Shown here: one piece after another, positions 1 to 15,805 of the stretch | How positions within the stretch are numbered: position 1 is the stretch's first letter | Layout of the letters: each line of letters starts with the position of its first letter | DNA from: a virus | Taxonomy: Duplodnaviria > Heunggongvirae > Uroviricota > Caudoviricetes | Virus record (IMG/VR): IMGVR_UViG_2541047722_000005 | Direction: 5' to 3' (one strand) | Length of the DNA stretch: 15,805 bases | The notes under the pieces: model-generated | Databases searched by the model: none | What the model saw: the letters and a program-made list of their open reading frames with translations, nothing else | What the model was told of the DNA's origin: nothing | Position numbers and translations under genes: made by a program

Positions 1-165
1 CTCATGCTGGCGAACCCAGACACGCAGAGTCTCCGGCGTACAGCCAATCTTTGGAGCAATGGAACAAATTGTCGCCCATTGTGAGTCATATTCGCTCTGA
101 CTTTCCAGAACCATACGGACTGCCCGTTGACGGACTTCGGGGGAAAAACGAGTATTTTTAGTCAT
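1..165 (-). CDS. IS3-family transposase OrfA, N-terminal 55 codons (partial, 3' end outside window)
   Basis: ATG at revcomp 163-165, SD-like AGAGG upstream on the minus strand (revcomp of ~173-177); frame runs open to the window edge; sequence recognised as IS3-family OrfA. Confidence 0.8.
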
Positions 166-219
166 CCTGTTTACCTCTTTCTCAGGAAGTTTAGTCTCCA
201 GGATTCCCGGGGCGGTTCA
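1..219 (-). mobile_element. IS3-family insertion sequence, left end only (IS629/IS1203-like); element continues beyond the window's left edge
   Basis: Minus strand 165..1 translates from ATG (revcomp of 163-165) as [55 protein letters not shown], which I recognise as the N-terminus of an IS3-family OrfA (HTH transposase subunit). The terminal sequence TGAACCGCCCCGGGAATCCTGGAGACTAAACTTCCTGAG (revcomp of 181-219) matches my memory of the IS629 terminal inverted repeat. Exact IS name is from recall, not a search. Confidence 0.8.
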
Positions 220-518
220 GCGCTGTATCGTCGCCGTATTCCCGCATTAACCATGACCGTAGCCCGACGGGGAATTCCTTCTGCGTGAGTGTGCGGGAAT
301 AATTAAAAACGATGCACACCGGGTTTTTACCGCGTTAATGATTCGCGGGTTTATCCCGGTGCGATGGTGGAAGAAACAGGAAGCTGTATTACAGAAAGTG
401 CTACTACTGTATCCCGATGCGATGTATGTAATGTGAGTCAGATAATGGCACAGGATGTGGTGATGTGGCAGTCTGGAACACAGGATATATTGTCAGAATA
501 AGACCCGTAGGAATAAAA

Positions 519-845
519 ATGAAAAGACGCCTTTTACTACTTTTTCTGTTATCTGTCCTGGCAGTGGGATGCTCGCAGCAAAAAGCTGATGAGCCCCGGC
601 AATTAGTGACGGTGTATCCACGATATCCGGAATATGCTGCAGCAAATTATATCAAGGGGCTGGTTGAGGTTAAGTTCGATATTGGTGCTGATGGGACTGT
701 GACACGGATCGTTTTTCTCCGCTCAGAGCCTCATAATTTGTTTCGTGATGAAGTGGTGAAGGCCATGGCGAAATGGCGATTTGAAAAGAATCGCCCCTGT
801 CAGGGAGTGAAGAGACAATTTATCTTTACGCCGTCACGTCCTTGA
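519..845 (+). CDS. Lipoprotein with TonB C-terminal-like domain (108 aa); moron-like accessory gene
   Basis: ATG 519 preceded by AGGA (509-512). N-terminus MKRRLLLLFLLSVLAVGC is a typical signal peptide with lipobox-like LAVG|C, Ser at +2. Residues ~30-100 (VYPRYPEYAAANYIKGLVEVKFDIGADGTVTRIVFLRSEPHNLFRDEVVKAMAKWRFE) align by eye with the E. coli TonB C-terminal domain as recalled (YP..A...I.G.V.VKFD...DG.V......S.P...F..EV..AM..WR.E). The upstream GTG at 465 in the ORF track is rejected as the start. Confidence 0.7.
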   Translation: MKRRLLLLFLLSVLAVGCSQQKADEPRQLVTVYPRYPEYAAANYIKGLVEVKFDIGADGTVTRIVFLRSEPHNLFRDEVVKAMAKWRFEKNRPCQGVKRQFIFTPSRP

Positions 846-937
846 TGCTTCCAGGTAGAGAGGGGCTGGAAGCAGGAGAAAAATGAAAGAGCCAGCGGTT
901 ATATTTTTGTCATGGCTGACGAGGAATGATGGAAGAA

Positions 938-985
938 GGCGTTGTATGCCACACAACGCCTCACTGTTCATTTCTTCTTTTTCTC
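938..985 (+). terminator. Candidate intrinsic terminator downstream of the lipoprotein gene
   Basis: Perfect 8-bp stem GGCGTTGT (938-945) / ACAACGCC (953-960) with 7-nt loop, followed by a T-rich tract tcactgttcatttcttctttttctc. The U-tract is interrupted, so strength is uncertain. Confidence 0.4.
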
Positions 986-1208
986 TGGTGGAACCCGATG
1001 AATAAGAGTTGCACTGGTTTCCGATGAGATGGCGATATACTCGGGCAAAGTATGCTGGCAGTTTTCCAACTGGTCAAAAATACCTGCTCTCGTCTGTTGC
1101 AATGCCTGCAGCATGCGGCGGCAATGCGCCTTGCTTTTACTAACCATCTTTCCTTCCTCTATCAGTCGCTGCGTGAACTCATCATGGAATACCAGGTAAA
1201 TGCGGATG

Positions 1209-1460
1209 TTATCGGTTTTGGCTACGCAGCATAGTACAAAACGGACAGGTGCATCCCGGGACGGGGGAGGCGTCACATGTCCCTGTGATGGTTGTTCCGG
1301 GTAATGTACTGTGTGGGGCATAAAAATGTCCGATAATTTTACTTTCTACCGCAGTTAGTTGATTCGTTGGTCCTGGTAGCACATTGGGCGAGGATTTAAA
1401 TGCCAGGCAACTGAAGGATGATGTCGCAAGGGAGATAGCGAGAATATTTCTGATTTTCAT
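1209..1460 (-). CDS. Hypothetical small secreted Cys-rich protein (83 aa precursor)
   Basis: Minus-strand ATG (revcomp 1458-1460) with AGAGG about 9 nt upstream. N-terminus MKIRNILAISLATSSFSCLA looks like a Sec signal peptide (basic n-region, hydrophobic core, small residue at -1). The mature part ends with a C-x6-C-x-C-x2-C cluster (GTCDASPVPGCTCPFC). No homologue recognised; it sits in the position and orientation that bor occupies in lambda. Confidence 0.35.
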   Translation of the reverse strand: MKIRNILAISLATSSFSCLAFKSSPNVLPGPTNQLTAVESKIIGHFYAPHSTLPGTTITGTCDASPVPGCTCPFCTMLRSQNR

Positions 1461-1608
1461 TTGATGATGCCTCTGTGTGAAATGACGGTAAACGACGCAC
1501 TTGTGCCGGCACATAATAGCAAGCACCATAATAGATCAGATTCGATTCTTGCTGTAAGTGATAATTATTCTCGTTTTCGGGTCCTTTCCGTCGATCCAAC
1601 AGGTTACG

Positions 1609-1620
1609 GGGCGGCGACCT
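1609..1620. other. cosN: cosN cohesive-end sequence (GGGCGGCGACCT)
   Basis: aggttacgGGGCGGCGACCTcgcgg at 1601-1625 matches my recollection of the lambda cos junction (right end ...AGGTTACG joined to left end GGGCGGCGACCTCGCGG...). It lies ~180 bp upstream of the Nu1 homologue, as in lambda. Confidence 0.85.
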
Positions 1621-1796
1621 CGCGGTTTTTCACTATTTATGAAAATTTTTCAGGGAAAATCGTGTCGGTACTTCTCGAATATAACTTTTTGTTTTTTTTA
1701 ATATTGCATCCGTAAAGGTCCGACATGAAAGTGTCCGAAAATGCCTTTTTCTGGCGTTTTCATGTCGGGCCTTGTATTTGATAATGGGTTGTTTTC
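1621..1796 (+). promoter_or_regulatory. cosB: cosB-like terminase-binding region between cosN and Nu1
   Basis: Position is equivalent to lambda cosB. Sequence follows lambda for ~30 bp after cosN (cgcgg.ttttc.ctatttatgaaaatttt) then diverges. It contains the inverted repeat CCGACATGAAA (1720-1730) / TTTCATGTCGG (1758-1768) and a partial direct copy GTCCGAAAATG (1733-1743), which are candidate small-terminase (R-site-like) binding elements. Confidence 0.55.
1720..1768. repeat. 11-bp inverted repeat CCGACATGAAA / TTTCATGTCGG inside cosB-like region
   Basis: Exact reverse-complement match read directly from the sequence; arms separated by 27 bp. Confidence 0.7.
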
Positions 1797-2345
1797 ATGA
1801 AGGTTAATAAAAAGAGGCTTGCCGAAATTTTCAACGTGGACCCGCGGACGATTGAACGCTGGCAGTCTCAGGGACTCCCTTGCGCCTCCAAAGGCAGTAA
1901 GGGCATTGAATCTGTATTTGATACTGCCATGGCAATTCAGTGGTATGCGCAGAGGGAAACTGATATCGAAAACGAAAAGCTCCGCAAAGAACTGGACGAT
2001 TTGCGTGCGGCAGCGGAGTCAGATTTACAACCCGGCACCATTGACTATGAACGCTACCGGCTCACAAAAGCGCAGGCAGATGCGCAGGAACTGAAAAATG
2101 CCCGTGAAGACGGAGTAGTGCTGGAAACTGAACTGTTTACCTTCATTCTGCAACGTGTGGCACAGGAGATTTCGGGGATACTTGTGCGTGTGCCGTTGAC
2201 ATTACAGCGTAAATATCCGGACATTTCACCATCACACCTTGATGTGGTGAAAACTGAAATCGCGAAAGCCTCCAATGTTGCAGCTAAGGCCGGTGAAAAC
2301 GTGGGCGGGTGGATCGATGATTTCAGACGCACAGAAGGCAGCTAA
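1797..2345 (+). CDS. nu1: Terminase small subunit (Nu1 homologue, 182 aa)
   Basis: [26 protein letters not shown]... aligns along its full length with lambda Nu1 as recalled (MEVNKKQLADIFGASIRTIQNWQEQG...; conserved [33 protein letters not shown]); N-terminal HTH; first gene after cos. Confidence 0.9.
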
Positions 2346-4245
2346 TGCAGCCGGTGCGATAGCTACAGGGCTTTTATCTCTCATTATTCCTGTTCCACTG
2401 ACGACAGTTCAGTGGGCCAATAAACATTATTACCTTCCTAAAGAGTCGTCTTATACCCCGGGGCGGTGGGAAACACTGCCGTTTCAGGTTGGCATCATGA
2501 ACTGTATGGGCAACGATCTGATTCGCACGGTTAACCTGATTAAATCTGCCCGTGTTGGTTATACAAAGATGTTGCTGGGAGTGGAGGCTTATTTTATTGA
2601 GCATAAATCACGCAACAGCCTTCTTTTTCAGCCCACGGACTCAGCTGCTGAAGATTTTATGAAATCTCATGTTGAGCCAACGATAAGGGATGTTCCTGCA
2701 TTGCTGGAGCTGGCTCCATGGTTCGGAAGAAAACACCGCGATAATACGCTCACCCTGAAGCGTTTTTCCTCCGGTGTGGGGTTCTGGTGTCTGGGTGGTG
2801 CGGCAGCAAAAAACTACCGTGAAAAATCCGTGGATGTGGTCTGTTATGACGAGCTTTCCTCGTTCGAACCGGATGTTGAAAAAGAGGGTTCGCCAACCCT
2901 GCTGGGGGATAAACGTATTGAGGGCTCTGTATGGCCAAAATCCATTCGCGGCTCGACGCCTAAAATCAAAGGCTCCTGCCAGATCGAAAAAGCCGCTAAC
3001 GAGTCGGCACACTTCATGCGTTTTTATGTGCCCTGTCCGCACTGTGGGGAGGAGCAGTATCTGAAATTTGGCGATGATGCCTCGCCTTTCGGTCTTAAGT
3101 GGGAGAAGAATAAGCCAGAAAGTGTTTTCTACCTTTGTGAGCATCATGGCTGTGTGATCCATCAGTCTGAGCTTGACCAGAGTAACGGGCGGTGGATCTG
3201 TGAAAACACGGGCATGTGGACCCGTGACGGCCTGATGTTTTTCAGCGCCCGGGGTGATGAAATTCCGCCGCCGCGCTCCATCACTTTCCATATCTGGACG
3301 GCGTACAGTCCGTTCACCACCTGGGTACAGATTGTCTATGACTGGCTGGATGCACTGAAAGATCCCAACGGCCTGAAAACCTTTGTGAACACCACGCTGG
3401 GCGAGACCTGGGAAGAGGCTGTGGGCGAAAAACTCGATCACCAGGTGCTGATGGATAAGGTTGTGCGTTACACGGCGGCGGTGCCTGCCCGGGTGGTTTA
3501 TCTGACGGCGGGCATTGACTCGCAGCGAAACCGTTTTGAGATGTATGTCTGGGGATGGGCTCCGGGAGAGGAAGCCTTTCTGGTGGATAAAATCATCATT
3601 ATGGGGCGTCCCGATGAGGAAGAGACGCTGTTACGTGTGGATGCGGCGATCAACAAAAAATACCGCCATGCAGACGGAACCGAAATGACCATTTCCCGTG
3701 TCTGCTGGGACATCGGGGGGATCGATGGCGAAATCGTTTATCAGAGGTCAAAAAAACACGGTGTTTTCCGGGTGCTGCCGGTAAAAGGCGCATCTGTCTA
3801 TGGCAAGCCGGTGATCACCATGCCAAAAACCCGCAATCAGCGGGGCGTGTATCTGTGTGAAGTGGGGACGGACACCGCAAAAGAAATTCTCTATGCCCGT
3901 ATGAAAGCCGATCCCACGCCTGTGGATGAAGCCACGTCGTATGCTATCCGTTTTCCTGATGATCCGGAGATTTTTTCGCAGACAGAGGCGCAGCAACTGG
4001 TCGCGGAAGAGCTTGTGGAGAAGTGGGAAAAAGGAAAGATGCGTCTGCTGTGGGATAACAAAAAGCGGCGTAACGAAGCGCTGGACTGCCTGGTGTATGC
4101 CTACGCGGCATTACGTGTGTCCGTGCAACGCTGGCAGCTTGATCTGGCTGTACTGGCAAAATCCCGGGAAGAAGAGACGACCCGGCCAACCCTTAAAGAA
4201 CTGGCAGCGAAGCTGTCCGGAGGAGTGAATGGTTACAGTCGCTGA
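2317..4245 (+). CDS. A: Terminase large subunit (gpA homologue, 642 aa from ATG 2317)
   Basis: Strong colinear similarity to lambda gpA as recalled ([80 protein letters not shown]). Start chosen at ATG 2317 (MISDAQK...), overlapping the Nu1 3' end by 29 nt as in lambda; the track ORF starts further upstream at 2275. Confidence 0.9.
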
Positions 4246-4435
4246 ACTGCAGGCGCTGCGTCAGGCGCGCCTTGATTTATTAACCGGTAAACGGGTGGTG
4301 TCTGTCCAGAAAGATGGTCGCAGAATTGAATATACGGCGGCTTCTCTGGATGAGCTTAACCGGGCGATCAATGATGCGGAGTCGGTACTGGGGACAACCC
4401 GGTGTCGCCGTCGTCCGCTGGGAGTGAGGTTATGA
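4229..4435 (+). CDS. W: Head-tail joining protein W homologue (68 aa)
   Basis: [40 protein letters not shown]... resembles lambda gpW as recalled ([23 protein letters not shown]). ATG 4229 overlaps the end of A. Confidence 0.85.
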   Translation: MVTVAELQALRQARLDLLTGKRVVSVQKDGRRIEYTAASLDELNRAINDAESVLGTTRCRRRPLGVRL

Positions 4436-6024
4436 AACGAACGCCTGTCCTGATTGATGTGAACGGCGTTCCGCTTCGTGAGAGTCTCAGCTACAACGGG
4501 GGCGGTGCAGGATTTGGCGGGCAAATGGCTGAGTGGTTGCCACCGGCGCAGAGTGCCGATGCGGCCCTGCTGCCCGCGTTGCGTCTGGGGAATGCCCGGG
4601 CAGATGATCTGGTGCGCAATAACGGAATAGCGGCTAATGCGGTGGCTCTGCATAAGGATCACATTGTCGGGCATATGTTTCTGATCAGCTACCGTCCGAA
4701 CTGGCGCTGGCTGGGGATGCGGGAGACCGCAGCAAAAAGCTTTGTCGATGAGGTGGAGGCGGCCTGGTCGGAATACGCCGAAGGGATGTTTGGCGAGATC
4801 GACGTGGAAGGAAAACGCACGTTCACGGAATTTATCCGTGAAGGTGTGGGCGTTCATGCGTTTAACGGCGAAATCTTTGTGCAGCCGGTCTGGGATACGG
4901 AAACCACGCAGTTATTCCGTACGCGTTTTAAAGCCGTGAGTCCGAAACGGGTGGACACGCCTGGACACGGTATGGGGAACCGTTTTCTGCGGGCCGGTGT
5001 GGAGGTCGATCGATATGGCCGTGCCGTCGCGTACCATATCTGTGAGGATGATTTTCCGTTCTCTGGTAGTGGACGATGGGAACGGATCCCGCGTGAACTT
5101 CCCACCGGGCGTCCGGCCATGCTGCATATTTTCGAGCCGGTGGAGGACGGGCAGACCCGTGGGGCTAATCAGTTTTACAGCGTCATGGAACGGCTGAAGA
5201 TGCTCGATTCCCTGCAGGCAACACAGCTTCAGTCGGCCATAGTGAAGGCGATGTATGCAGCGACGATTGAAAGTGAACTTGATACCGAAAAGGCCTTTGA
5301 ATATATCGCCGGCGCGCCACAGGAGCAGAAGGATAATCCGCTTATTAATATTCTGGAGAAGTTTTCCAGCTGGTATGACACGAATAACGTGACACTGGGC
5401 GGTGTCAAAATTCCGCACCTTTTCCCTGGTGATGATCTGAAACTACAGACTGCGCAGGATTCAGACAATGGATTTTCTGCGCTTGAACAGGCGCTGCTGC
5501 GGTATATCGCCGCCGGTCTTGGCGTTTCCTACGAACAGTTGTCCCGTGATTACTCGAAGGTCAGTTACTCAAGTGCCCGCGCCTCCGCCAATGAGTCGTG
5601 GCGCTATTTTATGGGGCGGCGAAAATTTATTGCGGCCCGGCTGGCCACGCAGATGTTTTCCTGCTGGCTGGAAGAGGCACTTCTTCGGGGGATTATTCGT
5701 CCGCCACGGGCACGTTTTGATTTTTATCAGGCGCGATCAGCCTGGTCACGGGCAGAGTGGATTGGTGCCGGAAGAATGGCCATTGACGGGCTCAAGGAAG
5801 TCCAGGAATCAGTGATGCGCATTGAGGCCGGACTGAGCACGTATGAGAAAGAGCTGGCGCTGATGGGCGAGGATTATCAGGACATTTTCCGCCAGCAGGT
5901 CAGGGAATCTGCTGAGCGGCAAAAAGCCGGACTCTCACGTCCGGTGTGGATAGCGCAGGCGTATCAGCAGCAGATAGCGGAGAGTCGCAGGCCGGAAGAG
6001 GAGACAACACCACGTGAGACGTAA
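4432..6024 (+). CDS. B: Portal protein (gpB homologue, 530 aa from ATG 4432)
   Basis: Extensive similarity to lambda gpB as recalled (NARADDLVRNNG.AANA, FEPVEDGQTRGAN.FYSVME, LQSAIVKAMYAATIESELDT, LLRYIAAGLGVSYEQLSR, GRMAIDGLKEVQE). ATG 4432 overlaps the W stop (ATGA). Confidence 0.9.
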   Translation: MKRTPVLIDVNGVPLRESLSYNGGGAGFGGQMAEWLPPAQSADAALLPALRLGNARADDLVRNNGIAANAVALHKDHIVGHMFLISYRPNWRWLGMRETAAKSFVDEVEAAWSEYAEGMFGEIDVEGKRTFTEFIREGVGVHAFNGEIFVQPVWDTETTQLFRTRFKAVSPKRVDTPGHGMGNRFLRAGVEVDRYGRAVAYHICEDDFPFSGSGRWERIPRELPTGRPAMLHIFEPVEDGQTRGANQFYSVMERLKMLDSLQATQLQSAIVKAMYAATIESELDTEKAFEYIAGAPQEQKDNPLINILEKFSSWYDTNNVTLGGVKIPHLFPGDDLKLQTAQDSDNGFSALEQALLRYIAAGLGVSYEQLSRDYSKVSYSSARASANESWRYFMGRRKFIAARLATQMFSCWLEEALLRGIIRPPRARFDFYQARSAWSRAEWIGAGRMAIDGLKEVQESVMRIEAGLSTYEKELALMGEDYQDIFRQQVRESAERQKAGLSRPVWIAQAYQQQIAESRRPEEETTPRET

Positions 6025-7519
6025 TCTTTCACACATTATTGCCGCAGCATTCAATGAACCGCTGCTTCTGGAGCCCGCCTATGCGCGGGTTTTCTTTTGC
6101 GCGCTCGGGCGCGAGATGGGGGCAGCAAGTCTTTCGGTACCACAACAGCAGGTACAGTTTGATGCTCCCGGAATGCTGGCTGAAACGGACGAGTACATGG
6201 CCGGAGGTAAACGACCGGCCCGTGTTTACCGGGTGGTGAACGGTATTGCTGTACTGCCGGTGACCGGCACGCTGGTGCACCGGCTGGGTGGTATGCGGCC
6301 ATTTTCCGGAATGACAGGCTATGACGGCATTGTCGCCTGTCTTCAGCAGGCAATGGCGGATAGCCAGGTGCGGGGCGTACTGCTGGACATTGACAGTCCG
6401 GGCGGGCAGGCCGCCGGCGCGTTTGACTGCGCTGACATGATTTACCGCCTCCGTCAGCAGAAGCCGGTCTGGGCACTGTGCAATGACACGGCCTGTTCTG
6501 CAGCCATGCTGCTGGCGTCGGCCTGCTCCCGACGGCTGGTTACCCAGACATCCCGTATCGGCTCCATTGGCGTGATGATGAGCCATGTCAGCTATGCCGG
6601 TCATCTGGCGCAGGCCGGTGTGGATATCACGCTGATTTACTCAGGGGCGCACAAGGTGGATGGCAATCAGTTTGAAGCGTTGCCGGCAGAGGTTCGCCAG
6701 GACATGCAGCAGCGGATTGATGCGGCGCGCCGGATGTTTGCCGAAAAAGTGGCGATGTATACCGGTCTGTCTGTTGATGCCGTCACGGGAACAGAGGCTG
6801 CCGTTTTTGAAGGTCAGTCCGGCATTGAGGCCGGGCTGGCGGATGAATTAATCAATGCGTCGGATGCCATCAGTGTGATGGCCACGGCGCTGAACAGTAA
6901 TGTCAGAGGAGGCACTATGCCGCAATTAACTGCAACGGAAGCCGCCGCGCAGGAGAACCAGCGAGTGATGGGGATCCTGACATGCCAGGAAGCGAAAGGA
7001 CGTGAACAGCTTGCCACGATGCTGGCAGGACAACAGGGCATGAGCGTTGAACAGGCCCGGGCGATTCTGGCCGCGGCGGCACCGCAGCAGCCGGTGGCAT
7101 CCACGCAGAGTGAAGCCGATCGCATTATGGTGTGTGAAGAAGCGAACGGTCGTGAACAACTGGCGGCAACGCTGGCGGCGATGCCGGAGATGACGGTGGA
7201 AAAAGCCCGCCCGATCCTGGCTGCTTCACCGCAGGCGGATGCCGGACCATCACTCCGTGATCAGATCATGGCACTGGATGAGGCAAAAGGGGCTGAGGCG
7301 CAGGCTGAACAGCTGGCTGCCTGCCCGGGAATGACAGTGGAGAGCGCCCGGGCTGTGCTGGCTGCGGGATCAGGTAAGGCAGAACCGGTCTCTGCATCCA
7401 CAACCGCCATGTTTGAACATTTCATGGCGAACCATTCACCGGCAGCGGTACAGGGTGGCGTGGCACAGACGTCAGCAGACGGTGATGCGGACGTGAAAAT
7501 GCTCATGGCCATGCCATGA
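6014..7519 (+). CDS. C: Head maturation protease / minor capsid protein C homologue (501 aa), with C-terminal scaffold (Nu3-like) portion
   Basis: GTG start 6014 (VRRNLSHIIAAAFNEPLLLEPAYARVFFCAL matches lambda gpC N-terminus ...NLPHIASMAFNEPLMLEPAYARVFFCAL as recalled). Central region has S49/ClpP-like features (DIDSPGG, GAFDCAD, PVWAL.ND..CSA..LLASA.SRRLVTQT.R.GSIGVMM.H). About 60 aa longer than lambda C because of a tandem repeat expansion in the C-terminal part. Confidence 0.88.
   Translation: MRRNLSHIIAAAFNEPLLLEPAYARVFFCALGREMGAASLSVPQQQVQFDAPGMLAETDEYMAGGKRPARVYRVVNGIAVLPVTGTLVHRLGGMRPFSGMTGYDGIVACLQQAMADSQVRGVLLDIDSPGGQAAGAFDCADMIYRLRQQKPVWALCNDTACSAAMLLASACSRRLVTQTSRIGSIGVMMSHVSYAGHLAQAGVDITLIYSGAHKVDGNQFEALPAEVRQDMQQRIDAARRMFAEKVAMYTGLSVDAVTGTEAAVFEGQSGIEAGLADELINASDAISVMATALNSNVRGGTMPQLTATEAAAQENQRVMGILTCQEAKGREQLATMLAGQQGMSVEQARAILAAAAPQQPVASTQSEADRIMVCEEANGREQLAATLAAMPEMTVEKARPILAASPQADAGPSLRDQIMALDEAKGAEAQAEQLAACPGMTVESARAVLAAGSGKAEPVSASTTAMFEHFMANHSPAAVQGGVAQTSADGDADVKMLMAMP
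6704..7519 (+). CDS. nu3: Possible nested in-frame scaffold protein (Nu3-like), translated from an internal start of C
   Basis: By analogy with lambda, where Nu3 is the C-terminal in-frame portion of C. In-frame ATG 6704 (MQQRIDAARRMFAEKV...) with AGAGG 11 nt upstream; aligns with the lambda Nu3 start region (MDATRQMFAQKV) as recalled. ATG 6734 is an alternative. The start is inferred, not demonstrated. Confidence 0.35.
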   Translation: MQQRIDAARRMFAEKVAMYTGLSVDAVTGTEAAVFEGQSGIEAGLADELINASDAISVMATALNSNVRGGTMPQLTATEAAAQENQRVMGILTCQEAKGREQLATMLAGQQGMSVEQARAILAAAAPQQPVASTQSEADRIMVCEEANGREQLAATLAAMPEMTVEKARPILAASPQADAGPSLRDQIMALDEAKGAEAQAEQLAACPGMTVESARAVLAAGSGKAEPVSASTTAMFEHFMANHSPAAVQGGVAQTSADGDADVKMLMAMP

Positions 7520-7555
7520 AGTCAGTGCTGACCATCAATAGGAGGTTTTTACAAT

Positions 7556-7903
7556 ATGGTGACGAAAACCATCACTGAACAGCGTGCGGAAGTACGTATT
7601 TTTGCCGGTAATGATCCGGCTCATACCGCCACAGGCAGCAGCGGGATTTCCTCGCCAACACCGGCACTGACGCCCCTGATGCTGGATGAAGCCACCGGGA
7701 AACTGGTGGTCTGGGACGGACAGAAAGCCGGTAGTGCGGTTGGCATACTGGTACTGCCGCTTGAAGGCACAGAGACGGCGCTGACGTATTACAAGTCGGG
7801 AACCTTTGCGACGGAGGCAATCCACTGGCCTGAAAGTGTGGATGAACACAAAAAGGCCAACGCCTTTGCTGGCAGTGCCCTGAGTCACGCGGCGCTGCCG
7901 TAA
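7556..7903 (+). CDS. D: Head decoration protein (gpD homologue, 115 aa)
   Basis: AGGAGG (7540-7545) then ATG 7556; DPAHTAT...TPLMLD...KLV.WDG...AVGIL...LT.YKSGTF..E...WPE...K...AFAG.A matches lambda gpD as recalled. Confidence 0.9.
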   Translation: MVTKTITEQRAEVRIFAGNDPAHTATGSSGISSPTPALTPLMLDEATGKLVVWDGQKAGSAVGILVLPLEGTETALTYYKSGTFATEAIHWPESVDEHKKANAFAGSALSHAALP

Positions 7904-7910
7904 CACGTTA

Positions 7911-7932
7911 TCAGGCCACCGCGGTGGCCTGA
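7911..7932. repeat. 22-bp perfect palindrome TCAGGCCACCG|CGGTGGCCTGA in the D-E intergenic region
   Basis: Read directly from the sequence; GC-rich, centred on CCGCGG; not followed by a clean T-run. Confidence 0.8.
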
Positions 7933-7960
7933 CTGATTTCTGAATGAAAGGAACTGATTT

Positions 7961-8989
7961 ATGGGATTGTTTACGACCCGCCAGTTACTCGGTTATACCG
8001 AACAAAAAGTTAAATTTCGTGCGCTGTTTCTGGAGCTGTTTTTCCGCCGTACGGTGAATTTCCATACCGAAGAGGTGATGCTGGACAAAATTACCGGAAA
8101 AACGCCGGTGGCGGCCTATGTCTCCCCGGTTGTTGAAGGAAAAGTGCTGCGTCATCGTGGTGGTGAAACCCGCGTGTTGCGTCCGGGCTACGTCAAGCCG
8201 AAACACGAATTTAATTACCAGCAGGCGGTTGAGCGCCTTCCTGGTGAAGATCCATCTCAACTGAATGATCCGGCTTACCGCCGTCTGCGTATCATTACCG
8301 ATAACCTCAAACAGGAAGAGCACGCGATTGTCCAGGTGGAAGAAATGCAGGCGGTAAATGCTGTGTTGTATGGCAAATACACCATGGAAGGAGACCAGTT
8401 CGAGAAAATTGAGGTCGATTTTGGCAGGTCGACGAAGAATAACATCACTCAGGGTAGTGGTAAGGAGTGGTCAAAACAGGATCGTGACACGTTCGATCCT
8501 ACACATGATATTGACCTCTACTGCGACCTGGCCAGCGGTCTTGTGAATATTGCCATTATGGACGGTACCGTCTGGCGTCTTCTGAATGGTTTTAAGCTGT
8601 TCCGCGAAAAACTGGATACCCGTCGCGGTTCAAATTCTCAACTCGAAACGGCAGTGAAAGATCTGGGCGCAGTGGTGTCCTTCAAGGGGTATTACGGCGA
8701 TCTGGCCATTGTGGTGGCGAAAACGTCTTATATAGCAGAAGACGGTATCGAAAAACGTTATCTTCCAGATGGCATGCTGGTTCTGGGGAATACTGCTGCA
8801 GATGGGATCCGTTGTTACGGTGCCATTCAGGATGCTCAGGCGTTGTCCGAAGGTGTGGTGGCCTCTTCCCGTTATCCGAAACACTGGCTGACGGTAGGGG
8901 ATCCCGCCCGTGAATTTACCATGACGCAGTCCGCGCCGCTGATGGTGTTGCCGGACCCGGATGAGTTTGTGGTGGTACAGGTGAAATAA
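7961..8989 (+). CDS. E: Major capsid protein (gpE homologue, 342 aa)
   Basis: AAGGA 9 nt upstream of ATG 7961; similarity across the whole length to lambda gpE as recalled (PGYVKPKHE, RLP.EDP..L.DPAYRR.RII, AIVQVEEMQAV.AVL.GKYTM, KLDTRRGSNS.LETAVKDLG, RYPK.W.T.GDPAREFTM.QSAPLM.L.DPDEFV.VQ). Confidence 0.92.
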   Translation: MGLFTTRQLLGYTEQKVKFRALFLELFFRRTVNFHTEEVMLDKITGKTPVAAYVSPVVEGKVLRHRGGETRVLRPGYVKPKHEFNYQQAVERLPGEDPSQLNDPAYRRLRIITDNLKQEEHAIVQVEEMQAVNAVLYGKYTMEGDQFEKIEVDFGRSTKNNITQGSGKEWSKQDRDTFDPTHDIDLYCDLASGLVNIAIMDGTVWRLLNGFKLFREKLDTRRGSNSQLETAVKDLGAVVSFKGYYGDLAIVVAKTSYIAEDGIEKRYLPDGMLVLGNTAADGIRCYGAIQDAQALSEGVVASSRYPKHWLTVGDPAREFTMTQSAPLMVLPDPDEFVVVQVK

Positions 8990-8997
8990 TCCGTGAG

Positions 8998-9026
8998 CGG
9001 GGGCGAAATGCCCCCGTGTCTTTTTT
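8998..9026 (+). terminator. Candidate intrinsic terminator/attenuator immediately downstream of E
   Basis: 7-bp GC-rich stem CGGGGGC (8998-9004) / GCCCCCG (9010-9016), 5-nt loop GAAAT, then TGTC followed by TTTTTT (9021-9026). Lies between the E stop (8989) and the FI start (9041). Confidence 0.55.
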
Positions 9027-9040
9027 CACAGGGGGCTGAT

Positions 9041-9415
9041 ATGGCAACGAAAGAGCAAAATCTGAAACGGCTTGATGAACTGGCCCTGATTCTGGGGCGT
9101 GAGCCGGATATATCCGGGAGTGCCGCAGAGATAGCGCAGCGGGTGGCAGAATGGGAAGAGGAAATGCAGTCATCCGGCGATGATGTACAGGTTATGAATA
9201 TGGATATCCGGGAGCGGGAAACCGCGGCTCATGATGTTCGTGAGGAAACATCCGGCGCGTTAACGCGCATCAGAGTTCTGACCTGCCTCCATCTCTGTGG
9301 CGTTGATGGTGAAACGGGGGAATCCGTTGAGCTTGCGGATGTTGGTCGGGTGATTCTGATTATGTCCTCAGATGCAAAAACACACGTTGATGGTGGAATG
9401 GCTGTTTATGCGTGA
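9041..9415 (+). CDS. FI: DNA-packaging/head assembly protein FI homologue (124 aa from ATG 9041)
   Basis: Position between E and FII; GGGGG 6 nt upstream of ATG 9041; acidic protein. Sequence similarity to lambda FI is weak by my recollection, so the call is mainly positional. Confidence 0.6.
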   Translation: MATKEQNLKRLDELALILGREPDISGSAAEIAQRVAEWEEEMQSSGDDVQVMNMDIRERETAAHDVREETSGALTRIRVLTCLHLCGVDGETGESVELADVGRVILIMSSDAKTHVDGGMAVYA

Positions 9416-9761
9416 TTTTCAGAATGCCTTTGATGCCGCCCTTGCCGGGGTGGACAGTACGATTGTTGAAGTGATGGGCATCAGTGCGCAGTTCACCTCC
9501 GGTGCACAGCGTGGCGGCGAGGTTCATGGCGTTTTTGACGATCCGGAGTCGCTGGGTTTTGCCAGTAGTGGGATCCGTATTGAAGGAAGTAACCCGTCAT
9601 TATTTGTGCTTACGGATACGGTTTGTGCTGTACGGCGTGGTGACACGCTGACCATTAACGGCGAGATGTTCTGGGTGGACCGTGTTTCTCCGGATGACGG
9701 AGGGAGTTGTTATCTCTGGCTCAACCGGGGGCAACCACCTGCCGCCAGCCGTCGCCGCTGA
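9408..9761 (+). CDS. FII: Head-tail connector protein FII homologue (117 aa from ATG 9408)
   Basis: MRDFQNAFDAAL...GVFDDPE...G.R.EGS.PSLFV.TD.V...RRGDTLTI....FWVDRVSPDDGGSC.LWL.RG.PPA..RRR matches lambda FII as recalled, with the C-terminal third nearly identical. ATG 9408 overlaps the FI stop. Confidence 0.85.
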   Translation: MRDFQNAFDAALAGVDSTIVEVMGISAQFTSGAQRGGEVHGVFDDPESLGFASSGIRIEGSNPSLFVLTDTVCAVRRGDTLTINGEMFWVDRVSPDDGGSCYLWLNRGQPPAASRRR

Positions 9762-9772
9762 AAGGGGGATGT

Positions 9773-10351
9773 ATGGCCATAAAAGGTCTTGAGCAGGCCG
9801 TTGAAAACCTCAGCCGTATCAGCAAAACGGCAGTGCCTGGTGCCGCCGCAATGGCCATTAACCGCGTTGCTTCATCCGCGATATCGCAGTCGGCGTCACT
9901 GGTTGCCCGTGAGACAAAGGTACGCCGGAAACTGGTAAAGGAAAGGGCCAGGCTGAAAAGGGCCACGGTCAAAAATCCGCAGGCCAGAATCAAAGTTAAC
10001 CGGGGGGATTTGCCCGTAATCAGGCTGGGTAACGCGCGGGTTGTCCTGTCCCGACGCAGGCGTCGTAAAAAGGGGCAGCGTTCATCCCTGAAAGGTGGCG
10101 GCAGCGTGCTTGTGGTGGGAAACCGTCGTATTCCCGGCGCGTTTATTCAGCAACTGAAAAATGGCCGGTGGCATGTCATGCAGCGTGTGGCCGGGAAAAA
10201 CCGTTACCCCATTGATGTGGTGAAAATCCCGATGGCGGTGCCGCTGACCACGGCGTTTAAACAGAATATTGAGCGGATACGGCGTGAGCGTCTTCCGAAA
10301 GAGCTGGGCTATGCGCTGCAGCATCAACTGAGAATGGTAATAAAGCGATGA
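9773..10351 (+). CDS. Z: Tail assembly/completion protein Z (192 aa)
   Basis: MAIKGLEQAVENLSRISKTAVPGAAAMAINRVASSAISQSAS... appears nearly identical to lambda gpZ as recalled. ATG 9773; the upstream part of the track ORF is rejected. Confidence 0.92.
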   Translation: MAIKGLEQAVENLSRISKTAVPGAAAMAINRVASSAISQSASLVARETKVRRKLVKERARLKRATVKNPQARIKVNRGDLPVIRLGNARVVLSRRRRRKKGQRSSLKGGGSVLVVGNRRIPGAFIQQLKNGRWHVMQRVAGKNRYPIDVVKIPMAVPLTTAFKQNIERIRRERLPKELGYALQHQLRMVIKR

Positions 10352-10743
10352 AACATACTGAACTCCGTGCAGCCGTACTGGATGCACTGGAGAAGCATGA
10401 CACCGGGGCGACGCTTTTTGATGGTCGCCCTGCTGTTTTTGATGAGGAAGATTTTCCGGCAATTGCCGTTTATCTCACCGGCGCTGAATACACGGGCGAA
10501 GAGCTGGACAGCGATACCTGGCAGGCGGAGCTGCATATTGAAGTTTTCCTGCCTGCTCAGGTGCCGGATTCAGAGCTGGATTCGTGGATGGAGTCCCGGA
10601 TTTATCCGGTGATGAGCGATATCCCGGCACTGTCAGATTTGATCACCAGTATGGTGGCCAGTGGCTATGACTACCGGCGCGACGATGATGCGGGCCTGTG
10701 GAGTTCAGCCGATCTGACTTATGTCATTACCTATGAAATGTGA
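10348..10743 (+). CDS. U: Tail terminator protein U (131 aa)
   Basis: [68 protein letters not shown]... is near-identical to lambda gpU as recalled; ATG overlaps the Z stop. Confidence 0.93.
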
Positions 10744-10750
10744 GGACGAT

Positions 10751-11491
10751 ATGCCAACACCAAATCCTCTGGCACCGGTGAAAGGGGCCGGGACCACACT
10801 GTGGGTTTATAACGGGAGCGGCGACCCTTATGCAAACCCGCTTTCAGACAATGACTGGTCGCGTCTGGCAAAAATTAAAGACCTGACGCCCGGCGAACTG
10901 ACCGCTGAGTCCTATGACGACAGTTATCTCGATGATGAAGATGCGGACTGGACCGCGACCGGGCAGGGGCAGAAATCCGCCGGAGATACCAGCTTCACGC
11001 TGGCGTGGATGCCCGGAGAGCAGGGGCAGCAGGCGCTGCTGGCGTGGTTTAATGAAGGTGATACCCGTGCCTATAAAATCCGCTTCCCGAACGGCACGGT
11101 CGATGTGTTCCGTGGCTGGGTCAGCAGTATCGGTAAGGCGGTGACGGCGAAGGAAGTGATCACCCGTACGGTGAAGGTCACCAATGTGGGCCGTCCGTCA
11201 ATGGCAGAAGATCGCAGTACGGTGACGGCGGCAACCGGTATGACCGTGACGCCTGCCAGCTCCTCGGTGGTGAAAGGGCAGAGCACCACGCTGACCGTGG
11301 CCTTCCAGCCGGAGGGCGCAACTGACAAGAGCTTCCGTGCGGTGTCAGCGGATAAAACAAAAGCCACCGTGTCGGTCAGTGGTATGACCATCACCGTGAA
11401 CGGCGTTGCTGCAGGCAAGGTCAACATTCCGGTTGTATCCGGTAATGGTGAACTTGCTGCGGTTGCAGAAATCACTGTCACCGACAGTTAA
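10751..11491 (+). CDS. V: Major tail tube protein V (246 aa from ATG 10751)
   Basis: [119 protein letters not shown]... is near-identical to lambda gpV as recalled, including the C-terminal Ig-like domain. Confidence 0.93.
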
Positions 11492-11506
11492 TCCGGAGAG
11501 TCAGCG

Positions 11507-11929
11507 ATGTTCCTGAAAACCGAATCATTTGAACATAACGGCGTGACCGTCACGCTTTCTGAACTGTCAGCCCTGCAGCGTATTGAGCATCTCGCCCTGA
11601 TGAAACAGCAGGCAGAACAGGCGGAGTCAGACAGCAACCGGCAGGTTACTGTGGAAGACGCCATCAGAACCGGTGCTTTTGTGGTGGCGATGTCCCTGTG
11701 GCATAACCATCCGCAGAAGACAAAGCAGCCTTCCATGAATGAAGCCGTTAAACAGATTGAGCAGGAAGTGCTTACCACCTGGCCCGCGGAGGCAATTTCT
11801 CATGCTGAAAACGTGGTGTACCGGCTGTCCGGTATGTATGGGTTTGTGGTGAATGATGCCCCTGACCAGGCAGAGGACTCCGGGCCTGCAGAGCCTGTTT
11901 CTGCGGGAAAGTGTTCGACGGTGAGCTGA
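11507..11929 (+). CDS. G: Tail assembly chaperone G (140 aa)
   Basis: MFLKTESFEHNGVTVTLSELSALQRIEHLALMK.QAEQAESDSNR... is near-identical to lambda gpG as recalled; GGAGAG RBS upstream. Confidence 0.93.
   Translation: MFLKTESFEHNGVTVTLSELSALQRIEHLALMKQQAEQAESDSNRQVTVEDAIRTGAFVVAMSLWHNHPQKTKQPSMNEAVKQIEQEVLTTWPAEAISHAENVVYRLSGMYGFVVNDAPDQAEDSGPAEPVSAGKCSTVS
11905..11911 (+). other. Programmed -1 ribosomal frameshift slippery heptamer G GGA AAG (G to G-T fusion)
   Basis: GGGAAAG at 11905-11911 is in the G frame as G-GGA-AAG, 6 codons before the G stop; the -1 frame continues from 11911 as the T ORF. Same heptamer and position as the lambda G/T frameshift. Confidence 0.85.
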
Positions 11930-12345
11930 GTTTTGCCCTGAAACTGGCGCGAGAGATGGGGCGACCTGACTGGCGCGCCATGCTTGCCGGGATGTCATCC
12001 ACGGAGTATGCCGACTGGCACCGCTTTTACAGTACCCATTATTTTCATGATGTTCTGCTGGATATGCACTTTTCCGGGCTGACGTACACTGTGCTCAGCC
12101 TGTTTTTCAGCGATCCGGATATGCATCCGCTGGATTTCAGTTTGCTGAACCGGCGTGAGGATGACGAAGAGCCTGAAGATGATGTGCTGATGCAGAAAGC
12201 GGCAGGGCTTACCGGAGGCGTCCGCTTTGACCCGGACGGAAATGAAGTTATCCCCGCTTCCCCGGATATGGCGGGCATGACGGAGGATGACGTAATGCTG
12301 ATGACAGTATCAGAAGGGATCGCAGGAGGAGTCCGGTATGGCTGA
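11911..12345 (+). CDS. T: T portion of the gpG-T frameshift fusion tail assembly chaperone (expressed only as G-T via -1 frameshift)
   Basis: -1 frame ORF beginning at the slippery site (VFDGELSFALKLAREMGRPDWRAMLAGMSSTEYADWHRFY...), with no independent start expected; overlaps the H start. Confidence 0.85.
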   Translation: MFDGELSFALKLAREMGRPDWRAMLAGMSSTEYADWHRFYSTHYFHDVLLDMHFSGLTYTVLSLFFSDPDMHPLDFSLLNRREDDEEPEDDVLMQKAAGLTGGVRFDPDGNEVIPASPDMAGMTEDDVMLMTVSEGIAGGVRYG

Positions 12346-14899
12346 ACCGGTAGGCGATCTGGTCGTTGATTTAAGTCTGGATGCGGCCAGATTTGACGAG
12401 CAGATGGCCAGAGTCAGGCGTCATTTTTCCGGTACGGAAAGTGATGCGAAAAAAACAGCGGCAGTCGTTGAACAGTCGCTGAGCCGACAGGCGCTGGCTG
12501 CACAGAAAGCGGGGATTTCCGTCGGGCAGTATAAAGCCGCCATGCGTATGCTGCCTGCACAGTTCACCGACGTGGCCACGCAGCTTGCAGGCGGGCAAAG
12601 CCCGTGGCTGATCCTGCTGCAACAGGGTGGTCAGGTTAAGGACTCCTTCGGCGGGATGATCCCCATGTTCCGGGGGCTTGCCGGTGCGATCACCCTGCCG
12701 ATGGTCGGGGCCACCTCGCTGGCGGTGGCGACCGGTGCGCTGGCGTATGCCTGGTATCAGGGTAACTCAACCCTGTCCGATTTCAACAAAACGCTGGTCC
12801 TTTCCGGCAATCAGTCGGGTCTGACGGCAGATCGTATGCTGGTCCTGTCCAGAGCCGGGCAGGCGGCAGGGCTGACGTTTAACCAGACCAGCGAGTCACT
12901 CAGCGCACTGGTTAAGGCGGGAGTAAGCGGTGAGGCTCAGATTGCATCCATCAGCCAGAGTGTGGCGCGTTTCTCCTCTGCATCCGGCGTGGAGGTGGAC
13001 AAGGTCGCTGAAGCCTTCGGGAAGCTGACCACTGACCCGACGTCGGGGCTGACGGCGATGGCGCGCCAGTTCCATAACGTAACGGCGGAGCAGATTGCGT
13101 ATGTTGCTCAGTTGCAGCGTTCCGGCGATGAATCCGGGGCATTGCAGGCGGCGAACGAGGCCGCAACGAAAGGGTTTGATGACCAGACCCGACGCCTGAA
13201 AGAGAACATGGGCACGCTGGAAACCTGGGCAGACAGGACAGCACGGGCATTCAAATCCATGTGGGATGCGGTGCTGGATATTGGTCGTCCTGATACCGCT
13301 CAGGAGATGCTGATTAAGGCAGAGGCTGCGTTTAAGAAAGCGGACGACATCTGGAATCTGCGCAAGGATGATTATTTTGTTAACGATGAAGCGCGGGCGC
13401 GTTACTGGGATGATCGTGAAAAGGCCCGTCTTGCGCTTGAAGCCGCCCGAAAGAAGGCTGAGCAGCAGACTCAACAGGACAAAAATGCGCAGCAGCAGAG
13501 CGATACCGAAGCGTCACGGCTGAAATATACCGAAGAGGCGCAGAAGGCTTACGAACGGCTGCAGACGCCGCTGGAGAAATATACCGCCCGTCAGGAAGAA
13601 CTGAACAAGGCACTGAAAGACGGGAAAATCCTGCAGGCGGATTACAACACGCTGATGGCGGCGGCGAAAAAGGATTATGAAGCGACGCTGAAAAAGCCGA
13701 AACAGTCCGGCGTGAAGGTGTCTGCGGGCGATCGTCAGGAAGACAGTGCTCATGCTGCTCTGCTGACGCTTCAGGCAGAACTCCGGACGCTGGAGAAGCA
13801 TGCCGGAGCAAATGAGAAAATCAGCCAGCAGCGCCGGGATTTGTGGAAGGCGGAGAGTCAGTTCGCGGTACTGGAGGAGGCGGCGCAACGTCGCCAGCTG
13901 TCTGCACAGGAGAAATCCCTGCTGGCGCATAAAGATGAGACGCTGGAGTACAAACGCCAGCTGGCTGCGCTTGGCGACAAGGTTACGTATCAGGAGCGCC
14001 TGAACGCGCTGGCGCAGCAGGCGGATAAATTCGCACAGCAGCAACGGGCAAAACGGGCCGCCATTGATGCGAAAAGCCGGGGGCTGACTGACCGGCAGGC
14101 AGAACGGGAAGCCACGGAACAGCGCCTGAAGGAACAGTATGGCGATAATCCGCTGGCGCTGAATAACGTCATGTCAGAGCAGAAAAAGACCTGGGCGGCT
14201 GAAGACCAGCTTCGCGGGAACTGGATGGCAGGCCTGAAGTCCGGCTGGAGTGAGTGGGAAGAGAGCGCCACGGACAGTATGTCGCAGGTAAAAAGTGCAG
14301 CCACGCAGACCTTTGATGGTATTGCGCAGAATATGGCGGCGATGCTGACCGGCAGTGAACAGAACTGGCGCAGCTTCACCCGTTCCGTGCTGTCCATGAT
14401 GACAGAAATTCTGCTTAAGCAGGCAATGGTGGGGATTGTCGGGAGTATCGGCAGCGCTATTGGCGGGGCTGTTGGTGGCGGCGCATCCGCGTCAGGCGGT
14501 ACAGCCATTCAGGCCGCTGCGGCGAAACTCCATTTTGCAACCGGAGGATTTACGGGAACCGGCGGCAAATATGAGCCAGCGGGGATTGTTCACCGTGGTG
14601 AATTTGTCTTCACGAAGGAGGCAACCAGCCGGATTGGCGTGGGAAATCTCTACCGGCTGATGCGCGGCTATGCCACCGGCGGTTATGTCGGTGGCACCGG
14701 AAGTCCGGCGCAAATGCGGCGTTCAGAGGGTATCAGGTTTGAGCAGAACAACAACGTGGTGATTCAGAACGACGGTACGAATGGTCTGCCAGGTCCACAG
14801 ATGATGAAGGCGGTGTATGACATGGCCCGCAAGGGTGCCCGTGATGAAATCCAGGCACAGATGCGCGATGGTGGTCTGTTCTCCGGAGGTGGACGATGA
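12338..14899 (+). CDS. H: Tail tape measure protein H (853 aa)
   Basis: 853 aa, same length as lambda gpH; N-terminus MAEPVGDLVVDLSLDAARFDEQMARVRRHF... and most of the length match lambda gpH as recalled. ATG 12338 overlaps the T stop. Confidence 0.93.
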   Translation: MAEPVGDLVVDLSLDAARFDEQMARVRRHFSGTESDAKKTAAVVEQSLSRQALAAQKAGISVGQYKAAMRMLPAQFTDVATQLAGGQSPWLILLQQGGQVKDSFGGMIPMFRGLAGAITLPMVGATSLAVATGALAYAWYQGNSTLSDFNKTLVLSGNQSGLTADRMLVLSRAGQAAGLTFNQTSESLSALVKAGVSGEAQIASISQSVARFSSASGVEVDKVAEAFGKLTTDPTSGLTAMARQFHNVTAEQIAYVAQLQRSGDESGALQAANEAATKGFDDQTRRLKENMGTLETWADRTARAFKSMWDAVLDIGRPDTAQEMLIKAEAAFKKADDIWNLRKDDYFVNDEARARYWDDREKARLALEAARKKAEQQTQQDKNAQQQSDTEASRLKYTEEAQKAYERLQTPLEKYTARQEELNKALKDGKILQADYNTLMAAAKKDYEATLKKPKQSGVKVSAGDRQEDSAHAALLTLQAELRTLEKHAGANEKISQQRRDLWKAESQFAVLEEAAQRRQLSAQEKSLLAHKDETLEYKRQLAALGDKVTYQERLNALAQQADKFAQQQRAKRAAIDAKSRGLTDRQAEREATEQRLKEQYGDNPLALNNVMSEQKKTWAAEDQLRGNWMAGLKSGWSEWEESATDSMSQVKSAATQTFDGIAQNMAAMLTGSEQNWRSFTRSVLSMMTEILLKQAMVGIVGSIGSAIGGAVGGGASASGGTAIQAAAAKLHFATGGFTGTGGKYEPAGIVHRGEFVFTKEATSRIGVGNLYRLMRGYATGGYVGGTGSPAQMRRSEGIRFEQNNNVVIQNDGTNGLPGPQMMKAVYDMARKGARDEIQAQMRDGGLFSGGGR

Positions 14900-15225
14900 A
14901 AACCTTCCGCTGGAAAGTGAAACCCGGGATGGATGTGACATCGGCTCCTTCCGTCAGGGAGGTGCGCTTTGGTGATGGCTATTCCCAGCGTGCGCCTGCC
15001 GGGCTGAACGCTGACCTGAAAACGTACAGCGTGACGCTGTCTGTCTCCCGTGAGGAGGCCACGGCGCTGGAGTCGTTTCTGGCTGAGCACGGGGGCTGGA
15101 AGGCCTTTCTGTGGACGCCGCCTTATGGTTACAGGCAGATAAAGGTGACCTGCGCAAAATGGTCGTCGCGGGTCAGTATGCTGCGTGTTGAGTTCAGCGC
15201 AGAGTTTGAACAGGTGGTGAACTGA
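14896..15225 (+). CDS. M: Minor tail protein M (109 aa)
   Basis: MKTFRWKVKPGMDV...VRFGDGYSQRAPAGLNA.LKTYSVTLSV.REEAT.LESFL.EHGGWK.FLWTPPY..RQIKVTCAKWSSRVSMLRVEFSAEFEQVVN matches lambda gpM as recalled; ATGA overlap with H. Confidence 0.93.
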   Translation: MKTFRWKVKPGMDVTSAPSVREVRFGDGYSQRAPAGLNADLKTYSVTLSVSREEATALESFLAEHGGWKAFLWTPPYGYRQIKVTCAKWSSRVSMLRVEFSAEFEQVVN

Positions 15226-15805
15226 TGCAGGATATCCGGCAGGAAACATTGAATGAATGCACCCGTGCGGAGCAGTCGGCCAGCGTGGTGCTCTGGGAAA
15301 TCGATCTGACAGAGGTCGGTGGAGAACGTTATTTTTTCTGTAATGAGCAGAACGAAAAAGGTGAGCCGGTCACCTGGCAGGGGCGACAGTATCAGCCGTA
15401 TCCCATTCAGGGGAGTAGTTTTGAACTGAATGGCAAAGGCACCAGTACGCGCCCCACGCTGACGGTTTCTAACCTGTACGGTATGGTCACCGGGATGGTG
15501 GAAGATCTGCAGAGTCTGGTCGGCGGAACGGTGGTCAGGCGTAAGGTTTACGCCCGTTTTCTGGATGCGGTGAACTTCGTCAACGGAAACAGCGACGCCG
15601 ATCCGGAGCAGGAGGTGATCAGCCGCTGGCGCATCGAGCAGTGCAGCGAACTGAGTGCGGTCAGTGCCTCCTTTGTACTGTCCACACCGACGGAAACGGA
15701 TGGTGCCGTTTTTCCGGGGCGCATCATGCTGGCTAATACCTGCACCTGGACCTATCGCGGTGATGAGTGCGGTTATCACGGTCCGGCGGTCGCGGATGAA
15801 TATGA
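15225..15805 (+). CDS. L: Minor tail protein L, N-terminal ~193 codons (partial; continues past the window end)
   Basis: ATG 15225 overlaps the M stop (TGATG); translation MQDIRQETLNECTRAEQSASVVLWEIDLTEVGGERYFFCNEQNEKGEPVTWQGRQYQPYPIQGS... matches lambda gpL as recalled; frame is open to the window edge. Confidence 0.9.
   Translation, partial: MQDIRQETLNECTRAEQSASVVLWEIDLTEVGGERYFFCNEQNEKGEPVTWQGRQYQPYPIQGSSFELNGKGTSTRPTLTVSNLYGMVTGMVEDLQSLVGGTVVRRKVYARFLDAVNFVNGNSDADPEQEVISRWRIEQCSELSAVSASFVLSTPTETDGAVFPGRIMLANTCTWTYRGDECGYHGPAVADEY

What the first reader, a model, noticed from the sequence alone, without database searches (positions are those of the whole stretch)
519..845. Phage-borne lipoprotein consisting essentially of a TonB C-terminal domain, a candidate TonB-box decoy
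The 108-aa product has a lipoprotein signal peptide (LAVG|C, Ser at +2, so probably outer-membrane anchored) followed by roughly 80 residues that align by eye with the C-terminal domain of E. coli TonB, the part that contacts the TonB box of outer-membrane transporters. It lacks the TonB N-terminal membrane anchor and Pro-rich spacer, so it cannot transduce energy. Placed as a self-contained unit between the lysis-side DNA and cos, it has the layout of a lysogenic-conversion moron. One hypothesis is that it sequesters TonB boxes of FhuA/BtuB/FepA-type receptors and blocks TonB-dependent phages or colicins; another is that it modulates iron uptake. The function is speculation; the domain similarity is from recall.
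Basis: partly seen in the sequence, partly recalled or inferred. Interest (0 to 1): 0.75.

Follow-up and report, generated by a model that had tools for sequence, protein, structure and literature searches.

The report
Phage-borne outer-membrane TonB-domain lipoprotein
A phage-21-type prophage of E. coli carries a small, well-conserved gene for an outer-membrane lipoprotein that is a near-perfect copy of the part of TonB that grips nutrient transporters; it is already annotated as a "TonB family protein", but nobody seems to have tested it, and it may jam TonB-dependent entry of rival phages and colicins.

Summary
Window 519-845 (+) encodes a 108-aa protein with a lipoprotein signal (LAVG|C18, Ser at +2), a 7-8-residue tether and a complete TonB C-terminal domain. 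Evidence: Pfam TonB_C at 49 bits; ungapped alignment to E. coli TonB 151-230 at E 1e-14; AlphaFold model 0.9-1.0 Å from TonB in its FhuA and BtuB complexes.

The gene is real and under selection (dN/dS 0.12 between two E. coli types). It sits on a ~650-bp replaceable cassette between the lysis genes and cos/terminase. It occurs in 1617 of 5426 complete E. coli genomes, including phage 21, Nissle 1917 and UTI89.

The gene is not new: GenBank and RefSeq already call it "TonB C-terminal domain protein" or "TonB family protein". No functional study was found.

Two additions. It belongs to a wider Enterobacterales family of ~110-aa TonB-domain lipoproteins that are mostly chromosomal. The PHROG label "Rz-like spanin" is probably wrong.

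The decoy idea is plausible but untested. Exported TonB fragments are known to inhibit TonB function, and phage 21 itself uses LamB. Weak points: no clear prophage promoter, chromosomal relatives, and carriage by TonB-dependent pathogens. Interest is moderate to high.

The parts
389..518 (+). Cassette-specific 5' flank of the gene. Candidate extended -10 TGTCAGAAT at 491-499; AGGA ribosome-binding site at 509-512.
   Evidence: Homology to phages that lack the gene stops near 387-388. Identity between the 21-type and O157-type is 55% over 389-518 but 77% over 480-518. TGTCAGAAT/TGTTAGAAT is conserved in both types. The RBS is annotated in phage 21. No promoter passed the standard scan.
519..845 (+). 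CDS, 108 aa plus stop: TonB-C-terminal-domain lipoprotein (identical to RefSeq WP_000830178.1 and phage 21 CPT_21_73).
   Evidence: dN/dS 0.12 against the O157-type allele.
519..572 (+). Signal peptide with lipobox L14-A-V-G-C18 (Cys codon 570-572). Ser19 at +2 predicts Lol sorting to the outer membrane.
   Evidence: Pattern matches; the Cys is invariant in 27/27 relatives and none has Asp at +2.
573..593 (+). Short tether, residues 19-25 (SQQKADE), between the lipid anchor and the folded domain.
   Evidence: The 10-residue blocks covering residues 1-20 average pLDDT 53-57, and residues 17-19 are below 50; the first strand is at residues 28-30. Tether length varies from about 8 to 17 residues across the family.
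594..833 (+). TonB C-terminal-domain fold, residues 26-105 (= TonB 153-232). PxYP motif at residues 34-37 (= TonB P161-P164). Conserved aromatics F53, F75, W86, F88, F103 (= TonB F180, F202, W213, Y215, F230).
798..827 (+). Last beta-strand, residues 94-103. It is equivalent to TonB beta3, the edge strand that pairs with the Ton box of transporters.
   Evidence: DSSP strand 94-103 in the high-confidence model. Superposes on TonB chains from the BtuB and FhuA complexes. The role of beta3 is stated.
847..873 (+). Perfect 8-bp inverted repeat GCTTCCAG/CTGGAAGC with an 11-nt loop, 2 nt after the stop codon. No T-run follows.
   Evidence: Read from the sequence. Not reported as a terminator.

Best explanation
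[quoted passage not shown] There a 7-8-residue tether holds a complete TonB C-terminal domain just under the periplasmic openings of TonB-dependent transporters.

It has the Ton-box-binding fold but no link to the ExbB-ExbD motor. It most likely occupies Ton boxes by beta-strand augmentation on its last strand. Targets would be FhuA-, BtuB-, FepA- and Cir-type transporters, and possibly the Ton boxes of incoming group B colicins. This would compete with the scarce native TonB, making the protein a dominant-negative 'dead-end TonB'.

For a LamB-using phage such as 21 this costs nothing in its own infectivity. It would make the lysogen, or the infected cell, less permissive to TonB-dependent phages (T1, phi80 and relatives), group B colicins and TonB-dependent microcins.

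Shown here: the gene, the lipobox, the fold, purifying selection, the cassette structure and the distribution.

Inferred: outer-membrane location, Ton-box binding, inhibition, the exclusion phenotype, and when the gene is expressed.
For: - Fold and motifs: TonB_C hits. Ungapped 80-residue alignment to E. coli TonB at E 1e-14. The model lies 0.9-1.0 Å from TonB as bound to FhuA and BtuB. The last strand and the PxYP motif are retained, with P34 and P37 invariant and Y36 nearly so.
- Location: lipobox and non-Asp +2 residue are conserved across 27 relatives.
- It is not a decaying fragment: dN/dS 0.12 with dS 1.5. Length is fixed at 108 aa in both E. coli types. A Klebsiella phage homologue at 41% identity keeps the lipobox and the same genomic slot.
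- Precedent for inhibition: periplasm-exported TonB fragments block ferrichrome transport and TonB activity. The Ton box pairs with TonB beta3, and Ton boxes are also present in TonB-dependent colicins.
- Precedent for the strategy: the phage lipoproteins Llp and Cor sit in the inner leaflet of the outer membrane, bind FhuA and exclude phages.
- The carrier phage is TonB-independent; its receptor is LamB.
- No dedicated partner gene: the chromosomal contexts of relatives differ. This fits a conserved host target.
Against: - No binding or phenotype data exist, and no paper on this gene was found.
- No convincing prophage promoter or terminator. The gene is on the late-operon strand, so it may be made only during lytic growth, when exclusion is worth less.
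- TonB residues implicated in transporter contacts are not kept. Q160 is Y33 here and varies across the family; R166 is a near-invariant Tyr; R158 is Thr.
- Relatives are ordinary chromosomal genes in Pantoea, Erwinia, Rahnella and Raoultella. A strong constitutive TonB blocker would be costly there.
- The gene is carried by about 30% of complete E. coli genomes, including UTI89 and Nissle 1917. From general knowledge, extraintestinal pathogenic E. coli depend on TonB for virulence.
- Transporters far outnumber TonB (Higgs et al. 2002, listed), so titrating Ton boxes needs an abundant protein.
- No match to known defence families in PADLOC.
Confidence: 0.45

Rival explanations
1. Same outcome, different target. 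The lipoprotein captures the limiting component instead of the Ton boxes. It would pair edge-to-edge with the C-terminal domain of native TonB, or disturb TonB-ExbD contacts, and so trap TonB at the outer membrane.
For: TonB is scarce relative to transporters (Higgs et al. 2002, listed), so titrating it is cheaper. TonB CTD fragments crystallise as dimers (1u07 and 1ihr appear among the hits; their dimeric state is from general knowledge). Postle's group notes that inhibition by exported TonB fragments need not act at transporters and may involve ExbD-TonB contacts.
Against: A 7-8-residue tether at the outer membrane cannot plausibly reach ExbD at the inner membrane. Heterodimerisation with TonB at about 40% identity is undemonstrated. 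The model matches the monomeric, transporter-bound TonB conformation best.
Confidence: 0.15
2. It is not an inhibitor. The protein does whatever its chromosomal relatives do in the envelope, and the phage carries it as a general fitness or virulence cargo alongside iss/bor and sitABCD. Possible roles are binding another beta-strand ligand, an outer-membrane protein or peptidoglycan, or tuning transporter signalling.
For: Stand-alone chromosomal homologues occur in non-phage contexts. Contact residues Q160, R158 and R166 are replaced and family-specific residues are conserved instead (Y39, N43, S69, D/H72). The same prophage carries iss and sitABCD. Carriage in TonB-dependent pathogens argues against strong TonB blockade.
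Against: No alternative ligand is indicated by any result. The link with sitABCD reflects phage lineage rather than function: about 20 sit-carrying phages lack the gene, and O157-type carriers lack sit. The short tether makes reaching the peptidoglycan layer unlikely (inference).
Confidence: 0.25
3. It is a lysis accessory or spanin-type protein, as the PHROG label 'Rz-like spanin' and the position next to the lysis cassette suggest.
For: Best PHROG is phrog_1267, labelled 'Rz-like spanin', E 5e-43. The gene lies downstream of S-R-Rz on the late strand in three phage types.
Against: Pfam finds only TonB_C. The fold is a TonB CTD. Phage 21 already has an annotated i-spanin and o-spanin pair. 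There is no C-terminal membrane segment and no coiled coil. Relatives sit in chromosomes far from any lysis genes. The label most likely spread from neighbouring genes.
Confidence: 0.03
4. It is a non-functional remnant of a captured tonB gene.
For: Older annotations call it a 'partial' or 'truncated tonB-like membrane protein'. Truncated or frameshifted copies exist (P0003, P0005, P0008, P0035).
Against: dN/dS is 0.12. It has acquired a conserved lipoprotein signal. Length is fixed. It is 100% conserved in many genomes. Family members occur across Enterobacterales.
Confidence: 0.03

Closest known systems
C-terminal domain of E. coli TonB (residues ~150-239; PDB 1U07, 2GRX, 2GSK)
   Same: Same fold (rmsd 0.9-1.2 Å) and 38-41% identity. 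It keeps the PxYP motif, the aromatic core (F180, F202, W213, Y215, F230 equivalents) and the beta3 edge strand that pairs with Ton boxes.
   Different: It has no N-terminal membrane anchor and no Pro-rich spacer, so it has no connection to ExbB-ExbD. It is anchored to the opposite (outer) membrane by a lipid. Q160, R158 and R166 are replaced. It ends 4 residues earlier than TonB.
Engineered periplasmic TonB fragments (Howard, Herrmann, Stratilo and Braun 2001; ompT(ss)-TonB33-239 of Postle's group)
   Same: An exported TonB C-terminal region without a motor connection. Such fragments inhibit ferrichrome and ferric citrate transport and TonB activity.
   Different: Those are laboratory constructs. 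They are soluble, longer (at least residues 122-239) and overexpressed. This is a natural gene with only the minimal domain, and it is lipid-anchored.
Phage superinfection-exclusion lipoproteins Llp (T5) and Cor (phi80, N15, HK022, mEp167)
   Same: Small phage-encoded lipoproteins in the inner leaflet of the outer membrane that act on the periplasmic face of a TonB-dependent transporter.
   Different: The fold is unrelated: all top PDB matches are TonB domains and the FhuA:Llp entry is not among them. Llp and Cor are specific for FhuA and protect against the carrier's own kind. This protein would be generic for Ton boxes, and its carrier uses LamB.
Chromosomal ~104-133-aa TonB_C lipoproteins of Enterobacterales (Pantoea, Erwinia, Rahnella, Raoultella; all labelled only 'TonB family protein')
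   Same: Same architecture (lipobox, short tether, one TonB_C domain) at 31-50% identity. Shared invariant residues are C18, P34, P37, V49, D54, G59, S69, P71, W86 and P93.
   Different: They are stand-alone genes among metabolic genes, not in prophages. Their function is likewise uncharacterised.
Lambda-type morons bor/iss and lom
   Same: Small envelope-protein genes placed in non-essential slots of lambdoid genomes. bor/iss lies immediately upstream in phage 21.
   Different: bor is on the opposite strand and is reported to be expressed from the prophage (general knowledge, not checked here). This gene is on the late strand with no verified promoter or terminator.

Membership tests
Pfam TonB_C (PF03544) / NCBIfam TIGR01352 tonB_Cterm | Profile score above the curated cut-off | tested here: met
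   49.2 bits against 24.6; 47.4 bits against 27.1.
Pfam TonB_C (PF03544) / NCBIfam TIGR01352 tonB_Cterm | TonB CTD three-dimensional fold (helix, two-stranded hairpin, helix, edge strand) | tested here: met
   AlphaFold mean pLDDT 86.8. Foldseek 2gsk_B rmsd 1.0 Å with TM 0.92, and 2grx_C 0.9 Å.
TonB energy transducer (NCBIfam PRK10819 equivalogs) | Full-length architecture: N-terminal inner-membrane anchor, Pro-rich spacer and CTD, scoring above the equivalog cut-off | tested here: not met
   45-69 bits against cut-offs of 265-448. Only the last ~85 profile positions match, and the protein is 108 aa.
TonB energy transducer (NCBIfam PRK10819 equivalogs) | Binding of transporter Ton boxes | not testable with these tools
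   Only structural retention of beta3 and PxYP could be shown.
Bacterial lipoprotein (PROSITE PS51257) | Lipobox with Cys at position 15-35, a basic N-region and an uncharged hydrophobic region | tested here: met
   C18 matches PS51257 and the G+LPP pattern. The Cys is invariant in 27/27 relatives. SignalP and LipoP were not available.
Bacterial lipoprotein (PROSITE PS51257) | Actual acylation and outer-membrane location (no Asp at +2) | tested here: inconclusive
   The +2 residue is Ser, and none of the 26 relatives with a PS51257 match has Asp. Location itself needs fractionation.
Llp/Cor superinfection-exclusion lipoproteins | Llp/Cor fold or sequence similarity | tested here: not met
   Pfam finds only TonB_C. 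All top PDB matches are TonB CTDs.
Llp/Cor superinfection-exclusion lipoproteins | Blocks infection through a TonB-dependent transporter | not testable with these tools
   Needs plating assays.
Spanins (Rz/Rz1; PHROG 1267 label) | An i-spanin has a membrane anchor plus coiled coil. An o-spanin is a short Pro-rich lipoprotein embedded in or overlapping Rz. | tested here: not met
   The fold is a TonB CTD. The gene is separate and about 800 bp downstream of the annotated i-/o-spanin pair of phage 21. Only the PHROG label supports membership.
Moron (autonomous insert in a phage genome) | A discrete insert between sequences that are adjacent in related phages | tested here: met
   A 653-bp cassette in the O157-type prophage against 246 bp of unrelated DNA in YYZ-2008, between flanks of 88-90% identity.
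Moron (autonomous insert in a phage genome) | Own promoter and terminator; expression from the prophage | tested here: inconclusive
   No + strand promoter or terminator in the scan. A conserved extended -10-like motif lies at 491-499. The Klebsiella homologue has a hairpin plus T-run after its stop codon. No expression data.
Known anti-phage defence systems (PADLOC-DB) | Match to a defence protein model | tested here: not met
   No hit at E <= 0.01.

The most novel reading that the evidence does not exclude
A temperate phage has taken the transporter-gripping domain of the host's own TonB, via a chromosomal lipoprotein family. It tethers that domain to the outer membrane as a universal Ton-box decoy. 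One 108-aa protein would then give the lysogen simultaneous partial immunity to every TonB-dependent phage, group B colicin and microcin. The chromosomal relatives would be a native, previously unrecognised 'brake' on TonB-dependent uptake.
Probability: 0.3. Interest if true: 0.8.

Novelty: new variant of a known kind. Interest (0 to 1): 0.6.

Why it matters
If the decoy reading is right, this would be a superinfection-exclusion or bacteriocin-immunity mechanism that works by mimicking a host protein rather than blocking one receptor. It would be generic for all TonB-dependent entry routes.

It would be present in roughly 30% of complete E. coli genomes, including classic phage 21 and the widely used strains Nissle 1917, UTI89 and ATCC 25922. 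That bears on three things: the choice of phages for therapy (many use FhuA, BtuB, FepA or similar receptors), colicin and microcin ecology in the gut, and iron uptake in pathogenic strains.

It would also give a function to an uncharacterised family of small lipoproteins in Pantoea, Erwinia, Rahnella and Raoultella.

The test is cheap: one plasmid, a few phages and colicins, and an iron-uptake assay.

If the reading is wrong, the gene is still a conserved, selected and widespread envelope protein of unknown role whose PHROG label should be corrected.

Tried and rejected
- Literature: ten full-text searches found no functional study of this gene. They covered phage 21 + TonB, TonB-like + prophage, WP_000830178, 'tonB-like membrane protein', TonB_C + lipoprotein + phage, and others. 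The phage 21 genome announcement does not mention TonB. Howard et al. 2001 (PMC99666) is not held, so it is cited through papers that describe it.
- Functional coupling with sitABCD was rejected. All six 21-type carrier phages have sit, but about 20 sit-carrying phages lack the gene and O157-type carriers lack sit.
- Fur regulation is inconclusive. Best matches to the 19-bp Fur box are 11/19 (window), 13/19 (O157-type) and 12/19 (Klebsiella), at non-equivalent positions.
- The well-conserved DNA upstream (222-388) is not a regulatory element of this gene. It occurs in 432 phage records, including lambda, almost all without the gene. It has no Rfam match, and its fold energy is not significant (z -1.6).
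- The 45-aa ORF at 364-501 is not conserved in frame between the two types and has no PHROG hit.
- Cys94 as a functional disulfide was rejected: it is Arg in the O157-type and not conserved in the family.
- The first AlphaFold run with 6 close sequences was poor (pLDDT 61). It was repeated with 27 diverse sequences.
- The viral fold library (BFVD) gave no match at E <= 0.001.
- The first attempt to scan genomes with a 12-sequence alignment failed for lack of a conserved stretch. The repeat with 6 sequences found only 4 loci.

Full report
**What the window is.** The first 1800 bases are 100% identical to prophages in E. coli chromosomes (for example NZ_CP099721 and APEC strains). From base 220 on they are also identical to Nissle 1917 and ATCC 11775; the gene itself (519-845) is identical in UTI89 and ATCC 25922. 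Bases 220-1608 are 100% identical to the right end of the classical lambdoid phage 21 (OL657228), up to its cohesive end. Bases 1-219 are the end of an IS3-family element. In this strain it sits between iss/bor and the region of interest. Downstream lie the terminase subunits, portal, capsid and tail genes of a phage-21-type virion.

**The observation.** The ORF at 519-845 (+) encodes 108 aa.
- The N-terminus MKRRLLLLFLLSVLAVG|C18-S-Q satisfies the PROSITE lipoprotein rule and the G+LPP pattern.
- Pfam TonB_C scores 49.2 bits against a cut-off of 24.6. NCBIfam tonB_Cterm scores 47.4 bits against 27.1.
- Residues 24-103 align without a gap to E. coli TonB 151-230 at E about 1e-14.
- A first AlphaFold model from six close homologues was poor (pLDDT 61). 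A second, from 27 diverse relatives, reached mean pLDDT 86.8, with the 10-residue blocks covering residues 31-100 averaging 95-98.
- The second model superposes on TonB taken from the BtuB complex (2gsk_B, 1.0 Å, TM 0.92) and the FhuA complex (2grx_C, 0.9 Å).
- The protein is far below the full-length TonB equivalog cut-offs. It has no membrane anchor and no Pro-rich spacer.

**It is a working gene, not a fragment.**
- A second allele, about 72% identical in protein and also 108 aa with a lipobox, occurs in O157, Stx1a and JLK-2012-type prophages. Between the two alleles dS is 1.5 and dN/dS is 0.12, similar across signal peptide, tether and domain.
- A Klebsiella phage carries a 41% identical homologue that also has a lipobox (LLG|C).
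- In all three phage types the gene lies between the lysis cassette and cos/terminase, on the late-gene strand.
- An O157-type carrier compared with phage YYZ-2008, which lacks the gene, shows a 653-bp cassette replacing 246 bp of unrelated DNA between flanks of 88-90% identity.

**How common and how well known it is.**
- The gene is present in 1617 of 5426 complete E. coli genomes. About 1225 carry the 21-type allele and 392 the O157-type.
- It is found in 218 IMG/VR viral contigs and on at least 1000 contigs in the protein collection.
- It is already annotated as 'TonB C-terminal domain protein' in phage 21, as 'TonB family protein' (WP_000830178) in RefSeq, and as 'partial tonB-like membrane protein' in older records.
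- The domain assignment is therefore not new. Ten full-text searches found no functional study.
- PHROGs places it in phrog_1267, labelled 'Rz-like spanin'. That label conflicts with the fold, with the separate spanin pair in phage 21 and with the chromosomal relatives. I regard it as an annotation error.

**A wider family.**
- An exhaustive profile search and a word-indexed profile search found many proteins of ~104-133 aa with the same architecture in Pantoea, Erwinia, Rahnella and Raoultella, plus one assembly labelled Salmonella.
- Of 27 aligned members, 26 match the lipoprotein rule and none has Asp at +2.
- Invariant positions are C18, P34, P37, V49, D54, G59, S69, P71, W86 and P93.
- These relatives are stand-alone chromosomal genes among metabolic genes, not in prophages.
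- The E. coli phage proteins are 42-50% identical to the nearest family members and 38-41% identical to TonB CTDs. The phage gene was probably captured from this family rather than cut directly out of tonB.
- The viral structure library BFVD contains no similar fold at E <= 0.001. A TonB-domain protein therefore looks unusual for a virus.

**Mechanism.** Established knowledge frames the inference.
- The Ton box of a transporter pairs as a parallel strand with beta3 of the TonB CTD, and Ton boxes also occur in TonB-dependent colicins.
- TonB fragments exported to the periplasm inhibit TonB-dependent transport.
- The phage lipoproteins Llp and Cor sit in the inner leaflet of the outer membrane, bind the periplasmic face of FhuA and exclude phages.
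- The present protein keeps the last strand (residues 94-103), the PxYP segment and the aromatic core. It is tethered by only 7-8 residues to the membrane that holds the transporters.
- Phage 21 adsorbs to LamB, so a TonB block would not hinder its own spread.

The best-supported reading is a dominant-negative 'dead-end TonB' that occupies Ton boxes and lowers TonB-dependent entry of competing phages, colicins and microcins. I give it 0.45.

**Why not higher.**
- Nothing shows expression in the lysogen. No + strand promoter or terminator passed the scan. The only conserved promoter-like feature is TGTCAGAAT/TGTTAGAAT about 20 nt before the start codon, in a 39-nt stretch that is 77% identical between the alleles while the rest of the cassette leader is about 55%.
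- TonB residues Q160, R158 and R166 are replaced, and the Q160 position varies within the family.
- Chromosomal relatives and carriage by strains that, from general knowledge, rely on TonB for virulence argue against a strong constitutive block.
- Transporters greatly outnumber TonB (reference listed). This favours either an abundant decoy or the rival in which TonB itself is captured.

**Rivals.**
- Capture of TonB itself: 0.15.
- A non-inhibitory envelope role inherited from the chromosomal family: 0.25.
- A lysis role: 0.03.
- A dead fragment: 0.03.

**Leads that did not hold.**
- The link with sitABCD reflects phage lineage, not function.
- No conserved Fur box was found.
- The strongly conserved DNA at 222-388 is a general lambdoid intergenic element, also present in lambda, and is not part of this gene's unit.
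- Cys94 is not conserved.
- There is no PADLOC match.

**Verdict.** The gene is already annotated at the domain level, but its function is open. If the decoy works as proposed, it is a new variant of phage outer-membrane exclusion lipoproteins, built from a host-protein mimic. Interest 0.6.

Noticed in passing
window 1-219: End of an IS3-family insertion element (transposase on the minus strand, with programmed frameshift in the full copy). In this strain it is inserted between iss/bor and the conserved intergenic element. Phage 21 and Nissle-type prophages lack it.
   Followed up: partly
window 222-388: A non-coding element more conserved than the neighbouring gene (81-91% between phage types against 73% for the CDS). 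It is present in 432 phage records including lambda (J02459 46873-46974), 933W and VT2-Sakai, nearly all without the TonB-domain gene. It contains a perfect 10-bp inverted repeat, TATTCCCGCA (237-246) / TGCGGGAATA (292-301). There is no Rfam match and the fold z-score is -1.6. Its function is unknown; it may be a recombination boundary or a late-transcript or bor-region regulatory element.
   Followed up: partly
window 968-1321 (-) and 1052-1234 (+): Two ORFs overlap on opposite strands and each matches a PHROG of unknown function (phrog_4843 and phrog_3744, both E about 3e-46), so at least one family is probably a shadow ORF. A further minus-strand ORF, 1209-1460, starts with a signal-peptide-like sequence and has no PHROG or PADLOC match.
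   Followed up: partly
window 1608/1609: Position corresponding to the cohesive end of phage 21 DNA: the match to OL657228 stops at the record end. cosQ, as annotated in phage 21, maps to about 1579-1585. The terminase small subunit starts at 1797.
   Followed up: no
L006 12968-16417 (phage 21) and L007 11038-14487 (host prophage): Phage 21 and the matching prophage at icd carry the sitABCD iron/manganese ABC transporter as well as iss/bor. So the well-known chromosomal sit/iss locus of extraintestinal pathogenic E. coli is phage-21-type prophage cargo. Twenty-seven phage records carry sitABCD.
   Followed up: partly
PHROG phrog_1267: This PHROG family, labelled 'Rz-like spanin' (category lysis), is in fact the TonB-C-terminal-domain lipoprotein family: E 5e-43 with full-length coverage. 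The label is very likely an annotation error that will spread to new phage genomes.
   Followed up: yes
L008 5998-6333, L010 557-913, L012 7001-7333, L013 6001-6399: Stand-alone chromosomal genes for ~110-130-aa TonB-domain lipoproteins in Raoultella, Erwinia, an assembly labelled Salmonella, and Pantoea. Each has different metabolic neighbours (lacZ/lacI, araBA, and others). The family is uncharacterised.
   Followed up: partly
L003 4290-4370 (Klebsiella phage ST13-OXA48phi12.4): The Klebsiella homologue is followed by a GC-rich hairpin and a T-run (GGTCACCtctGGGTGGCTTTTTTAT), a likely intrinsic terminator. The E. coli 21-type gene has only an 8-bp hairpin without a T-run. The annotated start of the Klebsiella gene is probably 11 codons too far upstream.
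   Followed up: no

Follow-up and report, generated by a model that had tools for sequence, protein, structure and literature searches.

An unannotated gene beside cos in phage-21-type prophages of Escherichia coli encodes a predicted exported four-cysteine protein

Several small proteins of lambdoid prophages and of their enterobacterial hosts provide a frame of reference for the gene described here. The lambda protein Bor and its relative Iss (PF06291) are small exported envelope proteins, lipoproteins expressed by the lysogen, whose genes are placed after the lysis genes and before cos, in opposite orientation to the late genes. Closer to cos, the YlcI/YnfO family (DUF3950) of lambda, DLP12, Qin and the O157 and O104 prophages is encoded by the first leftward gene past a palindrome, cosQ and cosN, antisense to nohD/Nu1; this gene is unannotated in the RefSeq record of lambda. 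On the host side, ZinT (YodA) and PliG are small Sec-exported periplasmic proteins that are induced by zinc starvation, and the periplasmic steps of zinc acquisition in the Zur response are incompletely understood.

The stretch of DNA analysed here, a virus record of 15,805 nucleotides (IMGVR_UViG_2541047722_000005; hereafter the window), is by its sequence a phage-21-type lambdoid prophage. Positions 850-1800 match phage 21 (OL657228.1) at 100% identity, across its right end and its cos region, and the same match is present in prophages of CFT073, Nissle 1917, ATCC 25922, S88, IHE3034 and many other E. coli. The layout was established by mapping annotated records (phage 21 GenBank and CFT073 RefSeq) onto window coordinates. 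The mapped iss/bor gene, on the minus strand, ends at about position 38, and a TonB C-terminal-domain lipoprotein-like gene (PF03544) occupies 519..845 on the plus strand. The phage 21 annotation places cosQ (GGGTCCT) at 1579..1585 on the plus strand and cosN, the mature phage 21 genome end, at 1608/1609; the ORF list of the window adds Nu1 (1797..2345, plus strand) and the large terminase subunit (2275..4245, plus strand). About 120 bp left of cosQ, running against the late operon and antisense to Nu1 and terminase, lies a coding sequence of 83 codons and a stop (1209..1460, minus strand) for the precursor of a secreted four-cysteine protein, an assignment drawn from the translation, same-length homologues and dN/dS. 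A preliminary description made from the letters of the window had reported this frame; it is intact, it translates exactly as quoted there, and its orientation against the late operon is confirmed by the positions of Nu1 and the large terminase subunit. The same description had put the gene in a slot like that of bor, which proved incorrect: bor/iss lies further left, and the 83-aa gene sits in the cos-proximal leftward slot.

The open frame extends to an upstream ATG at 1529, which would give 106 aa, and some GenBank submitters annotate this longer form. The conserved start is the ATG at 1460, and homologues open with MK(I/V). A Shine-Dalgarno sequence read from the window, AGAGG (1470..1474, minus strand), lies 9 nt upstream of this ATG; six of the eight loci compared have GGAG or GAGG 8-10 nt upstream, and GGAG, GAGG or AAGGA followed by ATCATCA(A/G)ATG also precedes the Salmonella, Klebsiella-plasmid and second E. 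coli alleles. The gene is unannotated in the curated phage 21 record and in RefSeq CFT073, both of which list a plus-strand ORF instead, and different annotators have chosen four different overlapping ORFs here. Neither the plus-strand frames of the phage 21 and RefSeq annotations (883..1005 and 1052..1234) nor the minus-strand frames of the PhiR57_1 annotation (968..1321 and 1396..1599) are supported, and a homology search with the 60-aa plus-strand ORF at 1052..1234 returned only near-identical E. coli relatives of variable length. We found nothing on the 83-aa gene in the literature on phage 21, ylcI, cosQ/Fur and Zur-regulon small proteins.

By itself, an ORF of 83 codons is not beyond chance in 15.8 kb, and the window holds dozens of similar size; its significance comes from conservation. 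A word-indexed search yielded 22 relatives, among them proteins of 83 aa in Salmonella subspecies, Citrobacter and Klebsiella that are 55-77% identical. When 1.84 billion representatives were searched exhaustively with a profile, 30 representative clusters emerged, nearly all of 79-85 aa and down to 25% identity. Across this range of 25-77% identity, homologues come from Salmonella, Klebsiella, Citrobacter, Enterobacter, Serratia, Pantoea and Buttiauxella, and the named members (Klebsiella, Enterobacter, Serratia, Pantoea, Salmonella and Citrobacter) are all labelled 'hypothetical protein'. Beyond Enterobacterales-type sequences the exhaustive search gave just three metagenomic repeat proteins, and a scan of GTDB species representatives gave only 3 loci. 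Judged from these searches, the family is uncharacterised and restricted to Enterobacterales. The earlier statement that no homologue was recognisable thus holds for characterised families, but a sizeable uncharacterised one exists. PA5534, the small ORF of the Pseudomonas dksA2-COG0523 operon, was considered as a member of the same family and dropped; the profile search found Enterobacterales-type sequences.

Among eight DNA copies compared by the Nei-Gojobori method, pS was 0.15-0.90 and pN 0.04-0.31, and dN/dS was 0.06-0.39 where dS was not saturated (synonymous sites were otherwise saturated, with pN about 0.2). Substitutions fell mostly at the third codon position (for example 23/10/49), a pattern that excludes a conserved non-coding element. 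Related prophages, in which the preliminary description had proposed to test conservation, retain the frame: a 98.9%-identical variant has it intact, with one synonymous change and one T53A change in the ORF and a 1-bp indel in the intergenic spacer. A more distant E. coli allele, 71% identical, takes the equivalent place beside cos in three further lambdoid prophages (L009-L011), and the window and L009 copies differ at pS 0.79 and pN 0.17, which indicates that selection acted while the gene was phage-borne. Given this conservation, the dN/dS values, and the invariant cleavage junction and four-cysteine module described below, we reject the chance ORF that had been offered as an alternative, and 1209..1460 on the minus strand is almost certainly a real, selected protein-coding gene.

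The whole region is almost unchanged in 1,223 of 5,426 complete E. coli genomes (~22%), and its carriers include CFT073, Nissle 1917, ATCC 25922, S88, IHE3034 and APEC O18. Any match to the region is found in 4,605 of the 5,426, most of these covering a cos block of 62-68 bp. Phage 21, ev017, Perceval and the PhiR phages carry the 83-aa gene; lambda and the DLP12, O157 and O104 prophages lack it, although the flanking cos block is common to all. The gene is thus cargo lodged among conserved phage modules, and some relatives have it while others do not, as is characteristic of morons. Its base composition and GC content are not distinctive and bear no foreign mark.

Residues 1-20 (MKIRNILAISLATSSFSCLA; 1401..1460, minus strand) form a predicted signal peptide, in which MKIR is followed by the hydrophobic core NILAISLATSSF and then by C-L-A, with F as the first residue after the predicted signal peptidase (SPase) I cut between Ala20 and Phe21. 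In an alignment of 30 family sequences, Ala20 and Phe21 are invariant and position -3 is C, A or S. The Sec-type leader proposed in the preliminary description is well borne out by its charged n-region, its hydrophobic h-region, the small residues at -3 and -1 and the invariant junction. By rule and by conservation, the protein is very probably exported by Sec and cut by SPase I, most likely at Ala20/Phe21, which would yield a periplasmic or envelope protein of about 63 residues. The predicted mature protein (1212..1400, minus strand; ~6.6 kDa, pI ~8.5) is rich in Thr, Pro and Ser and has exactly four cysteines, as does the mature part of all 30 family members. Mature length is 59-65 aa in the 28 members whose Ala-Phe junction was located by script; P0031 and P0032 were left out of this range, having been split at an earlier AF.

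The mature chain ends in the module G60-T-C62-x3-P66-V-P-G69-C70-x-C72-P-F-C75-T-M-L78-R79 (1224..1283, minus strand), delimited from the alignment. Cys62, Cys70, Cys72 and Cys75 are invariant in the 30 sequences, and Gly60, Pro66, Gly69, Leu78 and Arg79 are at least 90% conserved. The earlier description of a mature peptide of about 63 aa with a four-cysteine ending therefore stands, except that the first spacing is x7 and not x6 (C62-x7-C70-x-C72-x2-C75). We regard this module (C-x7-C-x-C-x2-C-x2-LR) as the one rigidly conserved part of the mature protein; a mid-chain stretch, E39-x2-I-x3-F-Y-x2-H, is moderately conserved and predicted to be helical. AlphaFold2 models reached pLDDT 46.6 and 58.2 with alignments of 13 and 30 sequences, values too low for a fold search, and place a low-confidence helix from the CxxC onward (residues 73-81). 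Searches with the 83-aa protein matched no family of Pfam or NCBIfam at E <= 1 and none of PHROGs at E <= 0.1; all 30 members against Pfam gave two weak matches, each by a single member (DUF4148, E = 0.014; HMBD, E = 0.5), and the family profile matched no PDB sequence at E <= 10. With no related structure or family, the chemistry of the cysteine module is unconstrained. Cys4 metal sites are unusual in the oxidising periplasm, where two disulfides are the default expectation, and this location favours disulfides over metal binding for the four cysteines.

The slot that the gene occupies holds a ylcI/ynfO-family gene in lambda, DLP12 and the O157 and O104 prophages. A search for sigma-70 promoters upstream of the 83-aa gene revealed none that was convincing. 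A Fur-box-type 7-1-7 palindrome, TGATAATTATTCTCG on the plus strand (1559..1573), matches TGATAATnATTATCA with 2 mismatches. It covers the stretch 99-113 nt upstream of the ATG, and 5 bp separate it from cosQ; it is the sole match in the window at up to 2 mismatches (0.03 expected). The palindrome is perfect at the same cosQ-side position in lambda, DLP12, O157, O104 and L009, and it is found next to cosQ in each of the six lambdoid cos regions examined, whatever gene follows. On the left, the block that lambdoid prophages have in common starts with this palindrome. The spacer of 5-6 bp varies, as does all sequence to the left of the palindrome. Since it is common to lambdoid cos regions regardless of the downstream gene, the palindrome cannot be assigned to the 83-aa gene; from its distribution, it may be the operator of a general cos-proximal leftward cargo unit, or part of cos.

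A 59-aa ORF (MVSKSKAHCRR...; 968..1144, minus strand) with a strong Shine-Dalgarno sequence, GGAAGGAAAG, and a match to phrog_4843 is a possible second gene of this leftward unit. Homology searches found only near-identical E. coli relatives of it and no similarity to the YlcI/DUF3950 protein; two seemingly divergent copies of this stretch (L039 and L040) were left out as indel-ridden read assemblies. It overlaps the equally unsupported plus-strand ORF at 1052..1234. At 936..962 on the minus strand, 6 nt past the stop of the 59-aa ORF, RNA folding predicts a hairpin with a 12-bp stem followed by UUCUUCC (-22.6 kcal/mol, z = -3.7; none of 200 shuffles was as stable). This candidate terminator was not flagged by a terminator scan because its U-tract is weak, but according to the folding model it could terminate the leftward unit.

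Relatives of the gene occur both on other mobile elements and outside them. Plasmids carrying it number 73, of which 66 are from Klebsiella and 63 are of conjugative IncF types, and a degenerate cos remnant still lies upstream of the plasmid copies. The phage-derived copy on Klebsiella IncF plasmids adjoins genes for FolE2, a COG0523 GTPase and a Fur-family repressor, and further copies lie in an ICE-like island of Salmonella and an island of Klebsiella. At three loci (L021-23) the gene follows a COG0523 gene, and in Pantoea (L025-27) it lies between dksA2 and a COG0523 gene, with genes for FolE2, a gamma-carbonic anhydrase, Zur, ThrRS and CysRS around it. In Enterobacter/Klebsiella (L018) it adjoins genes for a ZnuABC-like transporter, HemB (ALAD family) and an amidohydrolase, and in Citrobacter (L012) it is divergent from a fecI-fecR-TonB-receptor operon. 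In a Salmonella islet (L004 and L015) it stands directly 3' of a pliG-like gene that is preceded by a near-perfect Zur box; the islet also holds Bor-like and omptin genes, and its flanks carry a SPATE autotransporter and a NEL effector. Some contexts (L030 and L033) have no metal theme. COG0523, FolE2, DksA2, Zur, ZnuABC-like and pliG neighbours are textbook Zur-regulon content. For pliG itself, control by Zur has been demonstrated in E. coli (PMC4219657).

Zur boxes were sought in the 200 bp upstream of each copy by matching the palindromic core and the published two-dimer pattern (about TGTTATAwTATAACA, or TGWNAYRWTATAWYRTNWCA), with shuffled controls. Outside mobile elements, eight of nine upstream regions contained a match with a shuffle p <= 0.005; these eight represent seven independent contexts, since two of the nine belong to the same Salmonella pliG-like islet. 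The box TGTTATAGTATAACA precedes the pliG-like gene of Salmonella, Buttiauxella has TGTTATTATATAACA at -36, and L021 has TGTTATTTTATAACA at -89; the match in Citrobacter is borderline. The window copy has no match at up to 3 mismatches, and the upstream regions scanned in phage, plasmid and island copies contain no Zur box. The box is therefore a property of the family and not of the window copy, and the link to zinc is one of family association. Zur control of the relatives is inferred from these boxes, and the zinc link may not apply to the phage allele.

The explanation we prefer, with some reserve, is that the window carries an unannotated prophage gene for a Sec-exported Cys4 protein that serves as a metal-starvation or host-adaptation moron. 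Outside mobile elements, most members sit in Zur-regulon neighbourhoods behind Zur boxes; as single-gene cargo, the gene has been picked up by lambdoid phages, by a lineage of IncF plasmids and by ICE-like islands. Given its position to the left of cos and its transcription against the late operon, the gene is expected to be on in the repressed prophage, the classic arrangement of a moron or lysogenic-conversion gene; orientation and the analogy with bor make it probable that it is a moron expressed from the prophage. The mature protein might then chelate Zn(II) or another soft metal through its four cysteines, or carry two disulfides made by DsbA, and could help the lysogen to withstand host-imposed metal starvation or envelope attack. 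That its role is related to zinc or to another metal, as the gene neighbourhoods of relatives hint, is a possibility we hold only tentatively. More speculative still, and rather unlikely, is that the gene is the phage-borne member of an unrecognised Zur-regulon family for periplasmic capture or hand-over of zinc or thiophilic metals, a helper spread by phages, IncF plasmids and ICEs among pathogenic Enterobacterales, with Zur control exchanged for a cos-proximal and possibly Fur-controlled promoter. Were this so, prophage carriage would directly improve survival under host nutritional immunity.

Alternatively, the protein could be a disulfide-stabilised countermeasure, at the envelope or against host defence, whose work is unrelated to metal binding; it might, for instance, inhibit a host antimicrobial protein. 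Co-regulation with zinc starvation would then have no other reason than that low zinc marks the host environment, as with the lysozyme inhibitor PliG. An even and invariant number of cysteines fits a periplasmic disulfide protein, and the company of the gene is also suggestive, both in the Salmonella islet with its pliG-like, Bor-like and omptin genes and its SPATE and NEL flanks, and in the phage, where the neighbours are iss/bor and the TonB_C lipoprotein. However, the Pfam, NCBIfam and PDB searches revealed no similarity to any known inhibitor family, and several relatives sit among cytoplasmic zinc-sparing paralogues and COG0523 genes and not among virulence genes. We therefore consider this countermeasure unlikely, although it is the strongest rival to a metal-starvation or host-adaptation moron.

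Less likely again is an outer-membrane lipoprotein, in which Cys18 would be lipidated after a cut by SPase II, giving a lipid-anchored protein of 66 residues like the neighbouring Bor/Iss. It is conceivable for the clade of phage, Salmonella and Klebsiella-plasmid sequences, in which the leader ends in ...SSFSC18LAF and Cys18 is invariant. By reading of the sequence, a relaxed PROSITE-type lipobox rule is formally satisfied, with K/R near the N terminus, and the UniRef entry of a 63%-identical member is automatically named 'Lipoprotein'. The lipobox consensus is L-[AS]-[GA]-C, which the Ser at -3 and the Phe at -2 fit poorly. Across the family, moreover, Cys18 is retained in only 15 of 30 members and is Ala (13 members) or another residue in the other 15, so that there is no conserved lipobox, while the invariance of Ala20 and Phe21 fits an AxA site for SPase I.

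The division into a leader, a variable middle and a highly conserved cysteine-rich C terminus, together with carriage on phages, plasmids and islands of pathogens, would also suit a secreted toxin, bacteriocin or signalling pre-pro-peptide similar in style to the heat-stable enterotoxins, with the variable middle as a pro-segment and the C-terminal segment of about 24 residues as the active peptide that is released. This is very improbable: enterotoxin and bacteriocin families of Pfam are not matched at E <= 1, the cysteine pattern is unlike those of STa and STb, and no export, immunity or processing genes travel with the gene. The middle helix motif (E39-x2-I-x3-FY) is conserved as well, which argues that the whole mature chain is functional. 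Finally, a chance ORF, or the shadow of a cos-associated DNA element or of the RefSeq plus-strand ORF, could account for the missing annotation in RefSeq CFT073 and phage 21 and for the four competing ORF calls, but is scarcely credible in view of same-length, in-frame conservation at 25-77% identity that extends to contexts without a cos site, of changes dominated by third codon positions, and of the near-identical E. coli relatives that are all the 60-aa rival has.

About a fifth of complete E. coli genomes, model strains among them, thus carry an overlooked gene. It is almost certainly real, and its link to zinc starvation can be tested. If its product is made in lysogens, it would be a new lysogenic-conversion factor beside iss/bor, and the family is a candidate addition to the Zur response of Klebsiella, Enterobacter, Serratia, Pantoea and Salmonella.

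As a presumed moron, the gene resembles bor and iss. Iss is borne by the same prophage, and in Salmonella the homologue lies right next to a Bor-like gene. Unlike these lysogen-expressed lipoproteins, however, the 83-aa protein has no PF06291 match and no conserved lipobox (Cys18 varies), possesses a four-cysteine module, and is encoded in another slot; it is probably not lipidated. YlcI-type proteins share that slot, and L009 carries a ylcI-type gene and an 83-aa-type gene in series, but they are basic proteins without a signal peptide and unrelated to the one studied here. The Zur boxes and Zur-regulon neighbours of its relatives recall ZinT and PliG, to which the protein has no homology; at about 63 aa it is much smaller, its phage copy lacks a Zur box, and its candidate ligands are cysteines, whereas ZinT uses histidines.

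Two further classes resemble the family in architecture. The precursors of the enterotoxins STa and STb likewise measure about 70-80 aa, start with a Sec leader, end in a cysteine-rich part and are encoded on mobile elements, but the number and spacing of their cysteines differ, no Pfam match connects them to the 83-aa protein, and in the latter the whole mature chain is conserved, with no indication of pro-peptide cleavage in the family sequences. Bufferins and DUF2282-type RiPP precursors, which are modified by MNIO enzymes and bind metal, are small proteins with a Sec leader and conserved cysteines in a setting of metal homeostasis. The 83-aa family has no DUF2282 match in Pfam and no DUF692/MNIO or DUF2063 partner in the approximately 14 contexts examined. 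None of these neighbourhoods has a conserved modifying enzyme, for which reason we reject a RiPP. Set against these systems, the protein is best filed under a new uncharacterised small-protein family, and its gene as one that joins the known class of prophage cargo genes.

Comparison of lambdoid cos regions revealed a Fur-box-type palindrome, TGATAATnATTATCA, which lies 5-6 bp to the left of cosQ in all six of the regions compared. It occupies window positions 1559-1573 and, in lambda, positions of about 48452-48466 in NC_001416 (locus L028), and it is also found in loci L036-L038 and in L009, a second E. coli prophage type. The palindrome is perfect in five of these regions, and the phage 21 copy carries two mismatches. 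Furthermore, the cos block kept in most E. coli genomes has this palindrome at its left edge. We found no description of the palindrome. It could serve as an iron-responsive operator for the leftward cargo genes or, alternatively, as a packaging element.

Between iss and the 83-aa gene lies a predicted lipoprotein cargo gene (window 465/519-845, + strand), whose product begins with a leader reading ...LAVGC and matches the TonB C-terminal domain family PF03544 (E = 1e-12). This gene is another moron of the same region, envelope or metal-uptake-flavoured. The + strand also has two ORFs (window 883-1005 and 1052-1234) that come from the annotation of phage 21 (CPT_21_74 and CPT_21_75) and of RefSeq (WP_000881610.1), and they are overlapped by a 59-aa ORF on the - strand (window 968-1144) with a strong Shine-Dalgarno sequence. 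The only relatives found for any of them are near-identical E. coli copies, and both strands are represented by families in PHROGs (phrog_3744 and phrog_4843). At most one of these ORFs can be a real gene.

In the second prophage type, a short + strand ORF with a lipoprotein-like leader (VKYFALISALLLSAC...; L009, about 5340-5640) separates the 83-aa gene from a DUF3950 gene, and the leftward cargo unit there would thus comprise three genes. Lambda itself has a 64-aa ORF of the YlcI/YnfO (DUF3950) family close to the left side of cos, on the (-) strand and thus opposite to the late genes (NC_001416 48109-48303, or L028 1810-2004). The RefSeq record of lambda has no annotation for this ORF, although its counterparts in K-12 (ylcI), O157 and O104 are annotated.

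Another mobile copy of the 83-aa gene resides, with its neighbourhood, at positions 1509-5252 of L008, from the Klebsiella IncF plasmid NZ_CP047635.1. Because a decayed cos sequence is retained upstream, we conclude that this copy derives from a phage fragment. It adjoins a zinc-starvation cluster (FolE2, COG0523 and a Fur-family repressor) and an IS3-type element. One Klebsiella plasmid of this kind is labelled a virulence plasmid (pINF237_01-VP).

Paired compensating indels have switched the reading frame in a few E. coli alleles of the 83-aa protein (P0003 and P0006), producing an alternative-frame stretch (…PEQPSQGHVTPP…) that returns to frame before CxCxxC, such that the C-terminal module is kept and Cys62 is lost. 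The PVPGCxCPFCTMLR module of the family is strikingly resembled by a repeat, P-[IL]-P-G-C-N-C-P-K-C-T-x-L-R, present in four to five copies in two metagenomic Asn-rich proteins of ~600 aa (P0041 and P0043, encoded on contigs of about 2 kb from ENA and, in one case, from JGI). However, each repeat has just three Cys, and its sequence may represent a convergent metal-binding motif.

Follow-up and report, generated by a model that had tools for sequence, protein, structure and literature searches.

A cohesive-end site identical to that of bacteriophage 21 in a prophage-form segment found in Escherichia coli chromosomes

The cohesive-end site (cos) of bacteriophage lambda comprises the packaging-termination subsite cosQ, the nicking site cosN with its cohesive end, and the terminase-binding region cosB, in which R3 occupies bp 50-65 from the left end (PMC9026076) and is followed by I1, an inverted R2, and R1. 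The start codon of the small terminase (TerS) gene stands ~189-191 bp from the left end, and the lambda TerS belongs to the Pfam family Phage_Nu1. Phage 21 has a cos of the same design together with a gene 1/gene 2 terminase (M81255, X02501, OL657228). Its R-box core is CATGTCGG where that of lambda is CGTTTCC, the recognition helix of its TerS reads RTIERWQS where that of lambda reads RTIQNWQE, and packaging by the two phages is mutually exclusive (PMC4669245). The discrimination exceeds 1000-fold, and the R sites together with the recognition helix of TerS are considered responsible for it (PMC4669245). Phage N15, which has a third specificity, resembles lambda in its cosQ and cosN, but its cosB is 'simple': it contains a TerS site where R3 would lie and no I1, R2, or R1 (PMC4669245).

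Identity and chromosomal setting of the window

We compared a 15,805-nt stretch of DNA (the whole stretch analyzed, hereafter the window) with GenBank phage records by blastn. Window positions 1560-1800 are 100% identical over their full length to the cos of Escherichia phage 21 (M81255.1, bases 118-358), and every annotated phage 21 subsite can be mapped onto them. The virion-oriented phage 21 records X02501, M23775, and OL657228 also match at 100%, each beginning at window position 1609. In the complete phage 21 genome (OL657228.1), bases 1-14197 are 99.8% identical to window 1609-15805, and the right end of phage 21 is 100% identical to window 220-1608. Because both the left-end and the right-end sequences of phage 21 are matched in this arrangement, the window represents a phage-21-type genome in its circularly permuted (prophage) form. 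On the strength of these matches, we consider it almost certain that the region is the bacteriophage 21 cos and that a phage-21-like prophage in the E. coli chromosome carries it. This cos is already known and has been dissected experimentally, and there is no new packaging specificity here. An earlier note made from the sequence had invoked the relationship between lambda and phage 21 as an analogy, which proved to be literally right: what it described is the cos of phage 21 itself.

Complete E. coli genomes such as EC21GDE043, FY26, BEN5202, and NCTC11151 contain all of window 1-1800 in the chromosome at 100%. Of 5,426 complete E. coli genomes, 583 carry the cosB21 segment (1640-1800), Nissle 1917 and the type strain being two of them, whereas at least 80% of window 1-1800 is present in only 419.

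At the left edge of the window, positions 1-219 are the terminal part of an IS3-family insertion sequence that has entered the prophage between iss/bor and a TonB-like gene. RefSeq annotation describes the transposase of this element with a programmed frameshift and an 'AL1L pseudoknot'. Phage 21 and PhiR63_2 are without the element, and their homology to the window begins at 220. The TonB-like gene (519-845, + strand) encodes a protein with a TonB C-terminal domain and lies between the lysis genes and cos, as an accessory ('moron') gene; it is also present in phage 21 (OL657228 41842-42168), and E. coli annotation calls it 'TonB family protein'. Far downstream, the sole GGGAAAG heptamer of the window (11905-11911, + strand) falls at the 3' end of a G-like ORF (11507-11929) and at the start of an overlapping T-like ORF (11911-12345), an arrangement comparable to the G/GT -1 programmed frameshift of the lambda tail assembly chaperone.

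Compared with phage 21, the window copy differs in its prophage form, in the IS3-family element at 1-219, and in a threonine for alanine at residue 179 of its TerS, gp1. The chromosomal prophage context and the transposase could be taken as signs that the prophage is defective and that its cos is decayed, resembling that of phage 21 while no longer serving in packaging. The count of 419 genomes that keep at least 80% of 1-1800, against 583 with cosB21, points the same way. Against this, 1560-1800 does not differ at any position from the cos of viable phage 21, TerS is one residue off, and the segment from the large terminase (TerL) gene to the tape-measure gene is 99.8% identical to phage 21 with its reading frames intact. 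As for the insertion sequence, it is ~1.4 kb upstream of cosN, in a region of accessory ('moron') genes that is non-essential. A decayed cos is thus an unlikely explanation, and in what follows we treat the region as the phage 21 cos.

Anatomy of cos and comparison with lambda

GenBank annotates protein_bind features for R4/cosQ, cosN, I2, R3, I1, R2, R1, and I0 of phage 21, which we mapped onto the window by constant offsets (M81255 coordinate +1442; OL657228 coordinate +1608). Identities to lambda were taken from a three-way alignment scored segment by segment, which contains one 1-bp gap inside cosB and one more upstream of cosQ. The resulting subsites are given below, with R-box boundaries that the authors of PMC4669245 themselves call 'only approximate'.

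1578-1589: 'R4' box enclosing cosQ (M81255 annotation)
1579-1585, + strand: cosQ, the packaging-termination subsite, GGGTCCT (OL657228 42902-42908; role from PMC4669245); lambda identity 7/7
1579-1608: the 30 bp to the left of the cohesive end; lambda identity 27/30
1592-1638: cosN in the wider sense, the terminase nicking region (M81255 annotation)
1609-1620, + strand: cosN core, the 12-nt cohesive end GGGCGGCGACCT (OL657228 starts at 1609, and its bases 1-12 are the cohesive end); lambda identity 12/12, and 31/32 over 1599-1630
1621-1650: the 30 bp to the right of the cohesive end; lambda identity 27/30
1638-1652, + strand: I2, an IHF-like site adjoining cosN (M81255 196-210); lambda identity 13/15
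1658-1673, + strand: R3 of cosB, AATCGTGTCGGTACTT, spanning bp 50-65 from the left end and critical as a TerS site (M81255, OL657228); lambda identity 11/16
1682-1694, - strand: I1 of cosB, AAACAAAAAGTTA, the site of IHF binding and DNA bending, between R3 and R2 (M81255, OL657228); lambda identity 11/13
1715-1730, - strand: R2 of cosB, TTTCATGTCGGACCTT, inverted relative to R3 and R1 and containing CCGACATGAAA (M81255, OL657228); lambda identity 9/16
1731-1757: spacer between R2 and R1; lambda identity 13/27
1758-1773, + strand: R1 of cosB, TTTCATGTCGGGCCTT, containing TTTCATGTCGG (M81255, OL657228); lambda identity 8/16
1780-1794, - strand: I0, an IHF-like site overlapping the gene 1 ribosome binding site at 1786-1789 (M81255 338-352)
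Last 23 bp before the start codon: lambda identity 6/23
1653-1796: cosB overall; lambda identity 53% (77/145)

The distance of the cosQ heptamer from the nick, ~23-29 bp leftward, is that of a lambda-like cos. The top strand would be nicked between 1608 and 1609, a position that we take from the 100% identity to the experimentally defined end of phage 21. Although part of cos, cosQ falls just outside the interval 1601-1796 to which the earlier note had been confined. An 84-aa, TTG-initiated ORF (1461-1715, + strand) spans cosQ, cosN, and R3 and is listed as 'hypothetical protein' in PV340572/PV340574 and other records. Since virion DNA would split this ORF at cosN, it is very probably a spurious gene call over cos.

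The AT-rich leader between the cohesive end and the ATG at 1797 carries the repeats. Their order, R3-I1-R2-R1 with R2 inverted, is that described in PMC9026076, and together with the position of R3 at bp 50-65 it identifies the element as a complex (tripartite) cosB, which sets it apart from the simple cosB of N15. The lambda-like character proposed for the 12-nt cohesive end and ~30 bp on either side was borne out by the alignment, as was the divergence of the downstream terminase-binding region, which sets in at ~1653 and extends to the gene 1 start. The term 'non-lambda cosB', however, is accurate for the sequences of the boxes and not for the design, because the R3-I1-R2-R1 architecture and its spacing are common to both phages. 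The near-gapless alignment indicates that the layout has been kept while the box sequences differ. At the two specificity positions within R3, bp 56 (window 1664) is G here versus T in lambda, and bp 59 (window 1667) is G here versus C in lambda.

The I sites were compared with the IHF consensus WATCAANNNNTTR. I1 has one mismatch to it, so that an IHF site is predicted there from sequence and annotation together, and I0 likewise contains a one-mismatch match, AAACAACCCATTA, at 1782-1794. I2 was missed by the consensus scan at up to one mismatch. Window-wide, the scan at this threshold returned 8 matches versus 8.7 expected, and single matches are correspondingly weak. Two of the 8 fall within the 145-bp cosB, where 0.08 would be expected (Poisson P = 0.003); only this clustering inside cosB is significant. 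Phage 21 growth was reportedly found by Feiss, Frackman, and Sippy in 1985 to be strictly IHF-dependent, unlike that of lambda.

The inverted repeat of R2 and R1

The inverted repeats that first drew attention to the region, CCGACATGAAA at 1720-1730 and TTTCATGTCGG at 1758-1768, were found where they had been placed and are the cores of R2 and R1. Counting both strands, the 15.8-kb window contains the 11-mer TTTCATGTCGG only twice, once on the plus strand (1758-1768) and once on the minus strand (1720-1730). Shuffling gave an expectation of 0.03 matches, and none of 200 shuffles reached two. This exact count, set against the shuffle expectation, shows that the pair is real and no chance pattern. 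Over their full lengths R2 and R1 are identical at 15 of 16 positions, and a repeat search extended the inverted symmetry to 27-nt arms (1715-1741 and 1747-1773). The partial direct copy that had also been reported corresponds to R3, which matches R1 at 11 of 16 positions and has the core TGTCGG in common with it.

Such symmetry could in principle reflect mainly a nucleic-acid hairpin rather than only a pair of protein sites. The hairpin might be a DNA cruciform or an RNA stem-loop in the late-mRNA leader; the latter, lying directly ahead of the gene 1 ribosome binding site, would act in processing, stability, or translation control. We folded both strands of the region from phage 21, lambda, PhiR5_1, phi80, YDC107, and HK225. 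The plus-strand RNA of 1705-1800 forms a ~25-bp hairpin of -37.7 kcal/mol (z = -6.1; z = -4.0 for the lambda equivalent) that ends 13 nt ahead of the ribosome binding site. The pairing runs on through the 27-nt spacer, and in phage 21 the plus strand is more stable than the minus strand (-25.7 kcal/mol), a difference attributable to G-U pairs in the spacer. The dyad symmetry of R2-spacer-R1 is not confined to phage 21: lambda, phi80, HK225, and some enterobacterial prophages have it too. In lambda, phi80, HK225, and several of those prophages, though not in every lineage, the spacer pairs more than its shuffled versions do. When only the spacer was shuffled, in 14 sequences standing for 12 lineages, the combined Fisher P values were 0.0009 for the plus strand and 0.02 for the minus strand.

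These observations are offset by several others. The outer stem follows automatically from two inverted copies of one protein site, and published genetics already account for the boxes as TerS sites. Five of the 12 lineages (L014, L016, L022, L040, and L041; P = 0.24 to 0.78) show no contribution from the spacer. Because the pairing signal appears on both strands in most lineages, it shows no specificity for RNA, and lambda, 21, and PhiR5_1 have homologous inner stems (GAAAA...TTTTT), which do not constitute independent evidence. In Rfam, nothing in the window attained the gathering score of any family, and the only two hits within 1500-1900 are at chance level (E ~0.06). A terminator scan returned a weak site with an 8-pair stem at 1750-1769 and the tail CCTTGTATTT; what follows the long R2-R1 hairpin is just a weak T run, which leaves a terminator role unsupported. 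The terminator and promoter scan of 1300-2400 was uninformative and yielded weak consensus matches only, including a sigma-70-like match at 1757-1785 and stems formed by cosN and R1 themselves.

The pairing excess is therefore modest, non-universal, present on both strands, and partly a matter of shared ancestry, and we reject a hairpin as the main explanation of the inverted repeat, considering it very unlikely. It is just as improbable that the dyad symmetry across the 59-bp R2-spacer-R1 segment (1715-1773) represents a selected hairpin, for example a late-leader RNA that tunes terminase expression or serves as an RNase III target; were this the case, cosB would double as an mRNA element. 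We regard the pairing as a weak residual dyad symmetry, and R2 and R1 as binding sites for TerS.

The terminase and its packaging specificity

Two overlapping genes follow cosB and encode the terminase.

1797-2345, + strand: gene 1, encoding the small terminase TerS (gp1), 181/182 residues identical to 21 gp1
2317-4245, + strand: gene 2, encoding the large terminase TerL (gp2), which nicks cosN (Pfam GpA_ATPase and GpA_nuclease; M81255, OL657228)

The sole difference between this gp1 and the reference protein (M81255, X02501, OL657228) is the Thr179 noted above, encoded at 2331-2333, where the reference has Ala. Residue 179 lies within the C-terminal tail, the TerL-binding part of TerS. The protein matches Pfam Phage_Nu1 (PF07471) over residues 1-163 of the 164-position profile with E = 1.9e-81 (271.9 bits versus a cut-off of 30). 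Its identity to lambda Nu1 is 52%, in keeping with the clear divergence that the earlier note had remarked on. The DNA-binding domain (residues 1-54) is identical at 54 of 54 positions to chain A of PDB entry 7LWR, an entry tied to gp1 by sequence identity alone, and the lambda DNA-binding domain structures 1J9I and 6HN7 are more distant matches. The recognition helix, residues 17-24, places Glu20 and Ser24 where the lambda helix has Gln20 and Glu24.

To compare recognition helices with R boxes more broadly, we aligned cos-terS regions, taken from other phages and from 50 genomic loci, over the stretch from cosN to the start codon. The alignment is essentially gapless through R1 in all of the regions collected. 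Helix and R-box core covary without exception over 13 lineages: RTIQNWQ[E/D] helices accompany CGTTTCC-type boxes in 10 lineages, and RTI[E/D]RWQ[S/T/A] helices accompany CATGTC[G/A]-type boxes in the other 3, namely phage 21, PhiR5_1, and a Buttiauxella ferragutiae prophage. This covariation supports the idea that the repeats are binding sites for the helix-turn-helix of the small terminase, and it agrees with the published genetics. The proposal to that effect made from the sequence is also in line with GenBank, which annotates R3, R2, and R1 as gp1 (TerS) boxes.

Escherichia phage PhiR5_1 and the Buttiauxella prophage resemble phage 21 in having CATGTC(G/A) R-box cores, RTI(E/D)RWQ(T/A) helices, and the R3-I1-R2-R1 layout. 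They differ from it in their TerS proteins, whose identity to 21 gp1 is only 64% for PhiR5_1 (65% by tblastn) and 54% for the Buttiauxella prophage. In the Buttiauxella locus (L014; NZ_LXEQ01000045.1, bases ~280-503), R boxes of the CATGTCGG type and the helix RTIERWQA stand beside a different cohesive end, GGGCGTAAGACG, and the leader from R1 to the terS start codon is ~26 nt longer. The combination of 21-class boxes and helix with another cohesive end indicates that 21-type cosB recognition has there been joined to another cosN.

Two other sets of loci deserve mention. A Providencia alcalifaciens contig (L013; NZ_ABXW01000008.1), which ends 92 nt upstream of the TerS gene, encodes a TerS that is 73% identical to 21 gp1 and carries a third type of helix, RTITAWQS, comparable to the RTVTAWQS of PDB 7LXS; its R-box-like sequences have TCCTTTCT in common. 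This locus probably represents a further packaging specificity. Short or low-coverage contigs (L030-L037, L042, L049, and L053) in assemblies of Kitasatospora, Chromatium, Paenibacillus, Oceanobacillus, Psychrobacter, Bradyrhizobium, and Shewanella, among others, are 99.9-100% identical to the left end of phage lambda. Identity at this level in unrelated bacteria marks them as almost certainly contamination with lambda control DNA.

The specificity of the present cos can be approached through published data on the identical sequence. In the helper-packaging experiments of PMC4669245 (Table 6), self combinations yielded ~1.2-1.75 per cell, with a self-packaging helper yield of 1.24, versus 1e-4 to 8e-4 for cross combinations. 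That paper, which relays the mapping second-hand, places contacts and clashes between bp 56 and 59 of R3 and TerS residues 20 and 24. In the same paper, lambda Glu24 is described as clashing with the G-C pair at bp 56 of phage 21 R3, and the G at window 1664 agrees with its 'GC bp 56 of R3-21'. By identity to the sequence used in that work, this cos would have phage 21 packaging specificity, distinguished more than 1000-fold from that of lambda (PMC4669245), and the suggestion that its specificity is unlike that of lambda is upheld to this extent.

A cosB recognized by lambda terminase might have been expected from the shared architecture and spacing and from the identical cosQ and cosN. High identity to the lambda R1-R3/I1 elements had been named as the result that would overturn the original reading, but the R boxes are only 50-69% identical to those of lambda and differ from them at bp 56 and 59, where G replaces T and C, respectively. 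Cross-packaging at the 1e-4 level, together with the Glu24 clash as described in PMC4669245, also speaks against recognition by lambda terminase. Lambda specificity is refuted by the published helper-packaging data on this exact sequence, and we assign it a negligible probability.

The packaging mechanism known for lambda and 21 can be applied, by sequence identity, to the phage 21 cos of the window. Dimers of gp1 would dock their winged helix-turn-helix domains on the cosB R boxes of concatemeric DNA. An IHF bend at I1 would bring R3 and the inverted R2 to one TerS dimer, with R1 in an accessory role; in the model of PMC9026076, the IHF-induced bend is of 180 degrees, and the TerS dimer on R3 and R2 anchors TerL over cosN. 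So anchored over cosN, ~50 bp leftward, gp2 would nick twice, 12 bp apart and at 1608/1609 on the top strand, to generate the GGGCGGCGACCT cohesive ends. The terminase would then keep the cosB-bearing end, dock on the prohead, and translocate DNA rightwards, and packaging would be ended by cosQ (1579-1585) acting with cosN and I2 of the next cos. With cosQ, cosN, and I2 common to lambda, specificity would reside in the R-box core, most of all at bp 56 and 59, as matched by helix residues 20 and 24. This match of box core and recognition helix would give each phage a packaging preference of more than 1000-fold for its own DNA over that of the other.

The lambda/21 cos pair is a classic model of how a packaging enzyme recognizes its own DNA, and the discovery value of this locus is accordingly small. 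Its value for annotation is more practical, as cosB21 in E. coli genomes is either unannotated or overlapped by a spurious 'hypothetical protein'. The pairing of recognition helix and R box provides a simple sequence rule for telling lambda-type from 21-type packaging specificity in lambdoid prophages, and predictions of specificity made in this way bear on the compatibility of helper phages and phage-inducible chromosomal islands (PICIs).

What the first reader, a model, noticed from the sequence alone, without database searches (positions are those of the whole stretch)
6975..7371. Tandem triplication of a ~47-50 aa motif in the scaffold (Nu3-like) part of gene C
Three in-frame copies of a motif I(L/M)xC(Q/E)EAxG(R)EQ...GM(S/T)VExAR.ILAA... 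occur at about 6975-7092, 7124-7233 and 7264-7371, recognisable at both protein and DNA level. As I recall it, lambda C/Nu3 has a single copy of this motif (ILNCEEAHGREEQARVLAETPGMTVKTARRILAAAPQ). The expansion lengthens the scaffold region by roughly 60 aa. It could alter scaffold valency or interaction with the capsid protein or protease, and is a hotspot for recombination or slippage.
Basis: partly seen in the sequence, partly recalled or inferred. Interest (0 to 1): 0.55.

Follow-up and report, generated by a model that had tools for sequence, protein, structure and literature searches.

The report
Phage 21 scaffold "Tri box" triplication
The three repeats are real, but they are the long-annotated "Tri boxes" of phage 21's head protease/scaffold gene: three copies of a small helical module that lambda and most relatives carry once, with a function that is still untested.

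Summary
The window is 100% identical to phage 21.

The ORF at 6014-7519 is gp5, an S49 prohead protease and the lambda C analogue. The repeats lie in its C-terminal scaffold part, which is also the nested gene 6 (6917-7519, the Nu3 analogue).

- **Significance:** the three boxes match each other far above composition-preserving shuffles (z = 12-15).
- **Age:** DNA identity is only 53-66%, and third codon positions are near saturation. This is an old triplication kept by selection on the protein, not a DNA repeat.
- **Copy number:** lambda has one box. Most relatives also have one (61 of 66 distinct proteins from a species-wide genome scan). I also found natural forms with 2, 3, 4 and 5 boxes.
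- **Structure:** AlphaFold models each box as a separate three-helix unit joined by poorly conserved linkers.

My best inference, which is untested, is that each box is a protein-binding unit of the internal scaffold and that copy number sets its valency. The binding partner is unknown.

Recombination in the array is documented but rare.

The parts
6014..7519 (+). Gene 5: prohead protease/scaffold protein gp5 (lambda C analogue). 501 aa, GTG start that overlaps the end of the portal gene.
   Evidence: ORF list and translation. 100% identical to the gene 5 CDS of M81255.1 and to CPT_21_05 of OL657228.1. 55% identical to lambda C.
6449..6892 (+). S49 serine peptidase domain (aa 146-293 by Pfam). 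It aligns to SppA over aa 77-290.
   Evidence: PF01343, E = 3.7e-35. SppA structures 3rst/4kwb, E = 4e-16. S162 and K214 are invariant in 95 homologues.
6906..6912 (+). Shine-Dalgarno sequence GAGGAGG, 4 nt upstream of the internal ATG of gene 6.
   Evidence: Sequence. Annotated as an RBS in both phage 21 records. An SD plus an in-frame ATG at the equivalent place occurs in 60 of 66 family members, against 11 of 558 control internal ATGs.
6917..7519 (+). Nested in-frame gene 6: scaffolding protein gp6 (lambda Nu3 analogue). 200 aa, equal to gp5 aa 302-501.
   Evidence: Annotated in M81255.1 and OL657228.1. The M302 column is conserved in at least 90% of 95 homologues. PHROG 8399 'head scaffolding protein' matches it in 3 stretches.
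6959..7078 (+). Box 1 (Tri1; GenBank feature = window 6984-7087): QRVMGILTCQEAKGREQLATMLAGQQGMSVEQARAILAAA.
   Evidence: HMM hit of 62.8 bits. AlphaFold gives three helices with pLDDT about 90. 78% mean identity across 41 three-box homologues. It is the closest of the three boxes to lambda's single box.
7124..7231 (+). Box 2 (Tri2; GenBank 'Tri box' = window 7124-7234): IMVCEEANGREQLAATLAAMPEMTVEKARPILAASP.
   Evidence: HMM hit of 50.2 bits. AlphaFold gives three helices with pLDDT about 77. 67% mean identity across homologues. Positionally orthologous to box 2 of Salmonella prophage proteins, at 75-78%.
7262..7366 (+). Box 3 (Tri3; GenBank feature = window 7265-7378): QIMALDEAKGAEAQAEQLAACPGMTVESARAVLAA.
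   Evidence: HMM hit of 43.5 bits. AlphaFold gives three helices with pLDDT about 68. 60% mean identity across homologues.
7397..7516 (+). Single-copy C-terminal tail of gp5/gp6. It holds a short conserved helix (TTAMFEHFMANHS; family motif F/L..(F/A)M) and the terminal ..MLMAMP.
   Evidence: AlphaFold helices at gp6 aa 161-173 and 192-196. The family consensus shows L..AM after the box and a tail of about 50 aa (median 53 aa) in single-box proteins.

Best explanation
The repeats are three copies of a roughly 40-residue module, one after another, that is conserved across the lambda C/Nu3 family. They sit in the scaffold portion of phage 21 gp5, and therefore also in the nested 200-aa scaffolding protein gp6.

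**Shown**
- The repeats are real and are the annotated Tri boxes.
- Lambda and most relatives carry the module once. The phage-21-type head module carries it 3-5 times.
- All three copies are kept by selection on the amino-acid sequence.
- The DNA copies are old and diverged.

**Predicted**
- Each box folds on its own into a small three-helix unit.
- The units are strung on variable, flexible linkers, like beads on a string.

**Inferred, not shown**
- The box is the repeated protein-binding unit of the internal scaffold.
- It most probably contacts the equivalent, repeated sites on the inner face of the capsid-protein lattice. Binding to boxes of other scaffold chains is the main alternative.
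- Under this reading a 3-box scaffold is trivalent in cis, whereas lambda has one box per chain.
- The same boxes in full-length gp5 would carry the protease into the procapsid. The protease would then destroy the scaffold by cutting it.
For: - **Identity:** the window is 100% identical to phage 21, and the Tri1/Tri/Tri3 boxes are annotated there.
- **Repeat significance:** z = 12-15 against shuffles.
- **Nested gene:** there is a strong SD before the internal ATG. An SD-ATG at this place occurs in 60 of 66 relatives against 2% of control ATGs.
- **Selection on the protein:** third-position identity is 32-42% while amino-acid identity is 48-60%. Boxes are 78/67/60% conserved across 41 three-box homologues; linkers are 40/38/2%. 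Boxes 1, 2 and 3 are positionally orthologous between phage 21 and Salmonella prophages, at 80/78/60%.
- **Four-box proteins:** the boxes are 76-95% identical in protein but only 71-80% in DNA, with 38-62% at third positions. All copies are therefore held to the same sequence, as expected if they bind equivalent partners.
- **Copy-number series:** 1, 2, 3, 4 and 5 boxes occur on otherwise similar head modules. The capsid proteins are all 341-342 aa.
- **Background:** lambda Nu3 interacts with the capsid protein E, with C and with itself in two-hybrid tests (PMC3224144). Helical C-terminal modules bind coat protein in the P22, phi29, SPP1, 80alpha and herpesvirus scaffolds (PMC11565965).
Against: - No experiment or structure shows what the box binds. 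The capsid-protein contact could instead lie in the single-copy C-terminal tail, as it does in herpesvirus and P22 scaffolds, where the extreme C-terminus binds coat.
- The boxes are internal, with about 50 aa following them.
- AlphaFold confidence for boxes 2 and 3 is only moderate. No significant structural match supports a specific function.
- Lambda assembles the same-sized capsid with one box, so the extra boxes are not intrinsically required.
- A natural E. coli prophage allele has lost half of Tri2. Whether that prophage is viable is unknown.
- The title of Medina et al. 2011, seen only in the reference lists, calls lambda gpNu3 intrinsically disordered. That sits uneasily with a stably folded box.
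Confidence: 0.5

Rival explanations
1. The box is a self-association module (box-box contacts between scaffold chains) and not a capsid-protein binder. On this reading, multi-box scaffolds form a cross-linked internal core, and the single-copy C-terminal tail makes the contact with the shell.
For: Lambda Nu3 self-interacts in two-hybrid tests, and the authors of PMC3224144 report independent (personal-communication) confirmation of dimers. A conserved tail with its own short helix follows the boxes in all family members. All boxes of 4-box proteins are held to nearly the same sequence, which also fits homotypic binding.
Against: AlphaFold does not pack the boxes against one another within the chain (pTM 0.32). 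That is weak evidence. Nothing here tests contacts between chains.
Confidence: 0.25
2. The extra boxes are functionally redundant products of unequal crossing-over. One box does the job, as in lambda, and boxes 2 and 3 persist as tolerated spacer.
For: Lambda and 61 of 66 distinct relatives have one box and a same-sized capsid protein. Copy number varies from 1 to 5. A natural allele has lost 19 aa of Tri2. Conservation falls from box 1 to box 2 to box 3.
Against: Boxes 2 and 3 stay far more conserved than the linkers (67% and 60% against 2-40%), although silent sites are saturated. They are positionally orthologous across Escherichia and Salmonella. In the spread sample of 30 of 2038 matching E. 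coli records, nearly all near-identical alleles keep the same 1506-nt length, and 1866 of 5426 complete genomes hold a copy covering at least 80% of the gene. In multi-box proteins the linker before box 1 is shortened from 28-64 aa to 14-19 aa, which suggests compensation and not passive growth.
Confidence: 0.15
3. The repeats act at the DNA or RNA level, for example as protein-binding sites or recombination sites, and the protein similarity is secondary. Alternatively, they are a chance effect of Ala/Gln/Glu-rich composition.
For: GenBank annotates them as DNA 'repeat_region' features. OL657228.1 carries pattern-matched CII sites on the minus strand at window 6922-6935 and 7156-7169, the second inside Tri2.
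Against: Nucleotide identity is concentrated at codon positions 1 and 2 (64-78%), with position 3 near random at 32-42%. TRF finds nothing, and the longest shared word is 9 nt. Composition-preserving shuffles never reach the observed protein scores. The same box is found by HMM in about 100 diverse homologues.
Confidence: 0.02

Closest known systems
Phage 21 genes 5/6 'Tri1, Tri2, Tri3 boxes' (GenBank M81255.1). I recall the source as Smith & Feiss 1993, Gene 126:1-7, but could not read that paper here.
   Same: It is the same sequence: 100% identity over the gene. The annotated repeat features map to window 6984-7087, 7124-7234 and 7265-7378.
   Different: Nothing differs. The record says 'function unknown; putative'. 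What this analysis adds is the family context (1-5 copies), the evidence for selection and the fold prediction.
Lambda gpC / gpNu3 (S49 prohead protease with a nested scaffolding protein).
   Same: The head-operon position, the S49 domain (61% identity), the nested in-frame scaffold gene, the box motif and a C-terminal tail are all shared.
   Different: Lambda has one box (aa 360-399) after a linker of about 50 aa. Phage 21 has three boxes after a 14-aa linker, and its protein is 62 aa longer.
C-terminal helix-turn-helix coat-binding domain of the P22 scaffolding protein (and the helical coat-binding ends of the phi29, SPP1, 80alpha and herpesvirus scaffolds).
   Same: These are small helical modules in an otherwise flexible scaffold, and they mediate assembly contacts (PMC11565965).
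   Different: Those modules are single and lie at the extreme C-terminus. The Tri boxes are predicted three-helix units, internal and repeated. No significant sequence or fold match was found.
Tandem three-helix-bundle binding modules such as staphylococcal protein A domains and the GA albumin-binding module.
Other nested or fused protease-scaffold genes: herpesvirus UL26/UL26.5, P2 gpO and Mu gpI/gpZ (from general knowledge and PMC8508860).
   Same: The protease shares its C-terminal part with the scaffold, so it is co-assembled into the procapsid.
   Different: The protease families differ, and as far as I know none has a repeated module of this type.

Membership tests
Lambda C/Nu3-type S49 prohead protease-scaffold | S49 (SppA-like) serine peptidase domain with a conserved Ser/Lys | tested here: met
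   PF01343, E = 3.7e-35, 121.6 bits against a cut-off of 24.9. SppA structures match at E = 4e-16. S162 and K214 are invariant in 95 homologues.
Lambda C/Nu3-type S49 prohead protease-scaffold | Located between the portal gene and the decoration and major capsid genes of a lambda-like head operon | tested here: met
   The gene order is portal, gene 5/6, shp, gene 7 in the window and in M81255.1 and OL657228.1. The order is the same in the related loci L084 and L085.
Lambda C/Nu3-type S49 prohead protease-scaffold | Nested in-frame scaffolding gene that shares the C-terminus of the protease | tested here: met
   GAGGAGG lies 4 nt before the in-frame ATG at 6917, and an SD-ATG is conserved in 60 of 66 relatives. 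Actual translation of gp6 cannot be tested here.
Lambda C/Nu3-type S49 prohead protease-scaffold | Protease activity and degradation of the scaffold during maturation | not testable with these tools
   This needs biochemistry. I infer it from homology to lambda gpC.
Phage 21 Tri boxes | Identity with the annotated repeat_region features of M81255.1 | tested here: met
100% identity over 1506 nt.
P22-type scaffolding coat-binding helix-turn-helix | A single helix-loop-helix at the extreme C-terminus | tested here: not met
   The boxes are internal (gp5 aa 316-451 of 501), are repeated and are predicted as three helices.
P22-type scaffolding coat-binding helix-turn-helix | Detectable sequence or fold similarity to a solved scaffold domain | tested here: not met
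P22-type scaffolding coat-binding helix-turn-helix | Direct binding to the major capsid protein | not testable with these tools
   No complex prediction or binding assay was available.
Helix-hairpin-helix motif (PF00633) | Score above the Pfam gathering threshold | tested here: not met
   13.0 bits against a cut-off of 24, E = 0.097, and only at box 3.

The most novel reading that the evidence does not exclude
The box is the valency unit of lambda-family scaffolds. Each copy would bind one capsid-protein subunit, or one box of another scaffold chain. Nature would then have produced an allelic series of 1, 2, 3, 4 and 5 boxes on otherwise equivalent T=7 head modules. That series could be used directly to test how scaffold valency and avidity control procapsid nucleation, fidelity and scaffold stoichiometry.

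A side hypothesis is that the box arose by duplication of the helix-loop-helix at the end of the S49 protease domain.
Probability: 0.3. Interest if true: 0.5.

Novelty: already known. Interest (0 to 1): 0.25.

Why it matters
As an observation it adds nothing to the public record. The triplication has been annotated in the phage 21 GenBank entry for decades, with function unknown.

The useful part is the context:
- The box is the most conserved element of the scaffold region across the lambda C/Nu3 family.
- It has no Pfam or NCBIfam model and no solved structure.
- It occurs naturally in 1 to 5 copies.
- About a third of complete E. coli genomes carry the 3-box allele in a prophage.

Lambda head assembly is a classic system, and how Nu3 contacts the shell is still poorly defined. 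This natural copy-number series offers a cheap genetic handle on that question. It will not overturn anything.

Tried and rejected
- **Homologue search with gp6 alone:** it returned mostly short fragments.
- **Search with the 49-column box profile:** it returned only 12 short fragments, because the word index favours proteins of the query's length. It was useless for asking whether the box occurs outside S49 proteins, so that question stays open.
- **The search for related loci with the 95-sequence alignment:** it failed because no stretch was conserved enough. I repeated it with 10 sequences.
- **Single-sequence AlphaFold:** it merged helices 1 and 2 of each box into one long helix. The model built with an alignment replaces it.
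- **Literature:** the original phage 21 paper and the lambda gpC/gpNu3 papers (Medina 2010, 2011) are not held. Statements about them rest on the GenBank features, on titles in reference lists, or on my memory, and are marked as such.
- **HhH reading:** rejected because the score is below the Pfam threshold.
- **DNA-level element:** rejected on the codon-position pattern.
- **Species count:** at least 7 of the 67 'single-box species' loci are lambda DNA contamination (the identical match statistics suggest 2 more). I therefore report counts of distinct proteins.

Full report
**1. What the window is**

The ORF at 6014-7519 (+) encodes a 501-aa protein. Megablast shows the gene is 100% identical to phage 21, in both M81255.1 and OL657228.1. 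M81255.1 annotates it as gene 5. It also annotates a nested in-frame gene 6, which maps to window 6917-7519 (200 aa) and has an RBS at 6906-6910.

The record also carries three repeat_region features called 'Tri1 box', 'Tri box' and 'Tri3 box', each noted as 'function unknown; putative'. In window coordinates these are 6984-7087, 7124-7234 and 7265-7378. OL657228.1 calls the two products 'capsid protease/scaffolding protein' and 'scaffolding protein'. From memory, the source is Smith & Feiss 1993 (Gene 126:1-7). I could not retrieve that paper.

**2. Check of the observation**

The three copies are real.
- Pairwise local BLOSUM62 scores are 87-101, against 25-27 +/- 5 for 2000 shuffles. That is z = 12-15, and no shuffle reached the observed score.
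- With an HMM trained on the family, the boxes are gp5 aa 316-355, 371-406 and 417-451.
- At the DNA level the repeat is weak. TRF finds nothing. Codon-aligned identity is 53-66%, with 64-78% at codon positions 1 and 2 but only 32-42% at position 3. The longest exact direct repeat in the array is 9 nt.

This is therefore an old duplication kept at the protein level. It is not a DNA repeat.

**3. Context in the protein**

- Residues 146-293 are an S49 peptidase domain (Pfam E = 3.7e-35). The domain aligns to SppA structures through residue 290.
- S162 and K214 are invariant in 95 homologues.
- No Pfam or NCBIfam model and no PDB sequence covers the scaffold part. PHROGs 8399 ('head scaffolding protein') and 8940 ('capsid assembly protein') each match gp6 in three stretches.
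- The internal start is well supported. GAGGAGG lies 4 nt before the ATG at 6917. The Met column is conserved in at least 90% of 95 homologues. In the genome scan, 60 of 66 distinct relatives have an SD-preceded in-frame ATG within 75 aa upstream of the first box, against 11 of 558 control internal ATGs.

**4. Comparison with lambda and the family**

Lambda C (439 aa) aligns at 55% identity and has one box, at aa 360-399.

| Sample | Box counts |
|---|---|
| 150 representatives of 50%-identity clusters, ranked by similarity to whole gp5 | 96 have one true box; only P0094 besides gp5 has three |
| 66 distinct proteins from a scan of one genome per bacterial species | 61 one box; 1 two boxes; 4 three boxes |
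| 115 best-scoring proteins newly returned by a profile search of the 5.8-billion-protein set | 31 one box (about 427-489 aa when intact; longer entries are ORF fusions); 41 three (490-516 aa); 40 four (535-551 aa); 3 five (568-657 aa) |

In the species scan, the two-box protein is from Buttiauxella ferragutiae. The three-box proteins are from Escherichia/Shigella, Trabulsiella and Providencia. In the profile search, the three-box forms come from Salmonella, Edwardsiella, Cronobacter, Trabulsiella and E. coli. The four-box forms come from E. coli, Citrobacter, Salmonella, E. albertii and E. marmotae.

The 3-box phage 21 allele is very common. 1866 of 5426 complete E. coli genomes hold a copy that covers at least 80% of the gene, and most copies are 95-100% identical.

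The head modules of 3-box and 4-box phages are closer to each other (capsid protein 82% identical) than to lambda (59-62%). All the capsid proteins are 341-342 aa. Copy number therefore does not track capsid-protein size.

**5. Evidence for selection on each box**

- Across 41 three-box homologues, the boxes are 78%, 67% and 60% identical to phage 21. The linkers are 40%, 38% and 2%.
- Boxes are positionally orthologous between phage 21 and Salmonella prophage proteins (80/78/60% on the diagonal, lower off it). The triplication therefore predates that divergence.
- In a 4-box protein (P0280, locus L085) the boxes are 76-95% identical as protein. They are only 71-80% identical as DNA, with 38-62% at third positions. 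The similarity is therefore held by selection and does not come from recent duplication.
- In multi-box proteins the segment between the internal start and box 1 is 14-19 aa. In single-box proteins it is 28-64 aa.

**6. Dynamics of the array**

Change is rare but does occur.
- An E. coli prophage (L084, 551-aa product) carries an in-register 150-nt tandem duplication. Its junction lies in a 5-nt overlap between Tri3 and Tri2 and gives a chimeric fourth box.
- P0258 (657 aa, 99% identical) has Tri1-Tri2 duplicated.
- A sewage E. coli isolate (L086, 482-aa product) has a 57-nt in-frame deletion that removes the second half of Tri2.
- Against this, nearly all near-identical E. coli alleles in the spread sample have exactly 1506 nt.

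'Hotspot' is therefore too strong a word for phage 21's diverged array.

**7. Structure**

AlphaFold2 with a 64-sequence alignment gives three short helices for each box.

| Box | Helices (gp6 numbering) | Approximate pLDDT |
|---|---|---|
| 1 | H6-22, H30-37, H44-53 | 90 |
| 2 | H66-72, H80-88, H94-103 | 77 |
| 3 | H113-118, H127-135, H141-152 | 68 |

The linkers have low confidence and pTM is 0.32, so there is no fixed arrangement between the boxes. A further helix at aa 161-173 and a short C-terminal helix follow.

**8. Mechanism**

*Shown:* this is a selected, modular triplication inside the nested scaffold protein.

*Inferred:* each box is a protein-binding unit of the scaffold, and copy number sets valency. 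My preferred partner is the capsid-protein lattice, for three reasons:
- Lambda Nu3 interacts with E in two-hybrid tests (PMC3224144).
- Helical modules are the coat-binding elements of other scaffolds (PMC11565965).
- All copies are held to the same sequence, as expected for binding equivalent sites.

The main rival is homotypic box-box association, with the single-copy tail contacting the shell. A third possibility is that the extra boxes are largely redundant. I cannot separate these with the tools available. The DNA-element and chance readings are excluded.

**9. Verdict**

The added value is the family-wide picture: a single copy is the norm, a natural 1-5 series exists, each box is under selection, and each is predicted as a three-helix unit. 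The analysis also yields a clear set of experiments. Interest is low to moderate.

Noticed in passing
L003 (lambda NC_001416.1) 833-1438 vs about 1043; window 6906-6919: RefSeq annotates lambda nu3 from M239 of C (201 aa), where no good SD precedes the ATG. The family-conserved SD-ATG corresponds to lambda M309, which is preceded by AGGAGG and would give a 131-aa scaffold. It aligns with phage 21's gene 6 start. PHROGs holds both a 131-position 'head scaffolding protein' family and a 201-position 'capsid assembly protein' family.
   Followed up: partly
window about 6728-6793 (gp5 aa 239-260, RRMFAEKVAMYTGLSVDAVTGT): The helix-loop-helix near the end of the S49 domain weakly resembles the second half of the box (R..lA..LA..tgMsve.A). 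hhalign gives probability 65% and P = 6e-5 over 22 columns, and three homologues give weak HMM hits there. The box may have arisen by duplication of this protease-domain element, or the likeness may be convergent.
   Followed up: partly
L016-L019, L021-L023 (and probably L014, L020): Genome assemblies labelled Chromatium, Kitasatospora, Shewanella, Pseudomonas, Oceanobacillus and Leeuwenhoekiella contain the lambda C gene at 0 mismatches in 1320 nt. Several sit on low-coverage contigs, some about 48 kb long. This looks like lambda control-DNA contamination, and it inflates per-species counts.
   Followed up: yes
L086 (E. coli JEB8, NZ_OZ001712.1), equivalent to window about 7160-7216: A natural allele (482 aa, WP_001253887.1) has a 57-nt in-frame deletion that removes LAATLAAMPEMTVEKARPI, the second half of Tri2. 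The deletion lies between two LAA-coding stretches. Whether that prophage is viable is unknown.
   Followed up: partly
L084 (E. coli GCA_900536945.1), equivalent to window 7181-7335: A 551-aa allele has an in-register 150-nt tandem duplication that creates a chimeric Tri3/Tri2 fourth box. The BLAST segments overlap by 5 nt at the junction. P0258 (657 aa) has a separate 156-aa duplication covering Tri1-Tri2.
   Followed up: yes
window 6922-6935 and 7156-7169, minus strand: OL657228.1 annotates two 'transcription factor CII' binding sites (pattern ttgynnnnnnttgy) on the antisense strand inside gene 6, one of them within Tri2. They are pattern matches with no supporting evidence and are probably chance.
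   Followed up: no
P0093 (382 aa), P0335/P0338/P0357, P0352/P0362, P0099: The protein databases hold a 98%-identical form that lacks about aa 270-388. They also hold several apparent fusions of the protease-scaffold ORF with portal, capsid or tape-measure domains. These are likely frameshifts, assembly errors or gene-calling artefacts.
   Followed up: no
window 6014-6024: Gene 5 starts at a GTG that overlaps the last 11 nt of the portal gene (portal ORF ends at 6024). This suggests translational coupling, as in lambda B/C.
   Followed up: no

What the first reader, a model, noticed from the sequence alone, without database searches (positions are those of the whole stretch)
8998..9026. Intrinsic-terminator-like hairpin directly after the major capsid gene
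A 7-bp GC stem with a 5-nt loop and a T6 run lies 9 nt after the E stop, with the FI ribosome-binding site right after it. In a Q-antiterminated late operon such a structure would not stop transcription completely, but it could act as an attenuator or 3' stabiliser that enriches transcript for the highly abundant capsid protein relative to downstream genes.
Basis: partly seen in the sequence, partly recalled or inferred. Interest (0 to 1): 0.45.

Follow-up and report, generated by a model that had tools for sequence, protein, structure and literature searches.

The report
Conserved RNA hairpin after capsid gene
A terminator-shaped RNA hairpin sits right after the major capsid gene of this phage 21-type virus; every relative examined has one too, and it most likely prolongs the life of the capsid message rather than stopping transcription, which is a known kind of device.

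Summary
CGGGGGC (8998-9004) pairs with GCCCCCG (9010-9016) around a GAAAT loop. T6 lies at 9021-9026. The E-homologue stop is 8987-8989 and the FI-homologue ATG is 9041. No other site in the window combines such a stem and T run, and about 0.1 is expected by chance.

The window is 99.75% identical to phage 21 from cos onward. The hairpin is under selection as + strand RNA. All 76 distinct E-FI junctions from about 260 loci, and 6 of 6 remote E-family phages, carry a GC hairpin at this position, built from about a dozen unrelated stem sequences. Among 21-type variants every stem change keeps pairing: five G.U changes and one compensatory pair. The 40-nt hairpin and T-run segment is unchanged where the flanking genes differ by 12-23%.

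A second conserved hairpin (7911-7932) follows D, so E is bracketed. These two spacers are the longest in the late operon.

T runs are weak or absent in many lineages, and Q21-loaded polymerase sterically blocks terminator hairpins. I therefore favour a post-transcriptional decay barrier over attenuation. Neither role has been measured.

This is a new member of a known kind. Interest is low to moderate.

The parts
7556..7903 (+). Head decoration gene (lambda D / phage 21 shp homologue), the cistron upstream of the first hairpin.
   Evidence: Pfam HDPD, E = 1.2e-24. Annotated in M81255.1 and OL657228.1.
7911..7932 (+). Companion hairpin in the D-E spacer: TCAGGCCAC-CGCG-GTGGCCTGA, a 9-bp stem forming a perfect 22-nt palindrome, followed by CTGATTTCTG.
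   Evidence: Second-ranked terminator-like site. Sequence read. A hairpin at this junction is present in nearly all of the ~85 distinct lambda-like D-E junctions surveyed; the exceptions are a few single-contig variants with a disrupted stem (L165, L010, L143, L112). Lambda has AAAGGCCGCCTGTGCGGCTTTTTTT.
7961..8989 (+). Major capsid gene (lambda E / phage 21 gene 7 homologue); stop TAA at 8987-8989.
   Evidence: Pfam Phage_cap_E, E = 6e-64. 100% identical to phage 21 gp7.
8990..8997 (+). 8-nt spacer TCCGTGAG between the stop codon and the stem.
   Evidence: Its predicted pairing with 9026-9033 is not supported across lineages.
8998..9016 (+). The hairpin of the finding: CGGGGGC / GAAAT / GCCCCCG. 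The stem can extend by G.U pairs 8997/9017 and 9005/9009.
   Evidence: In the 21-type alignment 100% of cells are paired, with five one-sided changes, all to G.U on the + strand, and one compensatory pair. Positional analogues occur in all relatives examined.
9017..9029 (+). Tail TGTC TTTTTT CAC; T6 at 9021-9026.
   Evidence: Together with the hairpin, this 40-nt segment (8990-9029) is 100% identical in relatives whose flanking coding DNA differs by 12% (E) and 20-23% (FI). T runs are weak or absent in several other lineages.
9031..9035 (+). Shine-Dalgarno GGGGG of the FI homologue.
   Evidence: Annotated as a ribosome-binding site in both phage 21 records. It varies to GGAGG or GAGGG in close relatives.
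9041..9415 (+). DNA packaging protein FI homologue (phage 21 ORF1), the cistron downstream of the hairpin.
   Evidence: Pfam Packaging_FI, E = 2.7e-16. Annotated.

Best explanation
The feature is an RNA stem-loop formed in the + strand late transcript immediately 3' of the major capsid cistron, and it is one of a pair that brackets that cistron; the other lies after D at 7911-7932. Shown here: the structure exists, it is single-copy, it sits in one of the only two long spacers of a tightly packed operon, and purifying selection maintains it as an RNA pairing in every relative examined. Inferred: in lytic growth the late operon is transcribed by Q-loaded polymerase, which does not respond to terminator hairpins, so the hairpin acts after transcription. 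When RNase E cuts the long late mRNA, 3'-to-5' exonucleases (PNPase, RNase II) degrade the fragments until they meet the hairpin. The E message, and likewise the D message, would then outlive the messages for low-copy neighbours such as FI and FII. This would help supply about 400 copies of each protein per head. The D-E hairpin may in addition give the E segment a structured 5' end, as in papA. The terminator-like shape also lets the hairpin stop polymerases that lack Q, but I take that as secondary. My confidence that it is a selected RNA structure is about 0.9. The confidence given below is for the decay-barrier mechanism.
For: A hairpin is present at 76 of 76 distinct E-FI junctions from about 260 loci (58-100% capsid identity), built on about a dozen unrelated stem sequences. 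It is also present in 6 of 6 remote E-family phages: P24, Chi, K290, BcepNazgul, 720R5 and RcMrWorf. Stem substitutions in 21-type variants never break pairing, and the one-sided changes are all C-to-T, giving G.U on the + strand only. The hairpin and T-run segment has 0 changes in 40 nt where the flanks differ by 12-23% (0.88^40 is about 0.006). The T run is much less conserved than the stem. It is absent or weak in Trabulsiella L011, in the L187 and L219 groups, and in P24, Chi and RcMrWorf, as expected if the stem rather than termination is the selected property. A second conserved hairpin follows D. D-E (57 nt) and E-FI (51 nt) are the two longest spacers among 18 late genes, most of which overlap. 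Phage 21 encodes Q21 with pR' and QBE. [quoted passage not shown] Lambda late genes are one 27-kb Q-dependent mRNA (10.1101/2023.05.14.540688). Protective 3' stem-loops (malE-malF) and hairpin-bracketed papA mRNA are established E. coli mechanisms for raising one cistron of an operon (PMC5927463).
Against: No transcript ends, abundances or half-lives were available for phage 21 or lambda at this junction, so the mechanism is inferred from anatomy and analogy. Most lineages do keep a T-rich tail (typically 4-7 T in 8 nt), which a pure exonuclease barrier does not need. The major tail gene V is also needed in high copy but has no such hairpin; the V-G spacer is 15 nt. From my own memory, and not checked here, the classical account (Sampson et al. 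1988) attributes lambda late-protein ratios to translation initiation.
Confidence: 0.45

Rival explanations
1. The hairpin is a partial intrinsic terminator (attenuator) during lytic growth. A fraction of late transcription complexes stop at 9020-9026, lowering transcript levels for FI and downstream genes relative to E.
For: It has the canonical shape and is the top-ranked terminator-like site. T-rich tails are enriched in most lineages. Terminators placed immediately after the major capsid gene are described for T7 and LUZ100 (PMC10134795).
Against: Q21-loaded polymerase is reported to block terminator hairpin formation processively. The T run is offset 4 nt from the GC core and is absent in several lineages that keep the stem. 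The equivalent hairpin after D would attenuate E itself. Abundant tail proteins such as V lie downstream and would be attenuated as well.
Confidence: 0.2
2. The hairpin is a terminator that matters only for polymerases lacking Q. It would insulate the late region against stray or read-through transcription in the lysogen or early in infection.
For: An unmodified polymerase should recognise a 7-9 bp GC stem followed by T6. The pair of hairpins flanks the capsid gene.
Against: A terminator placed after E cannot prevent expression of E itself. No promoter-like site that would need insulating lies nearby on the + strand other than weak consensus matches. This reading does not explain lineages with no T run.
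Confidence: 0.12
3. The element serves translation of FI. The hairpin would keep the FI ribosome-binding region from pairing with E coding sequence, or it would couple or decouple FI initiation from E termination. The U run would act as a single-stranded standby or S1-binding platform upstream of the Shine-Dalgarno sequence.
For: The hairpin end lies a fairly constant 17-31 nt (mostly 18-28) before the FI start, with the Shine-Dalgarno sequence directly after the T-rich segment, in the lambda-like lineages; L096 and L097 are closer at 12-13 nt. In the window the minimum-energy fold pairs 8990-8996 with 9026-9033, which includes part of the Shine-Dalgarno sequence.
Against: The pairing between the post-stop spacer and the Shine-Dalgarno region is not better than shuffled spacers in any of nine sequence clusters (window p = 0.17; Fisher combined p = 0.92). 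The GGGGG Shine-Dalgarno sequence changes to GGAGG or GAGGG with no compensating change. The same kind of hairpin follows capsid genes whose downstream gene is not FI.
Confidence: 0.1
4. The hairpin and U tail form the 3' module of an Hfq-type small RNA processed from the end of the E message.
For: A GC hairpin followed by a U run is the usual Hfq-binding 3' end. Lambda does make Hfq-bound small RNAs from terminator-like sites (10.1101/2024.10.31.621285).
Against: The lambda RIL-seq study reported only LPR1, LPR2 and 6S RNA, none of them at E-FI. No conserved single-stranded seed lies upstream, because that region is capsid coding sequence. Many lineages lack the U tail.
Confidence: 0.03
5. 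It is a chance inverted repeat with no function.
For: GC-rich coding DNA in the window holds several hairpins of equal or better folding energy.
Against: About 0.1 sites of this quality are expected per window. A hairpin is present at the same junction in all relatives examined, with different sequences and pair-preserving substitutions, and with zero changes amid 12-23% flanking divergence.
Confidence: 0.02

Closest known systems
Protective 3' stem-loops inside polycistronic mRNAs (the malE-malF intercistronic structure; the structures catalogued by Dar and Sorek 2018, PMC5927463)
   Same: A stable stem-loop lies just 3' of the cistron whose product is needed in excess, inside an operon transcript, in an E. 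coli host with RNase E, PNPase and RNase II. The structure is conserved among relatives.
   Different: The malE-malF element is a REP repeat present in many genomic copies, whereas this hairpin is single-copy and has a terminator-like T run. Most structures in the 2018 catalogue lie inside the downstream coding sequence, whereas this one has its own spacer. Stabilisation has not been measured here.
papBA operon: papA (major pilin) mRNA bounded by a 5' hairpin and a 3' terminator hairpin
   Same: The cistron for the most abundant structural subunit is bracketed by two hairpins within a longer transcript.
   Different: In pap the 3' hairpin is the real end of the transcription unit, and RNase E cleavage upstream of the 5' hairpin has been mapped. 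Here both hairpins are internal to a transcript of about 27 kb, and no cleavage site is known.
Canonical intrinsic (Rho-independent) terminators, e.g. the tR' annotated in phage 21 at 39543-39590
   Same: A GC-rich stem of 7-9 bp, a short loop and a T run on the transcribed strand.
   Different: The hairpin lies in the middle of an antiterminated operon, about 10.8 kb from the pR' start. Its T run is offset by 4 nt. Its positional analogues in other lineages often have no T run.
Terminator immediately downstream of the major capsid gene in T7 (T-phi) and LUZ100
   Same: A strong hairpin directly follows the capsid gene, and it is interpreted as tuning capsid expression relative to later genes (PMC10134795).
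   Different: Those phages use a phage-encoded single-subunit polymerase and a local capsid promoter. There is no Q-type antitermination and no sequence relationship.
Lambda's own E-FI hairpin (ATGGCCC-TTCG-GGGCCAT, then TGTTTCTCT) and D-E hairpin (AAAGGCCGCCTGTGCGGCTTTTTTT)
   Same: They occupy the same two junctions, the same strand and the same position relative to the stop codon and the next ribosome-binding site.
   Different: The stem and loop sequences are entirely different. In lambda the strong T run is on the D-E hairpin, and in the window it is on the E-FI hairpin.

Membership tests
Intrinsic (Rho-independent) terminator | GC-rich stem of about 5-14 bp with a loop of 3-8 nt on the transcribed strand | tested here: met
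   A 7-bp GC core extendable to 9 pairs, with a loop of 5 (or 3) nt.
Intrinsic (Rho-independent) terminator | U-rich tract immediately following the stem | tested here: inconclusive
   T6 is present but begins 4 nt after the GC core; the tail reads UGUCUUUUUU. Positional analogues range from T7 to no T run at all.
Intrinsic (Rho-independent) terminator | Transcripts actually end there, and the site marks the end of a transcription unit | not testable with these tools
   No 3'-end data were found. The position is internal to the late operon, between two essential head genes. Q21-loaded polymerase is reported to be terminator-resistant.
Protective 3' stem-loop / decay barrier in a polycistronic mRNA | Stable stem-loop directly 3' of a cistron inside a longer transcript | tested here: met
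   The hairpin starts 8 nt after the E stop and ends 24 nt before the FI start, in an operon with otherwise overlapping genes.
Protective 3' stem-loop / decay barrier in a polycistronic mRNA | Structure, rather than sequence, conserved among relatives | tested here: met
   76 of 76 junctions and 6 of 6 remote phages carry a hairpin, with unrelated stems and pair-preserving substitutions.
Protective 3' stem-loop / decay barrier in a polycistronic mRNA | Upstream segment has a longer half-life or higher steady-state level, with 3' ends accumulating at the hairpin | not testable with these tools
   No decay or 3'-end data for phage 21 or lambda late mRNA were retrievable.
REP/BIME repeated extragenic palindromes | Multi-copy element with a shared consensus | tested here: not met
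   There is a single copy in the window at up to 3 mismatches. Each phage lineage has a different stem sequence.
Any curated RNA family (Rfam 15) | Match to a covariance model | tested here: not met
   No hit at gathering thresholds over the whole window. No hit at E <= 1 in 7850-9150.

The most novel reading that the evidence does not exclude
In lambda-like phages generally, the major capsid cistron is cut out of the roughly 27-kb late transcript as a discrete mRNA bracketed by hairpins: the D-E hairpin at its 5' side and the E-FI hairpin at its 3' end. Differential mRNA decay would then be a conserved and so far unrecognised layer, alongside translation initiation, in setting head-protein stoichiometry. 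The same logic would extend to the hairpin found after E-family capsid genes in Chi-like, Nazgul-like, marine and Rhodobacter phages.
Probability: 0.3. Interest if true: 0.5.

Novelty: new member of a known kind. Interest (0 to 1): 0.3.

Why it matters
How a single antiterminated transcript yields proteins in ratios spanning hundreds-fold is a classic question for lambda-type phages. From memory, and not verified here, the textbook answer is translation initiation. A structure conserved at the 3' end of the capsid cistron, paired with a second one at its 5' side, points to a testable contribution from mRNA stability. It also gives a simple rule for annotators: expect a hairpin after E-family capsid genes. 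The practical consequences are modest. People engineering D or E fusions, display vectors or refactored lambdoid genomes should keep these spacers. The detailed phage 21 record could annotate two stem-loops it currently omits. Nothing here overturns known biology.

Tried and rejected
1. Outer helix. The minimum-energy fold pairs the pyrimidine stretch after the E stop (8990-8996) with 9026-9033, including part of the FI Shine-Dalgarno sequence, and similar pairings appeared in Gifsy-1-type and other lineages. A permutation test on nine sequence clusters gave p = 0.17 for the window and a combined p = 0.92. The Shine-Dalgarno sequence also varies without compensation. Rejected as a general feature.

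2. E-FI read-through fusion. In the window E and FI share a reading frame, with only the TAA and 17 sense codons between them. The spacer is 50, 51 or 52 nt in close relatives, so the frame is not conserved. Rejected.

3. ATG in the loop. The ATG at 9008 and the GTG at 8993 extend the FI frame upstream. Neither has a ribosome-binding site, and the annotated start at 9041 matches homologues. Treated as mechanical.

4. Minus-strand terminator. The reverse complement folds but is followed by CTCACGGATT, with no T run.

5. Repeat element or known RNA family. No evidence for either.

6. Small RNA. The lambda RIL-seq study reports nothing at this junction.

7. Literature. Searches for a description of the lambda or phage 21 E-FI hairpin, or for 3'-end or decay data on late mRNA, found nothing usable. 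Liu et al. 2013 and Casjens and Hendrix 2015 were not held. The RIL-seq supplementary tables as stored list E. coli genes only.

8. Technical failures. My first two attempts to locate FI starts automatically were fooled by the in-loop ATG, and one script timed out. The analysis was redone.

Full report
**What the window is**

The region around the finding is 100% identical to Escherichia phage 21 (M81255.1, OL657228.1) and to several phage 21-type phages. From cosN (GGGCGGCGACCT, window 1609-1620) onward the window is colinear with the phage 21 genome, with 35 mismatches in 14,197 nt. The first 1,608 nt resemble the right end of phage 21 less closely.

Pfam confirms the following genes:
- head decoration protein D/shp, 7556-7903
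- major capsid protein E/gp7, 7961-8989
- packaging protein FI/ORF1, 9041-9415
- FII, 9408-9761

**The observation**

The sequence reads TAA(8987-8989)-tccgtgag-CGGGGGC(8998-9004)-GAAAT-GCCCCCG(9010-9016)-tgtc-TTTTTT(9021-9026)-cac-aGGGGGc-tgat-ATG(9041).

- The consensus scan ranks this site first of 36 terminator-like sites.
- With a stricter definition (at least 7 bp, at least 6 GC pairs, at least 6 T in the next 10 nt) it is the only site on either strand. Markov-1 simulations expect 0.10 per window.
- The 19-mer is single-copy.
- Rfam gives nothing, either at gathering thresholds or at E <= 1.

Two caveats apply. By folding energy alone it is only the 9th best 32-nt window on the + strand of this GC-rich DNA, and the 66-nt junction as a whole is not unusual (z = -1.08). 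The T run also starts 4 nt after the GC core.

**Comparative evidence**

Lambda has a different hairpin at the same place, ATGGCCC-TTCG-GGGCCAT followed by TGTTTCTCT. Gifsy-1 has a third, AAAGGCCTG-ATT-CAGGCCTTT.

I collected about 260 loci carrying capsid genes 58-100% identical to the window's. They gave 76 distinct E-FI spacers.
- Every spacer has a compact GC hairpin of 5-10 bp between the stop and the FI start.
- Five further junction variants were set aside because no FI start could be called automatically; their sequences also show a hairpin.
- The hairpins are built on about a dozen unrelated stem sequences.

Six remote E-family phages with 24-55% capsid identity each have one as well: Alteromonas P24, Chi, Vibrio K290, BcepNazgul, vB_EcoM-720R5 and Rhodobacter RcMrWorf.

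Within the 21-type group of 17 distinct spacers (alignment A1):
- All 136 stem cells form standard pairs.
- The five one-sided substitutions are all C-to-T, giving G.U on the + strand RNA. They would be C.A mismatches on the other strand.
- One pair has changed on both sides, G-C to A-U.
- The shuffle control in that tool is not significant (57 of 500), because variation is sparse. If G-to-A and C-to-T were equally likely, five of five would occur 1 time in 32.

In relatives whose E 3' region differs by 12% and FI 5' region by 20-23%, the 40 nt from 8990 to 9029 show no change at all. At the lower of those rates, 0.88^40 is about 0.006.

I conclude that this is a selected RNA structure on the late transcript.

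**A second hairpin**

The next best terminator-like site in the window lies in the D-E spacer. It is TCAGGCCAC-CGCG-GTGGCCTGA at 7911-7932.
- A hairpin occupies this junction in nearly all of the ~85 distinct lambda-like junction variants surveyed. The exceptions are four single-contig variants with a disrupted stem (L165, L010, L143, L112). The T run is usually strong, as in lambda's AAAGGCCGCCTGTGCGGCTTTTTTT.
- It is absent in P24, Chi, BcepNazgul and RcMrWorf.

In the curated phage 21 record, 12 of the 15 junctions among the late genes are overlaps or gaps of at most 15 nt. The exceptions are C-D (36 nt), D-E (57 nt) and E-FI (51 nt). The only sizeable spacers are therefore the ones that hold hairpins, and together they bracket the capsid gene.

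**Mechanism**

Phage 21 encodes Q21, pR', the Q-binding element and tR'. The E-FI hairpin lies about 10.8 kb into the late transcript.

[quoted passage not shown] It also states that antitermination is processive over tens of thousands of nucleotides (10.1101/651190). Lambda late genes are expressed as one 27-kb Q-dependent mRNA (10.1101/2023.05.14.540688). Significant termination at 9020-9026 during lytic growth is therefore unlikely.

Three further points argue against attenuation as the main role:
- The stem is universal, but the T run is not.
- A terminator after D would lower E itself.
- The abundant tail protein V is encoded downstream.

E. coli is known to reshape operon stoichiometry by differential decay. 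In malEFG, a 3' stem-loop shields the upstream cistron from PNPase and RNase II after RNase E cleavage. In papBA, the major pilin message is bounded by a 5' hairpin and a 3' terminator hairpin (PMC5927463).

The anatomy here fits that scheme. My best explanation is a decay barrier that prolongs the life of the E message, and likewise the D message. This is inference, because no 3'-end, abundance or half-life data were available.

**Rival explanations**

- A leaky attenuator remains possible (0.2), and the two roles are not exclusive.
- A terminator for Q-less polymerases only (0.12).
- A role in FI translation (0.1). This is weakened by a negative permutation test for pairing between the post-stop spacer and the Shine-Dalgarno region (combined p = 0.92), and by uncompensated Shine-Dalgarno variation.
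- An Hfq-type small RNA (0.03). The lambda RIL-seq work gives it no support.
- Chance (0.02).

**Comparison with what is known, and novelty**

The element works like known intercistronic protective hairpins and looks like an intrinsic terminator. It is not a REP element and not an Rfam family.

Hairpin terminators right after the capsid gene are described in T7-like phages (PMC10134795).

The most detailed phage 21 record annotates cos subsites, CII sites, pR', the Q-binding element and two terminators, but nothing at D-E or E-FI. M81255.1 annotates nothing there either.

I found no paper describing these hairpins, though much of the older lambda literature was not searchable.

I file this as a new member of a known kind. 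The element is real, conserved and sensible, but it would not surprise a specialist. The bracketing of E and the breadth of conservation are the most useful additions.

Noticed in passing
window 7911-7932: A perfect 22-nt palindrome hairpin lies in the D-E spacer and brackets the capsid gene together with the reported hairpin. A hairpin at this junction is conserved in nearly all lambda-like lineages surveyed (four single-contig variants have a disrupted stem), and it is absent in four remote E-family phages.
   Followed up: yes
L274 (ENA metagenome scaffold), L273 (Logan SRR30118411); proteins P0002, P0100, P0107: Three database entries encode in-frame E-FI fusion proteins caused by deletions of 62-108 nt that remove the E-FI spacer and its hairpin. 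The deletion endpoints lie at short direct repeats such as AACTGGCG and GATGA. The L273 contig otherwise has an intact lambda-type head and tail gene row. I could not tell whether these are real variants or artefacts.
   Followed up: partly
window 8987-9043: E and FI are in the same reading frame, with only the E TAA and 17 sense codons between them. The spacer length varies (50, 51 or 52 nt) in close relatives, so this looks accidental.
   Followed up: yes
window 1609-1620 and 1-1608: The cohesive-end sequence GGGCGGCGACCT (cosN) lies inside the window, so the window spans joined genome ends (prophage, circle or concatemer). The 1,608 nt before cos differ from phage 21's right end at 175 positions, against 35 in 14,197 nt after cos. 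This suggests a mosaic relative rather than phage 21 itself.
   Followed up: partly
L011 (Trabulsiella guamensis prophage), E-FI junction: A 9-bp hairpin (GCACCACGG...CCGTGGTGC) abuts the Shine-Dalgarno sequence directly, with no T run at all. This is the clearest case of a hairpin without a terminator tail.
   Followed up: partly
L178 / L010 (Shigella flexneri and viral contigs), E-FI junction: This is a variant of the 21-type hairpin with a compensatory G-C to A-U change (CGGGAGC/GCTCCCG), a changed loop, and the T run moved directly against the stem (CCCGTTTTTCATTC).
   Followed up: yes
window 7520-7555: The C-D spacer (36 nt) is the third non-trivial gap in the late operon. It holds a weak sigma-70-like match (CTGACC-16-TACAAT, 7528-7555) but no hairpin.
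   Followed up: no
window about 6922-6935 and 7156-7169, minus strand: The phage 21 record annotates two CII-binding-site matches (ttgyN6ttgy) inside the C/Nu3 gene on the opposite strand. I did not examine them.
   Followed up: no
window about 7124-7234 and 7265-7378: M81255.1 annotates 'Tri box' repeats of unknown function inside the scaffold gene. I did not examine them.
   Followed up: no
L265-L270: Capsid genes only 24-55% identical to E (Alteromonas P24, Chi, Vibrio K290, BcepNazgul, vB_EcoM-720R5, RcMrWorf) are all followed by a GC hairpin, even though the downstream gene is often not FI. This suggests a general rule for this capsid family.
   Followed up: partly

What the first reader, a model, noticed from the sequence alone, without database searches (positions are those of the whole stretch)
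9408..9773. Probable mosaic joint between a divergent head module and a near-lambda tail module, inside or near FII
By comparison with lambda proteins recalled from memory, Nu1, A, W, B, C, D, E and FI are clearly homologous but substantially diverged, whereas Z, U, V, G, T, H, M and L are nearly identical to lambda. FII looks intermediate: its N-terminal part diverges and its C-terminal third is near-identical. FII is the head protein that contacts the tail, so a recombination joint here would preserve head-tail compatibility. This is a textbook-style module boundary and worth locating precisely.
Basis: partly seen in the sequence, partly recalled or inferred. Interest (0 to 1): 0.5.

Follow-up and report, generated by a model that had tools for sequence, protein, structure and literature searches.

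The report
Phage 21/lambda head–tail recombination joint
The window is a phage-21-type prophage in which old, diverged head genes meet lambda-like tail genes at a sharp recombination joint in the last few codons of gene FII; this is a real but classic, already known example of phage genome mosaicism.

Summary
The step change is real. The window is 99.8% identical to phage 21 and PhiR63_2. Against lambda, identity is about 45-75% from cos to the end of FII and 94-100% from Z onwards.

The joint is not in the middle of FII. The maximum-likelihood breakpoint is window 9749 (support 9749-9753). A three-way test with a second parent type places the crossover in 9738-9751, which is FII codons 111-115 and 10-24 nt before the stop codon.

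FII codons 76-114 still differ from lambda at 55% of synonymous sites (Z: 7%). FII's better-conserved C-terminal third therefore reflects protein constraint, not a younger exchange.

The same FII|Z border separates modules in two further comparisons:
- 21-type heads joined to a about 75%-identical "B-type" tail in many E. coli prophages.
- The Gifsy-2-like head of phage LLS.

Tails do not sort by head type. One lambda-head prophage carries a tail that differs from the window's by 2 of 3000 nt.

The exact joint is in about 425 complete E. coli records. The lambda/21 pattern has been known since heteroduplex mapping, so this is an ordinary, well-understood feature that is now located precisely.

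The parts
1797..9748 (+). Diverged head-gene block: Nu1, A, W, B, C/Nu3, D(shp), E, FI and FII codons 1-114. It is homologous to lambda's head genes but anciently diverged.
   Evidence: Identity to lambda is 22-79% per 100-nt window. Protein identity is 26-65% and pS is 0.64-0.74.
9041..9415 (+). FI gene, a separate hypervariable cassette inside the head block.
   Evidence: Protein identity to lambda is 26%. Nucleotide identity to PhiR12_2, L089 and L090 is only about 40-54%, although E and FII on either side are 90-98% identical. Pfam Packaging_FI match.
9408..9761 (+). FII homologue (phage 21 gene 8), the head-tail connector or 'stopper' protein, 117 aa.
   Evidence: Pfam PF05354 E 1e-15. 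PDB 1K0H/8K37 gpFII E 2e-47. Annotated in OL657228 as distal head completion protein.
9633..9748 (+). Better-conserved C-terminal third of FII (beta-sandwich core plus C-loop). It is still of head-block ancestry.
   Evidence: Nucleotide identity to lambda is 75%, pS 0.546, pN 0.15 and dS about 0.98, against Z dS 0.07.
9738..9751 (+). Crossover interval of the head/tail joint (FII codons 111-115). It contains three substitutions (9745, 9746, 9748; GCC AGC instead of GTT AAC) that are private to this lineage.
   Evidence: The last 21/B-type informative site is 9737. The first lambda-type sites are 9740 and 9743, with unambiguous ones from 9752. The pairwise ML breakpoint against lambda is 9749, support 9749-9753. 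The private GCCAGC is always followed by the lambda-type spacer, in 41 of 41 loci.
9749..9772 (+). Last codons of FII (Arg-Arg-Arg-stop) and the 11-nt spacer carrying the Z ribosome-binding site. This stretch is identical to lambda.
   Evidence: There is no mismatch to lambda from 9749 to 9831. The B-type prophages differ here at 8 positions plus a 3-4 nt indel.
9773..15805 (+). Lambda-type tail-gene block: Z, U, V, G/GT, H, M and the start of L.
   Evidence: Identity to lambda is 94-100% per 100-nt window, apart from patches at 10693-10892 and 14693-15192. pS is 0.055-0.21.

Best explanation
The flagged interval holds a historical recombination joint, not a functional element.

What was joined. 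The window is a phage-21-type prophage. Its head-gene block runs from cos through essentially all of FII and shares only an ancient ancestor with lambda's head genes. Its tail-gene block runs from the last codons of FII onwards and belongs to the same gene pool as lambda's tail.

Where. The crossover lies in window 9738-9751, which is FII codons 111-115 and 10-24 nt before the FII stop codon.

Consequences of that position:
- The joint leaves a complete 21-type FII protein, because both parents encode ...PPA(V/A)(N/S)RRR* at that end.
- Z keeps its native lambda-type ribosome-binding site.
- No chimeric protein or disturbed translation signal results.

Steps shown by the data: the step change, its position, its presence at synonymous sites, and the existence of both parental module combinations elsewhere.

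Steps inferred:
- The event was a rare crossover at short homology. GTTAACCG is the longest run that lambda-type and B-type FII share in the crossover region.
- Its position at the gene end reflects selection for intact genes.
- The about 97-100% identity of tails across head types is kept up by continuing homologous exchange within the shared tail block. That exchange cannot extend leftwards beyond the joint, because homology ends there.
For: - Sliding identity to lambda rises from 41-58% (9307-9592) through 69% and 85% to 99%. The ML change point is 9749, with 53% identity to its left and 98% to its right, and 2*delta-lnL is 165.
- Synonymous divergence: FII codons 1-75 are saturated (pS 0.80), codons 76-114 have dS about 0.98, and Z has 0.07. 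All head genes have pS 0.64-0.74 and all tail genes 0.055-0.21.
- Triplet test with a 21-type-head/B-type-tail prophage (L088) and lambda as parents: 867:20 informative sites to the left and 40:573 to the right. Maximum chi-square (1266) falls between 9737 and 9740, and four other B-type parents give the same interval.
- Alternative module combinations exist. PhiR12_2 and E. coli prophages L087-L090 carry heads that are mostly 90-100% identical to the window per 100-nt window, with short patches down to about 55-73% and a deletion in L087. Their tails are about 35-90% (typically about 75%) identical. LLS head-side proteins, including the FII analogue, are 19-30% identical, while Z, U and V are 53-64%.
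- Among the 73 analysable of 80 IMG/VR loci with Z at least 98% identical, FII is either 21-type (6 loci) or lambda-type (65), plus one outlier.
- Ongoing tail exchange: L008 has a lambda-type FII but its tail differs from the window's by 2 of 3000 nt, with a crossover in 9833-9899. The 21-type locus L027 has lambda-type loci as its nearest tails.
- The arrangement is natural and common. The 141-nt joint is at least 95% identical in 425 E. coli records, with a bimodal distribution: 6 records at 90-95% and 3087 at 80-90%.
Against: - The direction of the exchange cannot be decided. Head similarity to the B-type prophages (about 96%) and tail similarity to lambda (about 97%) are equally recent.
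- No sampled sequence is the exact left parent. The B-associated FII alleles differ from the window by about 9% (dS 0.33-0.39).
- The three private substitutions inside the crossover interval are unexplained.
- The pS of FII codons 76-114 (0.546) is at the 5th percentile of head-block windows. A much older, partial exchange in that segment cannot be excluded.
- The crossover is not at the longest run of lambda/21 identity in FII. That run is the 14-nt GACACGCTGACCAT at 9642-9655, so homology alone does not explain the position.
Confidence: 0.9

Rival explanations
1. The joint lies inside FII at about codon 76 (window about 9633). FII would then be a chimeric protein with a 21-type head-binding N-terminus and a lambda-type tail-binding C-terminus.
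For: BLAST alignments of all lambda-type phages to the window start at 9633. Protein identity rises from 55% in codons 1-75 to 81% in codons 76-117. pS of codons 76-114 is in the lowest 5% of head-block windows.
Against: Positions 9633-9748 still carry 29 mismatches in 116 nt, of which 13 are synonymous. Its dS of about 0.98 compares with 0.07 in Z. Other head-block windows reach 77-79% identity. The ML and triplet breakpoints are at 9738-9753. In this segment the window sides with the B-type 21-like FII and not with lambda. The conserved stretch is the beta-sandwich core, not the gpU contacts.
Confidence: 0.04
2. There was no recombination. Head genes simply evolve much faster than tail genes in a single vertically inherited genome.
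For: Structural genes can differ in constraint. pN is higher in the head genes.
Against: The jump is about 10-fold at synonymous sites and occurs within about 15 nt inside one operon. The same head is found with a about 75%-identical tail, and the same tail with a lambda head. The triplet test is decisive.
Confidence: 0.01
3. The FII|Z border is a true recombination hot spot, used repeatedly and independently through a local sequence feature or an edge-of-homology effect. It would not be the relic of one selected event.
For: Steps at the same border appear in three independent comparisons: lambda, B-type tails and LLS. Further crossovers lie within about 150 nt of the border: L008 at 9833-9899, L111/L128 in early Z, and B-like patches at 9868-9895 in L107, L114 and L126. 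D2 crosses over at the neighbouring FI/FII border.
Against: All 65 lambda-type loci and all 41 GCCAGC-type loci share exactly the same left edge, as expected from one ancestral event. No repeat, Chi site, promoter or Rfam element lies at the joint. Clustering at gene borders is what selection on random crossovers predicts. The nearby crossovers are ordinary homologous exchanges inside shared sequence.
Confidence: 0.2
4. The arrangement is a laboratory hybrid or an assembly chimera.
For: Lambda-21 hybrids were made extensively in the laboratory. D2 looks like such a patchwork.
Against: The tail is 97% identical to lambda, not 100%. Phage 21 gave the same assembly by Illumina and by Sanger sequencing (PMC9119081). 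The identical joint is in the E. coli type strain ATCC 11775 and in hundreds of natural isolates.
Confidence: 0.01

Closest known systems
Lambda versus phage 21 left-arm relationship (classical heteroduplex maps; phage 21 head-operon sequence M81255 of Smith and Feiss; complete genome OL657228 of Feiss et al. 2022, PMC9119081)
   Same: It is the same object. The window is 99.8% identical to phage 21. The diverged head operon followed by a lambda-like tail operon is the textbook lambda/21 pattern. That the heteroduplex transition lies at about 16-17% of lambda length is from my own knowledge; lambda position 7953 of 48502 is 16.4%.
   Different: The window is a chromosomal E. coli prophage copy with an IS3-family element 1.4 kb upstream of cos. 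M81255 stops at window 9576, before the joint. The 2022 announcement does not discuss the joint. The nucleotide-level position given here was therefore not found stated in the papers I could read.
Mosaic module boundaries of lambdoid phages (modular theory of Botstein; Hendrix/Casjens model of rare non-homologous joints filtered by selection, plus homologous exchange in shared flanks)
   Same: There is an abrupt identity step at a gene border, the flanking modules occur in alternative combinations, and secondary homologous crossovers occur inside the shared module.
   Different: The crossover is not in the intergenic spacer. It lies 10-24 nt inside the upstream gene, in codons whose protein sequence is nearly the same in both parents, so it is protein-neutral.
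Relaxed (homeologous) recombination by lambda Red / Rad52-like recombinases as a source of phage mosaicism (Martinsohn et al. 2008 and De Paepe et al. 2014, cited from my own knowledge)
   Same: The joint lies in a stretch where the parental FII types share short identical runs: GTTAACCG in lambda-type and B-type FII.
   Different: The mechanism was not tested here. Longer identical runs elsewhere in FII, such as the 14 nt at 9642-9655, were not the crossover site.

Membership tests
Lambdoid mosaic module joint (recombination breakpoint) | Abrupt, statistically supported change in nucleotide identity between two related genomes | tested here: met
   53% identity left and 98% right of 9749; 2*delta-lnL 165.
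Lambdoid mosaic module joint (recombination breakpoint) | The step is present at synonymous sites, so it reflects different ancestry rather than different constraint | tested here: met
   dS is about 0.98 or saturated in FII and 0.07 in Z. Head genes have pS 0.64-0.74 and tail genes 0.055-0.21.
Lambdoid mosaic module joint (recombination breakpoint) | The flanking modules occur in alternative combinations in other genomes, giving phylogenetic incongruence | tested here: met
   21-type head with B-type tail (L084, L087-L090), lambda head with lambda tail, and lambda-type FII with the window's own tail (L008). Triplet test 867:20 against 40:573.
Lambdoid mosaic module joint (recombination breakpoint) | The joint lies at or very near a gene boundary | tested here: met
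   Crossover at 9738-9751, FII stop codon at 9759-9761, Z ATG at 9773.
gpFII / Phage_attach head-tail connector family (PF05354) | Sequence match above the curated threshold, and a match to the solved lambda gpFII | tested here: met
   58.6 bits against a cutoff of 26. 1K0H/8K37 E 2e-47 over residues 1-117.
Intragenic chimeric FII (domain swap within the protein) | A change of ancestry inside the coding body, with the C-terminal domain sharing the low synonymous divergence of the tail block | tested here: not met
   Codons 76-114 have pS 0.546 and 13 synonymous differences. In this segment the window sides with 21/B-type FII.
Conserved 'boundary/linker sequence' or site-specific recombination site at module junctions | A specific conserved motif, repeat or recombinase site at the joint | tested here: inconclusive
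   There is no Chi site in the window, no promoter-like site in 9000-10400 and only a weak hairpin at 9685-9705, and no Rfam match. Only an 8-nt shared run, GTTAACCG, is present in the parental types. I did not scan for this motif at other junctions.

The most novel reading that the evidence does not exclude
The FII|Z border could be an actively and repeatedly used exchange point. Under this reading, two or more incompatible-by-homology head lineages (lambda-type, 21-type) share one interbreeding tail gene pool. Conversion tracts pile up against the edge of homology. The three private substitutions (GTT AAC to GCC AGC) inside the 14-nt crossover interval would be a mutational scar of the founding homeologous crossover.
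Probability: 0.2. Interest if true: 0.3.

Novelty: already known. Interest (0 to 1): 0.15.

Why it matters
This is a clean, nucleotide-resolution example of how lambdoid phages are assembled from interchangeable head and tail modules.

- The crossover sits where it changes no protein and no translation signal.
- Both parental combinations are still circulating in E. coli prophages.
- That makes it useful as a teaching case and as a positive control for recombination-detection pipelines.
- It is a reminder that a conserved protein segment can mimic an intermediate-age exchange unless synonymous sites are examined.
- It does not open a new question. The lambda/21 head-tail pattern has been known for decades and both genomes are public.

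Tried and rejected
- I treated 9633, the start of all BLAST hits from lambda-type phages, as a candidate joint. I rejected it because lambda itself starts there too and the segment 9633-9748 is still 25% diverged, with a dS of about 1.
- I looked for a parental FII carrying the private GCC AGC codons with a non-lambda right flank, using the pattern scan of IMG/VR. All 41 hits have the lambda-type spacer, and those with B-like tails (L111, L128, L103) switch only inside Z. The scar-versus-unsampled-parent question stays open. By my own rough estimate, three clustered changes in a about 9%-diverged segment are not statistically remarkable.
- There is no Chi site in the window, no Rfam family, no tandem repeats and no promoter-like site at the joint.
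- GC content shows no step at the joint.
- Literature searches for an explicit published description of the breakpoint found none in the held library.
- The single-breakpoint ML scan against B-type prophages over 9407-10100 was captured by a hypervariable patch in Z at about 10030. I replaced it with the triplet analysis.

Full report
**Identity of the window.** A megablast of the whole window against phage records gives 99.8% identity to Escherichia phage PhiR63_2 over 220-15805. It gives the same identity to phage 21 (OL657228) from window 1609, which is base 1 of the phage 21 cohesive end. Window coordinate therefore equals the phage 21 coordinate plus 1608. The flagged interval 9408-9773 runs from the start codon of the FII homologue (phage 21 gene 8, 9408-9761) to the first base of Z at 9773. 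The gene identifications are supported by Pfam matches: Phage_attach for FII, Minor_tail_Z, Packaging_FI, Phage_tail_U and gpW. FII also matches the solved lambda gpFII with E 2e-47. The first 219 bases belong to an IS3-family element, and the exact stretch 1-1700 occurs in E. coli chromosomes. The window is therefore a chromosomal prophage copy.

**Is the step real?** I aligned window 1609-15805 with lambda 1-14400 using MAFFT. Identity per 100 columns is 22-79% from cos to about 9600 and mostly 50-72%. It is then 69% (9593-9692), 85% (9693-9792) and 99% (9793-9892). It stays at 94-100% to the end, except for patches at 10693-10892 (88-91%) and 14693-15192 (61-93%). A single-change-point likelihood scan over 8800-10700 puts the break before 9749, with a 2-lnL support of 9749-9752. 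Identity is 53% on the left and 98% on the right. A scan over 9407-10100 gives the same position with 2*delta-lnL of 165. The last dense mismatches are at 9745, 9746 and 9748, and the next mismatch is at 9832.

**Is FII itself intermediate?** Only superficially.
- Protein identity to lambda is 55% for codons 1-75 and 81% for codons 76-117. Positions 9633-9748 are 75% identical in DNA.
- Codons 76-114 still carry 13 synonymous and 8 non-synonymous differences.
- Nei-Gojobori estimates are pS 0.80 (saturated) for codons 1-75 and pS 0.546 (dS about 0.98) for codons 76-114. The tail genes are far lower: Z pS 0.067 (dS 0.071), U 0.055 (dS 0.058) and H 0.077 (dS 0.082).
- All head genes have pS 0.64-0.74, and all tail genes 0.055-0.21.
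- Among 2191 sliding 39-codon windows of the head block, the FII C-terminal window is at the 5th percentile for pS and in the top 3% for nucleotide identity. It is the conserved end of the head-block distribution and far from the tail-block values. Other head windows also reach 77-79% identity.
- All BLAST hits from lambda-type phages start at 9633, which reflects local-alignment extension into this conserved patch. Lambda itself starts there too.
- According to the lambda cryo-EM structure, the conserved stretch (residues about 76-105) is the beta-sandwich core. The contacts to the tail terminator gpU are the beta-hairpin 46-62 and the C-terminal loop 108-117, and the N-terminal helix 4-24 holds gpW (PMC10721106).

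Protein constraint explains the pattern, not a younger exchange.

**A second parent and a formal test.** PhiR12_2 and four E. coli prophages (L087-L090) carry head genes that are mostly 90-100% identical to the window per 100-nt window. Short patches fall to about 55-73%, and L087 has a deletion in E. Their FII is about 90% identical. Their tail genes, here called B-type, are only about 35-90% identical, typically about 75%. I treated the window as the child, one of these prophages as parent P and lambda as parent Q, over 7556-12337. The informative sites split 867 P to 20 Q left of 9749 and 40 P to 573 Q right of it, using L088 as P. The maximum chi-square of 1266 falls between informative sites 9737 and 9740. 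All five choices of P give the same interval. Sites 9740 and 9743 are lambda-like, and sites from 9752 on are unambiguously lambda-like. Positions 9745, 9746 and 9748 are private to the window lineage. Combining the pairwise and triplet results, the crossover lies in 9738-9751, which is FII codons 111-115. That is 10-24 nt before the TGA at 9759-9761. Right of it, the Arg-Arg-Arg-stop codons, the 11-nt spacer with the Z ribosome-binding site, and Z are lambda-type. The B-type prophages differ in that stretch at eight positions plus a short indel.

**Private substitutions at the joint.** Both lambda-type FII (65 loci) and B-type-associated FII (5 loci) read GTT AAC (Val-Asn) at codons 113-114, whereas the window reads GCC AGC (Ala-Ser). 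A pattern scan of IMG/VR for FII ends encoding PPAASRRR* found 41 loci. All have a 21-type left flank and the lambda-type spacer immediately to the right. The few with B-like tails switch only inside Z. No unrecombined parent carrying GCC AGC was found. The three changes could be a scar of the crossover or could come from an unsampled parent. Given about 9% divergence between the window and the sampled B-associated FII alleles, I do not regard the cluster as significant. That judgement is my own rough estimate.

**Population context.**
- The scan returned 80 IMG/VR loci whose Z protein is at least 98% identical to the window's, and 73 sequences including the window and lambda could be aligned. 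FII is discretely 21-type in 6 loci (100% identical) or lambda-type in 65 loci (95-100% to lambda), with one outlier, L068, at 83% to lambda.
- Tail distances do not sort by head type. L008 has a lambda-type FII and the lambda base at 9832. From 9900 at the latest it carries the window's tail, with 2 differences in 3000 nt, so a recent homologous crossover occurred in 9833-9899.
- The 21-type locus L027 has lambda-type loci as its nearest tails.
- Phage D2 is a patchwork of segments 100% identical to lambda or to the window. One of its crossovers is at the FI/FII border, giving a 21-type W and portal with a lambda FII.
- Phage LLS has an unrelated Gifsy-2-like head (PMC12315714). Its head-side proteins, including the FII analogue, are 19-30% identical to the window's, while Z, U and V are 53-64%. 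This is a third independent step at the same border.
- In complete E. coli genomes, a 141-nt query across the joint is at least 95% identical in 425 records, 90-95% in only 6 and 80-90% in 3087. The joint is a discrete and common natural allele.

**Mechanism.**
- Shown: two blocks of different ancestry abut at 9738-9751, and both blocks occur in other combinations.
- Inferred: a rare crossover occurred between a 21-type-head phage and a lambda-tail phage at very short homology. GTTAACCG is the longest run shared by the sampled parental types in that region. Red or Rad52-type homeologous recombination is a plausible agent, which I state from my own knowledge and did not test.
- The recombinant was retained because it leaves FII intact and keeps Z's own initiation region.
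- Afterwards, homologous exchange within the shared tail block kept the tails of both head lineages nearly identical. Such exchange cannot proceed leftwards past the joint.
- The direction of the founding exchange cannot be decided, because head similarity to the B-type prophages and tail similarity to lambda are equally recent.
- No Chi site, Rfam family or tandem repeat was found in the window, and no promoter-like site was found in 9000-10400. Nothing points to a dedicated recombination site.

**Comparison with what is known.** This is the classical lambda/21 relationship: partially homologous head genes and homologous tail genes. It has been known from heteroduplex mapping and from the phage 21 head-operon sequence, which I state from my own knowledge. 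M81255 ends at window 9576, just short of the joint, and the 2022 genome announcement does not discuss it. The held literature gave no explicit nucleotide-level statement of the breakpoint. It follows trivially from two public genomes, however, and fits the standard mosaic model of lambdoid phages.

**Verdict.** This is a real feature with a correct general interpretation, a refined position (the gene end, not mid-gene), and a kind that is already known. Interest is low.

Noticed in passing
window 1-219: The window starts with the end of an IS3-family insertion element. The exact sequence 1-1700 occurs in E. coli chromosomes, including avian and extraintestinal pathogenic strains, whereas PhiR63_2 and ATCC 11775 match only from 220. 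The window is therefore a chromosomal prophage with an IS inserted about 1.4 kb upstream of cos.
   Followed up: partly
window 465-845 (+): An ORF of 126 aa with a TonB C-terminal domain (Pfam TonB_C, E 1e-12) lies between the IS end and cos. It is annotated as a TonB family protein in E. coli genomes and is probably a moron (an accessory gene carried by the prophage).
   Followed up: partly
window 9041-9415 (FI): FI is a hypervariable cassette of its own. It is 26% identical in protein to lambda FI, and about 40-54% identical in DNA to the FI of PhiR12_2, L089 and L090. The flanking E and FII in those genomes are 90-98% identical to the window's. L087 and L088 share the window's FI allele.
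   Followed up: partly
window 9000-9014: A GC-rich hairpin followed by a T run (GGGGCGAAATGCCCC...TCTTTTTT) lies just after the major capsid gene stop. It falls in a 13-nt stretch absent from lambda and could be an attenuator or an mRNA-stabilising structure.
   Followed up: no
window 14693-15192 and 10693-10892: Inside the otherwise 94-100% lambda-like tail block there are diverged patches: 61% identity at 14693-14792 (3' end of H), 88-93% through M, and 88-91% at the U/V border. Phage 2B8 is 100% identical to the window in 14874-15073. The tail block is thus itself a finer mosaic.
   Followed up: partly
L085 (phage D2, OM475427) versus window 1797-15805: D2 alternates between segments 100% identical to the window type and segments 100% identical to lambda, with switches near window 2370-2570, 3170, 5733-5932, 6315 and 9390-9406. 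It looks like a very recent, possibly laboratory, lambda x 21-type recombinant. No paper citing the accession was found.
   Followed up: partly
L087 (E. coli strain 20.1) versus window 9408-9761 and 8650-8850: L087 is 100% identical to the window from FI to about 9520 and then switches to the B-associated FII allele, which is a crossover inside FII among 21-type heads. Its major capsid gene is shortened (885 nt) by a deletion around window 8700-8850, so the prophage is probably defective.
   Followed up: no
window 10000-10260 (Z gene interior): Z contains a hypervariable patch. Identity between the window and B-type prophages is 35% at 10000-10099, and several B-type Z genes are shorter (534 nt against 579 nt). 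This patch captured the single-breakpoint scan.
   Followed up: no
window 6984-7378 (C/Nu3 region): The phage 21 C protein is 501 aa against 439 aa in lambda, with large alignment gaps at 7194-7593. M81255 annotates three 'Tri box' repeats here. Tandem Repeats Finder reported nothing in the window, so the repeats are diverged or not strictly tandem.
   Followed up: partly
whole window: There is no Chi site (GCTGGTGG) on either strand, against 0.97 expected by chance. This is unremarkable on its own but relevant to how RecBCD would treat this prophage arm.
   Followed up: no
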